A DNA stretch of 64,000 nt from an uncultured Opitutales bacterium (GTDB lineage Bacteria > Verrucomicrobiota > Verrucomicrobiia > Opitutales > CAYWEO01): positions 487 through 64,486 of the forward strand of contig CAYWEO010000005.1 in NCBI GenBank assembly GCA_964457855.1. The letters are read 5' to 3'. Of this stretch, positions 1 to 64,000 are shown piece by piece (the first letter of the stretch is position 1; each line of letters opens with the position of its first letter). A program made the translations under genes and the position numbers. Under the pieces are notes generated by a model. That model was not told the origin of the DNA. It worked only from the letters and a program-made list of their open reading frames with translations, and ran no database searches.

Positions 1-66
1 CCCCGATGAGGTTACCCCCATACCTGATTTCGAGTCAGGCGCATTCGGCCACTCTGCCATCTCTCC
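1..66 (-). tRNA. tRNA-Ser(CGA), 5' part only (3' part lies left of the window)
   Basis: Reverse complement reads GGAGAGA TG GCAG... The anticodon stem is CCTGA/TCAGG with loop CTCGAAA (anticodon CGA), followed by the start of a long variable arm. Confidence 0.8.
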
Positions 67-71
67 ATGTT

Positions 72-229
72 GGAAAGCTTTGATTTTGAGCGGCGAGTTC
101 GTTGCGCATCGGATCTCGCTGCCATCACGTACGTTAGTACGCTCAGGCATTGGGGGATTAGAGTGAGGAGAGGCACTCACTCCAATCGTCCTCGCGCGCC
201 TGCTCGTCATCTCAAAATCAAAGCTTTCC
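72..229 (+). repeat. PE-A palindromic element (long variant)
   Basis: Arms GAGCGGCGAGTTCGTTGCGC and CGCGCGCCTGCTCGTCATCTCAAAA plus core ACGTACGTTAGTACGCTC are shared with the other copies. Inverted flanks are GGAAAGCTTTGATTTTGAG / CTCAAAATCAAAGCTTTCC. Confidence 0.85.
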
Positions 230-316
230 TTTCGGAAATTCCAAGAAAAGAACTCTCCCCGCAAATCGCCAGGAAGGCATCGGTTTCAAGAAATTTTTAA
301 AAGAACTTTTTCCCGC

Positions 317-459
317 AAATCGCCAGGAAGGGGTTTATTTTGAGATGATAGGCAGGAATGGAAAGATTTTGACCCCCGAGCGTACTTAACGTACGTGACG
401 GGGTCGAAATCTTTCTGTGACGAACCTAGCGCTCAAAATGAACCCCTTCCTGGCGATTT
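317..459 (-). repeat. PE-A palindromic element abutting tRNA-Ser(GCU)
   Basis: Carries TTTTGAGATGATAGGCAGG ... GAGCGTACTTAACGTACGTGA ... CGAACCTAGCGCTCAAAA. Inverted flanks are AAATCGCCAGGAAGGGG / CCCCTTCCTGGCGATTT. Confidence 0.85.
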
Positions 460-552
460 TGGCGGAGAGGGGGGGATTTGAACCCCCGGAGCCTCTTTTG
501 GAAGCTCGCCTCGTTAGCAATGAGGTGCTTTCGGCCACTCAGCCACCTCTCC
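460..552 (-). tRNA. tRNA-Ser(GCU), type II with long variable arm, CCA encoded
   Basis: Reverse complement is GGAGAGGTGGCTGAGTGGCCGAAAGCACCTCATTGCTAACGAGG...GGTTCAAATCCCCCCCTCTCCGCCA. The anticodon loop TTGCTAA gives GCT. Confidence 0.9.
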
Positions 553-756
553 GTCTATCAATACCATAAACAAGTATCAGAACTCCCACTAAACCGTCAA
601 GAACAAGTTAACAAAAAAGATGGCATCAGTTTTTTTCTCGCCTGCCCGTCATCTCAATATCGATGCCTTCCTGGCGATTTGCGGGAAGAGTTTTAAAAGA
701 ATCTTGCTCTTAACAGATATCAACTGATAACTTTAACAATCATCAAGGCGCGTATA

Positions 757-1110
757 ATGGAACCGTTAGAAAGTGTTATTAAAATATATGGTCAGGCTTT
801 AAAGGATAATGATTATCAAACGATCATTAGCCTGTTTTCTGAAGATGCGAAGGTCTTCTCTCTCTTTGCAGGTGAAAAATCACCATCGGTTTTTTTTCAA
901 AATTTGTTTGAATGTAGTCATCGAACTAAAGTCGAAATAAAAAACATATTTTTTGACCCACATGATGAAAAAATAGCAGCCGCCTACATTTATATGGAGG
1001 CAATGAGGAATCAGCACGTTATTCAAGCTGAAGCTGTCGATGTTTTCAAGTTCGATCACGAAAATAAAATTAAACGCTTAAAAATATTTTTAGACACGTA
1101 TCTCCGATAA
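757..1110 (+). CDS. small NTF2/SnoaL-like fold protein (117 aa)
   Basis: The size and pattern (IKIYGQALKDNDYQTIISLFSEDAKV ... AAAYIYMEA ... VDVFKFDHENKIKRLKIF) are typical of SnoaL/ketosteroid-isomerase-like proteins. No closer assignment is possible. Confidence 0.5.
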   Translation: MEPLESVIKIYGQALKDNDYQTIISLFSEDAKVFSLFAGEKSPSVFFQNLFECSHRTKVEIKNIFFDPHDEKIAAAYIYMEAMRNQHVIQAEAVDVFKFDHENKIKRLKIFLDTYLR

Positions 1111-1177
1111 GGAAATTAAAAGAAAAATCAGCAAATCCCTGACGAAAAGTCGTCAAAAGAGGGCAAAAAGAAATTAA

Positions 1178-1300
1178 AGAAAGAAGAAAAAAGCCGTTAA
1201 AAAGCAACTAAAAGGAGAAAGAAGAAAAGAGAAAGACATTAAAAAGAAAGACATTAAAAAGAAAGACGGAAACGAGAAGGAAAATAAGAACGAAGAATAA
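1178..1300 (+). pseudogene. ATG-less relic of the K/E-rich 3' tail of a GKFW-family paralog
   Basis: The frame reads ..KKKAVKKQLKGERRKEKDIKKKDIKKKDGNEKENKNEE*. Its last about 30 nt and the downstream TGATCG...AAAACAGCAGTCGCGAGATTGCTGTTTTTT match the 3' ends of genes 1428..2915 and 32206..34002. Confidence 0.4.
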
Positions 1301-1328
1301 AAGAACTGATCGCAGAATACTTTCATCT

Positions 1329-1359
1329 AAAAACAGCAGTCGCGAGATTGCTGTTTTTT
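1329..1359 (+). terminator. conserved intrinsic terminator of the GKFW-family cassette
   Basis: Hairpin AAAACAGCA-gtcgcgagat-TGCTGTTTT followed by a T-run. The identical sequence occurs at 2944, 4540 and (reverse) 32146. Confidence 0.75.
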
Positions 1360-1427
1360 GTTGACACGCGCAAAATCTTTCCAAAACTGGCAATCATACA
1401 ACAATTCAACCCTCTTAAACTAATCGT
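1360..1427 (+). promoter_or_regulatory. conserved promoter/5'UTR cassette of the GKFW family
   Basis: GTTGACA...GGCAATCATACAACAATTCAACCCTCTTAAACTAATCGT lies directly before the ATG. It is near-identical at 2975..3043 and (reverse) 32077..32145. The exact -10 box and TSS were not determined. Confidence 0.45.
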
Positions 1428-2915
1428 ATGCGAACAAAACTATTCAAACAAACAGGCATCTTCTGCCTAGCCCTCGCCACCGCCCTATCGGCATTTGGCA
1501 TGAAAAAACAGAACAACACTTCATGCTCCCAAGACAGTTTCTTGAACGCCATTTCTGAAAAGAAAGAACCCAATCAAAAAACTCGCAAGTATTTCATTAA
1601 AACTAAAAAAATACTCGAAGAAAACGATAAGCCGTTGGAGGCTGCAATTATCGACGAAACCGAAACCGAACCACTGCTCATTCTCATTGGCAAATTTTGG
1701 TTAAATCCGAAATTAGAGGGGCAAACATTTAAGAACATCACTCGCCTGAAAATCCTTCCAGAAAACTGTGATACTCTAAAGAAGTATACTGACGTATTCG
1801 AAGCCTACACGAATGAATGCAATGATTTATTCGAAAAAGACCAATACAAATGCATCCCTAAGGACGATGGGATTTTTAACAGCGAAGACGTGAAAAGTAT
1901 TTCTAAACTCTTCCCAAACTTGAAAATTCTTAACATATTTTATTGGAATGCCCCAGTGACGATACCTGCTTGGTGCGCCAGTATCAAAAATTATTTGATT
2001 GAACAAGGACTTAAAGAAATTTACATCAATGCTCAGCAATTGGATACTGCCGACCAAAAATATGTCTTCAATGCGCTAAATAAACGTAGCGATGGGATCA
2101 AGGTAGGCTTTTTAAGTTCAAGTCTTTCCAAATCCAAGCTAAACGACCTAGGACCATTAGGAAGAAACAAACAAATAAATAGTCATTGCTATAACAAAGA
2201 AAAGGCTGAAAAAATTGGGCGAAAAAAACTTGAAAAGAAAGGAATTACGACAGAGGTATTTAAATATGACAGTAAGAGGTCAGAGAACATACCATCGCTT
2301 AAGGCAAAAACCGAATACGAGGACTATTGTTGGGCGGCTATGGAACAATGTGGGTCAGATAAGGTATTGGCACTGTCAGGAAAATTTTGGCTTCTCCCAA
2401 AATTCTCAAGCGTACAGTTCAAAAACATCACACGTGTTGCATCTTTGCCGCACTGTCAAGCATTTGATGACTCACTACTCGACTCCCGTTACATCCCGGA
2501 AGATGACTGCCAGTTTACATCCTCTGACGCGAATAAAATTCGGCAACTCTTCCCAAACTTGAGATCCGAAAATCTCAAATTACTAGGTAAATGGAAGTTC
2601 ACCGAGACAGAGCAGATGCTCTGGATGATACCCTGGATGAACCAAGAATCTGAGGGTTCTTCTAATCAAACATTACAAGCATTAACGACGAATCATTCAA
2701 TCCAAGACAGCGAAAATCCATCGGTAAAATTCCTTTCTAAAGCTGAGAAAAAAAAGCTGCAGAAAGCCGCAAAGAAAGAACACAAAAAGATTGTGAACAA
2801 AATGATAGCGATAGAGGAGACTAGTCAGAAGGAGAATAACGAGAAAGAAATTGAAATTAAAAAGCAGCCAAACAATAAGGAAAACGAAACGAAAAACGAA
2901 GAACAAAAGAAGTGA
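1428..2915 (+). CDS. secreted two-module 'GKFW/DDG/LFPNL' repeat protein with K/E tail (paralog 1)
   Basis: Signal peptide MRTKLFKQTGIFCLALATALSAFG|MK. Two internal copies of the module GKFWLxPK..FKNIT..IP(K/E)DDxxFxSxDxxxIxxLFPNL. The tail ends ..EKEIEIKKQPNNKENETKNEEQKK. Confidence 0.8.
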   Translation: MRTKLFKQTGIFCLALATALSAFGMKKQNNTSCSQDSFLNAISEKKEPNQKTRKYFIKTKKILEENDKPLEAAIIDETETEPLLILIGKFWLNPKLEGQTFKNITRLKILPENCDTLKKYTDVFEAYTNECNDLFEKDQYKCIPKDDGIFNSEDVKSISKLFPNLKILNIFYWNAPVTIPAWCASIKNYLIEQGLKEIYINAQQLDTADQKYVFNALNKRSDGIKVGFLSSSLSKSKLNDLGPLGRNKQINSHCYNKEKAEKIGRKKLEKKGITTEVFKYDSKRSENIPSLKAKTEYEDYCWAAMEQCGSDKVLALSGKFWLLPKFSSVQFKNITRVASLPHCQAFDDSLLDSRYIPEDDCQFTSSDANKIRQLFPNLRSENLKLLGKWKFTETEQMLWMIPWMNQESEGSSNQTLQALTTNHSIQDSENPSVKFLSKAEKKKLQKAAKKEHKKIVNKMIAIEETSQKENNEKEIEIKKQPNNKENETKNEEQKK

Positions 2916-2943
2916 TCGAAAAATCTCTTCAATCCTCTTACCT

Positions 2944-2974
2944 AAAAACAGCAGTCGCGAGATTGCTGTTTTTT
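2944..2974 (+). terminator. conserved cassette terminator
   Basis: Same hairpin and T-run as 1329..1359. Confidence 0.75.
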
Positions 2975-3043
2975 GTTGACATGAGAAAAATCTTTCTACA
3001 ATTTGGCAATCATAAAACAATTCAACCCTCTTAAACTAATCGT
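2975..3043 (+). promoter_or_regulatory. conserved promoter/5'UTR cassette
   Basis: TTGACATGAGAAAAATCTTTCTACAATTTGGCAATCATAAAACAATTCAACCCTCTTAAACTAATCGT. Virtually identical to the reverse complement of 32077..32145. Confidence 0.45.
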
Positions 3044-4501
3044 ATGCGAACAAAACTATTCAAACAAGCAGGCATTTTCTGCTTAGCTCTCGCCACCGCC
3101 CTATCGGCGTTTGGCATGGAAAATCAGAAGAAAACTTCGTGCTCTTCTTCCAAACAAGACAACTTCTTGAACGTATTTTCTGAGAAGAAAAAACCCAATA
3201 AAAAAACTGTCAAATATTTCAATAAAACTGCACTCATACTCGAAGAAAACAATAAACCGCTGGAGGTTGCAATTCTAGGCGAATCCCCTCCACCGGTTAT
3301 TGTTGTTGGCAAATTTTGGTTAAATCCGAAATTAGAGGGAAAAACATTTGAAAACATTACGGAGCTGAACGTCCTTCCCAACGATAGTGATGTCTTGAAG
3401 GAATATGCCGACTTGCTTAAAAAACATGACTACAAATACATGCCTAAAGACGATGGAATTTTTAACAGCGAAGACGTGGAAAGCATTTCTAACATCTTCA
3501 AAAACCTAAAAATTCTTAACATAGCTCATTGGGGTATTCCAGAGAATCAAGTTGGTTGGTGCGCCAGCATCAAAAAGCATCTGATCAAACGGGGACTTGA
3601 AAAACTTTGCATCAATGGTCAACAATTGGGTTCTGAAGGCAAAGCGTGGATCTTCGAGAATCTCGCAAAAAACAACAAGAACAGCAAGTTTTACGTATGC
3701 TTTCTTGTTCCATCTGACTCCACATCCAACCAAGACAACGTTAAAATCCCAGAAAGTAGACTCTCAGTAGCAAGCCCTAGTTTCATTAGCAAAAAAAAGA
3801 CTGAAAAGCTGGCGATGAGAAACTTTAACAATAAAGGAATGGTGCTAGGAACAACTACGCTTGACATGGGCAAATCAATGAACCAATCGCCACTTAACGT
3901 CAGTAAAACTGACTATGCAGATCAATGCTGGTCGATCATTGAACAATGTAAGCCAGGAGAGACATTGGCATTGCCAGGCAAATTTTGGAAGATGAAAAAG
4001 TTTTCCAATGTGATGTTTATAAATATCACTCATTTTATGTCTACGTCAGGCAACAACAGGATTAAAGACTCACCACTTGATCCCCGTTGCATCCCGGACG
4101 ATGACGGCCTATTCACACCCTCTGACGCAAATGACATTCAAAGACTCTTCCCCAACTTGAAGTTAACAACAAATGTCACATTAACTGGGTGGAAGCTCGA
4201 TGAGTTGGCATTTAAACCTTGGATTTCCCAACAACTCAAAGAAGAATCTGAGCGTTCTTCTAATCAAACGCTAACGGGAAGCAATCTAGCACTAACCATC
4301 CAAAAGGGCGACGAAAATTCATCTGTAAAAGTCCTAGCTAAGTCCGAAAGAAGCAAGCTGAAGAAAAAGAAGCGCAACCTAGACAAAAAATTAGCCAAAG
4401 AAATCAAAGAGCAAGAAAAACAAGCCATTGAGGAGCAGAATAAAAAAGAGGAAGAAATTAAAAAATACCCAAGCAATAAAGAAAGCGAGAACGAGAATTA
4501 A
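3044..4501 (+). CDS. secreted two-module GKFW-family protein (paralog 2)
   Basis: Signal peptide MRTKLFKQAGIFCLALATALSAFG|ME. Modules GKFWLNPKLEGKTFENIT..MPKDDGIFNSEDVESISNIFKNLKILNI and GKFWKMKKFSNVMFINIT..IPDDDGLFTPSDANDIQRLFPNLK. Tail ..KKEEEIKKYPSNKESENEN. Confidence 0.8.
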   Translation: MRTKLFKQAGIFCLALATALSAFGMENQKKTSCSSSKQDNFLNVFSEKKKPNKKTVKYFNKTALILEENNKPLEVAILGESPPPVIVVGKFWLNPKLEGKTFENITELNVLPNDSDVLKEYADLLKKHDYKYMPKDDGIFNSEDVESISNIFKNLKILNIAHWGIPENQVGWCASIKKHLIKRGLEKLCINGQQLGSEGKAWIFENLAKNNKNSKFYVCFLVPSDSTSNQDNVKIPESRLSVASPSFISKKKTEKLAMRNFNNKGMVLGTTTLDMGKSMNQSPLNVSKTDYADQCWSIIEQCKPGETLALPGKFWKMKKFSNVMFINITHFMSTSGNNRIKDSPLDPRCIPDDDGLFTPSDANDIQRLFPNLKLTTNVTLTGWKLDELAFKPWISQQLKEESERSSNQTLTGSNLALTIQKGDENSSVKVLAKSERSKLKKKKRNLDKKLAKEIKEQEKQAIEEQNKKEEEIKKYPSNKESENEN

Positions 4502-4539
4502 AACAAATCATTAAAAAATCTCTTCAGTTCTCTTACCCG

Positions 4540-4569
4540 AAAACAGCAGTCGCGAGATTGCTGTTTTTT
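4540..4569 (+). terminator. conserved cassette terminator (no promoter follows)
   Basis: AAAACAGCAGTCGCGAGATTGCTGTTTTTT. Confidence 0.75.
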
Positions 4570-4698
4570 GTTGCCTGAATTATGGGAACACCGTCAGAAT
4601 TGCAAAGCCTCTACCCTGAACTGAAAGCAAAACAAACCACGGGAATCCCAGACAACAGAACAACTTCTGTTCGTCATGCGCAATGCTTGCCTCTCGCT

Positions 4699-6567
4699 TT
4701 ACTCCACCGTCACGGATTTCGCTAGATTCCTCGGCTTGTCGACGTCACAGCCACGTGCAACAGCTACGTAGTAGGCGAATAATTGCAGCGGAATCGTCGT
4801 TAAAATGGCGTTTTCGACGTCGTGATTGCAATCGGGAATGACGATGGTGTTGTTGACCAAGCCTTGCGGCAAGTCAGCCTTCAAGCTCTCCGTTGTGACG
4901 ACGACAACGGGACCCTTGCGCGCTCTTACCTCCTGAATGTTCGACAGCACTTTGTTAAACATAACACCCGACTGAGTCGCTAAAAATACCGACGGGCAAC
5001 GTTCGCTAATCAGCGCTATAGGGCCGTGTTTCATTTCAGCCGCCGGATATCCCTCAGCATGGATGTAAGAGATCTCCTTGAGCTTCAGAGCCCCCTCCAA
5101 CGCGATTGGAAACAAGATCTGACGCCCCAGAAACAGAAAATCATTATAACCGACGTATTTTTCCGCAATGCCTTTTATTTCGGCGCTTTGCGCCAGAATT
5201 TTCGCCACCTTATCGGGCAATCCTTTCAACGTTTTCACAAACTGAACCCCCTCGTCAAAACTGAGGTCACGCAGCCGCGCCAAATACAACGCTAACATCG
5301 CGATAATTGTCAATTGACCCGTAAAGGCTTTTGTTGAGGCAACACCGATCTCTGGCCCAGAACGTTGGTAGACACCGCCGTCCGACTCACGTGCAATCGA
5401 TGAACCAACAACATTGCTGATTGCCAATGACTTATGTCCCTTCCTTTGCGACTCTCTTAGGGCCTCCAACGTGTCAATCGTTTCCCCCGATTGGCTCACG
5501 ACAAAGAACAACGTGTTCTTCTCCAACGGCGAATTCCGATACCGAAATTCCGATGCATACTCCACTTCAACCGGTATGCGCGTGTACTTTTCAATTAAAT
5601 ATTTACCCACCAAGCACGCGTGCCAAGCCGTTCCGCACGCAGAAAACACGATACGGTCCACCTGGCGCCATTGATGGGCCGTTAACGCCAATCCGCCTAA
5701 GTGACTCGTGCTTATATCGTTCGAAAAGCGCCCCCTCATGCTGTTTGCAATCGCTTCCGGCTGCTCGAAAATTTCCTTCTCCATGAAGTGCGAGAAACTC
5801 CCCAATTCAGCCACACTGAGGTCCCAATCCAGTTTGTGGATGACCGCCTCGATATCGCGCTCACCCGTATCTTTGATGCAAAAACTATCGCCTTTAATGT
5901 GAACAATTTCGTTGTCCTTCAGATAAACGACGTTGTTCATGCGAATCGCGCAGGCAGATACATCACTCGCGAGGATAAATTCGCCATCGCCAACGCCCAA
6001 CACCAAGGGGGAACTTTTACGAACGCCAACGATTTCATCCGGGCAATCCGTACACAAGACAACGAGGCCGTAGGTCCCTTCCAAATGAAACAAACTTTTC
6101 CTGACACTCTCGACAAAACGTGACTTACCAGAGCCATTTTGGCTCTCTTTTTCGTAGTGATAGGCAATTAGGTTTGCGATCACTTCTGTATCTGTTTCTG
6201 ACGCAAAGACATAGCCCTTCTTTTTTAAAAAAGATTTGATATTATCGTAGTTTTCGATTACACCATTGTGTACGATGGCGATTTTTTTATCACAACTCAC
6301 GTGCGGGTGGGCATTGGCATCGGTGATTCCACCGTGGGTGGCCCATCTCGTATGCCCTATCCCTGTCGTACCCACTAAGTTATGCTTCAAAATCTCCTTG
6401 GATAAGTTCTCTACTCTACCCACTTTTTTGACAACTTGTAGGCCATTTTTGTCATCCAACACCGCGATTCCCGCAGAGTCGTACCCACGGTATTCCAATC
6501 GCTTCAATCCATCCAACAAAATTGGGGCAGCTGAATGCTTCCCCCTGTAACTGACGATACCACACAT
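4699..6567 (-). CDS. glmS: glutamine--fructose-6-phosphate aminotransferase
   Basis: Starts MCGIVSY (Ntn Cys), has GHTRWATHG and two SIS domains, and ends KPRNLAKSVTVE. Confidence 0.95.
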   Translation of the reverse strand: MCGIVSYRGKHSAAPILLDGLKRLEYRGYDSAGIAVLDDKNGLQVVKKVGRVENLSKEILKHNLVGTTGIGHTRWATHGGITDANAHPHVSCDKKIAIVHNGVIENYDNIKSFLKKKGYVFASETDTEVIANLIAYHYEKESQNGSGKSRFVESVRKSLFHLEGTYGLVVLCTDCPDEIVGVRKSSPLVLGVGDGEFILASDVSACAIRMNNVVYLKDNEIVHIKGDSFCIKDTGERDIEAVIHKLDWDLSVAELGSFSHFMEKEIFEQPEAIANSMRGRFSNDISTSHLGGLALTAHQWRQVDRIVFSACGTAWHACLVGKYLIEKYTRIPVEVEYASEFRYRNSPLEKNTLFFVVSQSGETIDTLEALRESQRKGHKSLAISNVVGSSIARESDGGVYQRSGPEIGVASTKAFTGQLTIIAMLALYLARLRDLSFDEGVQFVKTLKGLPDKVAKILAQSAEIKGIAEKYVGYNDFLFLGRQILFPIALEGALKLKEISYIHAEGYPAAEMKHGPIALISERCPSVFLATQSGVMFNKVLSNIQEVRARKGPVVVVTTESLKADLPQGLVNNTIVIPDCNHDVENAILTTIPLQLFAYYVAVARGCDVDKPRNLAKSVTVE

Positions 6568-6621
6568 GAAAGTCTAAAATGGCCCTTAATTTTTAAAACT
6601 CAATACCAAAAATACAATAAA

Positions 6622-7944
6622 ATGAACACAGCACTCTCAATTCCACTACAATTCCCCATTCCAGCTCCGATGCCCCTTCAACAGGACATCCGCTGCATTA
6701 TCCTAGGAGGAGGACGCGGAGCCCGCCTATCTCCCCTGACGAAGACCCGTTGCAAACCAGCGGTCCCTCTCGCTGGGAAATACCGCCTCGTCGACATTCC
6801 CATCAGCAATTGCCTCAATGCCGGCCTTAAAAACATCTATTTACTCACACAATTCAATTCCGCCTCGCTTCATCGCCACATTCAAGAATCCTACAAGTTT
6901 GACTACTTTGGCGGCGGTTTTGTTGACATCCTATCGGCCGAACAGACCGAAAATAGCAGCGATTGGTACCAAGGAACTGCCGACGCCGTTCGACAAAACC
7001 TCACACACATCCCCATCAAGGACAACTCTCTAATCATCGTCCTCTCAGGCGACCAACTGTACCGCATGGACCTCAAAGACTTCATTCGCCAGCACGTCGT
7101 AACGAACGCCGACATCACCATCGCCGCCAAACCCTTCCCAAAAAGTCTTGCCTCCAGTTTTGGCGTCATGCAAATCGATCAAGATCTCAAAATCCAACGG
7201 TTTGCCGAAAAACCCAAGGATCCCGCGATTATTGACCAATTTACCCTCCACAACAATCCCGCCGTCCCATCCGCTGAAGATCAATGCCTCGTTTCCATGG
7301 GCATTTACATCTTTAAAGGCTCCGTTTTGAAAGCCCTTCTCGCACAAACCGGACAAGATTTCGGCAAAGAGGTCATCCCCTCCGCACTAACACAATTCGC
7401 CCTCTCCGCCTACATCTTCAACGGTTATTGGGAAGATATCGGCACCATCGGCTCCTTCTTCGACGCCAACCTCATGCTCACGGACGTTATCCCGCCGTTC
7501 GACTTCTTCGACGAAGCCAATCCGATCTACTCCTGTCCACGCTACTTGCCAGCCTCAAAACTCAATAGCTGTAACGTCGAACGCTCCATTATCTCCGACG
7601 GCTGCATCATCTCAAAGGCCCACATCAGCCGCTGCATCATCGGGGCACGCTCCATCATTCGCGAACACAGCCAACTCGAAAATGTTTATCTAATGGGCAA
7701 TGATGTCTATGAACATATCTCCGATATGCAAAAGAATGACACCTATCACATCCCCCACCTCGGAATCGGCCAACACTGCGACATCCGCAACGCCATCATC
7801 GACTGCAATGTCCGCATCGGCAACTACGTCCGCCTCTCCCCAGAAGGAAAACCCAATACCTTCCAACAAGGCCCCATCTACGTCCGCGACGGCATTCTGG
7901 TCATCGCTAAGGGTGGAGTCGTCCCAGATAATACCATTTGTTAG
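6622..7944 (+). CDS. glgC: glucose-1-phosphate adenylyltransferase
   Basis: LGGGRGARLSPLTKTRCKPAVPLAGKYRLVDIPISNC motif with a C-terminal beta-helix-like region. ATG 6622 was chosen because the ORF-track extension from 6535 overlaps the glmS start. Confidence 0.9.
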   Translation: MNTALSIPLQFPIPAPMPLQQDIRCIILGGGRGARLSPLTKTRCKPAVPLAGKYRLVDIPISNCLNAGLKNIYLLTQFNSASLHRHIQESYKFDYFGGGFVDILSAEQTENSSDWYQGTADAVRQNLTHIPIKDNSLIIVLSGDQLYRMDLKDFIRQHVVTNADITIAAKPFPKSLASSFGVMQIDQDLKIQRFAEKPKDPAIIDQFTLHNNPAVPSAEDQCLVSMGIYIFKGSVLKALLAQTGQDFGKEVIPSALTQFALSAYIFNGYWEDIGTIGSFFDANLMLTDVIPPFDFFDEANPIYSCPRYLPASKLNSCNVERSIISDGCIISKAHISRCIIGARSIIREHSQLENVYLMGNDVYEHISDMQKNDTYHIPHLGIGQHCDIRNAIIDCNVRIGNYVRLSPEGKPNTFQQGPIYVRDGILVIAKGGVVPDNTIC

Positions 7945-8079
7945 ACGCCGTAGCGATTTCGAGCGCTAGGGTTCCGTTACAGAAAAATTTTAACCCCTTA
8001 CGTATTTCAATACGCTCGGGGATTAAAATTTTTCTGTAGCCGTCCCTATCATCTCGAACTTGCTACGGCGTCTAACAAA
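7937..8079 (+). repeat. PE-A element; its inverted flanks include the glgC stop
   Basis: CATTTGTTAGACGCCGTAGC-GATTTCGAGCGCTAGGGTTCCGTTAC...ACGTATTTCAATACGCTC...GTAGCCGTCCCTATCATCTCGAAC-TTGCTACGGCGTCTAACAAATG. Confidence 0.9.
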
Positions 8080-8097
8080 TGCGGTCAGCAGATAAAT

Positions 8098-8165
8098 CCT
8101 CGCGCGCCTGCTCGTCATCTCAAAATCGCTCCCGTCTTCAACAAATGCGAATCTAACAAATGTGG
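8098..8165 (+). repeat. PE-A right-arm half copy followed by two more inverted copies of the glgC 3' end
   Basis: CGCGCGCCTGCTCGTCATCTCAAAATCG, then ..GTCTTCAACAAATGCGAATCTAACAAATGTGG. Confidence 0.75.
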
Positions 8166-8201
8166 ATCGACATTTAGCCAACTCTCCTCAAAATTCCCGT
8201 T

Positions 8202-8266
8202 CGGAAGGCATTTCTTTTGAAGGTTCGGAAACTTCTTCTTTTCTCCGGAAAAGAAAAGTTTCCGAG
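8202..8266 (+). repeat. 3HP element, truncated module B plus module C
   Basis: CGGAAGGCATTTC.. joined to the hairpin TTCGGAAACTTCTTCTTTTCTCCGGAAAAGAAAAGTTTCCGAG. Confidence 0.7.
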
Positions 8267-8343
8267 TATTATTCAATGAAAAAACCTCTCCCCTTCATCA
8301 TAGTCTTGACTTCGCGCAATCAATCGCTGAAGCATTATGATTT

Positions 8344-8892
8344 ATGGAAGATTTCTTGTCATGTGACGTTTGCGGGAAGCCGGCGAACGTGCATTTAACG
8401 CAGGTCATGAATGGGCAGATGGTGCAGATTCATCTTTGCGAGTCGTGTGCGCACAAGCAGGGTTTGACGATATTGAAGGAGTTTTTGGCGAAGCAATTTT
8501 CTGGCGAGCTACATCAGGCAAAAATTTATAAGACGTCGAAGAGTCGGTTTAGTTCTCAGACCTGCCCGAAATGTCACTATAACGCCCATCTTTTGAAGAA
8601 GAGCAAGCGGCTCGGCTGTGCGGAGTGTTATCAACACATTCCTAATATCGCGAAATACGTGGATCAGTCGCATAAAAAAACGATTTATCGTGGGAAATGC
8701 CCTCCGAATATCCTGCAACGTCAGAATGCTCACAAGCAAATCCTGTCTTTGGAGCAACAAATGCGGCTGGCAGTCAATGAAGAACGTTACGAGGATGCCG
8801 CAAACCACCGGGATGAGCTTAAAAAGGTGAAATGCAGCGACGTTTTCAATCATAACAATAGCGCCAACGAGATCCTGCAGCCTATTCGATAA
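8344..8892 (+). CDS. mcsA: McsA-like activator of protein arginine kinase (UvrB/UvrC-motif protein)
   Basis: Cys pairs CDVCG..CESC and CPKC..CAEC, a C-terminal UVR motif EERYEDAANHRDELKK, and a position directly upstream of mcsB-clpC. Confidence 0.85.
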   Translation: MEDFLSCDVCGKPANVHLTQVMNGQMVQIHLCESCAHKQGLTILKEFLAKQFSGELHQAKIYKTSKSRFSSQTCPKCHYNAHLLKKSKRLGCAECYQHIPNIAKYVDQSHKKTIYRGKCPPNILQRQNAHKQILSLEQQMRLAVNEERYEDAANHRDELKKVKCSDVFNHNNSANEILQPIR

Positions 8893-8894
8893 CA

Positions 8895-9983
8895 ATGACG
8901 ATGACGATGAAAACGAACTCCTTTACCCAGCCTAAAAACGACCTCATCGGTGCCACGAGAACGGCAACACCGTGCGTTTTCAGTTCCACCGTTCAAATTG
9001 CGAGGAATTTGGCGAACGTCCCCTTTCCTCATTGGGCAAAAGATTCTCAACGGAACGACGCCCTTGCCCTTTGCAAACGCGCGATTCAAAGCCTACCGTT
9101 GCTCGAAGATGTCCCCTTTTACGACGTTTCAGAGCTGTCGGAAGCGGAGAGAAAATACTTGGTCGAAGCCCATTTCATCACCCAAAACCCTGCCCAAACG
9201 AAACCTGGAACGGGACTTTTTCTTTGCGAGAAACACAACATTGCAATCGCGATTAACGACGACGATCATCTTTCGCTCCAAATTTTAAAAAAAGGCTTCA
9301 ACGTGCTTCCTTCGTGGAGGAAAATCGACGCGATTGATTCCCAACTGGAACGGTTTCTCGATTTCGCCTTTTCCGCGGAATTTGGCTATTTATCGCCCTC
9401 AATAGCCAACGTTGGGACTGGCCTACACGCATCCGTCACGGTGCACCTTCCAGGTCTTGCGATGGCCAACCAAACGGAGGCTCTCATCGCAACAGTTAAG
9501 CAGCTCCAAGGGGACATCATTGGCGCGTTTGGAGACGCCGTACGTGCGCCAGGAGGTTTCTTTAGAGTTACCAACCTACAGACCCTTGGGGACCCCGAAG
9601 CTACAATCCTGAAGCGCTTTAGTAACACAATCAAAACGATCGTCGAAAAGGAACTCGATGCCAGGAAAACTCTCCTCGAAACGAAACGTGCCAAGCTGTT
9701 CGACAAAATCGGCAGGGCGTACGGAATTCTCAAGAACAGCCACTCGTTATCGCTTGACGAGACCATCCATTTCCTCTCTTTCATCAGGCTTGCCAGCGAA
9801 CTTAAGCTGCTTCCTGCGACAACGCTCCAAAAAATCGACAACCTGATCCTGCGCGTCCAACCAGCCCATCTCGTTCTCGAAAACCCCCAACTCGCGTCAG
9901 AAAACGATTCCCACGACGCCTTCCGTGCCTCCTTGTTACGTCAGGAATTGACCGCGATTCCCATGCCAAACTTTCATTCGTAA
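8895..9983 (+). CDS. mcsB: protein arginine kinase (ATP:guanido phosphotransferase family)
   Basis: 362 aa. Phosphagen-kinase-like core (..YLSPSIANVGTGLHASVTVHLPGL..) and mcsA-mcsB-clpC synteny. Confidence 0.85.
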   Translation: MTMTMKTNSFTQPKNDLIGATRTATPCVFSSTVQIARNLANVPFPHWAKDSQRNDALALCKRAIQSLPLLEDVPFYDVSELSEAERKYLVEAHFITQNPAQTKPGTGLFLCEKHNIAIAINDDDHLSLQILKKGFNVLPSWRKIDAIDSQLERFLDFAFSAEFGYLSPSIANVGTGLHASVTVHLPGLAMANQTEALIATVKQLQGDIIGAFGDAVRAPGGFFRVTNLQTLGDPEATILKRFSNTIKTIVEKELDARKTLLETKRAKLFDKIGRAYGILKNSHSLSLDETIHFLSFIRLASELKLLPATTLQKIDNLILRVQPAHLVLENPQLASENDSHDAFRASLLRQELTAIPMPNFHS

Positions 9984-10000
9984 ACCGCTATTTTCCAACC

Positions 10001-12730
10001 ATGATTGTCCCCTTTCACAACCTCACCCCTCGGCTCCAACAAGCCCTCGCTCTCGCAAAGAAGGCTTCCGTGCACTTCCACAGCACCTATGTCGGCACGG
10101 AACACCTCCTGATGGGCCTCTCACAACTGGGTCAGGGAGTTGCCATTAATATCCTCAACAAAATGGGCGTTCGTACGGAAGACTTTCTCGCTTTGATAGA
10201 AACGCAAATCAAGTCCGAGTCAGCGGAATGGAGTGAAAAAACGGACTCCCGTTCAAGCATTTCCGATAAATCCGACAAACGCGCGTCTAAAAGCTCTTTC
10301 AATCAAGACATCGTGCTGTCGCCGCAAGCAAAGAGCGCCCTCGAATTGGCCACAAAAGAAGCCATTGCGCTGGGACATTCGTACGTCGGTACGGAACACC
10401 TCCTTCTCGGCCTCATCAGGACGGAAAATGGTCTCGCTTTCCGCATTTTGAAGGGTCTTAACATCGATCTTGACGACTGCAGAAAGGAAATTTTAGCGGA
10501 ACTGAATCCTAACTACAGCGCCGAAGGTAACAGCGACAGCGAATCCGACGACGATGATGATAGTGACAGTAATGGTGATAGCGACAACGGTACTACCCAT
10601 ACCCATAATGACGACACAATGCCCTTTGCCGAGGCATCTGCCGTCAATCATCCATCCGGTTCTCCTCAAAACGGCGCCAGGAAGGAAAAAAAGGACAGCG
10701 GCGACCGGAAAAATCCCGTTTTGCGCGCTTTCGGACGTGACCTCACAGAACGCGCCATCAATAAGGAATTAGACCCCGTCATCGGCAGAACCAAGGAAAT
10801 CGAGCGCGTCATCCAAATCCTTTGCAGGCGAACGAAGAACAACCCCATTTTGATCGGAGAGGCGGGCGTCGGGAAAACGGCGATCGTCGAGGGTCTTGCC
10901 CAAGCTATCGCGGACGGGAAAGCACCCGAACCCCTTCTCGATAAACGCATTATCATCCTCGACCTAGCCCTGATGGTCGCTGGCACAAAGTACAGAGGCC
11001 AATTTGAGGAGCGTCTCAAAACCGCGATGGACGAAATCCGACGTGCCAAAAACATCATCATTTTTCTGGACGAGCTCCACACGATCGTGGGTGCGGGGTC
11101 CGCAGAGGGCGCTATGGATGCATCAAACATCCTGAAACCGGCCCTTTCGCGCGGCGAAATCCAGTGCATTGGCGCCACGACGGTTGCGGAGTATCGGAAA
11201 CACATTGAAAAAGACAGTGCCCTCGACCGCCGTTTCCAAGGGGTCAATATCGATCCACCATCCGTCGAGGAAACTGTCCTGATTCTCAAGGGTATTCAGA
11301 AAAAGTACGAGGAACACCACAAAATTACGTTCTCAGACAGCGCCGTTGAACTCGCTGCAAAGCTTTCCGATCGTTACATCACGGGACGCCATTTGCCCGA
11401 CAAGGCCATCGATGTTCTTGACGAAGCCGGCTCAAAATGCCGCATCAGCGCTCTCACGCCCCCACCGTTCATGGAGAAGTTACAGACGGAAATCGACGGC
11501 GTTCATGCAAAAAAAGAAGACGCTATCCGTCAACAACGTTTCGAGGAGGCCGCAAAATTCAGAGATGAAGAAAAAAAACTGAAGGAACAGCAAGAAAGCA
11601 AGGTCACTGCTTGGCGCAAAACGCATGCGGAAAAGTTCATGCAAGTCACTGATGAAGACATCTTTCGCGTCGTCTCGACCGCTACCGGTATCCCCCTCAT
11701 GAAAATCGAACAAAAGGAGAGCAAAAAGCTCCTCAATCTCGAAAAAGACCTGCAATCCCTCATCATCGGCCAGGATCACGCAACGGAAATCGTCGCCAGG
11801 ACCCTCCGCCGTTCCCGCGCAGACCTGAAGGATCCCAAACGTCCGATCGGCTCCTTTCTCTTCCTGGGACCCACGGGAGTTGGCAAAAGCTTCCTCGCTA
11901 AACTCATCGCAGAGAAGATTTTCGGCAGCAAAGAGGCCATCATTCAGATCGATATGTCCGAATACATGGAAAAGTTCGCCGTTTCCCGCATGATCGGCTC
12001 TCCGCCCGGCTACGTAGGCCACGAAGAGGGGGGGCAACTCACGGAAGCCGTCAGACGCAAGCCGTATTCCGTCATTCTGTTCGACGAAATCGAAAAAGCC
12101 CACCCGGACGTCATCCAAATCCTCCTCCAAGTCCTAGAAGAAGGCCGTTTAACCGACAGCCTGGGCCGATCTGTCGATTTCCGCAACACGATCCTTATCA
12201 TCACCTCAAACGTTGGTGCAGAAATTCTCCAACGCGACACCGCCCTCGGCTTTCACGGAGGCAGCGCAAATGAAGACTTCGAACGCATTAAAGAACACAT
12301 CCAAGAGGCCACCAAACGCGCCTTTAAGCCCGAATTCCTCAACCGAATCGGCGAAATCGTCGTCTTTCGCCCACTTTTGAAGGAGCACATCGAACGCATC
12401 ATCGACATCGAGCTCAGCTCCATCCAAAAACGTCTGCAGCCGAGAAATATCCAGCTGAAACTCCATCCGTTAGCAAAGGCGTTCTTGGTCGAAAAAGGAT
12501 ACGATAAAAAATACGGCGCACGTCCACTCAAACGCGCCCTCGAACGTTTCCTCGAAGATCCCCTAGCGGAAGCCATTCTTAAAGAAGAGGTTCGGCATGA
12601 CATCCCCCTGCAAGTTGTTCTTGCGAAAGATAAAAAAGCACTGCAATTTATCCCTATCGAACCCAAAGCAAATGCTGCCGAAAAGCCATCTCCGGCAAAA
12701 AGTAAGGCCAAAAAACAGGAAACTGCATAA
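10001..12730 (+). CDS. clpC: ATP-dependent Clp protease ATP-binding subunit ClpC, with a long acidic insert after the N-domain
   Basis: Two Clp_N repeats, Walker A motifs GEAGVGKT and GPTGVGKS, and a UVR-like linker RFEEAAKFRDEEKK. The insert is SDSESDDDDDSDSNGDSDNG... Confidence 0.95.
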   Translation: MIVPFHNLTPRLQQALALAKKASVHFHSTYVGTEHLLMGLSQLGQGVAINILNKMGVRTEDFLALIETQIKSESAEWSEKTDSRSSISDKSDKRASKSSFNQDIVLSPQAKSALELATKEAIALGHSYVGTEHLLLGLIRTENGLAFRILKGLNIDLDDCRKEILAELNPNYSAEGNSDSESDDDDDSDSNGDSDNGTTHTHNDDTMPFAEASAVNHPSGSPQNGARKEKKDSGDRKNPVLRAFGRDLTERAINKELDPVIGRTKEIERVIQILCRRTKNNPILIGEAGVGKTAIVEGLAQAIADGKAPEPLLDKRIIILDLALMVAGTKYRGQFEERLKTAMDEIRRAKNIIIFLDELHTIVGAGSAEGAMDASNILKPALSRGEIQCIGATTVAEYRKHIEKDSALDRRFQGVNIDPPSVEETVLILKGIQKKYEEHHKITFSDSAVELAAKLSDRYITGRHLPDKAIDVLDEAGSKCRISALTPPPFMEKLQTEIDGVHAKKEDAIRQQRFEEAAKFRDEEKKLKEQQESKVTAWRKTHAEKFMQVTDEDIFRVVSTATGIPLMKIEQKESKKLLNLEKDLQSLIIGQDHATEIVARTLRRSRADLKDPKRPIGSFLFLGPTGVGKSFLAKLIAEKIFGSKEAIIQIDMSEYMEKFAVSRMIGSPPGYVGHEEGGQLTEAVRRKPYSVILFDEIEKAHPDVIQILLQVLEEGRLTDSLGRSVDFRNTILIITSNVGAEILQRDTALGFHGGSANEDFERIKEHIQEATKRAFKPEFLNRIGEIVVFRPLLKEHIERIIDIELSSIQKRLQPRNIQLKLHPLAKAFLVEKGYDKKYGARPLKRALERFLEDPLAEAILKEEVRHDIPLQVVLAKDKKALQFIPIEPKANAAEKPSPAKSKAKKQETA

Positions 12731-12779
12731 TTTTTCCCCAAAAGAGCGTTGACAGTCCACAGGGAACGACAATCATGAT

Positions 12780-13766
12780 ATGTCTATGAGTAAAAAAATC
12801 GCTATCTTGATCGGCGCCATCGGCGCTTTCCCTTGTTTAGTCTTAACCGCAGACACTGCTGCTTCCGCAAAGCCAGTTGAGCAAGTAGTTGCAAAGCCTT
12901 CTGATGCTCCAACTGCCCCTGCAATGGCTCCCGCAGCTGCCCCCAAAAAGGTCTTCACGGAGGCTGAAGAGGCCAAGTTTATGGAGATCATTGGCTACAA
13001 TATCGGCCAAGGATTTCCCCTCGATGGCATGGCTCTCTCAAAAAAAGCACTCGATGCTTTTGGTAAAGGAATTTTGGATGCCGTTAACAAAAAGGCTTGC
13101 GCTTACGACGTTGAAAAAACGATGGCTGAAGCCCAGGCGTTTATGATGGAAAAAATGAAGTTAGTTGAAGAAAAAAATAAGGAAAAAATGAAAATTGAAG
13201 CCGAAAAAGCAAAAGTTGAAGCCACAGAAAGTCACGTCAAAAACGAGGCCTTTATTGCAAAACTCAAAACCGATAACAAAAACGTGAAGGAAACCCCAGA
13301 AGGTCTCGTTTACGAAATCATTTCCGAAGGTACCGGCCCAAAGCCCACCGATAAGGATCTCGTCACTGTTAATTACAGAGGCACTCTCATTGACGGCACA
13401 GAATTTGATAGCAGTTACAAGACCAACACCCCCGCAACATTCGTCTCAGGCGAGGTCATCGAGGGATTCCGCAAAGGCATCCAGCTCGTTTCCAAGGGCG
13501 GCAAGGTGAAATTGTTCCTGCGACCAACCCTCGCTTACGGCGACCAATTTCGCATCCCAGGCGTTCCCAATGCCAAAGCCGGCGCGCTCCTCATCTTCGA
13601 AATAGAACTTGTAGACTTTAAAGCACCCCCAGCGGCAGCAACGCCAATCGTGGTTCCCCCAACAGCAACAGCCGCTCCAGTTGTTTCGGAAGCAGCAGCC
13701 GCTGCCCGAACACCACCGGCTCCAGAAAGCAAGGCGCCTCAGGGTGTGCCCCCAGCGAACAAGTAA
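12780..13766 (+). CDS. FKBP-type peptidyl-prolyl isomerase, Mip-like, secreted, Pro/Ala-rich C-terminal tail
   Basis: Signal peptide, then FKBP core VTVNYRGTLIDGTEFDSSY..EVIEGFRKG..GALLIFEIELVDF. Confidence 0.9.
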   Translation: MSMSKKIAILIGAIGAFPCLVLTADTAASAKPVEQVVAKPSDAPTAPAMAPAAAPKKVFTEAEEAKFMEIIGYNIGQGFPLDGMALSKKALDAFGKGILDAVNKKACAYDVEKTMAEAQAFMMEKMKLVEEKNKEKMKIEAEKAKVEATESHVKNEAFIAKLKTDNKNVKETPEGLVYEIISEGTGPKPTDKDLVTVNYRGTLIDGTEFDSSYKTNTPATFVSGEVIEGFRKGIQLVSKGGKVKLFLRPTLAYGDQFRIPGVPNAKAGALLIFEIELVDFKAPPAAATPIVVPPTATAAPVVSEAAAAARTPPAPESKAPQGVPPANK

Positions 13767-13857
13767 AGTAAAATAGCGCCAATAAATAGCGCACCGTCCG
13801 TCTAGCGAAAGACTATTTTTAATCCTTGCTAGCGGATGAGAAGTGCTTCATAATGAC

Positions 13858-13889
13858 ATCTTCCCTTGGTGAAAGAGGGAAGATTTTTT
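13858..13889 (+). terminator. intrinsic terminator after the FKBP gene
   Basis: ATCTTCCCT-tggtgaaag-AGGGAAGAT followed by TTTTT. Confidence 0.75.
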
Positions 13890-13918
13890 ATTGAAATTAA
13901 CTCAAAAAAGGAAATTGT

Positions 13919-14707
13919 ATGAACTTTCTTAACATTTTTAATCAGCCAAAACCACCATCGAACGTAAAAGAAATAGAACCTAAAGCAAAAGAAAGGGTCG
14001 AAAAGTACAAGGAAATGCAGAAAGCGAACCCTAAGAAGAAAATGTTCGACATCATAAAAGAGTCGCGTCTTAATGAAAAACAAATCGAAAACAAAAAAAA
14101 GCTCGGCGAGGGCAATGTGAAAGTAGGGGAACAGTTCGTAGAAGCGTCAAAGAATCTTAATAAACAATACAACCAAAAGATCGACGATTTCTTGGAAAAC
14201 AAAGTGATCAACTCGTTGGAAGGCGCGCTCATCGGCACATCCTCCGCAGGCGAGAAAAAGTCTTCAGGTGGAGGCATTTTTAGTCGTTTCAATATTTTCG
14301 GCTCAGCGAAAACTTCTGATATTCTAAAGCCTGAAGCAGCGCATTACAAAAGTTTTGTCGGGAAACGCTTGGAGGAAATTTCTGAATTCTTCAACACTAA
14401 CGAAATCGGCAAAGCTATCCGTGACTCTTCCTTTAATGTCGTTTGGGGCTGCCTAACAACCCTTTACTTCGCTGAACAAGAAATGGCTAATGTTCTGATT
14501 GAAGATAAACCAAAAACAATCCAACAAGATTGGAAATCTTGCAGCTCAGAGGCCAAAAGCAAAACCAATAAGCTGTTCGGCTTCGTCGATGAGAAATTAA
14601 ACCCCTCAGCTGTTGACATAAAGATCGGTGGCGTAAAACTTATCCAAGTCAAAAAAAATCTCTCCAATTTCACCTTTTTGGGTATGAAAATCCCACTAAA
14701 ATGGTAG
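13919..14707 (+). CDS. hypothetical protein (262 aa), K/E/N-rich, no signal peptide
   Basis: Long ORF with AGGAAA 8 nt upstream of the ATG, bracketed by terminators. No motif recognised. Confidence 0.6.
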   Translation: MNFLNIFNQPKPPSNVKEIEPKAKERVEKYKEMQKANPKKKMFDIIKESRLNEKQIENKKKLGEGNVKVGEQFVEASKNLNKQYNQKIDDFLENKVINSLEGALIGTSSAGEKKSSGGGIFSRFNIFGSAKTSDILKPEAAHYKSFVGKRLEEISEFFNTNEIGKAIRDSSFNVVWGCLTTLYFAEQEMANVLIEDKPKTIQQDWKSCSSEAKSKTNKLFGFVDEKLNPSAVDIKIGGVKLIQVKKNLSNFTFLGMKIPLKW

Positions 14708-14738
14708 TTATGGAGATTTTGGGCCTGAAGTAATTTTT

Positions 14739-14903
14739 GGAGAGAGTGTTTTTTGCAAAAAACACCCCCTCCAAACCTCCCCCAAAAAAATTTTTATTCG
14801 GAAGGCATTTTTGAGGCACGTAGTGCCACAAAAATGCCTTCCGATGTGCTTTTCTTTGAAGGGCCCGGGAAACTTTCTTTTCTTCGAAAAGAAAGTTTCC
14901 CGG
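14739..14903 (+). repeat. 3HP element, complete (modules A, B, C)
   Basis: A is GGAGAGAGTGTTTTTTGCAAAAAACACCCCCTCC. B is CGGAAGGCATTTTTGAGGCACGTAGTGCCACAAAAATGCCTTCCG. C is CCCGGGAAACTTTCTTTTCTTCGAAAAGAAAGTTTCCCGG. Confidence 0.9.
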
Positions 14904-14963
14904 AAATATGCTTGCTTTCCCGCTCTAAATATTATCTTTTCTACATATTCTAACCCTTAGAGG

Positions 14964-15038
14964 GGCACGGTAGCCAAGTGGTAAGGCAGAAGTCTGCAAA
15001 ACTTCTATACGTCGGTTCAATTCCGACCCGTGCCTCCA
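14964..15038 (+). tRNA. tRNA-Cys(GCA), CCA encoded
   Basis: GGCACGG acceptor stem, anticodon arm GAAGT-CTGCAAA-ACTTC, T-arm GTCGG-TTCAATT-CCGAC. Confidence 0.9.
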
Positions 15039-15072
15039 AAGTCTAGAGGCGACCAATTTTCCCTTCATCGTC

Positions 15073-15654
15073 GTGCATTCAGTAAACGTAGACAAGAACG
15101 AAAAGACACTTCACAGGCATCGGCGCATCCGTCGGCTTAAGAAACTTCTTCGGTTTCTTCCGAGAAAAGCGACGTTGCATCGCTACCCCTTTTTGAAGTA
15201 TTTTGCGAAGTCGATCCGGAAGCGTGCATACCTGTGGTCATTTCGCGTAAAAGACGTCGCACCAGCGTTCTACGCGGGTTGGATCCTGACGCTACTTCCG
15301 GTGATTGGATTCCACACGATCGGGGCGTTTTTGTTGTCTTTTGTCCTGAGAACGAACATCATGATTCTCGTTGGGCTGCAAGCGATTTCGAATCCCTTTA
15401 CGTTAGCACCCCTTTGGGCGTTCGAGTATTACGTCGGCAGATTCATCCTAAAAGTCATTCATTGTGAACATTTTTTTCAGCACGGCTTCCAGGATGCCGG
15501 AGTTTCTTTGACTCACAAGGGAAAGGCCGCGCTAGACATTTTTTTAACGATTTCTGTTGGTGGAATTGTCTGTGGTGTGCTCTTTGCGTTTCTGTCCATG
15601 CTGATCTATAAAATGGCGGCGAAACGGGCATCACAACATCGCCTCCATTCCTAA
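15073..15654 (+). CDS. DUF2062-family membrane protein
   Basis: Basic N-terminus followed by ..YAGWILTLLPVIGFHTIGAFLLSFVLRTNIMILVGLQAISNPFTLAPLW.., typical of DUF2062. GTG start. Confidence 0.65.
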   Translation: MHSVNVDKNEKTLHRHRRIRRLKKLLRFLPRKATLHRYPFLKYFAKSIRKRAYLWSFRVKDVAPAFYAGWILTLLPVIGFHTIGAFLLSFVLRTNIMILVGLQAISNPFTLAPLWAFEYYVGRFILKVIHCEHFFQHGFQDAGVSLTHKGKAALDIFLTISVGGIVCGVLFAFLSMLIYKMAAKRASQHRLHS

Positions 15655-15667
15655 CGTTCTCCTTAAA

Positions 15668-17128
15668 ATGAAGCACTTGAAGACGTTCATTGGCATCATC
15701 GCGTTGCTAGTTGCGTTTTCCGTAAGCGCGGATACTGTTGCTACCGATATCCGGCCTCCGCTGCGACCCGCTCAGGGTTATCGTGGTAAAAAACGCCCTT
15801 TACCCCTACCCAAAGCTCAAAATCCCCATTTGCGTGCAACGCCAAAAGCGCCGTCAACGGCAAAAGTGGTTCCTAAAATCGTTCCAAAAAAGCAACCGAT
15901 TGTGCCGGCGCCGACTCCCACAGCCTCCAAACCCCGCGTTTTACTGGGCATTGACGTCCTTGAAAAGCAGCATTTTCAGCCTCTTTTTTTCGATAGCGCA
16001 CGCAAAAAGCCAAAACGCGTTGGCCTTCTTTGCAACATCGCTTCCGTCAATGGGAAAGGCATCTTGACGTCACAGGTCCTAAAAAATGCTCCTGGAGTCA
16101 ATTTAGTGGCGTTATTTGCGGCTGAAAATGGACTTACAGGCAACATCAAAAACGGGAAGGTCATCACCAATGGCATCGATCCTCAAACAGGGCTTCCCGT
16201 CTATTCCCTGCATGGTAAAACGCGCGCTCCAGTTCCGGAAATGTTGGTAAAAATTGACGTCCTTGTCATTGATTTGCAAGACATTGGATGCCGTTCCTAC
16301 ACCTTCATCAGTGCCATGCGGTTCGCATTGGAGGCTTGTTTCAATGCCGGAAAGGAAGTCATTGTGCTGGACAGGCCCAATCCCCTTGGCGGCATTCAGA
16401 TGGACGGTCCTATCATGGAGGATGCCTATGTTAGCTACACGGGAGCTTTTCGCATTCCGTACGTCCACGGCATGACCATCGGAGAGTTGGCACAACTCGT
16501 TAAAATAGATGCTGGACACCCACGCTTTAAACATTTTCTGCAATTCAAGCGCAAAAGAGGCCAGCTAATCGTCATTCGCATGCAAGGATGGCAGCGCTGG
16601 ATGCTTTGGAAAGATACTGGCCTGCAATGGGTTCCACCCTCGAGTTCCATGCGCTCACCAGACACCGCTGCTATGTACAGCATCGTGGGATTCGGGTGTA
16701 TCGGCAGTCGCTTCTCGCACGGTGCAAGAAGCGCAACGCCCTTCCAACTCCTTCGCCATAAGGACCCTCATCCCACGATCAGAGAACTGTGTCGAGTGCT
16801 TACCGCATCCCATGTCCCTCACTTTGCGTTCCAGGAAATGCCCAAAGGAGTTCTCGCCACCCTCAAGGACTGGAACAAAATCCGACCCATGGACTTCGCC
16901 CTACGTATGATGCAATTCACAAAACTTTGGAGTAAAGACAACCCGTACCAGTCCGTTGCCTCGACCAAAACAAGCTACACGAGCCGAATTATTGGATCCG
17001 CAGAATTCCTCAAAGAGCTCGCTAGCCCACGGAAAACCATTCGCATCGACTATTTTCTAAAAAAATGGCGACTCGATTCCCTAAATTTCAGAGAATACAT
17101 CCAAAAAAATCATTGTTTTCTCTACTAA
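15668..17128 (+). CDS. DUF1343-family protein (NamZ/YbbC-like exo-muramidase family), secreted, Pro-rich linker
   Basis: Signal peptide. VGLLCNIASVNGKG..LFAAENGLTGN..DLQDIGCRSYTFISAMRFALEAC..VLDRPNPLGG matches the DUF1343 pattern. Confidence 0.6.
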   Translation: MKHLKTFIGIIALLVAFSVSADTVATDIRPPLRPAQGYRGKKRPLPLPKAQNPHLRATPKAPSTAKVVPKIVPKKQPIVPAPTPTASKPRVLLGIDVLEKQHFQPLFFDSARKKPKRVGLLCNIASVNGKGILTSQVLKNAPGVNLVALFAAENGLTGNIKNGKVITNGIDPQTGLPVYSLHGKTRAPVPEMLVKIDVLVIDLQDIGCRSYTFISAMRFALEACFNAGKEVIVLDRPNPLGGIQMDGPIMEDAYVSYTGAFRIPYVHGMTIGELAQLVKIDAGHPRFKHFLQFKRKRGQLIVIRMQGWQRWMLWKDTGLQWVPPSSSMRSPDTAAMYSIVGFGCIGSRFSHGARSATPFQLLRHKDPHPTIRELCRVLTASHVPHFAFQEMPKGVLATLKDWNKIRPMDFALRMMQFTKLWSKDNPYQSVASTKTSYTSRIIGSAEFLKELASPRKTIRIDYFLKKWRLDSLNFREYIQKNHCFLY

Positions 17129-17140
17129 GGTAATTTCACT

Positions 17141-17353
17141 GTGCCATCGACCTCAAAAATATTGATCATCGTCGGTTGTCTTTTAATTATCGCTGGCTGC
17201 TTGTTCCCTCTGCTTTTTAAACTCCGAATCGGGAGACTTCCTGGAGACATCTCGTTACACACAAACAACTTAAAAATCTACATTCCCCTCACATCCTGCA
17301 TCATTTTATCGATTGTCCTATCGCTCATTTTGCGGCTCCTCAATAAAAAATAA
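17141..17353 (+). CDS. DUF2905-family small membrane protein
   Basis: 70 aa with two TM segments and RIGRLPGDISLHTNNLKIYIPLTSCIILS. Confidence 0.55.
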   Translation: MPSTSKILIIVGCLLIIAGCLFPLLFKLRIGRLPGDISLHTNNLKIYIPLTSCIILSIVLSLILRLLNKK

Positions 17354-17536
17354 TTTTTTTACACAAAAACGATCCTAAGCATTGACAAAACCAGGGAGTT
17401 GTGTTGAATCGAAGTCGAGAGAGACGATTCAGAGCGTGACATTGGACTACATTAAATGACTTACACTGAGCTACTTTAACTAGCGCATTCGCAGCATCTC
17501 ATTAGTGGCCTAATTGGATAGCATTTTAGAAATTAT

Positions 17537-17558
17537 TGAAGACGGCGTCTTCTATTTT
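17537..17558 (+). terminator. terminator-like hairpin in the rho leader (possible attenuator or 3' end of a small RNA)
   Basis: GAAGACG-g-CGTCTTC followed by TATTTTT, 43 nt upstream of the rho ATG. Confidence 0.5.
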
Positions 17559-17600
17559 TACGCATCGTCAGTGAACAATTGAGAGAAAATTGGTTTTATT

Positions 17601-28001: not shown

Positions 28002-28463
28002 TTATTTCGTGGATTGTACAGAAAAATATTCAGGCTCTCCTGGAAAAGGAAGGGGATTTTGCGCTTCATGAGGATGCGATGCACCCGCGTAAACCTTGAG
28101 CTTTCTAAATACCTGATTGTTTAACTTATTCTTTGGCAACATCCTTCTAACCGCGAGCTCAATGATACGTTCTGGATGTAACTCCCTATATTCCTCAAAC
28201 GTATGGTACTTTTCGCCACCCTTCCAGCCGGAATAGGTCATGTACGTCTTCTTCTCTTCCTTGTTCCCAGAGACGTAAACTTTGTCGGCATTAATCACAA
28301 TCACAAAATCTCCCGTATCCGTATGGGGGGTATAAATGGGCTTTTGGCGACCTCTCAAGACATTGGCGATTTTAACAGCCATGCGTCCCAAAACCTGATC
28401 CTTAGCATCCACCACGTAATATTTCCGGGAAAAACCCTCTTTTTTAGCTAACGTCGTCTTCAT
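28002..28463 (-). CDS. rplM: 50S ribosomal protein L13
   Basis: ..[46 protein letters not shown].. ATG 28463 chosen. Confidence 0.95.
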
Positions 28464-28600
28464 GAAATTTAAAAGTAAAAGTATTTTAGAATATTGCAAG
28501 AATTGTCAAATCTTTTTGCAATTTTGCGAGATGATACATAAAAAGGTTATGTTTTTTCCGAAGAACGCAAGCTTTTTGTATGGGACATCGGTATTTTTAC

Positions 28601-28705
28601 GGCGGGGGTGTTTTTTGCAAAAAGCACCCCCGCCGGACCTCCCCCTTAAAAACTCTCGTTCGGAAGGCATTTTTGTGGTACTCCGTGCCCCAAAAATGCC
28701 TTCCG
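28601..28705 (+). repeat. 3HP modules A and B (module C displaced to 28914)
   Basis: GGCGGGGGTGTTTTTTGCAAAAAGCACCCCCGCC and CGGAAGGCATTTTTGTGGTACTCCGTGCCCCAAAAATGCCTTCCG. Confidence 0.9.
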
Positions 28706-28707
28706 AT

Positions 28708-28845
28708 GTAGGCGGCGTAGCGATTTCGAGCGCTAGGGTTCCGTTACAGGAAAATTTCAACCCCGCTTACGTACGTTAGTACGCTCGGGGGTTAAAATTT
28801 TTCTGTAGTCGTCCCTATCATCTCGAACTTGCTACGCCGCCCCAC
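28708..28845 (+). repeat. PE-A element inserted between 3HP modules B and C
   Basis: GTAGGCGGCGTAGC-GATTTCGAGCGCTAGGGTTCCGTTAC...ACGTACGTTAGTACGCTC...CCCTATCATCTCGAAC-TTGCTACGCCGCCCCAC. Confidence 0.9.
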
Positions 28846-28866
28846 CTTAAGCGAAGAAAAACTCTC

Positions 28867-28997
28867 ATATTTTGCTCATGCTGAGCAAAATATACCGCTT
28901 TTCTTTGGAGGGTCCGGGAACCGTTTCTGTTCTCGCGAACAGAAAGGTTCCCGGATATCCGATGGTCAACGAACCTAGCGCTCGAAATCGCTACGCC
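28867..28997. repeat. 12-bp hairpin, 3HP module C, and an inverted PE-A left-arm half copy
   Basis: ATATTTTGCTCA-tgc-TGAGCAAAATAT; CCGGGAACCGTTTCTGTTCTCGCGAACAGAAAGGTTCCCGG; GTCAACGAACCTAGCGCTCGAAATCGCTACGCC, which ends 3 nt before the ddl stop. Confidence 0.8.
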
Positions 28998-28999
28998 CC

Positions 29000-30202
29000 C
29001 TAGCCGTTAAAAATGTTTGCACATACAAGGCGTGGTTCGAGGGCCGTCTGGCGTTTCTCGAATTCGCGAAATCCTTCCGCAATCAACGCGTCAATTAACT
29101 CCGCAAACTTCACCTCCGGTTGCGCACGCTCCCAGAGGTAATAGGCTAGAGAACCAGGCAATGGATTCACCTCATTCAGCCAAATTTCTCCCGTCTTCGT
29201 ATCGCTTAAAAAGTCAATCCGAGGACTCCCAACACTCTCCAAATTCGTGAAAATGGACGTTGCCATATCGCGAATCTTTTGTGCCATTTCCGGAGACAAA
29301 TTTTTTGGGCAAATTTCTCTCGATGCACCGGCCATTCCCTGCGCATGGGAGGCCGACAACTTAGAATCCGCGTTACCTTCAGCCAAATATTTGTCCTTGA
29401 AATCCAAAATCTCACCCTTCCTTAACGGCCGCTCAATGGCGGACAAGCGAACATCGCCGAAAGCCCTCGTAATCGCTACGTTATACTCCTCCAAAGACTC
29501 AATAAACGGCTCCACGAGAGCCTCAAAATCCATACGGAAAATCGTCAGCAAGGCCGCCTCAAGCTCCTTGGCATCCTCCACGCGATACACTCCAATGCTA
29601 CTCCCTAAATGACAAGGTTTTGCGCACAGAGGAAACCGCCCACCAAACGCCCGCACAATCGCGTCAACATCCTGCGCACCACGAAATTGCGTCTTCGCAA
29701 TCACTTTATCCGGCAAAACATTGATGCCAAGGCCGCGACACCACCGTTTCGTCAGCACTTTGTTCATGAAGACAGCGGATTCCGTCAACCGACAGCCCGT
29801 ATGCGGAATTTGCATCGCCTCGAAAACCCCCTGCATCGCCCCATCTTCCCCCAAATTCCCGTGAAAGGCCACAAAAGCGCAGTCAAATGGCAACTCCTGT
29901 TTCCCAAGACCAAAACGCGAGCGGATTCTCAATTCCGGCTCCAAACTGGGATTGCCAAAGGGAAGTTCTACACGCGACAGGCTGGATTTCACTTTCTGCG
30001 AAAGGTAGTAATTCTTCCGATTCAACAACGCATCTCCCGTCCAGCAAACGCTTTGCAGATCGACATAGACCGGAATCGGGATGTACTTTGCGTAATCCAT
30101 CGCCTCGATCACTTGCAGACCCGTCAAAACACTAATATCGTGTTCCAAAGAAGGTCCTCCAAAAAAAACAGCTACCTTTTTTGCCCGCTTCATTTCCCTC
30201 AT
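29000..30202 (-). CDS. ddl: D-alanine--D-alanine ligase family ATP-grasp enzyme (stand-alone, 400 aa)
   Basis: Starts KKVAVFFGGPSLEHDISVLTG and ends with ATP-grasp motifs ..EIWLNEVNPLPGS.. Confidence 0.8.
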   Translation of the reverse strand: MREMKRAKKVAVFFGGPSLEHDISVLTGLQVIEAMDYAKYIPIPVYVDLQSVCWTGDALLNRKNYYLSQKVKSSLSRVELPFGNPSLEPELRIRSRFGLGKQELPFDCAFVAFHGNLGEDGAMQGVFEAMQIPHTGCRLTESAVFMNKVLTKRWCRGLGINVLPDKVIAKTQFRGAQDVDAIVRAFGGRFPLCAKPCHLGSSIGVYRVEDAKELEAALLTIFRMDFEALVEPFIESLEEYNVAITRAFGDVRLSAIERPLRKGEILDFKDKYLAEGNADSKLSASHAQGMAGASREICPKNLSPEMAQKIRDMATSIFTNLESVGSPRIDFLSDTKTGEIWLNEVNPLPGSLAYYLWERAQPEVKFAELIDALIAEGFREFEKRQTALEPRLVCANIFNG

Positions 30203-30319
30203 TTCTCAAAGACAGCAAAACATTCCCATAAAATCAATACAATTCCTCCAAAATCTCCAAAAAACACTTTACTTCCCGCTCGCTTTACGGCATCATTTTT
30301 CTCTGAATACATCTATTTT

Positions 30320-30550
30320 ATGGCTGACAAATCCAATAAAAATCCCGAAAACGTCCCCGGAAAATACTACGTCGATAGTCAATGCATCAATTGCAACCTC
30401 TGCATCGAAATCGCTCCCGATATCTTCGAAATGAGCGAAGACAACGGCTACTCCTTTGTCAAAAAACAACCCATAACCGACGACGAAATCGCTCGCGCTG
30501 ATGAGGCTTTGGAAGGTTGCCCTGTACAAGCGATCGGAAAATCCGCGTAG
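30320..30550 (+). CDS. small [4Fe-4S]/[3Fe-4S] ferredoxin (76 aa)
   Basis: KYYVDSQCINCNLCIEIAPDIF...EGCPVQAI. The rest of ORF 29609..30550 is antisense to ddl and was discarded. The TAG stop lies in a PE-A half copy. Confidence 0.8.
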   Translation: MADKSNKNPENVPGKYYVDSQCINCNLCIEIAPDIFEMSEDNGYSFVKKQPITDDEIARADEALEGCPVQAIGKSA

Positions 30551-30988
30551 GGTACGTCGATTTTGAGCATTAGGGTTCGTTCAGAAATTTTTTTAGGATC
30601 TGGACCATCAGGCAATAAAATTAGGTAGTTGGTTTTATTGTCTCGTGGTCCAGATTCAATCTTTAAACAGTGCCAACGCTGGGAAAATGTTTCCATTAAA
30701 TTCTCTATCAATCCATTTCGAAAAGATTGATCCCTTAGGCTAATGATTTCTTGATTTTTCTTCCCGCGGATCCTGTTTAATGTTGCGGATTTTCCATTGC
30801 TGAGTTGTACAGTGGTCTCGGTGCTTTCATGATATACCAAATGCATCCTCAGAGGAATATGTTAAAAGTTGATTTGAATCATTCTTTTCTTTGCCCTTCT
30901 TCCGGGTTTCTTTCATCCCAAACGCCGATAAAGCGGTGGCGAGAGCTAGGCAGAAAATGCCTGTTTGTTTGAATAGTTTTGTTTTCAT
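30448..30988 (-). pseudogene. frameshifted member of the MxTKLFKQ signal-peptide family
   Basis: ATG 30988 gives MKTKLFKQTGIFCLALATALSAFGMKETRKK.. and stops after 53 aa at 30827. The overlapping +1 frame (MHLVYHEST.., ORF 30448..30846) continues into a PE-A half copy and into the antisense of the ferredoxin gene. Confidence 0.4.
30546..30586 (+). repeat. PE-A left-arm half copy
   Basis: CGTAGGGTACGTCGATTTTGAGCATTAGGGTTCGTTCAGAA. Confidence 0.7.
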
Positions 30989-31065
30989 ATGATTTTGTGT
31001 GGTTAAATGGTTTTATGGGATCTTCGAATGATGGAATTTTTAGACGGCTGAATTCCTTTTTGATC

Positions 31066-32076
31066 TCAGTTCTTTGTTGCGTTTTCCTTTTCTTTCTTTT
31101 TTTCTTCCTTAAAGGCTTTTTTGCTTTGCTTGTGCTTCTCCTTCTTCAGCGCGCCCTTCTCCTTTTGTGAGAGTTTTTTCTTCGTGTTTTCTTTCTTTTT
31201 AGTCATTTCCAAGAGATCTTGGGGTGAAATTACAATATTTTTGCGTGTTATTGTCTCAACGGGTCTTCCCTCTTTCCTATCTTCCGCTTCGTTGACTCTG
31301 ATTTTGAGACTCTTGGATGGAGTGGTATTGGTTATAAGGTCTGATTGTGTAATTCTCTTGAGTGATTGATCGCGTGTTTCTTCACTGACGCGTAAAATAA
31401 AGGTGATTCTTGTCTGATCAGTTTTGAGATCGGCGATTGCGTTTCTTGTTGTTTTGTCGAACTTTGAGTATCCGAGCGTCAAATGATCCAGTTGCGTGAG
31501 TCCATTCATGAGCCTCTTGACGTCTTTGAATGTTAGCGACCAATCGGATATGTCGAGATCCTCAACGTTGGGAAAACCCTTGATGATGAAATTGATGGCT
31601 TTTGGTGTTAAAATATTGTTCAATTGTTCGATATTAGTGGGCGTAATGCAGAGCTTTTGAATCTTTGGTTGCGGTTTGTTGAAATCTTTGGTTTTTTTGA
31701 GCCAGGGTTTCCCGGTGATGATGAGCTCCGTTGAGCTATCGGTTGCTTTGGATGGAAGCTCATGGTTCACGATTGGGTCACTTTCCTCGGTTTTTTCTTC
31801 GTTTTTAGGTGCATTAATAAAGAGCTTTTCGTCTTCTGTTTTATTTTCCTCCTTATTCTCAATCTTGACGGATGTGTTGTTGTTTGTAAATGGATCGAAA
31901 ATAAAACTTGGTTCTGGTTCTTCTTGCTTGTCTTCAGGTTTTGTGATGTCGAATAGGTTAGAAATGTCTTCGGAGAGCTTTGTATCTAGCTCTTGATTTT
32001 TCATCCCAAACGCCGATAAAGTGGTGGCGAGAGCTAAGCAGAAGATGCCTGTTTGTTTGAATAGTTTTGTTTGCAT
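31066..32076 (-). CDS. secreted single-module family member with LRR-like C-half and K-rich tail (paralog 4)
   Basis: Signal peptide MQTKLFKQTGIFCLALATTLSAFG|MK, then ..TGKPWLKKTKDF..GFPNVEDLDISDWSL..LDHLTLGYSKF.., tail ..KKAFKEEKKKEKENATKN. Confidence 0.75.
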   Translation of the reverse strand: MQTKLFKQTGIFCLALATTLSAFGMKNQELDTKLSEDISNLFDITKPEDKQEEPEPSFIFDPFTNNNTSVKIENKEENKTEDEKLFINAPKNEEKTEESDPIVNHELPSKATDSSTELIITGKPWLKKTKDFNKPQPKIQKLCITPTNIEQLNNILTPKAINFIIKGFPNVEDLDISDWSLTFKDVKRLMNGLTQLDHLTLGYSKFDKTTRNAIADLKTDQTRITFILRVSEETRDQSLKRITQSDLITNTTPSKSLKIRVNEAEDRKEGRPVETITRKNIVISPQDLLEMTKKKENTKKKLSQKEKGALKKEKHKQSKKAFKEEKKKEKENATKN

Positions 32077-32145
32077 ACGATTAGTTTAAGAGGGTTGAAT
32101 TGTTTTATGATTGCCAAATTGTAGAAAGATTTTTCTCATGTCAAC
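32077..32145 (-). promoter_or_regulatory. conserved promoter/5'UTR cassette (reverse orientation)
   Basis: The reverse complement is nearly identical to 2975..3043. Confidence 0.45.
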
Positions 32146-32177
32146 AAAAAAACAGCAATCTCGCGACTGCTGTTTTT
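32146..32177 (-). terminator. conserved cassette terminator
   Basis: The reverse complement reads AAAAACAGCAGTCGCGAGATTGCTGTTTTTTT. Confidence 0.75.
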
Positions 32178-32205
32178 GGGTAAGAGGATCGAAGCGATTT
32201 TTCGA

Positions 32206-34002
32206 TCAGTTCTTTTGATCTTCGTTTTTATCTTCCTTCTCGTTTTCGTTCTTCTTGTTAATTTCAATTTCTTTTGCCTCCAGGTTCTTTTTAATTTCAA
32301 CTTCCTTGTCTTTTTTCTCCAATTCTTTCGGGTGCTCCTCGTTTTGTTTTAAGTCGTTTTGCGGCTTTTTGGGGAGTTTGCTGCATTCCTCTATGTCTTT
32401 CCCGCCCGATAATTCTTCCATGTGCTTATCGTGTTGTTTTAAGTCGTTTAAGAGTTTGTTGTATTTCTCCATGCATTCTTCCTTAAGTGTTTCTGGGCGC
32501 TTGTTTTGTTTGAAGTCGTTGTGCAGCTTTTGAATTCTTTGCAGCTCGTCCACGAGTTTGTCGTATTCCTCTATCTCCTTCATGAATTTAATGACTTTCT
32601 TTTCTTCCTGTTGATTTTTTACTTTTATCGCTTTGCATTGTTCTATGGTAAGATCAATAACGTATGATGTGTCATTAATGTCGAGTTTCTTAATTGTAAG
32701 CTTTGTGTTTGGTAAAGCGAGAGTTGATTCGCGTTTGATTTTTCGGCGCTGCCAATATATATACGCGTTGGCCGATTTATCGAACTCCCACGTGTTAAGG
32801 TTCAAGTGTTCTTGGGCAAAGGGTAGGTTCGGAAAGCAATTTCTTATGGCCATCAAGTCCTTAGAGGTTAATTTACCGTCATCTGCAGGGGCAGGGGTCT
32901 TCAGGTTGTCAAACCAAAGTATTAGTGGGTTTTTTTTACAGGTGTATTCGCTTGGTATGGACTCAACCTCTTTAATCATTGGGAATTGGTATTTAGAAAT
33001 GTTTGGAATGAGCCAAAATTTCCCGCGCATCAGTAATGGTGATCTTTTTGATTCTAATTTATCATCTTGTTTGATTTTTTTAGTAGCTTCTAGGCAGGAT
33101 TGTTTTTGGATGGCGTCTAAACAACATTCTTCATAGGCTTTTTTGTTGAATTCTATAGTATGATTGGTGTCTGCAGGACTATATTTAGAGAGTACAGTTC
33201 CTTGTTTATCTAAGAGCTTCCTGTCTGCTTTCTTCAATTTACTTTCAGTTAGCTTATTTGAGAATAAGCCGCCAGACAATCCGAGTGTATCGATAACTTC
33301 CTTGCGAGCAGGTATCAATATCTCGCAATTGTTGTTACGGCAAGTTTTCATTATTATTCGGATATCTTTCTTTTCACACTCATGCAGGTAAAGTTTTTTT
33401 AATGAACTTTTTAGCAAGATTTTCTTAACCTGTGTGCACCATTCAAAGAGTTTGTTAAGTGGCAGATCCCAACTCACCACATTAAGTTCTTGTAGTTCTG
33501 GAAAGATGTCCACAAGGTGATCAAAGTCCTCTGCGTAAAGAATTCCGTCATCGGGTGGAATGGCAATGGATAACAATTCGTTTGCAGGGTCAATTTCTTG
33601 TAATGTCTTTTTATTGCGTACAATAGTAAGTTTTGTGATATGCTTGTATTTTATTTTTTTCCAGTCGCCATACTTCCAGAAGTTTCCCCCAAGTGTGGTC
33701 CAGCAATGCACGCTCGTAGGGGGAGCTAGTTCTGATGCGTTTTGTTCCAGTTTGGCGTTTTGTTCATCACTTGCCTTAAGGATGTTTTTAGAGCTTTTAA
33801 CATACTTGTTTTTCTTGTTTTTGGAAAAGCTTCCATCGTCTTTCTCATTTAAAAACGTTTTGTTGAGTATTTCATTGAGACATTCCTCGTTTTTTTTGTT
33901 TTGCCCTTTCATGCCAAAGGTTGGTGATAGAACGAGAAAGGCTGCGTAAAACGCGCTAGCCTTTGTGAGGTTTTTTAGAAGGTTATATTTCGACGTATAC
34001 AT
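32206..34002 (-). CDS. secreted two-module GKFW-family protein with long K/E tail (paralog 3)
   Basis: ..KASAFYAAFLVLSPTFG|MKGQ. Modules GGNFWKYG..IPPDDGILYAEDFDHLVDIFPELQELNV and RGKFWLIPN..APADDGKLTSKDLMAIRNCFPNL. Tail ..KEVEIKKNLEAKEIEINKKNENEKEDKNEDQKN. ATG 34002 preferred over TTG 34050. Confidence 0.75.
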   Translation of the reverse strand: MYTSKYNLLKNLTKASAFYAAFLVLSPTFGMKGQNKKNEECLNEILNKTFLNEKDDGSFSKNKKNKYVKSSKNILKASDEQNAKLEQNASELAPPTSVHCWTTLGGNFWKYGDWKKIKYKHITKLTIVRNKKTLQEIDPANELLSIAIPPDDGILYAEDFDHLVDIFPELQELNVVSWDLPLNKLFEWCTQVKKILLKSSLKKLYLHECEKKDIRIIMKTCRNNNCEILIPARKEVIDTLGLSGGLFSNKLTESKLKKADRKLLDKQGTVLSKYSPADTNHTIEFNKKAYEECCLDAIQKQSCLEATKKIKQDDKLESKRSPLLMRGKFWLIPNISKYQFPMIKEVESIPSEYTCKKNPLILWFDNLKTPAPADDGKLTSKDLMAIRNCFPNLPFAQEHLNLNTWEFDKSANAYIYWQRRKIKRESTLALPNTKLTIKKLDINDTSYVIDLTIEQCKAIKVKNQQEEKKVIKFMKEIEEYDKLVDELQRIQKLHNDFKQNKRPETLKEECMEKYNKLLNDLKQHDKHMEELSGGKDIEECSKLPKKPQNDLKQNEEHPKELEKKDKEVEIKKNLEAKEIEINKKNENEKEDKNEDQKN

Positions 34003-34166
34003 AAAGTTTTTAATGAGGTTAAAATTGTGTGAATTAATCTTAGGCGTCAAGCAGTTTTTGCTTTATTTTGAGTTTTTGCGCGATGATTACACAGGGTTGT
34101 GAATTGCCTCGCCAAATAGAAAAAACTTGCACTTTCCAAATGCGTGCGTACATTTAATTGCGGAAA

Positions 34167-34239
<73 letters not shown>

Positions 34240-34245
34240 CTCTCG

Positions 34246-34381
34246 TGTCCAGGAAGACGTCACTTTTGAGCGCTAGGTTCGTTGCTCAAAAAATTTAACC
34301 CATCACGTACTACAGTACGCTCAGGGATTAGATTTTTCACGCGCCTGCCTATCATTTCAAAATTGACGGCTTCCTAGACAC
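34246..34381 (+). repeat. PE-A element directly after the tRNA
   Basis: A 26-nt inverted flank pair GTGTCCAGGAAGACGTCACTTTTGAG / TTCAAAATTGACGGCTTCCTAGACAC. Core ACGTACTACAGTACGCTC. Confidence 0.9.
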
Positions 34382-34435
34382 GATGGGGCTAGAGAATTTC
34401 AAAATAGAGGCTCTCTTAGCGGTTTTGATGTGCTG

Positions 34436-34502
34436 GGGGATTTCGGTTTTGCGTAGTCTTCCCTATCATCTCAAAATTGACGGCTTTCTGGACACGATGG
34501 GG
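34436..34502 (+). repeat. PE-A right-arm half copy with the same flank repeated
   Basis: GGGGATTTCGGTTTTGCGTAGTCTTCCCTATCATCTCAAAATTGACGGCTTTCTGGACACGATGGGG. Confidence 0.8.
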
Positions 34503-34511
34503 CTTAAAGTT

Positions 34512-34619
34512 CGGAAGGCATTTTTATGGCACTACGTGCCATAAAAATGCCTTCCGATATGACTTTTCTTTGAAAGGTCCGGAAAACTTTTCTTTTCTTC
34601 TGAAAAGAAACTTTTCCGA
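34512..34619 (+). repeat. 3HP modules B and C
   Basis: CGGAAGGCATTTTTATGGCACTACGTGCCATAAAAATGCCTTCCG and TCCGGAAAACTTTTCTTTTCTTCTGAAAAGAAACTTTTCCGA. Confidence 0.9.
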
Positions 34620-34633
34620 ATTTATCGAATAAA

Positions 34634-35128
34634 ATGACGTTTCTTGCAATCGATTATGGTACGCGTCGCGTTGGACTAAGCGTCGCGGATGGGGAGTTGC
34701 GGATGCCGTTGCCGTTGAAGCCGTTGATTATCAGCAATGTTTCGGAGATTATTCCGGCGTTGAGGCGCGTGGTTGTTGAACGCGAAGTGAGGGAGTTTGT
34801 CGTGGGTTATCCCCTGTCGATGGATGGGCGCGAAACGAAAATGAGTCGTGAGGTGAAGGCCTTTGCGGATCAGTTGCGGAAGGCGTTTGGTCTCCCGGTT
34901 CATCTCGTTGAAGAGCAACTCTCGTCGTACCAAGCAGAAACGGAATTTGTCGATCGCTTTGATGGATTGAAAGGAAATGGCGGGGTGGCTGGAAACAGGA
35001 AATCAGGACGGAACGGCAAATCCACCCACGGCAGTCAATCAAAACTCCGTCGCGAAACCCCCACCGGCCACCTCGATTCGATGGCCGCGACGATCATTCT
35101 GCGGGATTTTTTGGAGCGGAGGGGGTAG
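34634..35128 (+). CDS. ruvX: YqgF/RuvX-family putative pre-16S rRNA nuclease with basic C-terminal extension
   Basis: MTFLAIDYGTRRVGLSVAD...VREFVVGYPLSMDGRETKMSREVKAF. Confidence 0.8.
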   Translation: MTFLAIDYGTRRVGLSVADGELRMPLPLKPLIISNVSEIIPALRRVVVEREVREFVVGYPLSMDGRETKMSREVKAFADQLRKAFGLPVHLVEEQLSSYQAETEFVDRFDGLKGNGGVAGNRKSGRNGKSTHGSQSKLRRETPTGHLDSMAATIILRDFLERRG

Positions 35129-35193
35129 CCTTCCCAAAAGTAGCCAAAAATTGTTTTGACTCGGATTTTTGGGTGGGGTAAAATGGTTCCACT

Positions 35194-36309
35194 ATGATGA
35201 ACGATTTGAGTGCTGTTGGTGGTATGCACCAGGTGAGTTTTGTTGAGGGGGGGGCGGCTGGAGGAGGAGTTCTTGGCGCTGCTGGGGATTTAGGACCATT
35301 TGAGGGCGGGTTGAAGCAAACGTCTATTGCGAATACCGCAAGTGATGCAAAAAGCACTCTACAAGATATTCGCGACTTGTTGTACGGAAAGAATGACTAC
35401 AGTCCGGCCACATTGGGGAAAATTAATTATTTCAGAACAGTACTGCAGGATTCAAACAATCCATTAGGCCTCCAACAAGCACCAGAAGTCGTGAGTCTGA
35501 AAGACATTGGGGCTCTTCGCAACAACGTAGATGCCGCGAATATCAAGCCGTATCTTGTTAGCTTAAACGCGTTACTGAACAAGGTTGCGGGCACTCCTCC
35601 GACTGGCCAAGAAGCTTTACAGGCGGTAAAAGATAGCCATGAGATGAAGGGATTCCAAAACGCGGCGCAGAGTTTCTATAACGCAGTCAATGCTGGGGAA
35701 GCTCTTGGAATCAGGGAAGGGAGAAAAATTACCTGGTTGAAATTAGGAACAGCGCTACAAAATTCGCAGGTTTATAAAGATGCAACGAGTGCTTTAGGAA
35801 TTGCCAAGCAGAACGGTTTGACGGGACTAGCAACAGACCTCAGCAATGCGACAGACCTAGTCCCACAACTGCCCCGCCTTTCAACACAGCAGATAATCGA
35901 TGGCACCAACTCAGGTACGCTTTCAAAAGATGACGTTAAACTTGCGCTAACGGTCAATACGGAAGCGCTAAAACAGTTATCTGAAAAACTCATAGGATCA
36001 TCGGAAGGCAAGCAATGGCTGGAGTTTAGAAATATAGAAGCGCGAAGAAACAACGCTTATCGACTTAAAGATGTCATGTACGAACGGTATTTTTCGAATG
36101 GGGGCCTGGATTCTTCCTGGGAAAATTACTGCCAGGCAGATAAAAATTATAATTCCTTAAATAACTCTATGAATAACTTGCAAGGTCCTTTCAATGCAAT
36201 ACTGCCAGCTTTTCAAAAGTCACCAGAATACGTGGCTTTGAGTAGCATTCTACAAGGAACTGGTCAAACCGTCGAGGATTACCTTATCAAAAAATACGTG
36301 GTGGTTTAA
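35194..36309 (+). CDS. hypothetical protein (371 aa), Gly/Ala-rich N-terminus, no signal peptide
   Basis: Long ORF. No motif recognised. Confidence 0.55.
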   Translation: MMNDLSAVGGMHQVSFVEGGAAGGGVLGAAGDLGPFEGGLKQTSIANTASDAKSTLQDIRDLLYGKNDYSPATLGKINYFRTVLQDSNNPLGLQQAPEVVSLKDIGALRNNVDAANIKPYLVSLNALLNKVAGTPPTGQEALQAVKDSHEMKGFQNAAQSFYNAVNAGEALGIREGRKITWLKLGTALQNSQVYKDATSALGIAKQNGLTGLATDLSNATDLVPQLPRLSTQQIIDGTNSGTLSKDDVKLALTVNTEALKQLSEKLIGSSEGKQWLEFRNIEARRNNAYRLKDVMYERYFSNGGLDSSWENYCQADKNYNSLNNSMNNLQGPFNAILPAFQKSPEYVALSSILQGTGQTVEDYLIKKYVVV

Positions 36310-36418
36310 AAACATCAAAAGTAGGTGGCATTCCTCCCGTTCAAGGTCTTTCCCAAATTCCCAATCGGTTCCTTTTAACTCACGATTTCCGTCTCCGAAA
36401 TTCACCAACTCCCCAAAG

Positions 36419-37015
36419 TTACAATTTTTCTTGGATTTCTTTCAATTGATCGATCAGGTCGCTGAGGAATGAGGCGAGTTCTTCGTTTGGATTGTTGAGG
36501 TATTTGACTGCATGTTGGGTCTCTTCGTAGAGTAGCGTGACGGTGGTGATGAGATCGCTCAAGAGGACTTTGGGTTTCGGTGGTGACGAAAGTTCAAGCA
36601 ATTGTCCTAGTCCGCCCGAGAAGGAACAGGATTCCATTTGGAAACATTTTTTTTGGATGTCCTTGGCGTCTTGCGACTTGATTCCACAGGCTGTGATTGC
36701 ATTTTCTGTTGAAACAAAGGTGATTAAAGAGGTTCCCCACGTTTTTAAAAGGGAGTTGGTTTTTTGAGTATTTGCTGAATTAAGCGCGTTTTTGTATTGG
36801 TTGAGTAGATCGAGGAGCGTATTTATGCTGTTTTTGCAATAACGACAGCCATCGCCGCTATAATTTTTGTATTCCGGAAAGTTGATGCCAACCTCTTGTT
36901 TTTTTGGATTATTGTCCTTCATGCCAAATGCCGGTAGCGTCCCGAACAGTGTGCAGAAGGCCAAGAAAAGCACTTGGGGAATTATTTTGAAACGTATATT
37001 GAGTTTTTCTGTCAT
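36419..37015 (-). CDS. secreted hypothetical protein with AFG|MK junction
   Basis: ..FLAFCTLFGTLPAFG|MKDNNPKKQE. Probably helical, with 4 Cys. ATG 37015 preferred over GTG 37024. Confidence 0.6.
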   Translation of the reverse strand: MTEKLNIRFKIIPQVLFLAFCTLFGTLPAFGMKDNNPKKQEVGINFPEYKNYSGDGCRYCKNSINTLLDLLNQYKNALNSANTQKTNSLLKTWGTSLITFVSTENAITACGIKSQDAKDIQKKCFQMESCSFSGGLGQLLELSSPPKPKVLLSDLITTVTLLYEETQHAVKYLNNPNEELASFLSDLIDQLKEIQEKL

Positions 37016-37024
37016 AAATATCAC

Positions 37025-45585: not shown

Positions 45586-46677
45586 ATGAAAATAATATCT
45601 AAATTAACAAAATGCGCGCTACCTGTAGCGCTTTTAACCGCTGGGGCGATATCGGCGTCCTGGTGTGATGATGCCAGAGCTTATACGTCACTTTCTACGA
45701 GCGATCCATTTAAGTGGAACAACACTTCTGATGTTTCTAGCATTGGAAAGGACATTGAGTTGTATAAACTTACGAATAGTGAGCCTACAGTGCAGCAATT
45801 GATCGTGACGGGAAACAATAAAGTTTCGCAGAAAGAATTGGAAAACGTGCAGAAATTGCTGCCAAGTGTGCAGGACATTTCTTTTTTTAATTGTCCAAAG
45901 CTAGGAAGTAAGCATCTTCTTGGATGGAATAACCTGCGTTCTATCATGTTCAATGGGTGTCCAAAGATAGATGATCGTACGGCGGCCTATATAGCCTTTA
46001 AGTACGGGTGGACTTTAGAGTCGATTTTTGTGGATGGAACGAAAATTACAATGGAGGGCCTAAAGTGGATCGCTGAGCATTGCACAAATGTGAAAGACGT
46101 GCACATAGGGAACTTGCTGAAAAATGATGGCGATTTGGAAACGATCCTTAATGCATTTAACAAAATGGAATGCCTATCATTATCTGGCTTAAAGAAGACT
46201 GTGTCATTCAATCTTGACGAGGTTTACCGTAATGTGCATTTCATAAGCCTTGAATCTTGCGATGTAGACGATGACGCTGTTGTTAATATGTGTGCACGCT
46301 TCCCGGATTCACAGGTCATTACTTTCCGAGGCTGTCCGATAACAGACGAGGCTGTAACAACGATCATGCAGGAATTGAACGTGGAGTGCATTTCCTTTGA
46401 TGACTGCAAGAGCATCACTAACAAGGCCTTGAGTAATATTGCTATGAATTTAAAATCCAGCCTTAAGCGAGTCTGTGTGAAAGGGGCTACTCAAATTACA
46501 CAAGAGGCTGCCGCTTCTTTGAAATCAATCAATATTGAATTTATTCCTGCCGACACTAAAATTAACACATCCAGAAGCGTGAACCAGAACATTGAAAATA
46601 GTGACAATGGTAACTTCTCGAATAGTAAAATCGAAAACAAGGAAATCGAAATTAAGAAAAATGATAATAAGAAATAA
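45586..46677 (+). CDS. secreted CC-type LRR protein, paralog 3
   Basis: MKIISKLTKCALPVALLTAGAISA|SW, then ..CPKIDDRTAAYIAFKYGWTLESIFVDGTKITMEGL.., ends ..ENKEIEIKKNDNKK*. Confidence 0.8.
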   Translation: MKIISKLTKCALPVALLTAGAISASWCDDARAYTSLSTSDPFKWNNTSDVSSIGKDIELYKLTNSEPTVQQLIVTGNNKVSQKELENVQKLLPSVQDISFFNCPKLGSKHLLGWNNLRSIMFNGCPKIDDRTAAYIAFKYGWTLESIFVDGTKITMEGLKWIAEHCTNVKDVHIGNLLKNDGDLETILNAFNKMECLSLSGLKKTVSFNLDEVYRNVHFISLESCDVDDDAVVNMCARFPDSQVITFRGCPITDEAVTTIMQELNVECISFDDCKSITNKALSNIAMNLKSSLKRVCVKGATQITQEAAASLKSINIEFIPADTKINTSRSVNQNIENSDNGNFSNSKIENKEIEIKKNDNKK

Positions 46678-46814
46678 GGCGTCCTAAATGGCGAAAAACC
46701 TGCGGATTCCGATCGCAAAGACTGGAATCTCGGGGATCAGAGGGGGCATTTTGCCTTCTCTTGTCGTTGTTAATGCGCCTCGTGTAAAAGCTACCCCCCA
46801 AAGAAAACAACTCA

Positions 46815-46919
46815 CGGAAGGCATTTCGCGGCACGGAGTGCCGAAAAATGCCTTCCGAATAAGAGTTTTTAAGGGGGAGGTCCGGAGGGGGTGCTTTTTG
46901 CAAAAAACACCCCCTCCGG
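46815..46919 (-). repeat. 3HP modules B and A (reverse orientation)
   Basis: CGGAAGGCATTTCGCGGCACGGAGTGCCGAAAAATGCCTTCCG and CCGGAGGGGGTGCTTTTTGCAAAAAACACCCCCTCCGG. Confidence 0.9.
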
Positions 46920-46985
46920 AAAAACACCCCATTTTAAAGCAATTCTTCTTTACAATTCCACAACAACTCCGCTATAAGTCTTCAC

Positions 46986-47636
46986 ATGCCGGGGTTATTT
47001 TCGTATTTCAAGACATCAGCGTTTGCGGAGCAGGTGATTGTGGTTGCGCTGTTGGCGTTCAGTTTGATCGCGTGGACAATCATGATTGGGAAGTGGTTGG
47101 AGCTGAAGAAAATGCGGGCAAAAAATTATTCCTTTGCTGGGCAATTGGACGACGTTTCTCTCTTGCAACGGCAGGGGTTTGGGGTGGAGTTTTGTCCTTA
47201 CTATCGCTTGTTTCAGGGGGCGTATGAGGTGTATCGTGAGCACCAGAAGGCGTTTCCAAACGATTCGCACGTGATGGAGCCGATTACGAACGCGATTCAG
47301 CGCAAATTGGCGGAGGAAACGCTTGCGTACGAGTCGAAAATGGTGTTTTTGGGATCCATTGTGACGGGTGCGCCGTTTTTGGGACTGCTGGGAACGATTT
47401 GGGGAATTATGGACGCGTTTGGTGCCGTGGCGTTGCAGAATAGTGCGACGATACAGACCCTTGCGCCGGGCGTCGCGGGCTCCTTGCTGACGACAATTGC
47501 GGGCTTGCTCGTGGCAATTCCGTCGGTGTTTGGGTACAACTTTCTTCTCACGCAATCGAAGTTGATGACCATCGAATTGGAGAATTTCGCGAGCATTTTA
47601 GCGGATCGAATTGCGGTCGAACTCAAGGGAAATTGA
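46986..47636 (+). CDS. MotA/TolQ/ExbB-family proton channel protein
   Basis: Three TM segments and ..GAPFLGLLGTIWGIMDAF..LAPGVAGSLLTTIAGLLVAIP.. Confidence 0.9.
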   Translation: MPGLFSYFKTSAFAEQVIVVALLAFSLIAWTIMIGKWLELKKMRAKNYSFAGQLDDVSLLQRQGFGVEFCPYYRLFQGAYEVYREHQKAFPNDSHVMEPITNAIQRKLAEETLAYESKMVFLGSIVTGAPFLGLLGTIWGIMDAFGAVALQNSATIQTLAPGVAGSLLTTIAGLLVAIPSVFGYNFLLTQSKLMTIELENFASILADRIAVELKGN

Positions 47637-47642
47637 TCGAAA

Positions 47643-48056
47643 ATGGCTACTTTCCATAAACGTCATCGCGGGGACGCCTTCGTGCAGATCAATGTGACGC
47701 CGTTGATTGATTTGGCGTGGGCGTTGTTGATTATTTTCATGATCACGACGCCGTTCCTCGAGCACTCGATTCCCATCAATTTGCCGAAGGAAACGCGGGC
47801 TTCGGGACAGCACCAGAAGGGGTCGGAAAAGGTACAGGTGATCAATATTCGTGGGGATGGGCAGTGCTTTTGGGGCGACGAGGCGGTGGATTTGAACATT
47901 CTGGATCGGCGATTGGCGGAATTGGCGGCATTGCCCGAACCTCCGACGATCCACGTACGCGCGGATGCGGGAATTTCGTATCAAAAAGTGATCGACGTCA
48001 TCGATCTCATCAAGCACAATCGCTTACATAAACTCGCTTTAGACACGCAGGCATAA
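47643..48056 (+). CDS. ExbD/TolR-family protein
   Basis: ..INVTPLIDLAWALLIIFMITTPF.. then a periplasmic domain ..IHVRADAGISYQKVIDVIDLIK.. Confidence 0.9.
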   Translation: MATFHKRHRGDAFVQINVTPLIDLAWALLIIFMITTPFLEHSIPINLPKETRASGQHQKGSEKVQVINIRGDGQCFWGDEAVDLNILDRRLAELAALPEPPTIHVRADAGISYQKVIDVIDLIKHNRLHKLALDTQA

Positions 48057-48063
48057 CAATCAC

Positions 48064-49326
48064 ATGGTTTCAAATTTTTCGCCATTCCCTCATCAAGCTC
48101 CCAAAATTTCCGGAAAAGTGGGCGATAAAACGGCGTGGATGTATTCTTTGGCCCTGCACGTGCTGTTGTTCGCGGGAATGGTTCTGTTCGCGATTTTTCA
48201 GGGACCGAAGGCGGAAGTTTCGTTGCAGGCCTTTGACTTGATGAACACAGGTGGTGGCGGTGGGGGCGGAAATGGTGGTGGTTCGGGAGGGCCGAAAGGG
48301 GGTGGAAGTTTATCGATGGGACAGCCGGGAGGGCAAAGTGAGATCGTGAAGTCTCTTTTGGATGAAAAAGAGTTGCAGGGGAAGCATTTAATTAAGGAGT
48401 TGCCTGTGGATTCGGCGAAAAAGGCAGCTGAGCAAGCCCTTGAGGCTGCTTCTGTTAAACCTGAGGAATCCAAGCACGTTGCGAAAAAAGTCATTGCTCC
48501 CAAGCATGCGAAAGTTTCGCAAAAGACCGTTCCGAAAAAGCTGCAGAAACACGCTGCCGTTGATCATAAGATGGTTGAAAAGCCGCCAAAACCGCCTATT
48601 GAGCCGCAAAAGAGGGTTTTTAAAACACCCAAAGAGGCACCGGTGAAAAGTCCCGAAAAGATGTCTTACCAGGAGTTTATCAAGAAGCACGGAAAACTGG
48701 CGCGGGTGATAAAAAAAAAATCAGTGGCGCGCGCAAGGCCGTCGATCCAAATTCCAACCATAAACATCAAGCCCATGCGAGCGGACGGGGCAGGCTTTGA
48801 CGGGGGAGATCGGACGATGGGATCAAAGGCAGCGATGTCTCGTGCAATAAAAAATGGCACGAAAACGGCCAATGGGCGAGGAATTGGTGGTGCGATGGCC
48901 AACAACGGACAATTTTTAGGCGATGGACGTGCTGCTAGTAGTGCTAGTGGCGGACGTGGACGGGATGGCCTTGTCGGCGGCGGCGGGAGCGGTGGATTTG
49001 GTACAGGAGGCGCAGGAGGAGGATTGGTCGGCTCAATGATGGGTGGTGAGGCGTCTATTTTCCAGGCCTATCTTTTGAGCGTGCGGAACTTGGTTGAACA
49101 GGCTTGGAAGAAGCCTCCCATGCGCATGCGAAAAAAACTCGTTGGAGTGGTGGAGTTTACCGTCGATGAGTTGGGACGATGCCAAAAAAGTGAGATTTTT
49201 GAGAGCTCCGGTAATGCCCTCTTTGACGCCTCGATCCTCGATGCTTTCAAGGCTTTGCGGCAATTTCCGCGGCCGCCGAACCAAAAAACATGCACCTTTC
49301 ATTTGACATTTGAGGAGACTCTCTGA
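48064..49326 (+). CDS. TonB/TolA-like energy-transducer protein with Gly-rich and Lys/Pro-rich linkers
   Basis: N-terminal TM segment, GGGGGGNGGGSGGPKGGG, KPP-rich linker, and a C-terminal TonB-like domain ..VVEFTVDELGRCQKSEIFESSGNALFDASILDAFKALRQFPRPP. Confidence 0.6.
   Translation: MVSNFSPFPHQAPKISGKVGDKTAWMYSLALHVLLFAGMVLFAIFQGPKAEVSLQAFDLMNTGGGGGGGNGGGSGGPKGGGSLSMGQPGGQSEIVKSLLDEKELQGKHLIKELPVDSAKKAAEQALEAASVKPEESKHVAKKVIAPKHAKVSQKTVPKKLQKHAAVDHKMVEKPPKPPIEPQKRVFKTPKEAPVKSPEKMSYQEFIKKHGKLARVIKKKSVARARPSIQIPTINIKPMRADGAGFDGGDRTMGSKAAMSRAIKNGTKTANGRGIGGAMANNGQFLGDGRAASSASGGRGRDGLVGGGGSGGFGTGGAGGGLVGSMMGGEASIFQAYLLSVRNLVEQAWKKPPMRMRKKLVGVVEFTVDELGRCQKSEIFESSGNALFDASILDAFKALRQFPRPPNQKTCTFHLTFEETL
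48711..48720. repeat. A10 homopolymer inside the TonB-like CDS
   Basis: gtgatAAAAAAAAAAtcag, read directly. It encodes KKK. Confidence 0.9.
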
Positions 49327-49338
49327 GACAATACAAGC

Positions 49339-49767
49339 GTGAAGGAATACTGGATAGCGATTGTTTTTTGGCTGCTTTGCGTGAGGGGATTTGCGACGCT
49401 TTCCGAGGTTCCTGTGACCAATTTCCAAATGTCTCTTTTTGGCGCAAATGGCTATAAATCCTGGAGTGTGACTGGGAAAGAAGGGCGTTGTGGCCGTGGC
49501 CAAGAGGTGATTGATATCGTGAATATGCGCCTCGAAACCTTTTCTCCCGACGGCAAAGGGAAGTTAGAATCCACCGTTTTGAGCCCGTTTGCGAAAATTT
49601 TCCCACAAACTCACGTTGCTTCGGGAGACGATTTCGTGACCGTCTCTACAGAAAGTTATACTGTTTTAGGGAAAAATTGGTACTACGACGGTCTCGCGCA
49701 GAAAATTCGCGTGAACGAAAACGTGAGGGTGACCTTTTTTAATTCTATCGTACAAAAACACTTATGA
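49339..49767 (+). CDS. LptC-like small membrane-anchored OstA-fold protein (tentative)
   Basis: N-terminal TM segment then beta-rich sequence. A 4-nt overlap with the lptA-like gene and position in an lptC-lptA-lptB order. GTG start. Confidence 0.45.
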   Translation: MKEYWIAIVFWLLCVRGFATLSEVPVTNFQMSLFGANGYKSWSVTGKEGRCGRGQEVIDIVNMRLETFSPDGKGKLESTVLSPFAKIFPQTHVASGDDFVTVSTESYTVLGKNWYYDGLAQKIRVNENVRVTFFNSIVQKHL

Positions 49768-50522
49768 AGTCTTTTTCGAAGCCTCTGAAACTTTTTCCTG
49801 CAATTTTATCATACCTTTGCGTAACGTCCTGGGTGGTCGCTGCAGAACCGTCGCCGACGAAGCCTATAGTGCCGAGTGCACCGCCTCCTGCGGTCGCTCC
49901 CTTGGTTCCTCCCGTCGCCGAAAAGCCAGTGCCCGTTCCAACGGTGATTACGAGCGATAGACTTGAAGTTATGAACAACAAAGAGAAGAACCAGAATGAG
50001 TTCCATTTTGACGGCAATGTGAAAGTCGTCGGTAGCGATCTTGACGCGACTGCCGATCAGCTAATCGTTTTTGCAGATAAAAGTGCTAGCGGAAATTCCA
50101 ACCAAGTCGGAACCATGCACGAAATGATTGCTACGGGACACGTGAACATCGTTCAGCCGAACCGTCGCGCAATTTCCGGGAAGGCCATCATTTATCCGCA
50201 AACTGGGAAAATGATTTTACTGGAAAGTCCCGTTGTCTTTTCCAAAGATGACAAAGGTGGGGAAAGCAAAGTAACGGGCGATCGCATGGAGTTGTACCGC
50301 GACGACAACCGTGCTGTTATTATTGGAGGCCCGAAGGAACGCCCCAAAATCACCTTGATGGGGGAGATGCCAAGCTTGACGTCGTCGCCCACCAAAAAAG
50401 CACCCTCTGAGACACCGGTAAAAGTGGAGAGTACGCCAGTGAAAGACGCTCCAAAACCGCCGGACGTTTCTGCAGCGGCAGCGACGCCAGTGGTCACTGC
50501 GAAAGAGACAAAGGCTCAATAA
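49764..50522 (+). CDS. lptA: LptA/OstA-family periplasmic LPS transport protein with Pro-rich ends
   Basis: ITSDRLEVMNNKEKNQNEFHFDGNVKVVGSDLDATADQLIVF..ATGHVNIVQPNRRAISGKAIIYPQTGKMILL. Confidence 0.7.
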   Translation: MKSFSKPLKLFPAILSYLCVTSWVVAAEPSPTKPIVPSAPPPAVAPLVPPVAEKPVPVPTVITSDRLEVMNNKEKNQNEFHFDGNVKVVGSDLDATADQLIVFADKSASGNSNQVGTMHEMIATGHVNIVQPNRRAISGKAIIYPQTGKMILLESPVVFSKDDKGGESKVTGDRMELYRDDNRAVIIGGPKERPKITLMGEMPSLTSSPTKKAPSETPVKVESTPVKDAPKPPDVSAAAATPVVTAKETKAQ

Positions 50523-50535
50523 CAAAACTCACATC

Positions 50536-51270
50536 ATGACGCAAAATAATAGTTGTATTGAGGCCACTCAGTTGGTGAAAATTTACAAAGGCCGGAAAGT
50601 GGTTGATCACGTGGATATTTCCGTGAAGTCTGGCGAAGTCGTTGGATTGTTGGGGCCGAACGGTGCGGGGAAAACGACCAGTTTTTACATGATCGTTGGG
50701 CTCATTTCCGTCACAGAGGGGAAAATTTGTCTCGACGGCGTTGATATGACGCAAGTCCCGATGTACAAACGAGCGTGCATGGGAATCGGTTATTTGCCGC
50801 AGGAACCCTCAGTTTTTCGCAGTTTAACGGTGGAGGAAAACATTCGCGCCATCGTTGAAACGTTGCCTATTTCAAAACAGGAACAAAATGAGCGCGTCGA
50901 GCTGCACTTAGTGGATTTGGATTTGACGAAAGTCGCTAAGCAAAAGGCTTTTACGTTGAGCGGCGGAGAACGGCGACGTCTCGAAATTACCCGTGCGTTG
51001 ATCACAAGTCCAAAATTCATTTTAATGGACGAACCCTTCAGCGGCGTGGATCCCATTAGTGTTTACGAGGTTCAAAAGATGATTAAGGCGTTGAAGGAGA
51101 GAGGGATCGGGATTTTGATTACAGATCACAATGTGCGTGAAACGTTGAGTGTTGTGGATCGCGCTTATTTGTTGTTCGAAGGGAAGCTGTTACGTGAGGG
51201 AACCAGCGAGTTTTTAGCCAATGATCCCGAGAGCAAGAAACTGTATCTGGGGGAACATTTTAATCTTTAG
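50536..51270 (+). CDS. lptB: LPS export ABC transporter ATP-binding protein
   Basis: GLLGPNGAGKTTSFYMIVGL, LSGGERRRLEITRAL, and the LptB-type C-terminus ..ANDPESKKLYLGEHFNL. Confidence 0.9.
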   Translation: MTQNNSCIEATQLVKIYKGRKVVDHVDISVKSGEVVGLLGPNGAGKTTSFYMIVGLISVTEGKICLDGVDMTQVPMYKRACMGIGYLPQEPSVFRSLTVEENIRAIVETLPISKQEQNERVELHLVDLDLTKVAKQKAFTLSGGERRRLEITRALITSPKFILMDEPFSGVDPISVYEVQKMIKALKERGIGILITDHNVRETLSVVDRAYLLFEGKLLREGTSEFLANDPESKKLYLGEHFNL

Positions 51271-51281
51271 GCGATTTTTTT

Positions 51282-52271
51282 ATGGGGATGTCTTCCATGG
51301 CGCTGTTGGGAAATTCTGCAAATGCCGAAAATGGAGAGCTCTCGGTTGCCCATTTTTATCACAAGCATCGCAAGCACCTGAATTTGAAATTAATTGCTGG
51401 GGCGCAAGGACTTCAGAGGGTTATCAAGGAGAAGACCCTGAATCGGCCGGTTTTGGCTCTGGTGGGCTATTTTAAGCATTTTGGCGAATACCGTGTGCAG
51501 TTTTTCGGCAAGGGTGAATGCGGATTTTTAACGGATTTGCCAGAAGCCAAGCAACGAGAATTTCTCGAGCGGTTTATGAGTCACGCGATTCCCTGTATCA
51601 TCGCGGTTGGTCGGCAAAATTTGCCAAAACTCCTTGTGGAATTTGCTGAAAAGAAACAAATCCCACTGTTTCGGACGACACTGAATTCGCGCGATTTTAC
51701 GGCTGAGGCGACCATTTTACTGGAAAGAATTTTTGCGAAAACGCAGACGATTCATGGGACGTTGGTGGATGTCAAGGGCATTGGCGTTTTATTGCTTGGC
51801 GAAAGCGGGATCGGTAAAACGGAGTGTGTCTTGGCATTGATTGAGAAGGGGTATACGTTCGTTGCGGATGATGCCGTAAAAATCCATTCCATCAGCAGAA
51901 AGGTGTTGATTGGGAGTGCTTTAGCTTTGAATCACGGGTATATGGAATGCCGCGGTATTGGTATCATTAACGTCATCCAAACGTTTGGAGTGCGCGCTTT
52001 TTGCCCAGAAAAGAGTATCGATTTGGTCGTTGAGTTGAAAACTTGGCAACCCGGCATGGAGGACGAGCGTACAGGTTTAAAGAGTGCCTCACATACCTTG
52101 CTTGGAGTCCGCATTCCTTGTGTGACAATTCTCGTGCGCCTAGGGCGCGATATCCCACGCCTAGTGGAAATTGCTGCTCTTGTCCAGGGACTTAAGCAGA
52201 TAGGCTATAACCCCGCACGCGAGTTTAATCGTGCCTTGATTAGGCAAATCGCGAAAAATCGTTTGGCGTAG
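51282..52271 (+). CDS. hprK: HPr kinase/phosphorylase
   Basis: HGTLVDVKGIGVLLLGESGIGKTECVLALIEKGYTFVADDAV...GYMECRGIGIINV. The TAG stop lies in the PE-A terminus. Confidence 0.9.
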   Translation: MGMSSMALLGNSANAENGELSVAHFYHKHRKHLNLKLIAGAQGLQRVIKEKTLNRPVLALVGYFKHFGEYRVQFFGKGECGFLTDLPEAKQREFLERFMSHAIPCIIAVGRQNLPKLLVEFAEKKQIPLFRTTLNSRDFTAEATILLERIFAKTQTIHGTLVDVKGIGVLLLGESGIGKTECVLALIEKGYTFVADDAVKIHSISRKVLIGSALALNHGYMECRGIGIINVIQTFGVRAFCPEKSIDLVVELKTWQPGMEDERTGLKSASHTLLGVRIPCVTILVRLGRDIPRLVEIAALVQGLKQIGYNPAREFNRALIRQIAKNRLA

Positions 52272-52390
52272 CGTCTATTTCGAGCGCTAGGTTCGTTGCG
52301 AAAAAAATTTAACCCATCACGTACGTTAGTACGCTCAGGATTAAATTTTTTTCGCGCCTGCCTATCATCTCGAAATAGAGGCCACGCCCA
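52263..52390 (+). repeat. PE-A element supplying the hprK stop
   Basis: TTGGCGTAGCGTCTATTTCGAGCGCTAGGTTCGTTGCG...ACGTACGTTAGTACGCTC...CGCGCCTGCCTATCATCTCGAAATAGAGGCCACGCCCAA. Confidence 0.9.
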
Positions 52391-52436
52391 ACGATTTCAA
52401 AGATTTTTTTGGAAAGGTTCCGGTAGAAAATAAACC

Positions 52437-52580
52437 AAAACCGCTCAAGACGCGGTCGATTTCGAGATGACGAGCAGGCGCGCGAGATCAAGATGCCTGA
52501 GCGTACTAACGTACGTGATGGCATTGAGACCGAGCGCAACGAACTCGCCGCTCGAAATCGACCACGTCTTGAGCGGTTTT
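52437..52580 (-). repeat. PE-A element with a 30-nt inverted flank pair
   Basis: AAAACCGCTCAAGACGCGGTCGATTTCGAG ... CTCGAAATCGACCACGTCTTGAGCGGTTTT. The right end overlaps the stop of the 970-aa gene. Confidence 0.9.
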
Positions 52581-55491
52581 ACGGTTGCAAGATGTTTTTC
52601 AGTAGGCTTTGAATACCCTGCACTGCCTTTGATGCGCTGTCTTGTGCTGGCTTAGAGTGAAAAAGAAGATTTTTAATTTCCGTGTAGTCGGGATTTTCCA
52701 GGGTTCCTTTAATGGCGGGGTTAGGTCCAGCAAAGTAACCGTTGGATGATGCGCTAGTTGAGAAGGTGAGCCCAAGGCTCTTAAAAGCTTCTAAACTACC
52801 TCCCTTGCTCGAAATGCCGCACTTTAACATCAGAGGTTGTTTTAGAATGGGCGTATTGGGAACGTTTTTAATCAGACCGCTGACGGATAGGGAAATCTCG
52901 GGGGTTTGCAAAATGGCGGATTCAACCAAAATATCCAAGCTTTTCGGCCGAGATATCCGTATGGTTAATGGAGCATAGGTGAGATTTTCAACGTAATGTG
53001 ACAAGTAATCAATGGGTTTTATCGTATCTGTGAACTGGCCAAGCAAGCTCGTTGCGAACGGCAATATTTGCGCAAAAGAGGACTGGATCGCGAACGGATG
53101 GATTTGTCCCTGCAGGCTTTCCAAAAGACACGAGCCTTGAGCGTTATTCATGAGATTTTCGAGAGTCGCTTGACTCTTTAAGTTACCCACAACGTCAAAA
53201 TCACCTGAAAGCATTTTCTCGTACTTCGGAGCGAATGCAGAGAGAAGCTTTTGGGCATTGAGATGTTTGAGCGAACAGTAGCTTTGAAGTTTGTACGTGG
53301 CTTGCGGGTCTTCGTTGAACGTGAGATGGGTGTTAAAATCGAGCTCCCCGCCCAACAAATACTTGCTTTCTGTCTGCATATCAAGCACTTTTGGATGCAA
53401 TTGCACCGCGCAATGGAGTCCTTCGGCGAGCGTTTGCCTTTGGTAAGTCAGACGTTTGATGTCGGTGTCCAGCGACCCGATGAAAGGGCTCCAGAAGGGA
53501 TGGTTAGTCGTGATAGTTTTGACAGTTTCTTTTTGGCTGCTGGGGGTTTGGGGGGGGGGCGGAGAACTGACGGTAGGAGGGTTTGGTTGGATGCTTGAAA
53601 GAGCATCTTTTATCGCCTGAATTTTATTGGCTAGCGTGATGAAGTCATCGACGATCAGGGCATTACTGGAAATATTGATGATGCCTTCGGGGCGTGCGGC
53701 AGAGACGTTGAGTTTAGCTGTTCCAAGGAGGTCGCTGGTGCCGTTTTCGCTTTGGAGTATGAGGGGAGATTTAAGTTGGAGGGAGACGGATTGGTTGAAG
53801 AATTTTCCAGAAATTGTCGGGCTTGCTTTTAATGACAACAGCGTTTTCGGGCTTCCATCGGAAACGTTAACAGTGCCATTGACGGAAAATAGTTTATTGG
53901 CGTCCATGGAGCCCCAAAACGTGAGTGAGCCGCTCATCAAAGGCGCCTTCCGCAAGGGCGGCTGATTATACCATGGGATAATGAATAGAGTCGCGTCAAA
54001 TTGTGTTGCGCCGAGGGTGTTGGTTTGACAATCGATCTCCGTTTTCAACGACGCGCGAAGGAGTTCGGCAGATTTTCCGTCCATAAAACACACATCATCG
54101 AGCACGAAACTGGCCATTTTAGGATTCCAAGTAAGGTATGTAAGTCCAGAGATATTCAAATTTTCCAGCAACAACGTATTGCCTTTAAGGACATCCAGAT
54201 TTTCTACGTGAATATGGCCGTTGAGCGCAAGATCTTTCCGTTTGTGAGATTTGACGAAGCAGGTCGTTGAGAGCCATCCGTTGCGGATACTAACGGGGGC
54301 TGTTAAGGATCCAAATATGTTGAGCGGGAAGCGATTAATGGCGATTTTTAAAATATTTTGCTGGCTGTTTGTGGTGTCTAAGGAGTTCGCATTTTTTCTT
54401 GAATTAAGCAGAATAGGCTCCAAGGTTTCTATTGTGGCAACAATCTGATCGGAAATGCGTAACGTGTTGGTTAACTGCGAGATCATGAGTGTTTGATCAC
54501 TGGAATTAAAGATGGTTTGGTACGTGGTGGTGTTCGAGAAAAGAGGTAGCTGGCTTTTTGCATCAAATTGAAAATCCGTTTGCGTTTGGCCCTTGATGTT
54601 TAATTCATGTGCCTTCCAGTCAAACTTGGCGGTTGTATTAACGTCAATAGATTGCAGCGCAACTAATTGCGGCTTCAAGCGATTGAGTTCCGTGAGCTTT
54701 GAGGAGAACGTAAGATTCGAGTGTCCAGTGTTTTTCGACCAATTTCCATGTAAAGTTCCGTTGCCGTGAAGGGCCACGTTTGGTAGCGAAAAAGTCGCCA
54801 AAAGGGCGTTGATGGATGGTTCATCGACGTCAAATTTGACCGTGTAGGCGCCCTCTTGTAGCGTGTGTGTGCCATCCAGACTTACCAAAAGATGGTCGGG
54901 TGACGACAACCGCAAGCTGTCTTGATTGTTTTTCTTCCCGGGAATGGAAACTACTTCCAAGAGCAAAGGGTATTGCGCTGTTGGGGTATCGATTTTGATG
55001 TCAGATTTCAATTGTAGGCGAGAAAAATGCCCATAAAGGTCCTCGTTTAGCGACACTTGCGATTGCATAAAGCATTGCCGTACAAGGATTTTTTGAGGTT
55101 TCAAGGTAGCATTTAGCGTAATTGTTGCCTGCGAGCCGGGAAATAAATCTCCTCCGTGTAGGTCCAATGCGATTGTGGAGTTGTCGGGCAATGTAATATG
55201 TGCGTTACCCTCAATGGACTTTACGTGCAAACTCTTCTTGGTCAACGTTTTCCATGCGTCCCACTGGATGTCTAGGCTGGCTATTGTTAGGTCAACATTC
55301 GCATTCTTGACATGCAAATCCCTCGTGGACAACAAAAACGGCCCTACGGAAACTCTTGCGACCGTTGCTTCCGCAAAATAATGCCGCAAGACTTGCGAAA
55401 CCGCCCACTCCTGAAGGAAATTCCACGCCAAAGTTAACGATGCGAACACAACGCAAGCAAATAAAAAGAATCGTAAAAGCCACTTTTTCAT
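52579..55491 (-). CDS. large envelope protein (970 aa), AsmA/TamB-like (tentative)
   Basis: An N-terminal TM anchor MKKWLLRFFLFACVVFASLTLAW followed by a long beta-rich region. Contains the poly-Pro run SSPPPPQTPSS. Confidence 0.45.
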   Translation of the reverse strand: MKKWLLRFFLFACVVFASLTLAWNFLQEWAVSQVLRHYFAEATVARVSVGPFLLSTRDLHVKNANVDLTIASLDIQWDAWKTLTKKSLHVKSIEGNAHITLPDNSTIALDLHGGDLFPGSQATITLNATLKPQKILVRQCFMQSQVSLNEDLYGHFSRLQLKSDIKIDTPTAQYPLLLEVVSIPGKKNNQDSLRLSSPDHLLVSLDGTHTLQEGAYTVKFDVDEPSINALLATFSLPNVALHGNGTLHGNWSKNTGHSNLTFSSKLTELNRLKPQLVALQSIDVNTTAKFDWKAHELNIKGQTQTDFQFDAKSQLPLFSNTTTYQTIFNSSDQTLMISQLTNTLRISDQIVATIETLEPILLNSRKNANSLDTTNSQQNILKIAINRFPLNIFGSLTAPVSIRNGWLSTTCFVKSHKRKDLALNGHIHVENLDVLKGNTLLLENLNISGLTYLTWNPKMASFVLDDVCFMDGKSAELLRASLKTEIDCQTNTLGATQFDATLFIIPWYNQPPLRKAPLMSGSLTFWGSMDANKLFSVNGTVNVSDGSPKTLLSLKASPTISGKFFNQSVSLQLKSPLILQSENGTSDLLGTAKLNVSAARPEGIINISSNALIVDDFITLANKIQAIKDALSSIQPNPPTVSSPPPPQTPSSQKETVKTITTNHPFWSPFIGSLDTDIKRLTYQRQTLAEGLHCAVQLHPKVLDMQTESKYLLGGELDFNTHLTFNEDPQATYKLQSYCSLKHLNAQKLLSAFAPKYEKMLSGDFDVVGNLKSQATLENLMNNAQGSCLLESLQGQIHPFAIQSSFAQILPFATSLLGQFTDTIKPIDYLSHYVENLTYAPLTIRISRPKSLDILVESAILQTPEISLSVSGLIKNVPNTPILKQPLMLKCGISSKGGSLEAFKSLGLTFSTSASSNGYFAGPNPAIKGTLENPDYTEIKNLLFHSKPAQDSASKAVQGIQSLLKNILQP
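53550..53559. repeat. G10 homopolymer inside the 970-aa CDS
   Basis: tttGGGGGGGGGGc, read directly. It encodes PPP on the minus strand. Confidence 0.9.
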
Positions 55492-55595
55492 ACGACGTAA
55501 ACATAAAACATCCCCAGGCCTTTTTCAACAAAATTCTGGAGGGAGGCGAGAAGTGAGTAAGGGTTGGCGAATATAGGGTGCGAGGCCATTCCATT

Positions 55596-55703
55596 GCAGG
55601 CTTTGTCTCCAATGCCTAACGGCATTGGTGAACCGACGGTGGGTTCCGCATCCCTAACGATGGATTTTTCGTTCAAAAACTTGGTTGCAGGGGCGGGATT
55701 TGA
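55596..55703. repeat. 108-bp direct repeat copy 1 (includes a duplicated 3' end of tRNA-fMet)
   Basis: GCAGGCTTTGTCTCCAATGCCTAACGGCATTGG...AAACTTGGTTGCAGGGGCGGGATTTGA is repeated 154 bp to the right. Confidence 0.9.
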
Positions 55704-55749
55704 TTCGGACTCGCAAGCGAGTCTCTCACCCCTACGGGGCAAAGCCTTA

Positions 55750-55857
55750 GCAGGCTTTGTCTCCAATGCCTAACGGCATTGGTGAACCGACGGTGGGTTC
55801 CGCATCCCTAACGATGGATTTTTCGTTCAAAAACTTGGTTGCAGGGGCGGGATTTGA
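55750..55857. repeat. 108-bp direct repeat copy 2 (overlaps the real tRNA-fMet 3' end)
   Basis: Reads the same as 55596..55703 by eye. Confidence 0.9.
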
Positions 55858-55912
55858 ACCCACGGCCTTCAGGTTATGAGCCTGACGAGCTACCAGACTG
55901 CTCCACCCTGCG
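55836..55912 (-). tRNA. initiator tRNA-fMet(CAU), CCA encoded
   Basis: The reverse complement CGCAGGGTGGAGCAGTCTGGTAGCTCGTCAGGCTCATAACCTGAAGGCCGTGGGTTCAAATCCCGCCCCTGCAACCA has the C1xA72 mismatch and is very close to E. coli tRNA-fMet. Confidence 0.9.
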
Positions 55913-56012
55913 ACAAAACTTAATAGGGAAGAATTCTCCGGTTTATGGGTAAGGTGTCAATATATAATTTGTTTTTATTGCAAAAATTTATTTTTTCGCG
56001 AATAAAAAAAAG

Positions 56013-56579
56013 ATGCCTACACATAAAGAGCCTCGCAAGTGGAAATGTGAAAAGGAAGAACTTGTTTTCAGTTGCCACGTCTATTCGATTTATAAACGGT
56101 TTTACCGCCATCCCGACGGCCGCCAGGGGGATTTTTTTACCGCCAAATGTCACGATTGGGTTCAAGTCATTCCGTTGACTGCTAATAATGAGCTCGTTAT
56201 GGTCCGGCAATATCGCTTCGGCATCGGTGACTTGTCTTGGGAATTTCCAGGCGGCGTACTCAATCCCGGAGAAGACGCTTTAGTCGGCGGCATGCGAGAG
56301 CTTGAGGAGGAAACGGGTTTTTGCGGAGAAAATCCCAAGATTCTCGGCAAATTGCACCCTAATCCTGCCCTGCAGAGCAATACCGTTCATTTTATGCTGC
56401 TTGAAAACTGCCGGCAGGTGAAGCCAATCAATTGGGATGAATTTGAAGAGCTCCAAGTCAAAACGTTTCCCATAAAGGACGTCATGAAGATGGTCGAAAA
56501 TGGCGAAATTAGCCATGGCATCACAGTTAATGCCCTCTTCTACCTTCTGATGATGCGCCGTGGCGATTTCGAGCGCTAG
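56013..56579 (+). CDS. NUDIX hydrolase (ADP-ribose pyrophosphatase-like)
   Basis: Nudix box GGVLNPGEDALVGGMRELEEETGF. The last residues ..GDFER* and the stop are encoded by PE-A. Confidence 0.85.
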   Translation: MPTHKEPRKWKCEKEELVFSCHVYSIYKRFYRHPDGRQGDFFTAKCHDWVQVIPLTANNELVMVRQYRFGIGDLSWEFPGGVLNPGEDALVGGMRELEEETGFCGENPKILGKLHPNPALQSNTVHFMLLENCRQVKPINWDEFEELQVKTFPIKDVMKMVENGEISHGITVNALFYLLMMRRGDFER

Positions 56580-56689
56580 GGTTCCGTTACAAGAAAATTT
56601 CAACCCCTTACGTACGTTAGTACGCTCGGGGTTGAAATTTCCTCGTAGCCGTCCCTATCATCTCGAACTTGCCACGGCGCATCATCAGA
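56546..56689 (+). repeat. PE-A element whose 19-nt inverted flank is NUDIX coding sequence
   Basis: TCTGATGATGCGCCGTGGC-GATTTCGAGCGCTAGGGTTCCGTTAC...ACGTACGTTAGTACGCTC...CCCTATCATCTCGAAC-TTGCCACGGCGCATCATCAGA. Confidence 0.9.
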
Positions 56690-56703
56690 GAAGACATAGT
56701 GTT

Positions 56704-56990
56704 TAGTCATCTCAAAATCGACGCTGTATCGTGGTTTTTTTGGTAAAATTTTTCATAAGCCGTCCCTATTATCTTAAACTTGCCGCGGCGCATCATCAGA
56801 GCAGATGTGGTTGTACGTGCGCCTGTTCGTCATCTTAAACACGATGCCTAGCGATTTAGAGGTTTTTAAGAAATTCAACCCATCACGCATTGGGGTAATT
56901 GTTTGCAATTTTTTAATTGTAAACAATTCAGTACGCTCGGGGTTAAAATTCTTCCGTCACTCTCGGTCATCTCGCTCGCGATTTACGGGG
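56704..56990. repeat. cluster of degenerate PE-A arms and half copies
   Basis: TAGTCATCTCAAAATCGACGC; GCCGTCCCTATTATCTTAAACTTGCCGCGGCGCATCATCAGAG (the flank again); GCGCCTGTTCGTCATCTTAAAC; ..CAGTACGCTCGGGGTTAAAATTC..GGTCATCTCGCTCGCG. Confidence 0.7.
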
Positions 56991-57037
56991 GAAATTCTTT
57001 CCTTTATTTAAAGGTTTCGTCTATCGATTTCTAAATT

Positions 57038-57991
57038 TTACTTACTGTAGTCATCTAAGGGCGCTGGGCTTAAAAGTATTGGGTTTGGGTTCACCCACTT
57101 CCTAAAACCATCGCTCTGCTTTCCACCTCCAGTTATTTGTGGTGTACATCCATTCCATCTATTCTTACCATTCTCAGTGTATTTCTTGCAGCGCTTAATA
57201 AGATGTATCATCTTACCGTTGTTTGGATCCCTGGTGATAAAATCCCTGAATATCTTAGAAGCATTTTCCCATCCCGTCGCAACATGACCTGAATTTATGC
57301 AGCCTTCCCAAACCTTTTGCAACTCTTTCTCCGCAACTTCAGTCTGGTAAAGGCCTAAAGAAGTCAGTTTTTGACACCCTGCTAACTGAATGATTGTTTT
57401 AAGATCTTGACAACAAACAGCCGAAAACTCCTTTAAATTGGCAAACTCCTCCACTCCACTGATGTTATCAATATTTGTGAAGCTCACATCAAGTCCTTCT
57501 AGATTTGGAAGCGAAGGGGGATGTAAAAAGTCAAGATTTTTGATGTTTTGGCAAAATTCGAACGAAATCTTTAAGATATTTCCCCCAAATAGCTCTATGA
57601 GCCAAAAGTCTTTGTTGAAAATGGCTTTTAATTGACTCTCAGTGACTTCCCTAGGAAATTTCAGTGCATATCCTTGCTTGAGGAAATAGAGTAGTTTCGG
57701 GATGGCACCGTCTAAATCTTGCTTTTCAAGCGAAGAAAAATAAGCGAGCAATTGATCCAACCAGATTTTTTTGCAAATCCCTATGCAACCCTCAAAAGTT
57801 TCAGGGATCTCTGCCTCAAAAATATTGGGAAATGGATTCTCTGTTCCCATTTTGTTATCGAACGGTGGTTTTCCTGAGCCTCCCCCGCCTGGCAGATCAT
57901 TCTTCATCCCATACGTTGAGCCAAGCCCAGCGGATAACGTTAACGCCGCTACCAGCGCGCATTTCGTTAAATTGGATCCTATTTTAATCAT
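57038..57991 (-). CDS. secreted LRR protein (internalin-like 22-residue repeats)
   Basis: MIKIGSNLTKCALVAALTLSAGLGSTYG|MKND, then ..LPNLEGLDVSFTNIDNISGVEEFANLKEFSAVCCQDLKTIIQLAGCQKLTSLGLYQTEV. Confidence 0.75.
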   Translation of the reverse strand: MIKIGSNLTKCALVAALTLSAGLGSTYGMKNDLPGGGGSGKPPFDNKMGTENPFPNIFEAEIPETFEGCIGICKKIWLDQLLAYFSSLEKQDLDGAIPKLLYFLKQGYALKFPREVTESQLKAIFNKDFWLIELFGGNILKISFEFCQNIKNLDFLHPPSLPNLEGLDVSFTNIDNISGVEEFANLKEFSAVCCQDLKTIIQLAGCQKLTSLGLYQTEVAEKELQKVWEGCINSGHVATGWENASKIFRDFITRDPNNGKMIHLIKRCKKYTENGKNRWNGCTPQITGGGKQSDGFRKWVNPNPILLSPAPLDDYSK

Positions 57992-58288
57992 AATGCTACC
58001 TTTGTTAGACGTTTTTGATGGATTGAACGCTTCATAAGAGAAAATCCCATGAAATGCTTATTGAATGGAGTAGGTTTGTTTATTGTATCAAATTATCAAG
58101 TAAAAAAAGGCGTCTATGTAAAAATAAACACCAAACGCAGGCAAAATTTCGGTGAATAGGAATGAGTTAAGAGAGGCTGGCGCAGCTAAAGTGGCGTTAT
58201 CCCATAACTTTGGACGCTCGTAAAGGCTGACCCGAAGGGGTAAGAGGCGCGCGAAAAAACCGTTCGAGAAGGCGTGCGAGGAACCCAC

Positions 58289-58434
58289 AAACCGCTTCAG
58301 AAAACATCGATTTCGAGATGATAGGGACGGCTACAAAAAAATTTTAACCCTGAGCGTACTAACGTACGTGATGGGTTAAAATTTTCTTGTAACGGAACCC
58401 TAGCGCTCGAAAGCGGCGCTTTCTGAAGCGGTTT
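58289..58434 (-). repeat. PE-A element abutting the tmRNA 3' end
   Basis: Flanks AAACCGCTTCAGAAA / TTTCTGAAGCGGTTT. Carries GATTTCGAGATGATAGGGACGGCTAC...GAGCGTACTAACGTACGTGA...GTAACGGAACCCTAGCGCTCGAAA. Confidence 0.9.
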
Positions 58435-58436
58435 AA

Positions 58437-58834
58437 GTGGAGGTGGTGGGACTCGAACCCACGTCTTCCCCGTCATTATGGCTAAAGCCTCTACAGGTTT
58501 AGTTAATTATTGAGTTTCCCGCCCGCGCGAGCGAAAAAACACGTTGCGCGGCAGTAGCTTTCCCTGAATGACGACTTAAGTGCGGAATGCGCTCACTCAA
58601 GTCATGCCTGCTAGCTAACGCTCTTGACGCTCAGCAGATATCGGCGCCAGAACGGACTCCCGAGGGAGCCTATTTGCTTCCAACTAGGCAGCCAGTTTAA
58701 GGGCCACTTCTTGTTCGAAGCTAACGATATTATTTTCGTCGTTTATAGTTTGAATGGATTGTTAACGGAGCCAACCATTCTTCTCCGACCTGCCACCTTA
58801 GATGACAACGGGGAATCAAATCCAAGACACCCCC
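58437..58834 (-). ncRNA. ssrA: tmRNA (SsrA)
   Basis: 5' end GGGGGTGTCTTGGATTTGA. 3' end GACGTGGGTTCGAGTCCCACCACCTCCAC, with a G3:U70 pair in the acceptor stem. An internal tag ORF ..AACGACGAAAATAATATCGTTAGCTTCGAACAAGAAGTGGCCCTTAAACTGGCTGCCTAG reads NDENNIVSFEQEVALKLAA*. Confidence 0.85.
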
Positions 58835-59042
58835 ATTAAAGAACATTTTCATCACAAAATGCTACCGAAATTGATTGATTCGGCAAGCACAATCGTTAGT
58901 TTATGAAAAAAAGTGACCATTAGCGCTTAAATAGGCTTGCAAACTCTTAAAATTGGCATCACAAATGGAAGCACCAACAAAGGTCGAAAAAACTTGTCTT
59001 TAAAGCCGAAGTAATGTATTTTTTTATATCATCCAAACTATT

Positions 59043-59942
59043 ATGAATACCAAAGACTTTTACGGCGTTTATACGGCGCTCGTCACACCCTTCAAAAATC
59101 ACACACAAGCGATTGATTTCAAAGCTGTTGGCAAGCTCATCGACTACCAAATTGCGAATGGCATCAACGGAATTGTGATTATTGGCACAACCGGCGAGTC
59201 TCCAACCCTGACGTCGGGGGAACAGGCAGACCTCATCCGCTTTACGGTGGACAAGGTACAGGGAAAAGTTCCCGTGATAGTGGGGACGGGGTCCAACGAC
59301 ACAAGACACGCCGTTGAGTTGACGAAACAGGCGGACGTGTTGGGCGCTGATGCCTTGCTGGTCGTGGCTCCCTACTACAATAAGCCAACGCAGGAGGGCC
59401 TCTTTTTGCACTTCAGCAAGATTGCTGAGGCGACGTCAAAGCCCATTATTTTGTACTCAATTCCCTCACGATGCGGCATTGAAATCAGTGTCAAAACGGT
59501 GCAGAGGTTGCGGGCAAAATTCCCGCACGTCGTTGGCATTAAGGAGGCCGGCGGATCCTGTAATCGCGTTTCTGACCTTGTTAAAGAGCTCGATAAGGAC
59601 TTCGTCGTTATCAGCGGGGACGATGCTCTCACACTCCCCTTTATGGCGATTGGCGCGAAGGGCGTCATTAGCGTCGCTTCCAACTTTATTGTCAGTCCCC
59701 TCGTGAAAATGGTGCAGTTGGCTCTTAACGATGAGATGGAAAAGGCGGCCGAGATTAATAAGCAGTATTACCCGTTCTTCAAGGCAATTTTCGTCGAAAC
59801 GAGTCCGTCGCCCATTAAGCAAGTTCTTTTCCTAAAGGGGATTCTCGAGTCACCGGAAGTCAGACTTCCGCTCTGTCAGATGGAAGATGCCAACATTCTT
59901 GCGCTCAAGAACTGCATCGATTCCATGCCGACTTCAATTTAA
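59043..59942 (+). CDS. dapA: 4-hydroxy-tetrahydrodipicolinate synthase
   Basis: GVYTALVTPF..GIVIIGTTGESPTL..YYNKPTQEGL..YSIPSRCG.., with the active-site Lys in GIKEAGG. Confidence 0.9.
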   Translation: MNTKDFYGVYTALVTPFKNHTQAIDFKAVGKLIDYQIANGINGIVIIGTTGESPTLTSGEQADLIRFTVDKVQGKVPVIVGTGSNDTRHAVELTKQADVLGADALLVVAPYYNKPTQEGLFLHFSKIAEATSKPIILYSIPSRCGIEISVKTVQRLRAKFPHVVGIKEAGGSCNRVSDLVKELDKDFVVISGDDALTLPFMAIGAKGVISVASNFIVSPLVKMVQLALNDEMEKAAEINKQYYPFFKAIFVETSPSPIKQVLFLKGILESPEVRLPLCQMEDANILALKNCIDSMPTSI

Positions 59943-59945
59943 ACT

Positions 59946-60686
59946 ATGGTAGCAAAAATCTTATTACACGGATGCGGTAAAATGGGCCAGGCCCTGAAGG
60001 CGGTTATCAAAAGCGATCCGCGGAGTGCTGAGGTCATTGCAGAAGTCGGTCGTGGCGATTCCCTTGAAAAGCATCTTAGTAATTGTTCGGTCGTTATTGA
60101 CTTTAGTGACGCTATTGCAGTAGTTCCCTTGGCAAAGGAACTTGCTGAGCGTAAAATCCCTCTCGTTACTGGTACAAGTGGTTTAACCCCGACCGATCAA
60201 AAACACTTGGTCGCCCTTTCAAAAAAAATCCCTATCGTTCAAGCAATGAACTTTTCCATCGGGATTAATCTCTTTTTCTACCTCGTCCAAAAAGCTGCTT
60301 GCACACTAGGGCCTCAATTCCATCCAGAAATCGTTGAAATCCATCACGCTGAAAAAATCGATGCCCCCAGCGGTACGGCTTTGAAACTTGCCCATCTCAT
60401 TACGCGCTCTTATACCGAAAAGCAAACCATTCTCTACGGAAGGAAGGGAATCTGCGGAAAACGTTCTGACAACGAACTCGCGATCCATGCCGTCCGAGGA
60501 GGTAATGTTATTGGCGAACACACCGTGATGTTCCTCGGCAATGACGAACGGATTGAACTCTGCCATAAATCGGGTTCTCGTTCCATTTTCGCGAAAGGAG
60601 CCTTTGAGGCCGCTCTATGGCTCTACAAGCACAATCCCCTCCCGAATCTTTACTCGATGCAGGACGTCCTAAACCTCCCCCTATGA
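59946..60686 (+). CDS. dapB: 4-hydroxy-tetrahydrodipicolinate reductase
   Basis: ILLHGCGKMGQAL (Rossmann fold), ..EIVEIHHAEKIDAPSGTALKLA.. Lies directly after dapA. Confidence 0.85.
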   Translation: MVAKILLHGCGKMGQALKAVIKSDPRSAEVIAEVGRGDSLEKHLSNCSVVIDFSDAIAVVPLAKELAERKIPLVTGTSGLTPTDQKHLVALSKKIPIVQAMNFSIGINLFFYLVQKAACTLGPQFHPEIVEIHHAEKIDAPSGTALKLAHLITRSYTEKQTILYGRKGICGKRSDNELAIHAVRGGNVIGEHTVMFLGNDERIELCHKSGSRSIFAKGAFEAALWLYKHNPLPNLYSMQDVLNLPL

Positions 60687-61303
60687 TCGTCACTCTCGAA
60701 GGCACTTTATCTGAACTTCAACCCCTGCAAGCCGTCATTACCGTTTGCGGCGTCGGTTATGAGGTTCACATCCCCCTGTCCGCTTCCGAATGCTTCCCTC
60801 CGCTAGGTGAGAAGGTAAAGCTTCACATTCACTCAATTTATCGCGAAGATGCCCACGCGCTCTACGGATTTCTCACGACCCAAGAACGCGATTTCTTCAA
60901 GCTCATTGTCGAGAAAGTTTCCGGAGTTGGCCCAAAAATCGCCCTCTCCCTTCTCAGCAAATACTCCCTAAAGACCCTTCTCGACGCCATTCGCTTCGGC
61001 AACGTCTCTTTACTCAAAGAATGCCCCGGAATCGGCGCCAAAACGGCAGAGCGCATTACCCTCGAACTTAAAGACAAAGTCGGCGGCCTCCAAACCCACT
61101 CCACAATCGCCCTTAACCTCCCTTTAGGAAGTAGTGGCCTCCCCAACTCCCATCTCCAAGAAGCCATTGCCGCTCTCGTCACCCTCGGCTACAAACCCAC
61201 AGAAGCAGAAAAAGCCGTTAGTAAAGTTTTACAGGCCACACCCCCGGGGGAACCGTCTCACGTTGAAAATATCATCAAGCGTGTGTTGGAAAAGAAATTT
61301 TAA
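60683..61303 (+). CDS. ruvA: Holliday junction branch migration complex subunit RuvA
   Basis: MIVTLEGTLSELQP..VCGVGYEVHIP.. and HhH motifs ..VSGVGPKIALSLLS..CPGIGAKTAERI.. ATGA overlap with the dapB stop. Confidence 0.9.
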   Translation: MIVTLEGTLSELQPLQAVITVCGVGYEVHIPLSASECFPPLGEKVKLHIHSIYREDAHALYGFLTTQERDFFKLIVEKVSGVGPKIALSLLSKYSLKTLLDAIRFGNVSLLKECPGIGAKTAERITLELKDKVGGLQTHSTIALNLPLGSSGLPNSHLQEAIAALVTLGYKPTEAEKAVSKVLQATPPGEPSHVENIIKRVLEKKF

Positions 61304-61312
61304 AGGGATTTT

Positions 61313-61483
61313 TCGGAAACTTTTCTTTTCGAAGAAAAGAAATAGTTTCCGAACCTTCAAAAGAAAAGCATATCAAAAGGCATTTTTCTGGCACGTAGTG
61401 CCAAAAAAATGCCTTTTGAATAAAAATTTTTAGGGGGAAGGGTCCGGGAAACCCCCTTTTTTATAAAAAAGGGGGTTTCCCGG
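61313..61483 (-). repeat. 3HP element, complete (C-B-A'), between convergent ruvA and obg
   Basis: TCGGAAACTTTTCTTTTCGAAGAAAAGAAATAGTTTCCGA; CAAAAGGCATTTTTCTGGCACGTAGTGCCAAAAAAATGCCTTTTG; CCGGGAAACCCCCTTTTTTATAAAAAAGGGGGTTTCCCGG. Confidence 0.9.
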
Positions 61484-61489
61484 GTTTCC

Positions 61490-62497
61490 CTATCTTCTTC
61501 TTCCTACTACTTTAGTAATAACTGCCCTTAAAAAATCGATGCCCAGTCCTTCCGTGCAGGAGGTTTGGATGATGGGGATATGGGGCGTTTTTGATTTAAA
61601 GTCTGCGAGGTGGGAAGCGGCTTCTGGGGCGTCCATTTTATTGGCGATGACGAGGCGGGGTTTGTCGAGGAGTTGGGGGGAGTAGCAAGTGAGTTCGTTG
61701 AGGAGTATGGTGTAGTCGTCGTGGGGGGAGCGTTCTTCGATGCCGGACATGTCGATGAGGATGAGGAGGAAGTGGCAGCGTTCGATGTGGCGGAGGAATT
61801 TGTGGCCGAGGCCCTTATTTTCGTGAGCGCCCTTGATGAGGCCGGGGATATCGGCGACGAAAATGGGGCGTTGATTTTTCGCGCGGTAGGGGTCCTCGAT
61901 GACACCGACGTTGGGGTGCAGGGTTGTGAAAGGATAGGGGGCAATCTTCGGGTGGGCGTGGGTTAAAATGCTTGTGAGAGAAGACTTTCCGGCGTTGGGG
62001 AAGCCAACGAGCCCGACATCTGCGATCGTTTTCATTTCGAAGCGAAACGTGCCCTCTTCGCCTGGATCACCAGGGGTTGTTTTCCGAGGAGCCTGGTTAA
62101 TGGAGCTCTTGAAGGAGGTATTACCGGTGCCGCCCTTGCCGCCGCGGAGAAGGATGATTTCGGAGTGGGGTTCAAGGAGTTCCGCAACAATATCGCCCGT
62201 GAGATCGTTGTAAACGAGGGTGCCTGGGGGAACTTGAAGGATGCAGGATTTCCCGTTTCTCCCATGTTGGTCGCTACCTTTGCCGTATTCGCCGTTTTCG
62301 GCCCTAGCATTGGGTTGGAATCTGTACGGCGTGAGATCGTTTAGGTGGGGGTTGCAGTGCAGAATGATGTGACCGCCGTCGCCGCCATCGCCGCCATTGG
62401 GGCCCCCCATAGGAATAAATTTCTCTCTACGGAACGATAAGCAGCCTTTACCTCCATTGCCTGCCTTTAGTGTAACCTTGACTTCATCGACGAACAT
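61490..62497 (-). CDS. obg: GTPase Obg/CgtA
   Basis: MFVDEVKVTLKAGNGGKGCLSFRREKF..GGPNGGDGGDGG.., G-domain GFPNAGKSS..DIPGLI. Confidence 0.95.
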   Translation of the reverse strand: MFVDEVKVTLKAGNGGKGCLSFRREKFIPMGGPNGGDGGDGGHIILHCNPHLNDLTPYRFQPNARAENGEYGKGSDQHGRNGKSCILQVPPGTLVYNDLTGDIVAELLEPHSEIILLRGGKGGTGNTSFKSSINQAPRKTTPGDPGEEGTFRFEMKTIADVGLVGFPNAGKSSLTSILTHAHPKIAPYPFTTLHPNVGVIEDPYRAKNQRPIFVADIPGLIKGAHENKGLGHKFLRHIERCHFLLILIDMSGIEERSPHDDYTILLNELTCYSPQLLDKPRLVIANKMDAPEAASHLADFKSKTPHIPIIQTSCTEGLGIDFLRAVITKVVGRRR

Positions 62498-62572
62498 TTT
62501 CTACTATAACTATTTATAACAGGTGAACTATTGACAAGCGTGGGGGCTTGGTCAACATTTTTCACGTATCTT

Positions 62573-63934
62573 ATGGAATCTCATTTAACAAGGCATCGTC
62601 GTGGAAGCTTGGGGGAATTGTGGGCAATTTCCTGGCCGATGATTTTGGCATCTGCGGCGGGAAGCATGATGTGCTTCGTTGACCGACTGATTCTTGCGCG
62701 CTACACGACGGAATCTTTTCTAGCAAACACCGCGACAATGCCCTGGTATTGGTTCTTTTCGGTTAGCTTTGTGTCACTCATCTCAATTACGGAAGTCTTT
62801 GTAGGGCAATACAATGGTGCACAGCAACACGAAAAAATCGGCCCCGTCGTATGGCAAATGATTTGGGTGGCACTTTCGTCGTGGATTTTCTTGATCCCTA
62901 TCAGCATTTGGGGGGTGCCTTACTTATTGGCGTCGAATATAGCGGAATTAGGTGTGCCGTATTTGCGGATTTTGCTGCTGTTTGTGCCGTTTTTGCTGGT
63001 TGGATTTAGTGCTTTGGGAAGTTTTTTTGTTGGTCGGGGAAAAACGAAGATTATTTTTGCGGTCTTGATTTGCTCGAACCTTTTAAACCTCGTTTTGGCG
63101 CTGTGGTTCGTGTTTGGATGGTGGTTTGTGCCGGAAATGGGAATTCGTGGGGCGGCCTATGCGATGGGATTATCACAAGTCGCTTCTTGCGTGGCTTTCG
63201 GTGTGATTTTTTTTAGCAAGCAGAACAGGGCTTTGTACAAGACGCATCGACCATCTTTTTCGCTATCGGTCATTAAGCGCTGTTTGCAGGTGGGCGGGCC
63301 GAGTGCACTCAACGCAGTGATGAATATTGGTGGATGGGCGATGATTTTCCAATTGCTCTCCAAGGTTCTCTCGAAAGGCCAATTCGCGGCGTACAGCGTT
63401 GCACACGTCCTGTACGGCACGCTTTGGTTTTTCATCGAGGGAATCGGAAAGGGTGTCAGTACGATCGTTGCCAATCGTATCGGGGAACGTGCTTTTGATG
63501 CGGTTGGCGCAACGTTAAAGTCTGTTTGCAAGCTACAAGTCATTTTTACCGTAGCCTCATTTTCTTGGATGGTCCTTTGGCCGGAACCGTTTGTGAAGTT
63601 GTTCATTCCGAATGCTTCAGGGGAAGTTTTGGAGCAAGCTGTACGACTCGTTTTTTGGTCATGGATCTTGTTTGGCCTAGAATTTATTTGGAATGCGCTG
63701 TACCAAACACTTGTCGCCGCGGCAGACACGAGATGGACAATGACGGTCAATACCATTTGCCTCTGGGTCATCTTTGCCTTACCATCATTTTGGTTCATTT
63801 ACATGCGTGGAGCGAATTCCGTTTGGGCTTTGCGGTTTGCTTTGCTGGATTTACTGGTAAAAATTGCCATCTTATACTGGCGTTACCGCTGCGGGAAATG
63901 GAAGTCAAATAGCTTAACAAAAGCCCATGCGTAG
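62573..63934 (+). CDS. MATE-family efflux transporter
   Basis: 12 TM-like segments and ..LWAISWPMILASAAGSMMCFVDRLILARY.. ATG 62573 preferred over TTG 62531. Confidence 0.8.
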   Translation: MESHLTRHRRGSLGELWAISWPMILASAAGSMMCFVDRLILARYTTESFLANTATMPWYWFFSVSFVSLISITEVFVGQYNGAQQHEKIGPVVWQMIWVALSSWIFLIPISIWGVPYLLASNIAELGVPYLRILLLFVPFLLVGFSALGSFFVGRGKTKIIFAVLICSNLLNLVLALWFVFGWWFVPEMGIRGAAYAMGLSQVASCVAFGVIFFSKQNRALYKTHRPSFSLSVIKRCLQVGGPSALNAVMNIGGWAMIFQLLSKVLSKGQFAAYSVAHVLYGTLWFFIEGIGKGVSTIVANRIGERAFDAVGATLKSVCKLQVIFTVASFSWMVLWPEPFVKLFIPNASGEVLEQAVRLVFWSWILFGLEFIWNALYQTLVAAADTRWTMTVNTICLWVIFALPSFWFIYMRGANSVWALRFALLDLLVKIAILYWRYRCGKWKSNSLTKAHA

Positions 63935-64000
63935 GGCTTAGGTTGCGAATTCTTTACGCATCTTATCTTATGGAATTTATCTTATGGAATCGCGGTTAAC

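Follow-up and report, generated by a model that had tools for sequence, protein, structure and literature searches.

A conserved terminator-to-signal-peptide junction and diverging bodies in a predicted exported protein family of an uncultured Opitutales bacterium

Conserved leaders and variable bodies in bacterial gene families

Gene families with uniform ends and variable centres are known from Helicobacter pylori (babA/babB) and from the vsp/vlp-type genes of Mycoplasma. Here, gene conversion homogenises the 5′ ends, and also the 3′ ends, around variable central regions, and the systems drive antigenic or phase variation for which switching has been demonstrated. The Erp/OspE-F paralogs of Borrelia burgdorferi, too, have a near-identical leader peptide. 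The promoter and upstream region of these paralogs, the ‘upstream homology box’ (UHB), is likewise nearly identical, whereas the mature surface proteins diverge, and recombination among the copies is invoked in that paper's account of the UHB family (PMC7002432, citing Marconi 1996, Akins 1999). In the host-dependent phytoplasmas, it is a conserved N-terminal signal-peptide motif, SVM (PF12113; SAP11, SAP54), that is carried by fast-diverging secreted proteins (PMC8026896).

Here, we describe a comparable arrangement in a 64-kb stretch (the window) of a metagenome-assembled contig from an uncultured bacterium of the Opitutales; copies and cargo were counted within this one contig. Five genes (g1, g2, g5, g3 and g4) probably constitute a lineage-restricted, Sec-exported family in which a shared 5′ block is re-homogenised by gene conversion and the LRR-like bodies diverge, a reading that we hold with some reserve.

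Layout of the locus

The features discussed below are the following (a slash marks the predicted cleavage site).

1178..1300, plus strand: K/E-rich tail, a relic left by an upstream paralog that is lost or partial (translation; aligned to the g5 and g1 tails)
1330..1363, plus: T1, intrinsic terminator-like hairpin (exact 30-mer; fold energy)
1361..1427, plus: g1 promoter-like TTGACA (1361-1366) and G-poor leader lacking a Shine-Dalgarno sequence
1428..2915, plus: g1, 495 aa; signal peptide 1428-1499 (AFG/MK), LRR-like modules a (~1668-2120) and b (~2343-2663), K/E tail with KEIEIKK at 2844-2864
2945..2978, plus: T2, terminator-like hairpin at the end of g1 (exact match and fold energy)
2976..3043, plus: g2 promoter-like TTGACA (2976-2981), 15-nt spacer, TACAAT (2997-3002) and leader
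3044..4501, plus: g2, 485 aa; signal peptide 3044-3115, modules ~3287-3715 and ~3941-4261, tail motif KEEEIKK at 4445-4465
4540..4573, plus: T3, terminator-like hairpin at the end of g2 (exact match)
30827..30988, minus: g4, 53-codon stub with a signal-peptide copy at 30917-30988
31066..32076, minus: g3, 336 aa; signal peptide 32005-32076
32077..32144, minus: g3 promoter-like element and leader
32143..32176, minus: T4, terminator-like hairpin at the end of g5, with one extra T
32206..34002, minus: g5, 598 aa from the ATG at 34002 (614 aa from a TTG at 34050); signal peptide 33913-34002 (...PTFG/MK), tail with KEVEIKK (32287-32307) and KEIEINK (32254-32274)
43034..46677, plus: second tandem family, h1 (43034-43858), h2 (44170-45297) and h3 (45586-46677)

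A sequence-only reading of this DNA had placed cassette strings in front of three genes, and all of them were found within a few bases of the places it gave. That reading undercounted the family, since further members lie at 30.8-34 kb on the opposite strand, namely g5, g3 and the stub g4. There, g5 adjoins g3 on its upstream side, and an ORF downstream of g4 (30448-30846), unrelated in sequence, overlaps the stub. Neither g5 and g4 nor the second family, with its like architecture and like tail motif, had been listed.

A conserved junction between diverging genes

The repeated block is ~180 nt long and comprises a hairpin terminator, TTGACA, a G-poor leader and the 24-residue signal peptide. 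It occurs three times in the window, twice on the plus strand (1330-1505 and 2945-3126) and once on the minus strand (31994-32176). The terminator string AAAACAGCAGTCGCGAGATTGCTGTTTTTT is found exactly at 1330, 2945 and 4540 (plus) and at 32147-32176 (minus), i.e. four matches against none expected from shuffled sequence. A 34-mer coding for part of the signal peptide likewise has four copies with at most two mismatches (1433 and 3049, plus; 32038 and 30950, minus; none expected), and the one at 30950 had gone unnoticed before. Two copies of the block are partial: the terminator stands alone at 4540, with likeness to the other copies ending at GTTG after T3 and no promoter or leader 3′ of it, and the signal peptide stands alone at 30917-30988, in g4, where it shares 94% identity with the g3 copy and lacks the terminator and promoter block.

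Between g1 and g2, the block (1330-1505) is identical at 163 of 177 positions (92%), compared to 918 of 1465 (63%) in the rest (Fisher p=1e-17), which bears out the earlier claim that conservation is far higher in the 5′ block than in the bodies. The non-coding part of the cassette diverges by 8%, synonymous sites of the body by 48% (p=5e-14); taken alone, the synonymous contrast of the signal peptide is weak (4/19 vs 129/267, p=0.03). Nei-Gojobori estimates are dS 0.25 and dN 0.018 for the signal peptide and dS 0.78 and dN 0.41 for the mature part, with dN/dS reaching ~1 over residues 176-305. The differences in the signal peptide are thus mostly synonymous (dN/dS ~0.07), and purifying selection therefore accounts for part of the conservation.

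As for the elements of the block, T1 folds into a stem of 12-13 bp with a GCGA tetraloop and a U-tract (-16.6 kcal/mol, z=-4.4). The promoter and leader of g2 match the g3 copy except for one T, the -10 element of g1 is degraded (CAAAAC) via a 1-nt deletion, and the g5 promoter has diverged (TTGACG, 15 nt, CACAAT). A scan for the sigma-70 consensus called no promoter at the cassettes because the spacer is 15 nt, and g1 is without a good -10; the same scan also missed the hairpin, and its negative result may be an artefact of the scan rules. From this layout we infer terminator and promoter function for the block.

Predicted exported proteins with LRR-like bodies

The leader peptides, MRTKLFKQTGIFCLALATALSAFGMK, MRTKLFKQAGIFCLALATALSAFGME and MQTKLFKQTGIFCLALATTLSAFGMK, read as previously given. 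By inspection, they are canonical Sec type-I (SPase I) signal peptides, in line with the earlier claim of secretion: the n-region MRTKLFKQ carries a charge of +3, the 15-residue h-region IFCLALATALSAFGM has a mean hydropathy of 2.08, and small residues at -3/-1 precede a cleavage site between A-F-G and M. By eye, the leader shows neither an RR motif nor a lipobox of the form L-[AS]-[GA]-C, to which GIFC does not conform, and the proteins contain no further hydrophobic 19-mer. The g proteins are hence predicted to be Sec-exported, and their ‘effector-like’ role in host or surface interaction is likewise a prediction. The ending ...[FYW]GM[KS] recurs on unrelated exported proteins within the window.

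Two copies of a GKFW...FPNL module per mature part had been proposed, and this holds for g1 (from residues 88 and 318) and g2 (from residues 89 and 312) but not for g3, which has just one, degenerate version, GKPW...FPNV (hhalign E=1e-4, probability 57%). In g1 and g2, hhalign finds homology between the two halves (probability 98%, E=3.5e-14), and the two-module layout is the product of an internal duplication. g2 is 48% identical to g1 in amino acid sequence, and g5, a paralog of full length with both modules, has 26% identity to g1. BLASTP finds only the cassette in common between g3 and the pair g1 and g2. The K/E tail of g3 lacks KEIEIKK, and the protein keeps a GKPW...FPNV...W module and an LRR-like continuation, so that g3 may, weakly, be counted as a one-module member of the family.

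That the module is assignable to no known family agrees with the lack of any Pfam or NCBIfam match, and relatives of the family were absent from 1.84 billion protein representatives. An AlphaFold2 model (pLDDT 81.9, pTM 0.79) alternates strands and helices, and its last three strands lie at intervals of 28-30 residues. When PDB sequences were searched with a profile, one motif of the LRR protein 3sb4_A was weakly matched (E=1e-4); the match falls on DDG..sED...I..FPNLK.LNI, a motif that is present twice in 3sb4. Foldseek matches were weak and none was significant (best E=0.067 in the PDB and E=0.007 in BFVD), with LRR and F-box proteins enriched among them, and hhalign of the g family against the bona fide LRR proteins h1-h3 gave a probability of 6.6%. 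Taken together, the model and the motif suggest that the mature g proteins could adopt an LRR-like beta/alpha solenoid. Both the g and the h family are AT-rich relative to the genome.

Charged tails, a relic and a second family

Each full-length body is followed by a K/E-rich tail, which is probably helical. The tails are purely charged, contain no hydrophobic 19-mer and gave no NCBIfam or Pfam matches, i.e. they do not resemble PEP-CTERM, LPXTG, T9SS CTD or GlyGly-CTERM signals. A further tail lies upstream of g1, at 1178-1300, as a K/E reading frame without a start codon in which a CAA has become TAA just before the ancestral TGA. Its alignment to the g5 tail takes in the original stop codon context, AAGAACTGATCG, and 1241-1318 is 81% identical to 32197-32274, which upholds the earlier interpretation of this stretch as the relic of a further paralog. 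With a relic tail located 5′ of g1, the duplication unit must therefore have started inside a tail.

The second family, h1-h3, consists of FBXL2-like CC-type LRR proteins (E=2.6e-20 to the FBXL2 LRRs; plant EBF1 is also matched) and possesses a conserved junction block itself, built like that of the g family from tail, terminator, promoter, leader and signal peptide. Its C-terminal KEIEIKK is the same motif as in g, although the codons differ, as do the signal peptide, promoter and terminator. This motif, common to both families, is the most interesting lead of the locus. A speculative and rather unlikely extension is that the [FYW]GM(K/S) end of the signal peptide and the KEIEIKK tail form a two-part address code, one part for export and the other for retention or host targeting, shared by sequence-unrelated eukaryote-like LRR families; in that case, KEIEIKK would be a C-terminal signal for sorting or targeting in a symbiont secretome, non-hydrophobic and so far undescribed.

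How the junction stays conserved

The bodies are related as ((g1,g2),g5), with g3 the most distant. The block follows a different pattern, as the promoter and leader of g2 agree with g3 at 64/66 positions (97%) and with g1 at 57/66 (86%), and a single T is the only difference between positions 2944-3047 and the g3 copy (99% identity). This g2-g3 tract stops sharply at 3126, 3-4 codons past the signal peptide. Conversely, the tail and 3′ UTR of g1 are 85% identical to those of g5 and 74% to those of g2. g5 serves as a control, since its layout is homologous (TTGACN, 15 nt, NACAAT, ...TFGMK) and its sequence has diverged along with its body. Owing to this incongruence between cassette and body relationships, gene conversion is the best explanation; it is deduced from incongruent identities and a sharp tract border. 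The homologous promoter, leader and signal peptide of g5 further imply that the ancestral gene already had them, and ‘cassette’ is better replaced by ‘junction of a tandem-duplication unit’, comprising upstream tail, terminator, promoter, leader and signal peptide.

In the reading that we prefer, every gene would be transcribed as a separate unit. The upstream gene would be closed by a strong hairpin and its U-tract, the -35-like TTGACA would overlap the end of that U-tract, and a TACAAT-like -10 would follow after 15 nt, succeeded by a G-poor leader of ~40-60 nt without a Shine-Dalgarno sequence. The coding sequence would then open with the 24-residue type-I signal peptide (MRTKLFKQ n-region, 15-residue h-region, AFG/MK) and continue with one or two LRR-like solenoid units and a K/E tail, usually with KEIEIKK. 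Non-reciprocal recombination has probably re-homogenised the junction unit, which starts within the K/E tail of the upstream gene, 60-100 nt before its end, and extends to the signal peptide, and has probably done so even between the inverted clusters 29 kb apart; purifying selection on the signal peptide would add to the conservation, while the putative binding-domain bodies diverge fast.

Purifying selection without any recombination is a rival explanation, in which terminator, promoter, leader and signal peptide would each be constrained by function, for instance because one regulator serves all copies or because the export signal has been optimised. Substitutions in the signal peptide are nearly all synonymous (dN 0.018-0.054 vs dS 0.12-0.47), the recurring ...[FYW]GM[KS] ending on unrelated exported proteins looks like a selected motif, and the cassette differences between g1 and g2 gather in the promoter spacer. 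However, selection alone leaves unexplained why the non-coding g2 block shares 99% identity with the block of g3, the most distant gene, yet only 86% with that of the nearest, g1, and why the tail and 3′ UTR of g1 are nearer to g5 than to g2; in addition, g5 shows that the layout tolerates extensive sequence change. We thus regard it as unlikely to be the whole explanation. More doubtful still is the recruitment of a modular expression-and-export cassette by recombination onto unrelated cargo, which the sequence-only reading had offered as the alternative to gene conversion. BLASTP similarity of g3 to g1 and g2 is confined to the cassette, g4 is a signal-peptide segment before unrelated sequence and the KEIEIKK tail also occurs in the unrelated h family, all of which would fit such shuffling. 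Yet g3 retains its recognisable module and LRR-like continuation, the 53-codon g4 brings no new cargo, the h family differs in signal peptide, promoter, terminator and motif codons, and the window ORFs scanned with Pfam include no recombinase or transposase. Because the full-length carriers g1, g2 and g3 belong, weakly for g3, to one family, and none of them within the 64 kb joins the same leader to an unrelated mature domain, ‘new cargo’ is unsupported. The conversion part of the earlier proposal thus stands and its shuffling part does not: a g2 cassette nearest g3 combined with a g2 body nearest g1 favours conversion across a tandem-duplication junction.

The inverted repeats 29 kb apart (158 nt at 95% identity and 104 nt at 88%) would also permit a phase- or antigenic-variation switch, in which inversion between the cassettes at ~3.0 and ~32.1 kb swaps expressed and silent bodies. 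Every copy has a complete promoter-like element, ATG and signal peptide, though, and inversion would therefore alter nothing in expression; silent 5′-truncated cassettes and, among the scanned ORFs, an invertase gene are lacking, and housekeeping genes fill the 29 kb between the two clusters, making a switch very improbable. An expression site of the shufflon or vsa-like type was considered as well and rejected, as all copies are complete and the scanned ORFs contain no recombinase domain. Collapsed repeats or chimerically joined strains are a concern with any metagenome-assembled contig, and public short-read contigs do break in or near the repeats, with L082 beginning inside the g3 signal peptide. 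An assembly artefact is nevertheless scarcely credible, given that the copies differ consistently at many positions, the ORFs are intact and two further assemblies, one represented by a JGI contig and one by a Logan contig, contain the g5-g3-g4 arrangement, junctions included, at 100% identity.

Significance and comparison with known systems

Gene conversion as the preferred reading would make this locus a clean, small-scale case of concerted evolution of an expression-and-export module in fast-diversifying, predicted exported binding proteins, and this in a phylum, the Verrucomicrobiota (here Opitutales), where such families are barely described. An orphan family among AT-rich, predicted exported, eukaryote-like LRR genes points to a host- or surface-associated lifestyle of this uncultured organism. 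In practice, the [FYW]GMK end of the signal peptide and KEIEIKK offer simple tags for mining the secretome of the organism and for asking whether there is a new C-terminal signal.

Among the described systems, the UHB genes of Borrelia encode lipoproteins of distinct mature families (OspE, OspF, Elp) on cp32 prophage plasmids, whereas the g family is chromosomal, has type-I signal peptides and comprises a single LRR-like family, and its block also takes in the tail and terminator of the upstream gene. The SVM proteins of phytoplasmas differ in that they are small, are located in mobile units and carry mature parts that are unrelated, and the g proteins show no sequence similarity to them in a Pfam scan. 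In contrast to babA/babB and the vsp/vlp-type systems, neither switching machinery nor silent copies were found at the g loci among the scanned window ORFs.

With regard to the bodies, the g proteins resemble the BT_1240-type LRR protein of Bacteroides thetaiotaomicron (PDB 3sb4) in carrying G.L..eD...i...FP.Lk.LdIs twice per protein, and their model predicts a beta/alpha solenoid with the 28-30-residue repeat spacing of RI/CC-type LRRs. The match to 3sb4 is nonetheless one of motif only (E=1e-4), with no significant fold match and no Pfam LRR match; the canonical LxxLxLxxN is missing, and the GKFW strand and P.DDG insertion are specific to the family. Eukaryote-like F-box/LRR proteins of symbionts (FBXL2, EBF1) provide a further parallel, as h matches FBXL2 LRRs and EBF1, and both g and h are AT-rich and predicted to be exported; unlike those proteins, the g family has no detectable homology to them and no F-box. 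The pattern of a conserved leader and a variable body is therefore already known from other host-interaction gene families, and it is the g family itself that is new.

Two gene clusters with GKFW...FPNL modules

Genes of the g family, among them three (g1, g2 and g5) whose products carry paired GKFW...FPNL modules, lie in two clusters 29 kb apart, i.e. a plus-strand tandem pair, g1 and g2, whose proteins are 48% identical, and a minus-strand cluster of which the sequence-only reading had seen a part; the full set there is g5, g3 and g4.

Genes of the g family
1428-2915, plus strand: g1, open reading frame of 495 aa
3044-4501, plus strand: g2, open reading frame of 485 aa, in tandem with g1
32206-34002 (34050 if an upstream TTG start is used), minus strand: g5, 598 or 614 aa
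31066-32076, minus strand: g3, 336 aa
30827-30988, minus strand: g4, stub of 53 codons

JGI metagenome 3300045131 and Logan run SRR12261224 each contain the g5-g3-g4 stretch at 100% identity; a search of the literature for the sample accessions gave no result. Because the JGI contig begins within g5, this gene is represented in public protein collections by a 257-aa C-terminal fragment alone (P0005; 32206-32979, minus strand), and these collections hold no record of the full-length protein. The g1/g2 cluster adjoins a tRNA-Ser gene (460-552, minus strand) and a tRNA-Met gene (34167-34240, plus strand) is located immediately upstream of g5, positions that are reminiscent of genomic-island insertion sites.

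A conserved block spanning putative terminator, promoter and signal peptide

The hairpin AAAACAGCAGTCGCGAGATTGCTGTTTTTT occurs exactly at 1330, 2945, 4540 and 32147-32176 (minus strand), i.e. four times against 0 expected, and a 34-mer coding for part of the signal peptide is present in four copies at ≤2 mismatches (0 expected). These matches bear out the repeated strings and the peptide consensus reported earlier from the sequence. With its 12-13-bp stem, GCGA tetraloop and following U-tract (-16.6 kcal/mol, z=-4.4), the hairpin looks like an intrinsic terminator, even though a simple terminator scanner did not list it. A TTGACA element overlaps the end of the U-tract and is followed after 15 nt by TACAAT in g2 and g3; in g1, a 1-nt deletion has left CAAAAC at this position. 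Upstream of g5, where the sequence has diverged, the elements read TTGACG, 15 nt, CACAAT with the register unchanged, a layout that supports a putative promoter with an unusual 15-nt spacing. A sigma-70 scan made no promoter call at the TTGACA/TACAAT site. The final ~40 nt before the ATG are nearly G-free, carry no Shine-Dalgarno sequence and are unpaired in the minimum-free-energy fold; Rfam returned no family match in the block. By inspection, the encoded signal peptide has an n-region of charge +3, an h-region of 15 residues with a hydropathy of 2.08, and an A-F-G|M-K cleavage site; neither a lipobox nor additional hydrophobic segments were seen.

The claim that this block is better conserved than the gene bodies holds: between g1 and g2, 163/177 positions are identical across 1330-1505, compared to 918/1465 in the remainder (Fisher p=1e-17). 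Divergence amounts to 8% in its non-coding part (1330-1427) and to 48% at synonymous sites of the mature region (p=5e-14). Nei-Gojobori estimates for the same pair are dN 0.018 and dS 0.25 in the signal peptide and dN 0.41 and dS 0.78 in the mature part, with dN/dS climbing to about 1 at residues 176-305.

Identity between copies of the block and its upstream flank
Terminator: 34/34 in three copies; the fourth has one additional T
Promoter/leader: 84-97%
Signal peptide: 89-93%
Final 60 nt 5′ of the hairpin: 61-85%
K/E tail (the charged C-terminal end of the proteins) farther upstream of the hairpin: about 60%

The signal-peptide 34-mer had no exact match in GTDB representative genomes, and shorter patterns from the signal peptide (26-mer) and the terminator (24-mer) had none in the JGI metagenome contigs scanned. 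As an identical JGI contig exists, its source sample must be absent from the scanned collections. A profile search with the signal-peptide alignment recovered g4 alone and missed g1-g3, and is thus uninformative.

Orphan mature proteins with an LRR-like module

The GKFW module had been left unassigned to any family, and it indeed has no Pfam or NCBIfam match. Searching 1.84 billion cluster representatives with a trimmed g1/g2/g5 profile (HMMER) returned only g1, g2 and the g5 fragment, and a word-indexed protein search g1 and g2 only; judged by these database searches, the family is an orphan. An hhalign comparison shows that the GKFW...FPNL modules of a pair are homologous (probability 98%, E=3.5e-14), in agreement with the two copies noted earlier. 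The match of g3 to the module profile is weak (probability 57%, E=1e-4): GKPW...FPNVEDLDISDW is retained, with LRR-looking sequence after it, and the P.DDG insertion is missing.

Since the AlphaFold model of the full two-module protein was poor (pLDDT 58) and its Foldseek search meaningless, a single-domain model was used in its place. AlphaFold2 modelled the first domain confidently (pLDDT 81.9, pTM 0.79), with alternating strands and helices, the final three strands being 28-30 residues apart. Foldseek found no significant match for it in PDB and BFVD, and its weak matches recurrently included LRR proteins (NLRP1 LRR, tropomodulin, Rad7, D3, and giant-virus LRR or F-box proteins). When PDB sequences were searched with a profile, a single entry came up, 3sb4_A, an LRR protein from Bacteroides (E=1e-4), through a 'G.L..eD..i...FP.LkvLdIs' motif present in two copies in 3sb4, as in g1, g2 and g5. 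The module is hence LRR-like, short of a proven LRR.

Conversion, selection or shuffling

The protein bodies are related as ((g1,g2),g5), with g3 farthest, and the junction sequences do not follow this order. The non-coding block of g2 differs from that of g3 by a single T over 2944-3047 and matches that of g1 at only 86%, and the tail and 3′ UTR of g1 are 85-88% identical to those of g5 but 74% to those of g2. The tract shared by g2 and g3 (~2844-3126) runs from the tail of one gene into the signal peptide of the next and ends abruptly 3-4 codons past the cleavage site. As an internal control, g5 has the layout of the other copies, yet its sequence has diverged together with its body. Finally, the segment at 1178-1300, rightly taken for the relic of a further paralog, still has the context of the ancestral stop codon as in the tail of g5, which shows that the duplicated unit started within a K/E tail. 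Incongruence, tract end, g5 control and relic together favour a history in which unequal exchange in the low-complexity tails would have produced tandem duplications, and the junction block would then have been converted, including across the two inverted clusters.

Purifying selection contributes to the conservation of the block as well, the changes in the signal peptide being almost entirely synonymous. The sequence-only reading had offered gene conversion or shuffling of the block onto new cargo; the former is favoured, while the latter is not supported in these 64 kb, where the g4 stub is the sole carrier outside the family. An inversion switch between the clusters is unlikely because all copies are complete, and a Pfam scan of ORFs in the window showed no recombinase domain in those covered.

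Tested as hidden cargo, the ORF that follows g4 proved unrelated; part of it lies antisense to a ferredoxin gene. This ORF of 132 codons overlaps the stub's end in a different frame and is probably a decayed gene remnant rather than a real gene.

30448-30846, minus strand: 132-codon ORF, 3′ end antisense to the small ferredoxin gene
about 30320-30550, plus strand: small ferredoxin gene

A second family with the same C-terminal motif

A second tandem family, h1-h3, repeats this architecture: a block running from the 3′ tail through terminator, promoter and leader to the shared signal peptide (MKI(I/L)SKLTKCALPVALLTAG) is conserved above the level of its bodies. The bodies match FBXL2 (E=2.6e-20) and also plant EBF1; uniting both families in a single superfamily is unsupported by sequence comparison.

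43034-46677 (region 42980-46800): h1-h3, tandem trio with FBXL2-like CC-type LRR bodies
2844-2864, 4445-4465, 32254-32307 (minus strand), 43835-43855, 45274-45294, 46639-46659: KE(I/V/E)EI(K/N)K motifs

Common to both families is the C-terminal motif (K)E(I/V/E)EI(K/N)K, found 7 times when the window is translated in six frames (0.01-0.02 expected), always 0-26 residues from a stop codon, and arising with P≤0.008 when each protein's own tail is shuffled. A shared 3′ cassette at the DNA level was ruled out, as the KEIEIKK codons differ (ATT/GAA versus ATC/GAG), pointing to conservation at the peptide level.

An orphan ORF of 360 aa (20722-21804, minus strand) is hydrophobic at its N-terminus, and its K/E tail contains EKIEKIENK twice, similar to the KEIEIKK tails. 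Three further minus-strand ORFs (36419-37024, 57038-57991 and 21811-22488) have g-family-like signal peptides ending in ...AFGMK, ...TYGMK and ...TWGMS, respectively, and no confident Pfam match; that at 57038-57991 weakly matches LRR_4 (E=1.2e-4, under the curated cut-off). The ending [FYW]GM[KS] may be a lineage-typical cleavage-site motif and, together with the KEIEIKK tail, could mark a lineage-specific targeting code.

Genomic context

GlmS is 63-67% identical to its counterparts in Opitutales/Opitutaceae MAGs, in which 70/80 loci share the divergent glmS-glgC arrangement; g- or h-family genes are absent from all of these loci. The g, h and other LRR-like or orphan genes for putatively exported proteins have a GC content of 38-42%, compared to 49-52% for the GlmS, GlgC, ClpB/ClpC-like ATPase, CTP synthase, Ddl and transketolase genes, a gap compatible with foreign origin or AT-biased fast evolution. 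A trio at 8344-12730 (UVR-motif protein, ATP:guanido phosphotransferase, Clp_N/AAA+ ATPase) resembles an mcsA-mcsB-clpC stress operon. REP-like palindromes of 40-120 nt, in several families, are repeated between genes, e.g. TTCGGAAGGCATTTTT...AAAAATGCCTTCCGA and TCCGGGAAACCCCC...GGGGGTTTCCCGG, and frequently adjoin tRNA or tmRNA genes and gene ends. A 123-nt direct repeat at 55581-55857 (95% identity, start-to-start distance 154 nt) overlaps the 3′ part of a tRNA-Met gene (55836-55912, minus strand) and may have arisen by partial duplication of the tRNA gene or as an integration-site scar.

REP-like repeats
7946-8130, 14734-14903, 20580-20728, 25643-25946, 28590-28840, 34251-34600
38413-38570, 46844-46928, 52272-52380, 56546-56790, 58289-58434, 61321-61483

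Comparison with known systems

The original observation is confirmed and its interpretation partly supported; the kind of system is already known, and the g family itself is a new orphan. Conserved ends, divergent mature parts and recombination between paralogs are features of the Helicobacter bab and Mycoplasma vsp/vlp families, and the Borrelia UHB/Erp paralogs also share a leader peptide. The latter genes combine a conserved upstream region with divergent mature parts and paralog recombination (PMC7002432), and phytoplasma SVM-signal effectors join a conserved leader to divergent mature parts (PMC8026896). The g locus resembles all four in its conserved leader and divergent mature parts. 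In contrast to them, it is chromosomal, comprises a single family and encodes no lipoproteins, and its conserved unit crosses the intergenic junction, taking in the tail and terminator of the previous gene.

Follow-up and report, generated by a model that had tools for sequence, protein, structure and literature searches.

The reading that we lean towards, with restrained confidence, is that three minus-strand open reading frames (B1, B2 and B3) belong to the second of a pair of short tandem arrays, set in opposite orientations and made up of lineage-restricted genes for putative secreted proteins, that the genes are joined by conserved cassettes at which homologous recombination reshapes the locus, and that B3 is a relic. 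Both arrays lie in the window, the whole 64,000-nucleotide stretch of DNA analyzed here.

Anatomy of the two arrays

The positions of all features are collected in Table 1. As the earlier note had described, the three B genes lie in a row and begin with the leader MxTKLFKQ..AFGMK, B1 carrying the variant MYTSKYNLL..TFGMK, and the plus-strand genes A1 and A2 open with the same leader. Over 26 residues (MxTKLFKQxGIFCLALATxLSAFGM) the leaders of B2 and B3 are 92-96% identical to that of A1, and the B1 leader is a divergent version ending in TFGMK. The leader is a predicted SPase-I type signal peptide lacking a lipobox, and the family proteins are presumably exported. For B1 an alternative upstream start, a TTG at 34050, is possible.

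Table 1. Features of the two arrays and their surroundings (window coordinates)
Feature	Position	Strand	Description	Evidence or repeat
A0 relic	1176..1300	+	K/E-rich 3' tail (...EKDIKKKDIKKKDGNEKENKNEE*) lacking a gene body; terminator X comes next (1329-1359)	
Cassette upstream of A1	1242..1510	+	left partner in both non-reference junctions	
A1	1428..2915	+	495-aa family member, two domains	
A1/A2 junction cassette	2844..3126	+	inverted partner of 31994-32276	
A2	3044..4501	+	485-aa family member, two domains, 48% identity to A1	
A2 tail and terminator X	4460..4573	+	core 4542-4565; no promoter after it; left array end	D11
Ferredoxin gene	30320..30550	+	76 aa, convergent with the B array	Pfam Fer4_13, E 5.5e-22
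"Continuation" ORF	30448..30846	-	5' 220 nt of no recognised origin, then palindromic-element half copy and ferredoxin antisense	
Palindromic intergenic element, degenerate half copy	30556..30625	.	inner edge of the B array	
B3 stub	30827..30988	-	53-aa ORF: cassette signal peptide, then 27 unrelated residues	
Stranded partial cassette copy	30911..30994	-	ATG region and signal-peptide codons only	direct repeat D18
B2	31066..32076	-	336-aa ORF with cassette leader	
B1/B2 junction cassette	31994..32276	-	B1 tail and stop, terminator, TTGACA-15 nt-TACAAT, 5'UTR, B2 ATG and 26-codon signal peptide	inverted repeats I1, I7
Terminator block X (AAAAACAGCAGTCGCGAGATTGCTGTTTTTT)	32147..32177	-	13-bp stem, GCGA loop, U tract; L074 crossover site	
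B1	32206..34002	-	598-aa putatively secreted protein, A1/A2 paralog	tblastn, alignments, tail motif
tRNA-Met	34167..34240	+	outer boundary of the B array	

To judge from a profile search of 1.84 billion (1.84e9) representative proteins, the family is an orphan: the four genes of the window itself were the only matches, as they were in a word-indexed search. B1 matches A1/A2 by tblastn at E 1e-25 over about 460 residues. It contains two copies of the GKFW...IPxDDG...FPNL...W domain, both of which align with family copies (A1 and A2 also have two each; the number varies among family members), and its end has the family character of a KEIEIKK tail plus terminator X, in the form of a K/E-rich tail carrying KEVEIKK and KEIEINK followed by the terminator. 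By these alignments B1 is a clear and true paralog of A1/A2.

The BLAST match of B2 to A1/A2 is confined to the first ~37 residues. No match to a leave-one-out HMM of the full-length family was obtained at E<=10, and the match to a six-copy domain HMM (E 0.6) was not significant. By hhalign, B2 aligned with the family domain at P 4.7e-4 over 66 columns (P 0.15 for the control, C2), the alignment covering one shortened domain from which the IPxDDG core is absent. The B2 tail is K/E-rich, but has neither the KEIEIKK motif nor terminator X. These comparisons suggest that the B2 body is only marginally related and contains no more than one family domain, shortened and degenerate. The earlier note had assigned all three B genes to the same family; this stood for B1, failed for B3, which shares only an 84-nt leader, and for B2 reduces to the leader plus at most one degenerate domain.

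The B3 stub and other relics

The third reading frame does end after 53 residues, and a second frame, open from about 30864 to 30448, runs on across the half copy of the palindromic element and then antisense to the ferredoxin gene, as had been reported. The claim that B3 is a frameshifted family member found no support in homology searching. By tblastn B3 matches the family only at residues 1-26, none of the six frames of 30450-30990 matches the family profile, the codon-usage score of the "continuation" is near 0 (a neutral coding score), and neither a KEIEIKK tail nor terminator X is present in B3. We therefore reject a frameshifted member, since the body DNA gives no family match. The stranded cassette copy (84 nt at 94% identity to 31999-32082) has no terminator and no promoter. 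To judge from its sequence, B3 is a relic in which a leader copy has been fused to unrelated, decaying DNA. The earlier note had also allowed for an assembly error at the frameshift. This is unlikely, because the B3 stop (30827-30829) is found at 100% identity in three assemblies from other datasets (L071, L075 and L079); a fourth assembly, L078, is 100% identical across the ORF downstream of the stop. In a relative (L072, ~92% identity) a full palindromic element occupies this place and the B3 sequence is absent. The sole related contig stops 250 nt beyond the ferredoxin gene.

The birth-and-death turnover proposed for the family is backed by the A0 tail, the B3 leader, the unequal domain numbers and the L073 junction described below. 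Under the explanation that we favor, the tandem duplicates A1 and A2 would be products of cassette recombination, and the tail-only A0 and leader-only B3 would be its leftovers. A somewhat unlikely alternative, although one to be taken seriously, is that the arrays are static: old paralogs under purifying selection on leader, promoter and terminator, with chimeric assembly products as the recombinant contigs and a replication origin at 30.5 kb that adjoins the B array by chance. The two relics argue against static arrays, as a tail-only and a leader-only remnant require past recombination.

Cassettes, recombinant contigs and GC skew

The cassettes are ~280 nt long. Each takes the K/E-rich 3' tail and stop codon from the upstream gene and the 26-codon signal peptide from the downstream one; between these lie an intrinsic terminator, a promoter-like region and a 5'UTR. 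A TTGACA...TACAAT-type region, promoter-like by sequence, lies upstream of each of A1, A2 and B2. The RNA of terminator block X folds at -19.6 kcal/mol (z -2.9), and the terminator core occurs in four exact copies versus 0 expected by chance. The near-identity of the inverted cassette pair, claimed previously, held: 31994-32151 matches 2969-3126 in inverted orientation over 158 nt at 95% identity, and allowing for one indel lengthens the match to about 284 nt (90.5% identity). Perfect runs are 79, 31 and 21 nt between the regions upstream of A2 and B2 and 31, 32 and 34 nt between those upstream of A1 and B2, the 79-nt run lying in the non-coding promoter/5'UTR part. Inverted repeats with the long perfect identity needed for inversion by homologous recombination are present.

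The B1/B2 and A2 units are 81/98/83% identical over the first 300 nt and about 50% identical thereafter. The non-coding 79 nt are 100% identical between A2 and B2, yet the gene bodies cannot be aligned, and the signal-peptide codons, at ~90% identity, fall below the perfect non-coding stretch, which protein-level selection does not account for and which counts against static arrays. The conservation of the cassettes, far higher than that of the bodies, indicates that they probably evolved in concert, by gene conversion or unequal crossing-over, rather than through protein selection alone. Note that part of this conservation could be due to selection acting on promoter and signal-peptide sequences. 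The cassettes would be the sites at which general homologous recombination, presumably of the RecA type, breaks and rejoins the locus.

Two public contigs have recombinant cassette junctions, and both halves of each are 100% identical to the window. In the deletion-type contig L073 (JGI), window positions 8-1451 are joined to 3016-3469, which puts the A1 leader directly onto the A2 body; the crossover lies in a 52-nt shared run (1400-1451), the longest available. In the inversion-type contig L074, positions 571-1359 are joined to 32177-31521, which puts the left flank onto the B2 promoter and body, with the 31-nt terminator block (1329-1359 with 32147-32177) as the crossover. Recombination between the cassettes, as put forward in the earlier note, is plausible, but the L074 junction does not fall at the pair that had been named (2944-3117 and 32002-32177). 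An L073-type deletion variant is probably another product of cassette recombination, and the segment of about 30.8 kb between the two terminator blocks has possibly been inverted. L074 is no proof of inversion, because its 31-nt crossover equals the k of the Logan assembler and the contig contains no 31-mer absent from the window.

Both crossovers sit in exact shared runs, one equal to the Logan k (31 nt) and one shorter than a k of 55 (52 nt), and look the same as de Bruijn mis-joins, a point against our preferred explanation and in favor of static arrays, as is the absence of a novel 31-mer from L074. At both terminator blocks the arrangement of the window is backed by two contigs at 100% identity: in L071 (JGI) the B1 tail is followed by the terminator and then by the promoter and body of B2, and in L073 the A0 tail is followed by its terminator and then by the A1-specific promoter. 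The window arrangement recurs in L071, L073, L075, L078 and L079. L075, from a separate run, begins at window position 32067, just within the leader and beyond the last shared run. Against chimerism, L074 passes unbroken through the reference graph (k=31) at 9 branch events, which fall at 7 k-mer positions, so that a chimeric k=31 contig would need the loss of 9 alternative edges. In addition, of the three contigs from other datasets that span a junction, two have a non-reference arrangement. We infer that the recombinant junctions reflect real molecules, although chimeras are also compatible with these data.

The GC skew reverses at the B array, a point in favor of our preferred explanation. 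The cumulative minimum is at 30494, inside the ferredoxin gene. On the + strand, GC and GC3 skew are negative between 4.7 and 30.5 kb, for genes of both orientations, and positive between 31 and 56 kb; at third codon positions the skew is strand-based. The reversal could simply be a replication origin, for which a V-shaped minimum is the expected pattern; this weakens the recombination reading and supports static arrays. However, the minimum has neither a DnaA-box cluster (12 near-consensus boxes in the window versus 11.95 expected, one of them near the minimum, using the E. coli consensus) nor a dnaA gene nearby, dnaA and dnaN both being absent from the window ORFs scanned. Moreover, ~70% of gene length left of the minimum is head-on to the implied fork direction.

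Inverting 1360-32146 abolishes the skew reversal, which would also fit a mis-assembled window in which the segment between the inverted cassettes was flipped, the true genome having the L074 arrangement (left flank, terminator, B2) and uniformly positive skew from 1.4 to 56 kb. Inversion between inverted repeats is a classic assembly error. We nevertheless consider mis-assembly very unlikely, given that L071 and L073 cross the window junctions at 100% identity, although these two contigs are perhaps not independent of the deposited assembly if they come from the same project. The case is a caution for metagenome-assembled genomes: how the assembler resolved a 280-nt repeat determines which way 30 kb of housekeeping DNA points and where GC skew seems to place the origin.

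If recombination at the cassettes is real, the locus would be a compact natural case, in an uncultured lineage, of identity tracts as short as 31-79 nt, within promoter/leader cassettes, driving gene birth, gene death and multi-gene inversion. A more far-reaching combination, which we find doubtful, is that the ~30.8-kb segment exists both ways in natural populations, that the window is the recently derived state, and that the cassette together with the KEIEIKK tail is a portable export module. A recently derived window would explain the fully reversed skew, and the module (promoter, signal peptide and C-terminal tag) would be grafted onto unrelated bodies, namely B2, B3 and the second family, at 43-47 kb.

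Comparison with known systems

The mycoplasma vpma/vsp loci comprise exported-protein genes in both orientations with a conserved 5'UTR/signal-peptide region and divergent bodies, and the rearrangement proposed for Vpma, Vsp and Vsa is inversion of DNA inside that 5' region (PMC2268961). The present genes are likewise clustered both ways with a conserved 5'UTR and signal peptide over divergent bodies, a likeness that would suit programmed phase or antigenic variation, in which a recombinase inverts at conserved 5' sites around one expression site. The Vpma/Vsp/Vsa systems rely on a tyrosine recombinase encoded next to the locus (Xer1, Mbr, HvsR) and on a short specific site, and they have one promoter and lipoprotein leaders. 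In the present locus, in contrast, no recombinase or transposase was found among about 40 ORFs scanned across the 64 kb (NCBIfam, Pfam), the promoter-like region in every cassette leaves no single expression site, the leaders are SPase-I type, the inverted copies lie 29 kb apart with housekeeping genes between them, and the two candidate crossovers fall at different places in the cassette, which is not site-specific behavior. Owing to the lack of a recombinase among the scanned ORFs and the promoter-like region of each gene, the locus does not appear to be a programmed switch; that reading is largely refuted and exceedingly improbable. For the same reasons, inversion by homologous recombination would not alter expression; its sole effect would be to turn about 26 kb of housekeeping genes around.

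The babA/babB genes of Helicobacter pylori have conserved 5' and 3' ends and divergent middles, and RecA-type conversion or crossover between loci makes chimeras and swaps bodies between promoters. The arrays described here resemble them in having conserved ends around divergent middles. The babA/babB families are well-characterized adhesins of known function, whereas the present family is an orphan of four genes. Recombination between paralogous outer-membrane protein genes has been reviewed in general (PMC4534519). As in rearrangements at longer repeats, inverted copies here surround a housekeeping segment whose local GC skew is reversed relative to neighboring DNA. Homologous recombination at inverted repeats, for example rrn operons, IS elements or paralogs, gives rise to large chromosomal inversions, and such repeats are usually kilobases long, whereas perfect identity here extends over only 31-79 nt within a ~280-nt cassette.

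Host-associated bacteria have lineage-specific expansions of leucine-rich-repeat-type effector families, which the present genes resemble in being tandem, fast-evolving and low in GC, with alternating beta/alpha units and an LFPNL..L.I motif. Unlike such effectors, they have classical signal peptides, and the family proteins gave no LRR match in Pfam and no significant Foldseek match to the PDB (best E 0.05 and 0.08, the matches being a mixture of Rossmann-like and LRR ones). The AF2 models (pLDDT 62 and 73) alternate strand and helix. As an orphan family of putative secreted proteins with a common KEIEIKK tail, these are candidates for host- or surface-interaction proteins. The second family in the window, at 43-47 kb, is of the same general type.

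Genes of the inverted array and their kinship

The second array comprises three minus-strand ORFs (B1, B2 and B3) that open with a leader of the type seen in A1 and A2, the plus-strand secreted-protein genes of the left array. The earlier note had placed all three in the same family, and this assignment held to different degrees. B1 aligned with A1/A2 over ~460 residues (27% identity, E 1e-25) and carries both copies of the ~100-residue domain GKFW...IPxDDG...FPNL...W; we regard it as a true paralog. The BLAST match of B2 to A1/A2 was confined to the first ~37 residues, and its body was not found at E<=10 by an HMM built without B2. Using an HMM of the six domain copies, B2 was top among the non-members, yet at E 0.6, and hhalign gave P 4.7e-4 for one shortened domain without the IPxDDG core versus P 0.15 for an unrelated control. 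B2, whose membership beyond the leader is marginal, is best viewed as a junction cassette joined to a remote, degenerate domain. B3 has only 84 nt in common with the family, the ATG region and the leader (direct repeat D18), and is not a member.

No Pfam family was found for any array member. Lipoproteins were ruled out, as the residues preceding the leader cysteine form no lipobox. AF2 models of the family (pLDDT 62 and 73) have strands alternating with helices, and Foldseek gave no match to these models in the PDB below E 0.05. A leucine-rich repeat (LRR)-like fold is suggested by a sole pointer, the motif LFPNL..L.I.

Coordinates of array genes, second-family genes, C-terminal peptide sites and palindromic elements
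Feature	Position	Strand	Length	Remarks
B1	34002-32206	minus	598 aa
B2	32076-31066	minus	336 aa
B3	30988-30827	minus	53 aa
A1	1428-2915	plus	495 aa
A2	3044-4501	plus	485 aa
Second family, tandem members	42980-43858, 44170-45297, 45586-46677	plus		conserved junctions (direct repeats D2, D4, D7)
Second family, further gene	57038-57991	minus		common leader, weak LRR_4 match
KEIEIKK-type sites	42980-46677	plus		six-frame translation
KEIEIKK-type sites, also	2844-2864, 4445, 32254-32307			six-frame translation
Palindromic elements, examples	14797-14881, 20644-20728, 28659-28743, 34510-34594, 38455-38539
Palindromic elements, further examples	7946-8070, 25643-25769, 28713-28839, 56556-56679, 58300-58415

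Anatomy of the junction cassette

The repeat finder returned two inverted repeats between the arrays, 2969-3126 versus 31994-32151 (158 nt, 95%) and 2871-2974 versus 32147-32250 (88%), which join into ~284 columns of 90.5% identity when one indel is allowed in the T tract. By these repeats and the ORF calls, the coordinates and description of the inverted array in the earlier note were accurate. Alignment of all copies of the ~280-nt block lying between genes (the cassette) gave the following order: K/E-rich codons that end the upstream gene, its stop, a spacer of ~25 nt, a hairpin (AAAAACAGCAGUC-GCGA-GAUUGCUGUUUUU) and U tract, TTGACA, 15 nt, TACAAT, a 5'UTR of ~45 nt, and the ATG plus 26 signal-peptide codons. 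The hairpin folds at -19.6 kcal/mol (z -2.9), and its core has four exact copies in the window versus 0 expected. Consensus scanners flagged neither promoter nor terminator in the cassette, the 15-nt spacer of which falls outside the 16-18 nt that the promoter scanner accepts; we infer both from the arrangement. A1, A2 and B2 are each preceded by a separate promoter-like region.

The A2 and B2 units are 81%, 98% and 83% identical across their first 300 nt, past which identity falls to ~50%, the level of unrelated sequence. The two cassettes match perfectly over at most 79 nt in one stretch (2969-3047); further perfect stretches measure 25-31, 21 and 19 nt. The non-coding part is thus better kept (79 nt perfect) than are the signal-peptide codons (~90%), which protein-level selection alone does not explain, and the pattern suggests that conversion or duplication was recent. 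In its conserved 5'UTR and leader in front of divergent bodies the locus resembles the mycoplasma Vpma/Vsp/Vsa systems, although of the hallmarks of those systems the single expression site is absent and no dedicated recombinase was found among the window ORFs scanned (PMC2268961).

Relics and candidate crossovers at the cassettes

B3 had been read as a frameshifted family member. A second frame is open only from ~30864, and joining this frame to the 53-aa stub would take one indel within ~35 nt. A simple frameshift in a family gene was ruled out, as the family profile gave no match in any frame of 30450-30990. The codon-usage score of the supposed continuation is ~0 versus +0.24 to +0.40 for B1/B2, and its last 175 nt combine half of a palindromic element, in degenerate form, with ferredoxin antisense. 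B3 is instead a relic, a stranded leader joined to decaying, 3'-truncated sequence. An assembly error at 30820-30850, the other explanation raised for the frameshift, was also ruled out, as three public contigs match the window at 100% identity across the B3 stop: L071 (JGI; window 33047-29767), L075 (Logan; window 32067-30774) and L079 (Logan; window 29892-30853). The stop is no artefact peculiar to the assembly of the window. A further identical contig, L078 (Logan; window 29542-30803), extends over the downstream ORF but not over the stop itself. L075 and L078 come from one Logan run and their ends, 30774 and 30803, give an exact 30-nt overlap (k-1), suggesting a branch at 30774-30803 in the assembly graph of that run, inside the B3 continuation, and possibly a sequence variant there.

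Upstream of A1 (1176-1359) lies A0, a K/E-rich tail, stop and 31-nt hairpin block (terminator X) without a gene body, and at the A2 end the tail and terminator are followed by no promoter. Together with B3, a leader without a body, these relics bear out the proposed family turnover; they are the leftovers expected if unequal crossing-over and deletion occurred at cassettes.

Among contigs from other datasets, three run across a cassette. L071 (JGI 3300045131) has the arrangement of the window: B1 tail, terminator, B2. L073, from the same JGI dataset, joins an exact copy of window 8-1451 to an exact copy of window 3016-3469 through a 52-nt overlap, the longest run common to the A1 and A2 cassettes. 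Its junction amounts to deletion of A1, and it also matches the A0 tail-terminator-A1 promoter adjacency of the window. L074 (Logan, SRR35365923) joins an exact copy of window 571-1359 to the exact reverse complement of 31521-32177, with the 31-nt terminator block as overlap, a junction as expected from inversion of 1360-32146. Bases specific to the A0 tail are TTTCATCT, and the variants on the B2 promoter side are 7-T, TGAGA and TACAAT. Cassette-mediated inversion, as the earlier note proposed, thus gains an inversion-type junction but is unproven, as the overlap equals the k of Logan contigs (k=31 assembly; PMC12424806). L074 contains no 31-mer absent from the window, so a k-mer graph is blind to the reference versus the inverted arrangement. 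Two points speak for a real difference: L074 traverses nine branch events (seven k-mer positions) of the reference graph unbroken, and L075, from another run, begins at window 32067, just within the leader and beyond the last shared run. In our estimate the odds of a real junction in L073, L074 or both are even or somewhat better. The earlier observation was largely correct and its interpretation partly so.

The positions of the two candidate crossovers within the cassette differ, and the scanned ORFs of the 64-kb window yielded neither a recombinase nor a transposase. The most economical mechanism would be homologous recombination of the general type between short tracts of identity, and an inversion would not turn expression on or off.

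The cumulative GC skew has a sharp V-shaped minimum at 30494, within a range of ~30.5-34 kb. Third-position skew of the plus strand is negative at 4.7-30.5 kb for genes of both orientations and positive at 31-56 kb; as genes of both orientations share its sign, the asymmetry is strand-based, as replication yields. The minimum would mark an origin or, alternatively, a boundary of a block that was inverted recently. DnaA boxes were not enriched (12 versus 11.95 expected, E. coli consensus) or clustered at the minimum, and neither dnaA nor dnaN was found among the window ORFs scanned. With 1360-32146 inverted, the skew would be positive throughout 1.4-56 kb; just 1.4 kb flanks this segment on the left, and the genes of the family carry a skew of their own in either orientation. 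Gene orientation does not discriminate between origin and inversion because the relation of orientation to skew is intrinsic to the segment. Left of 30494, ~70% of gene length is head-on to the implied fork.

Distribution, a second family and other repeats

Judged by sequence searches, the A/B family is an orphan. A word-indexed homolog search matched A1 and A2 solely, an exhaustive profile search, which covered 1.84 billion representative proteins, brought up A1, A2, B2 and a B1 fragment and nothing else, and metagenome scans gave zero matches with either the family alignment or the exact terminator block. The arrays would add a new orphan case to the recombining multigene families already known. 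The stand-alone ddl gene of the window (29000-30202, 400 aa) had no match above 47% identity in 185,579 species genomes, the best (45-47%) being from alphaproteobacterial MAGs. Contig L072 (JGI 3300077323), from a ~92%-identical relative, keeps collinearity with the window across rplM, ddl and ferredoxin; a full palindromic element 18 bases past the ferredoxin stop then replaces the B3 region, and the contig ends. This sets the inner array edge at ~30568 and, given a complete element in L072 (1-270) versus a half copy plus B3 region in the window (30551-30700), inside a mobile-looking element. The window also has a one-piece tmRNA and genes for mcsA-mcsB-clpC, a Mip-like FKBP, HPr kinase, lptA/B and tonB/exbB.

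A second orphan family has its own conserved leader, MKIISKLTKCALPVALLTAG. Its tandem genes C1-C3 are unrelated to A1/A2/B1 apart from the peptide KEIEIKK (or KEEEIKK, KEVEIKK, KEIEINK), found at the extreme C-termini of A1, A2, B1 (twice) and C1-C3 and nowhere else in the six-frame translation of the window. The peptide may be a common C-terminal tag or sorting signal. The inverted gene of this family lies 10 kb from the tandem trio, a layout as in the A/B arrays.

REP-like palindromic intergenic elements of at least two families are present in many copies and both orientations (for example, TTCGGAAGGCATTTTT...AAAAATGCCTTCCGA), and public contigs of the source organism tend to terminate in them. 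At 55581-55857 a 123-nt unit is directly repeated (D16; 95%, 154-nt spacing), adjoining or overlapping a tRNA-Met gene (55836-55912).
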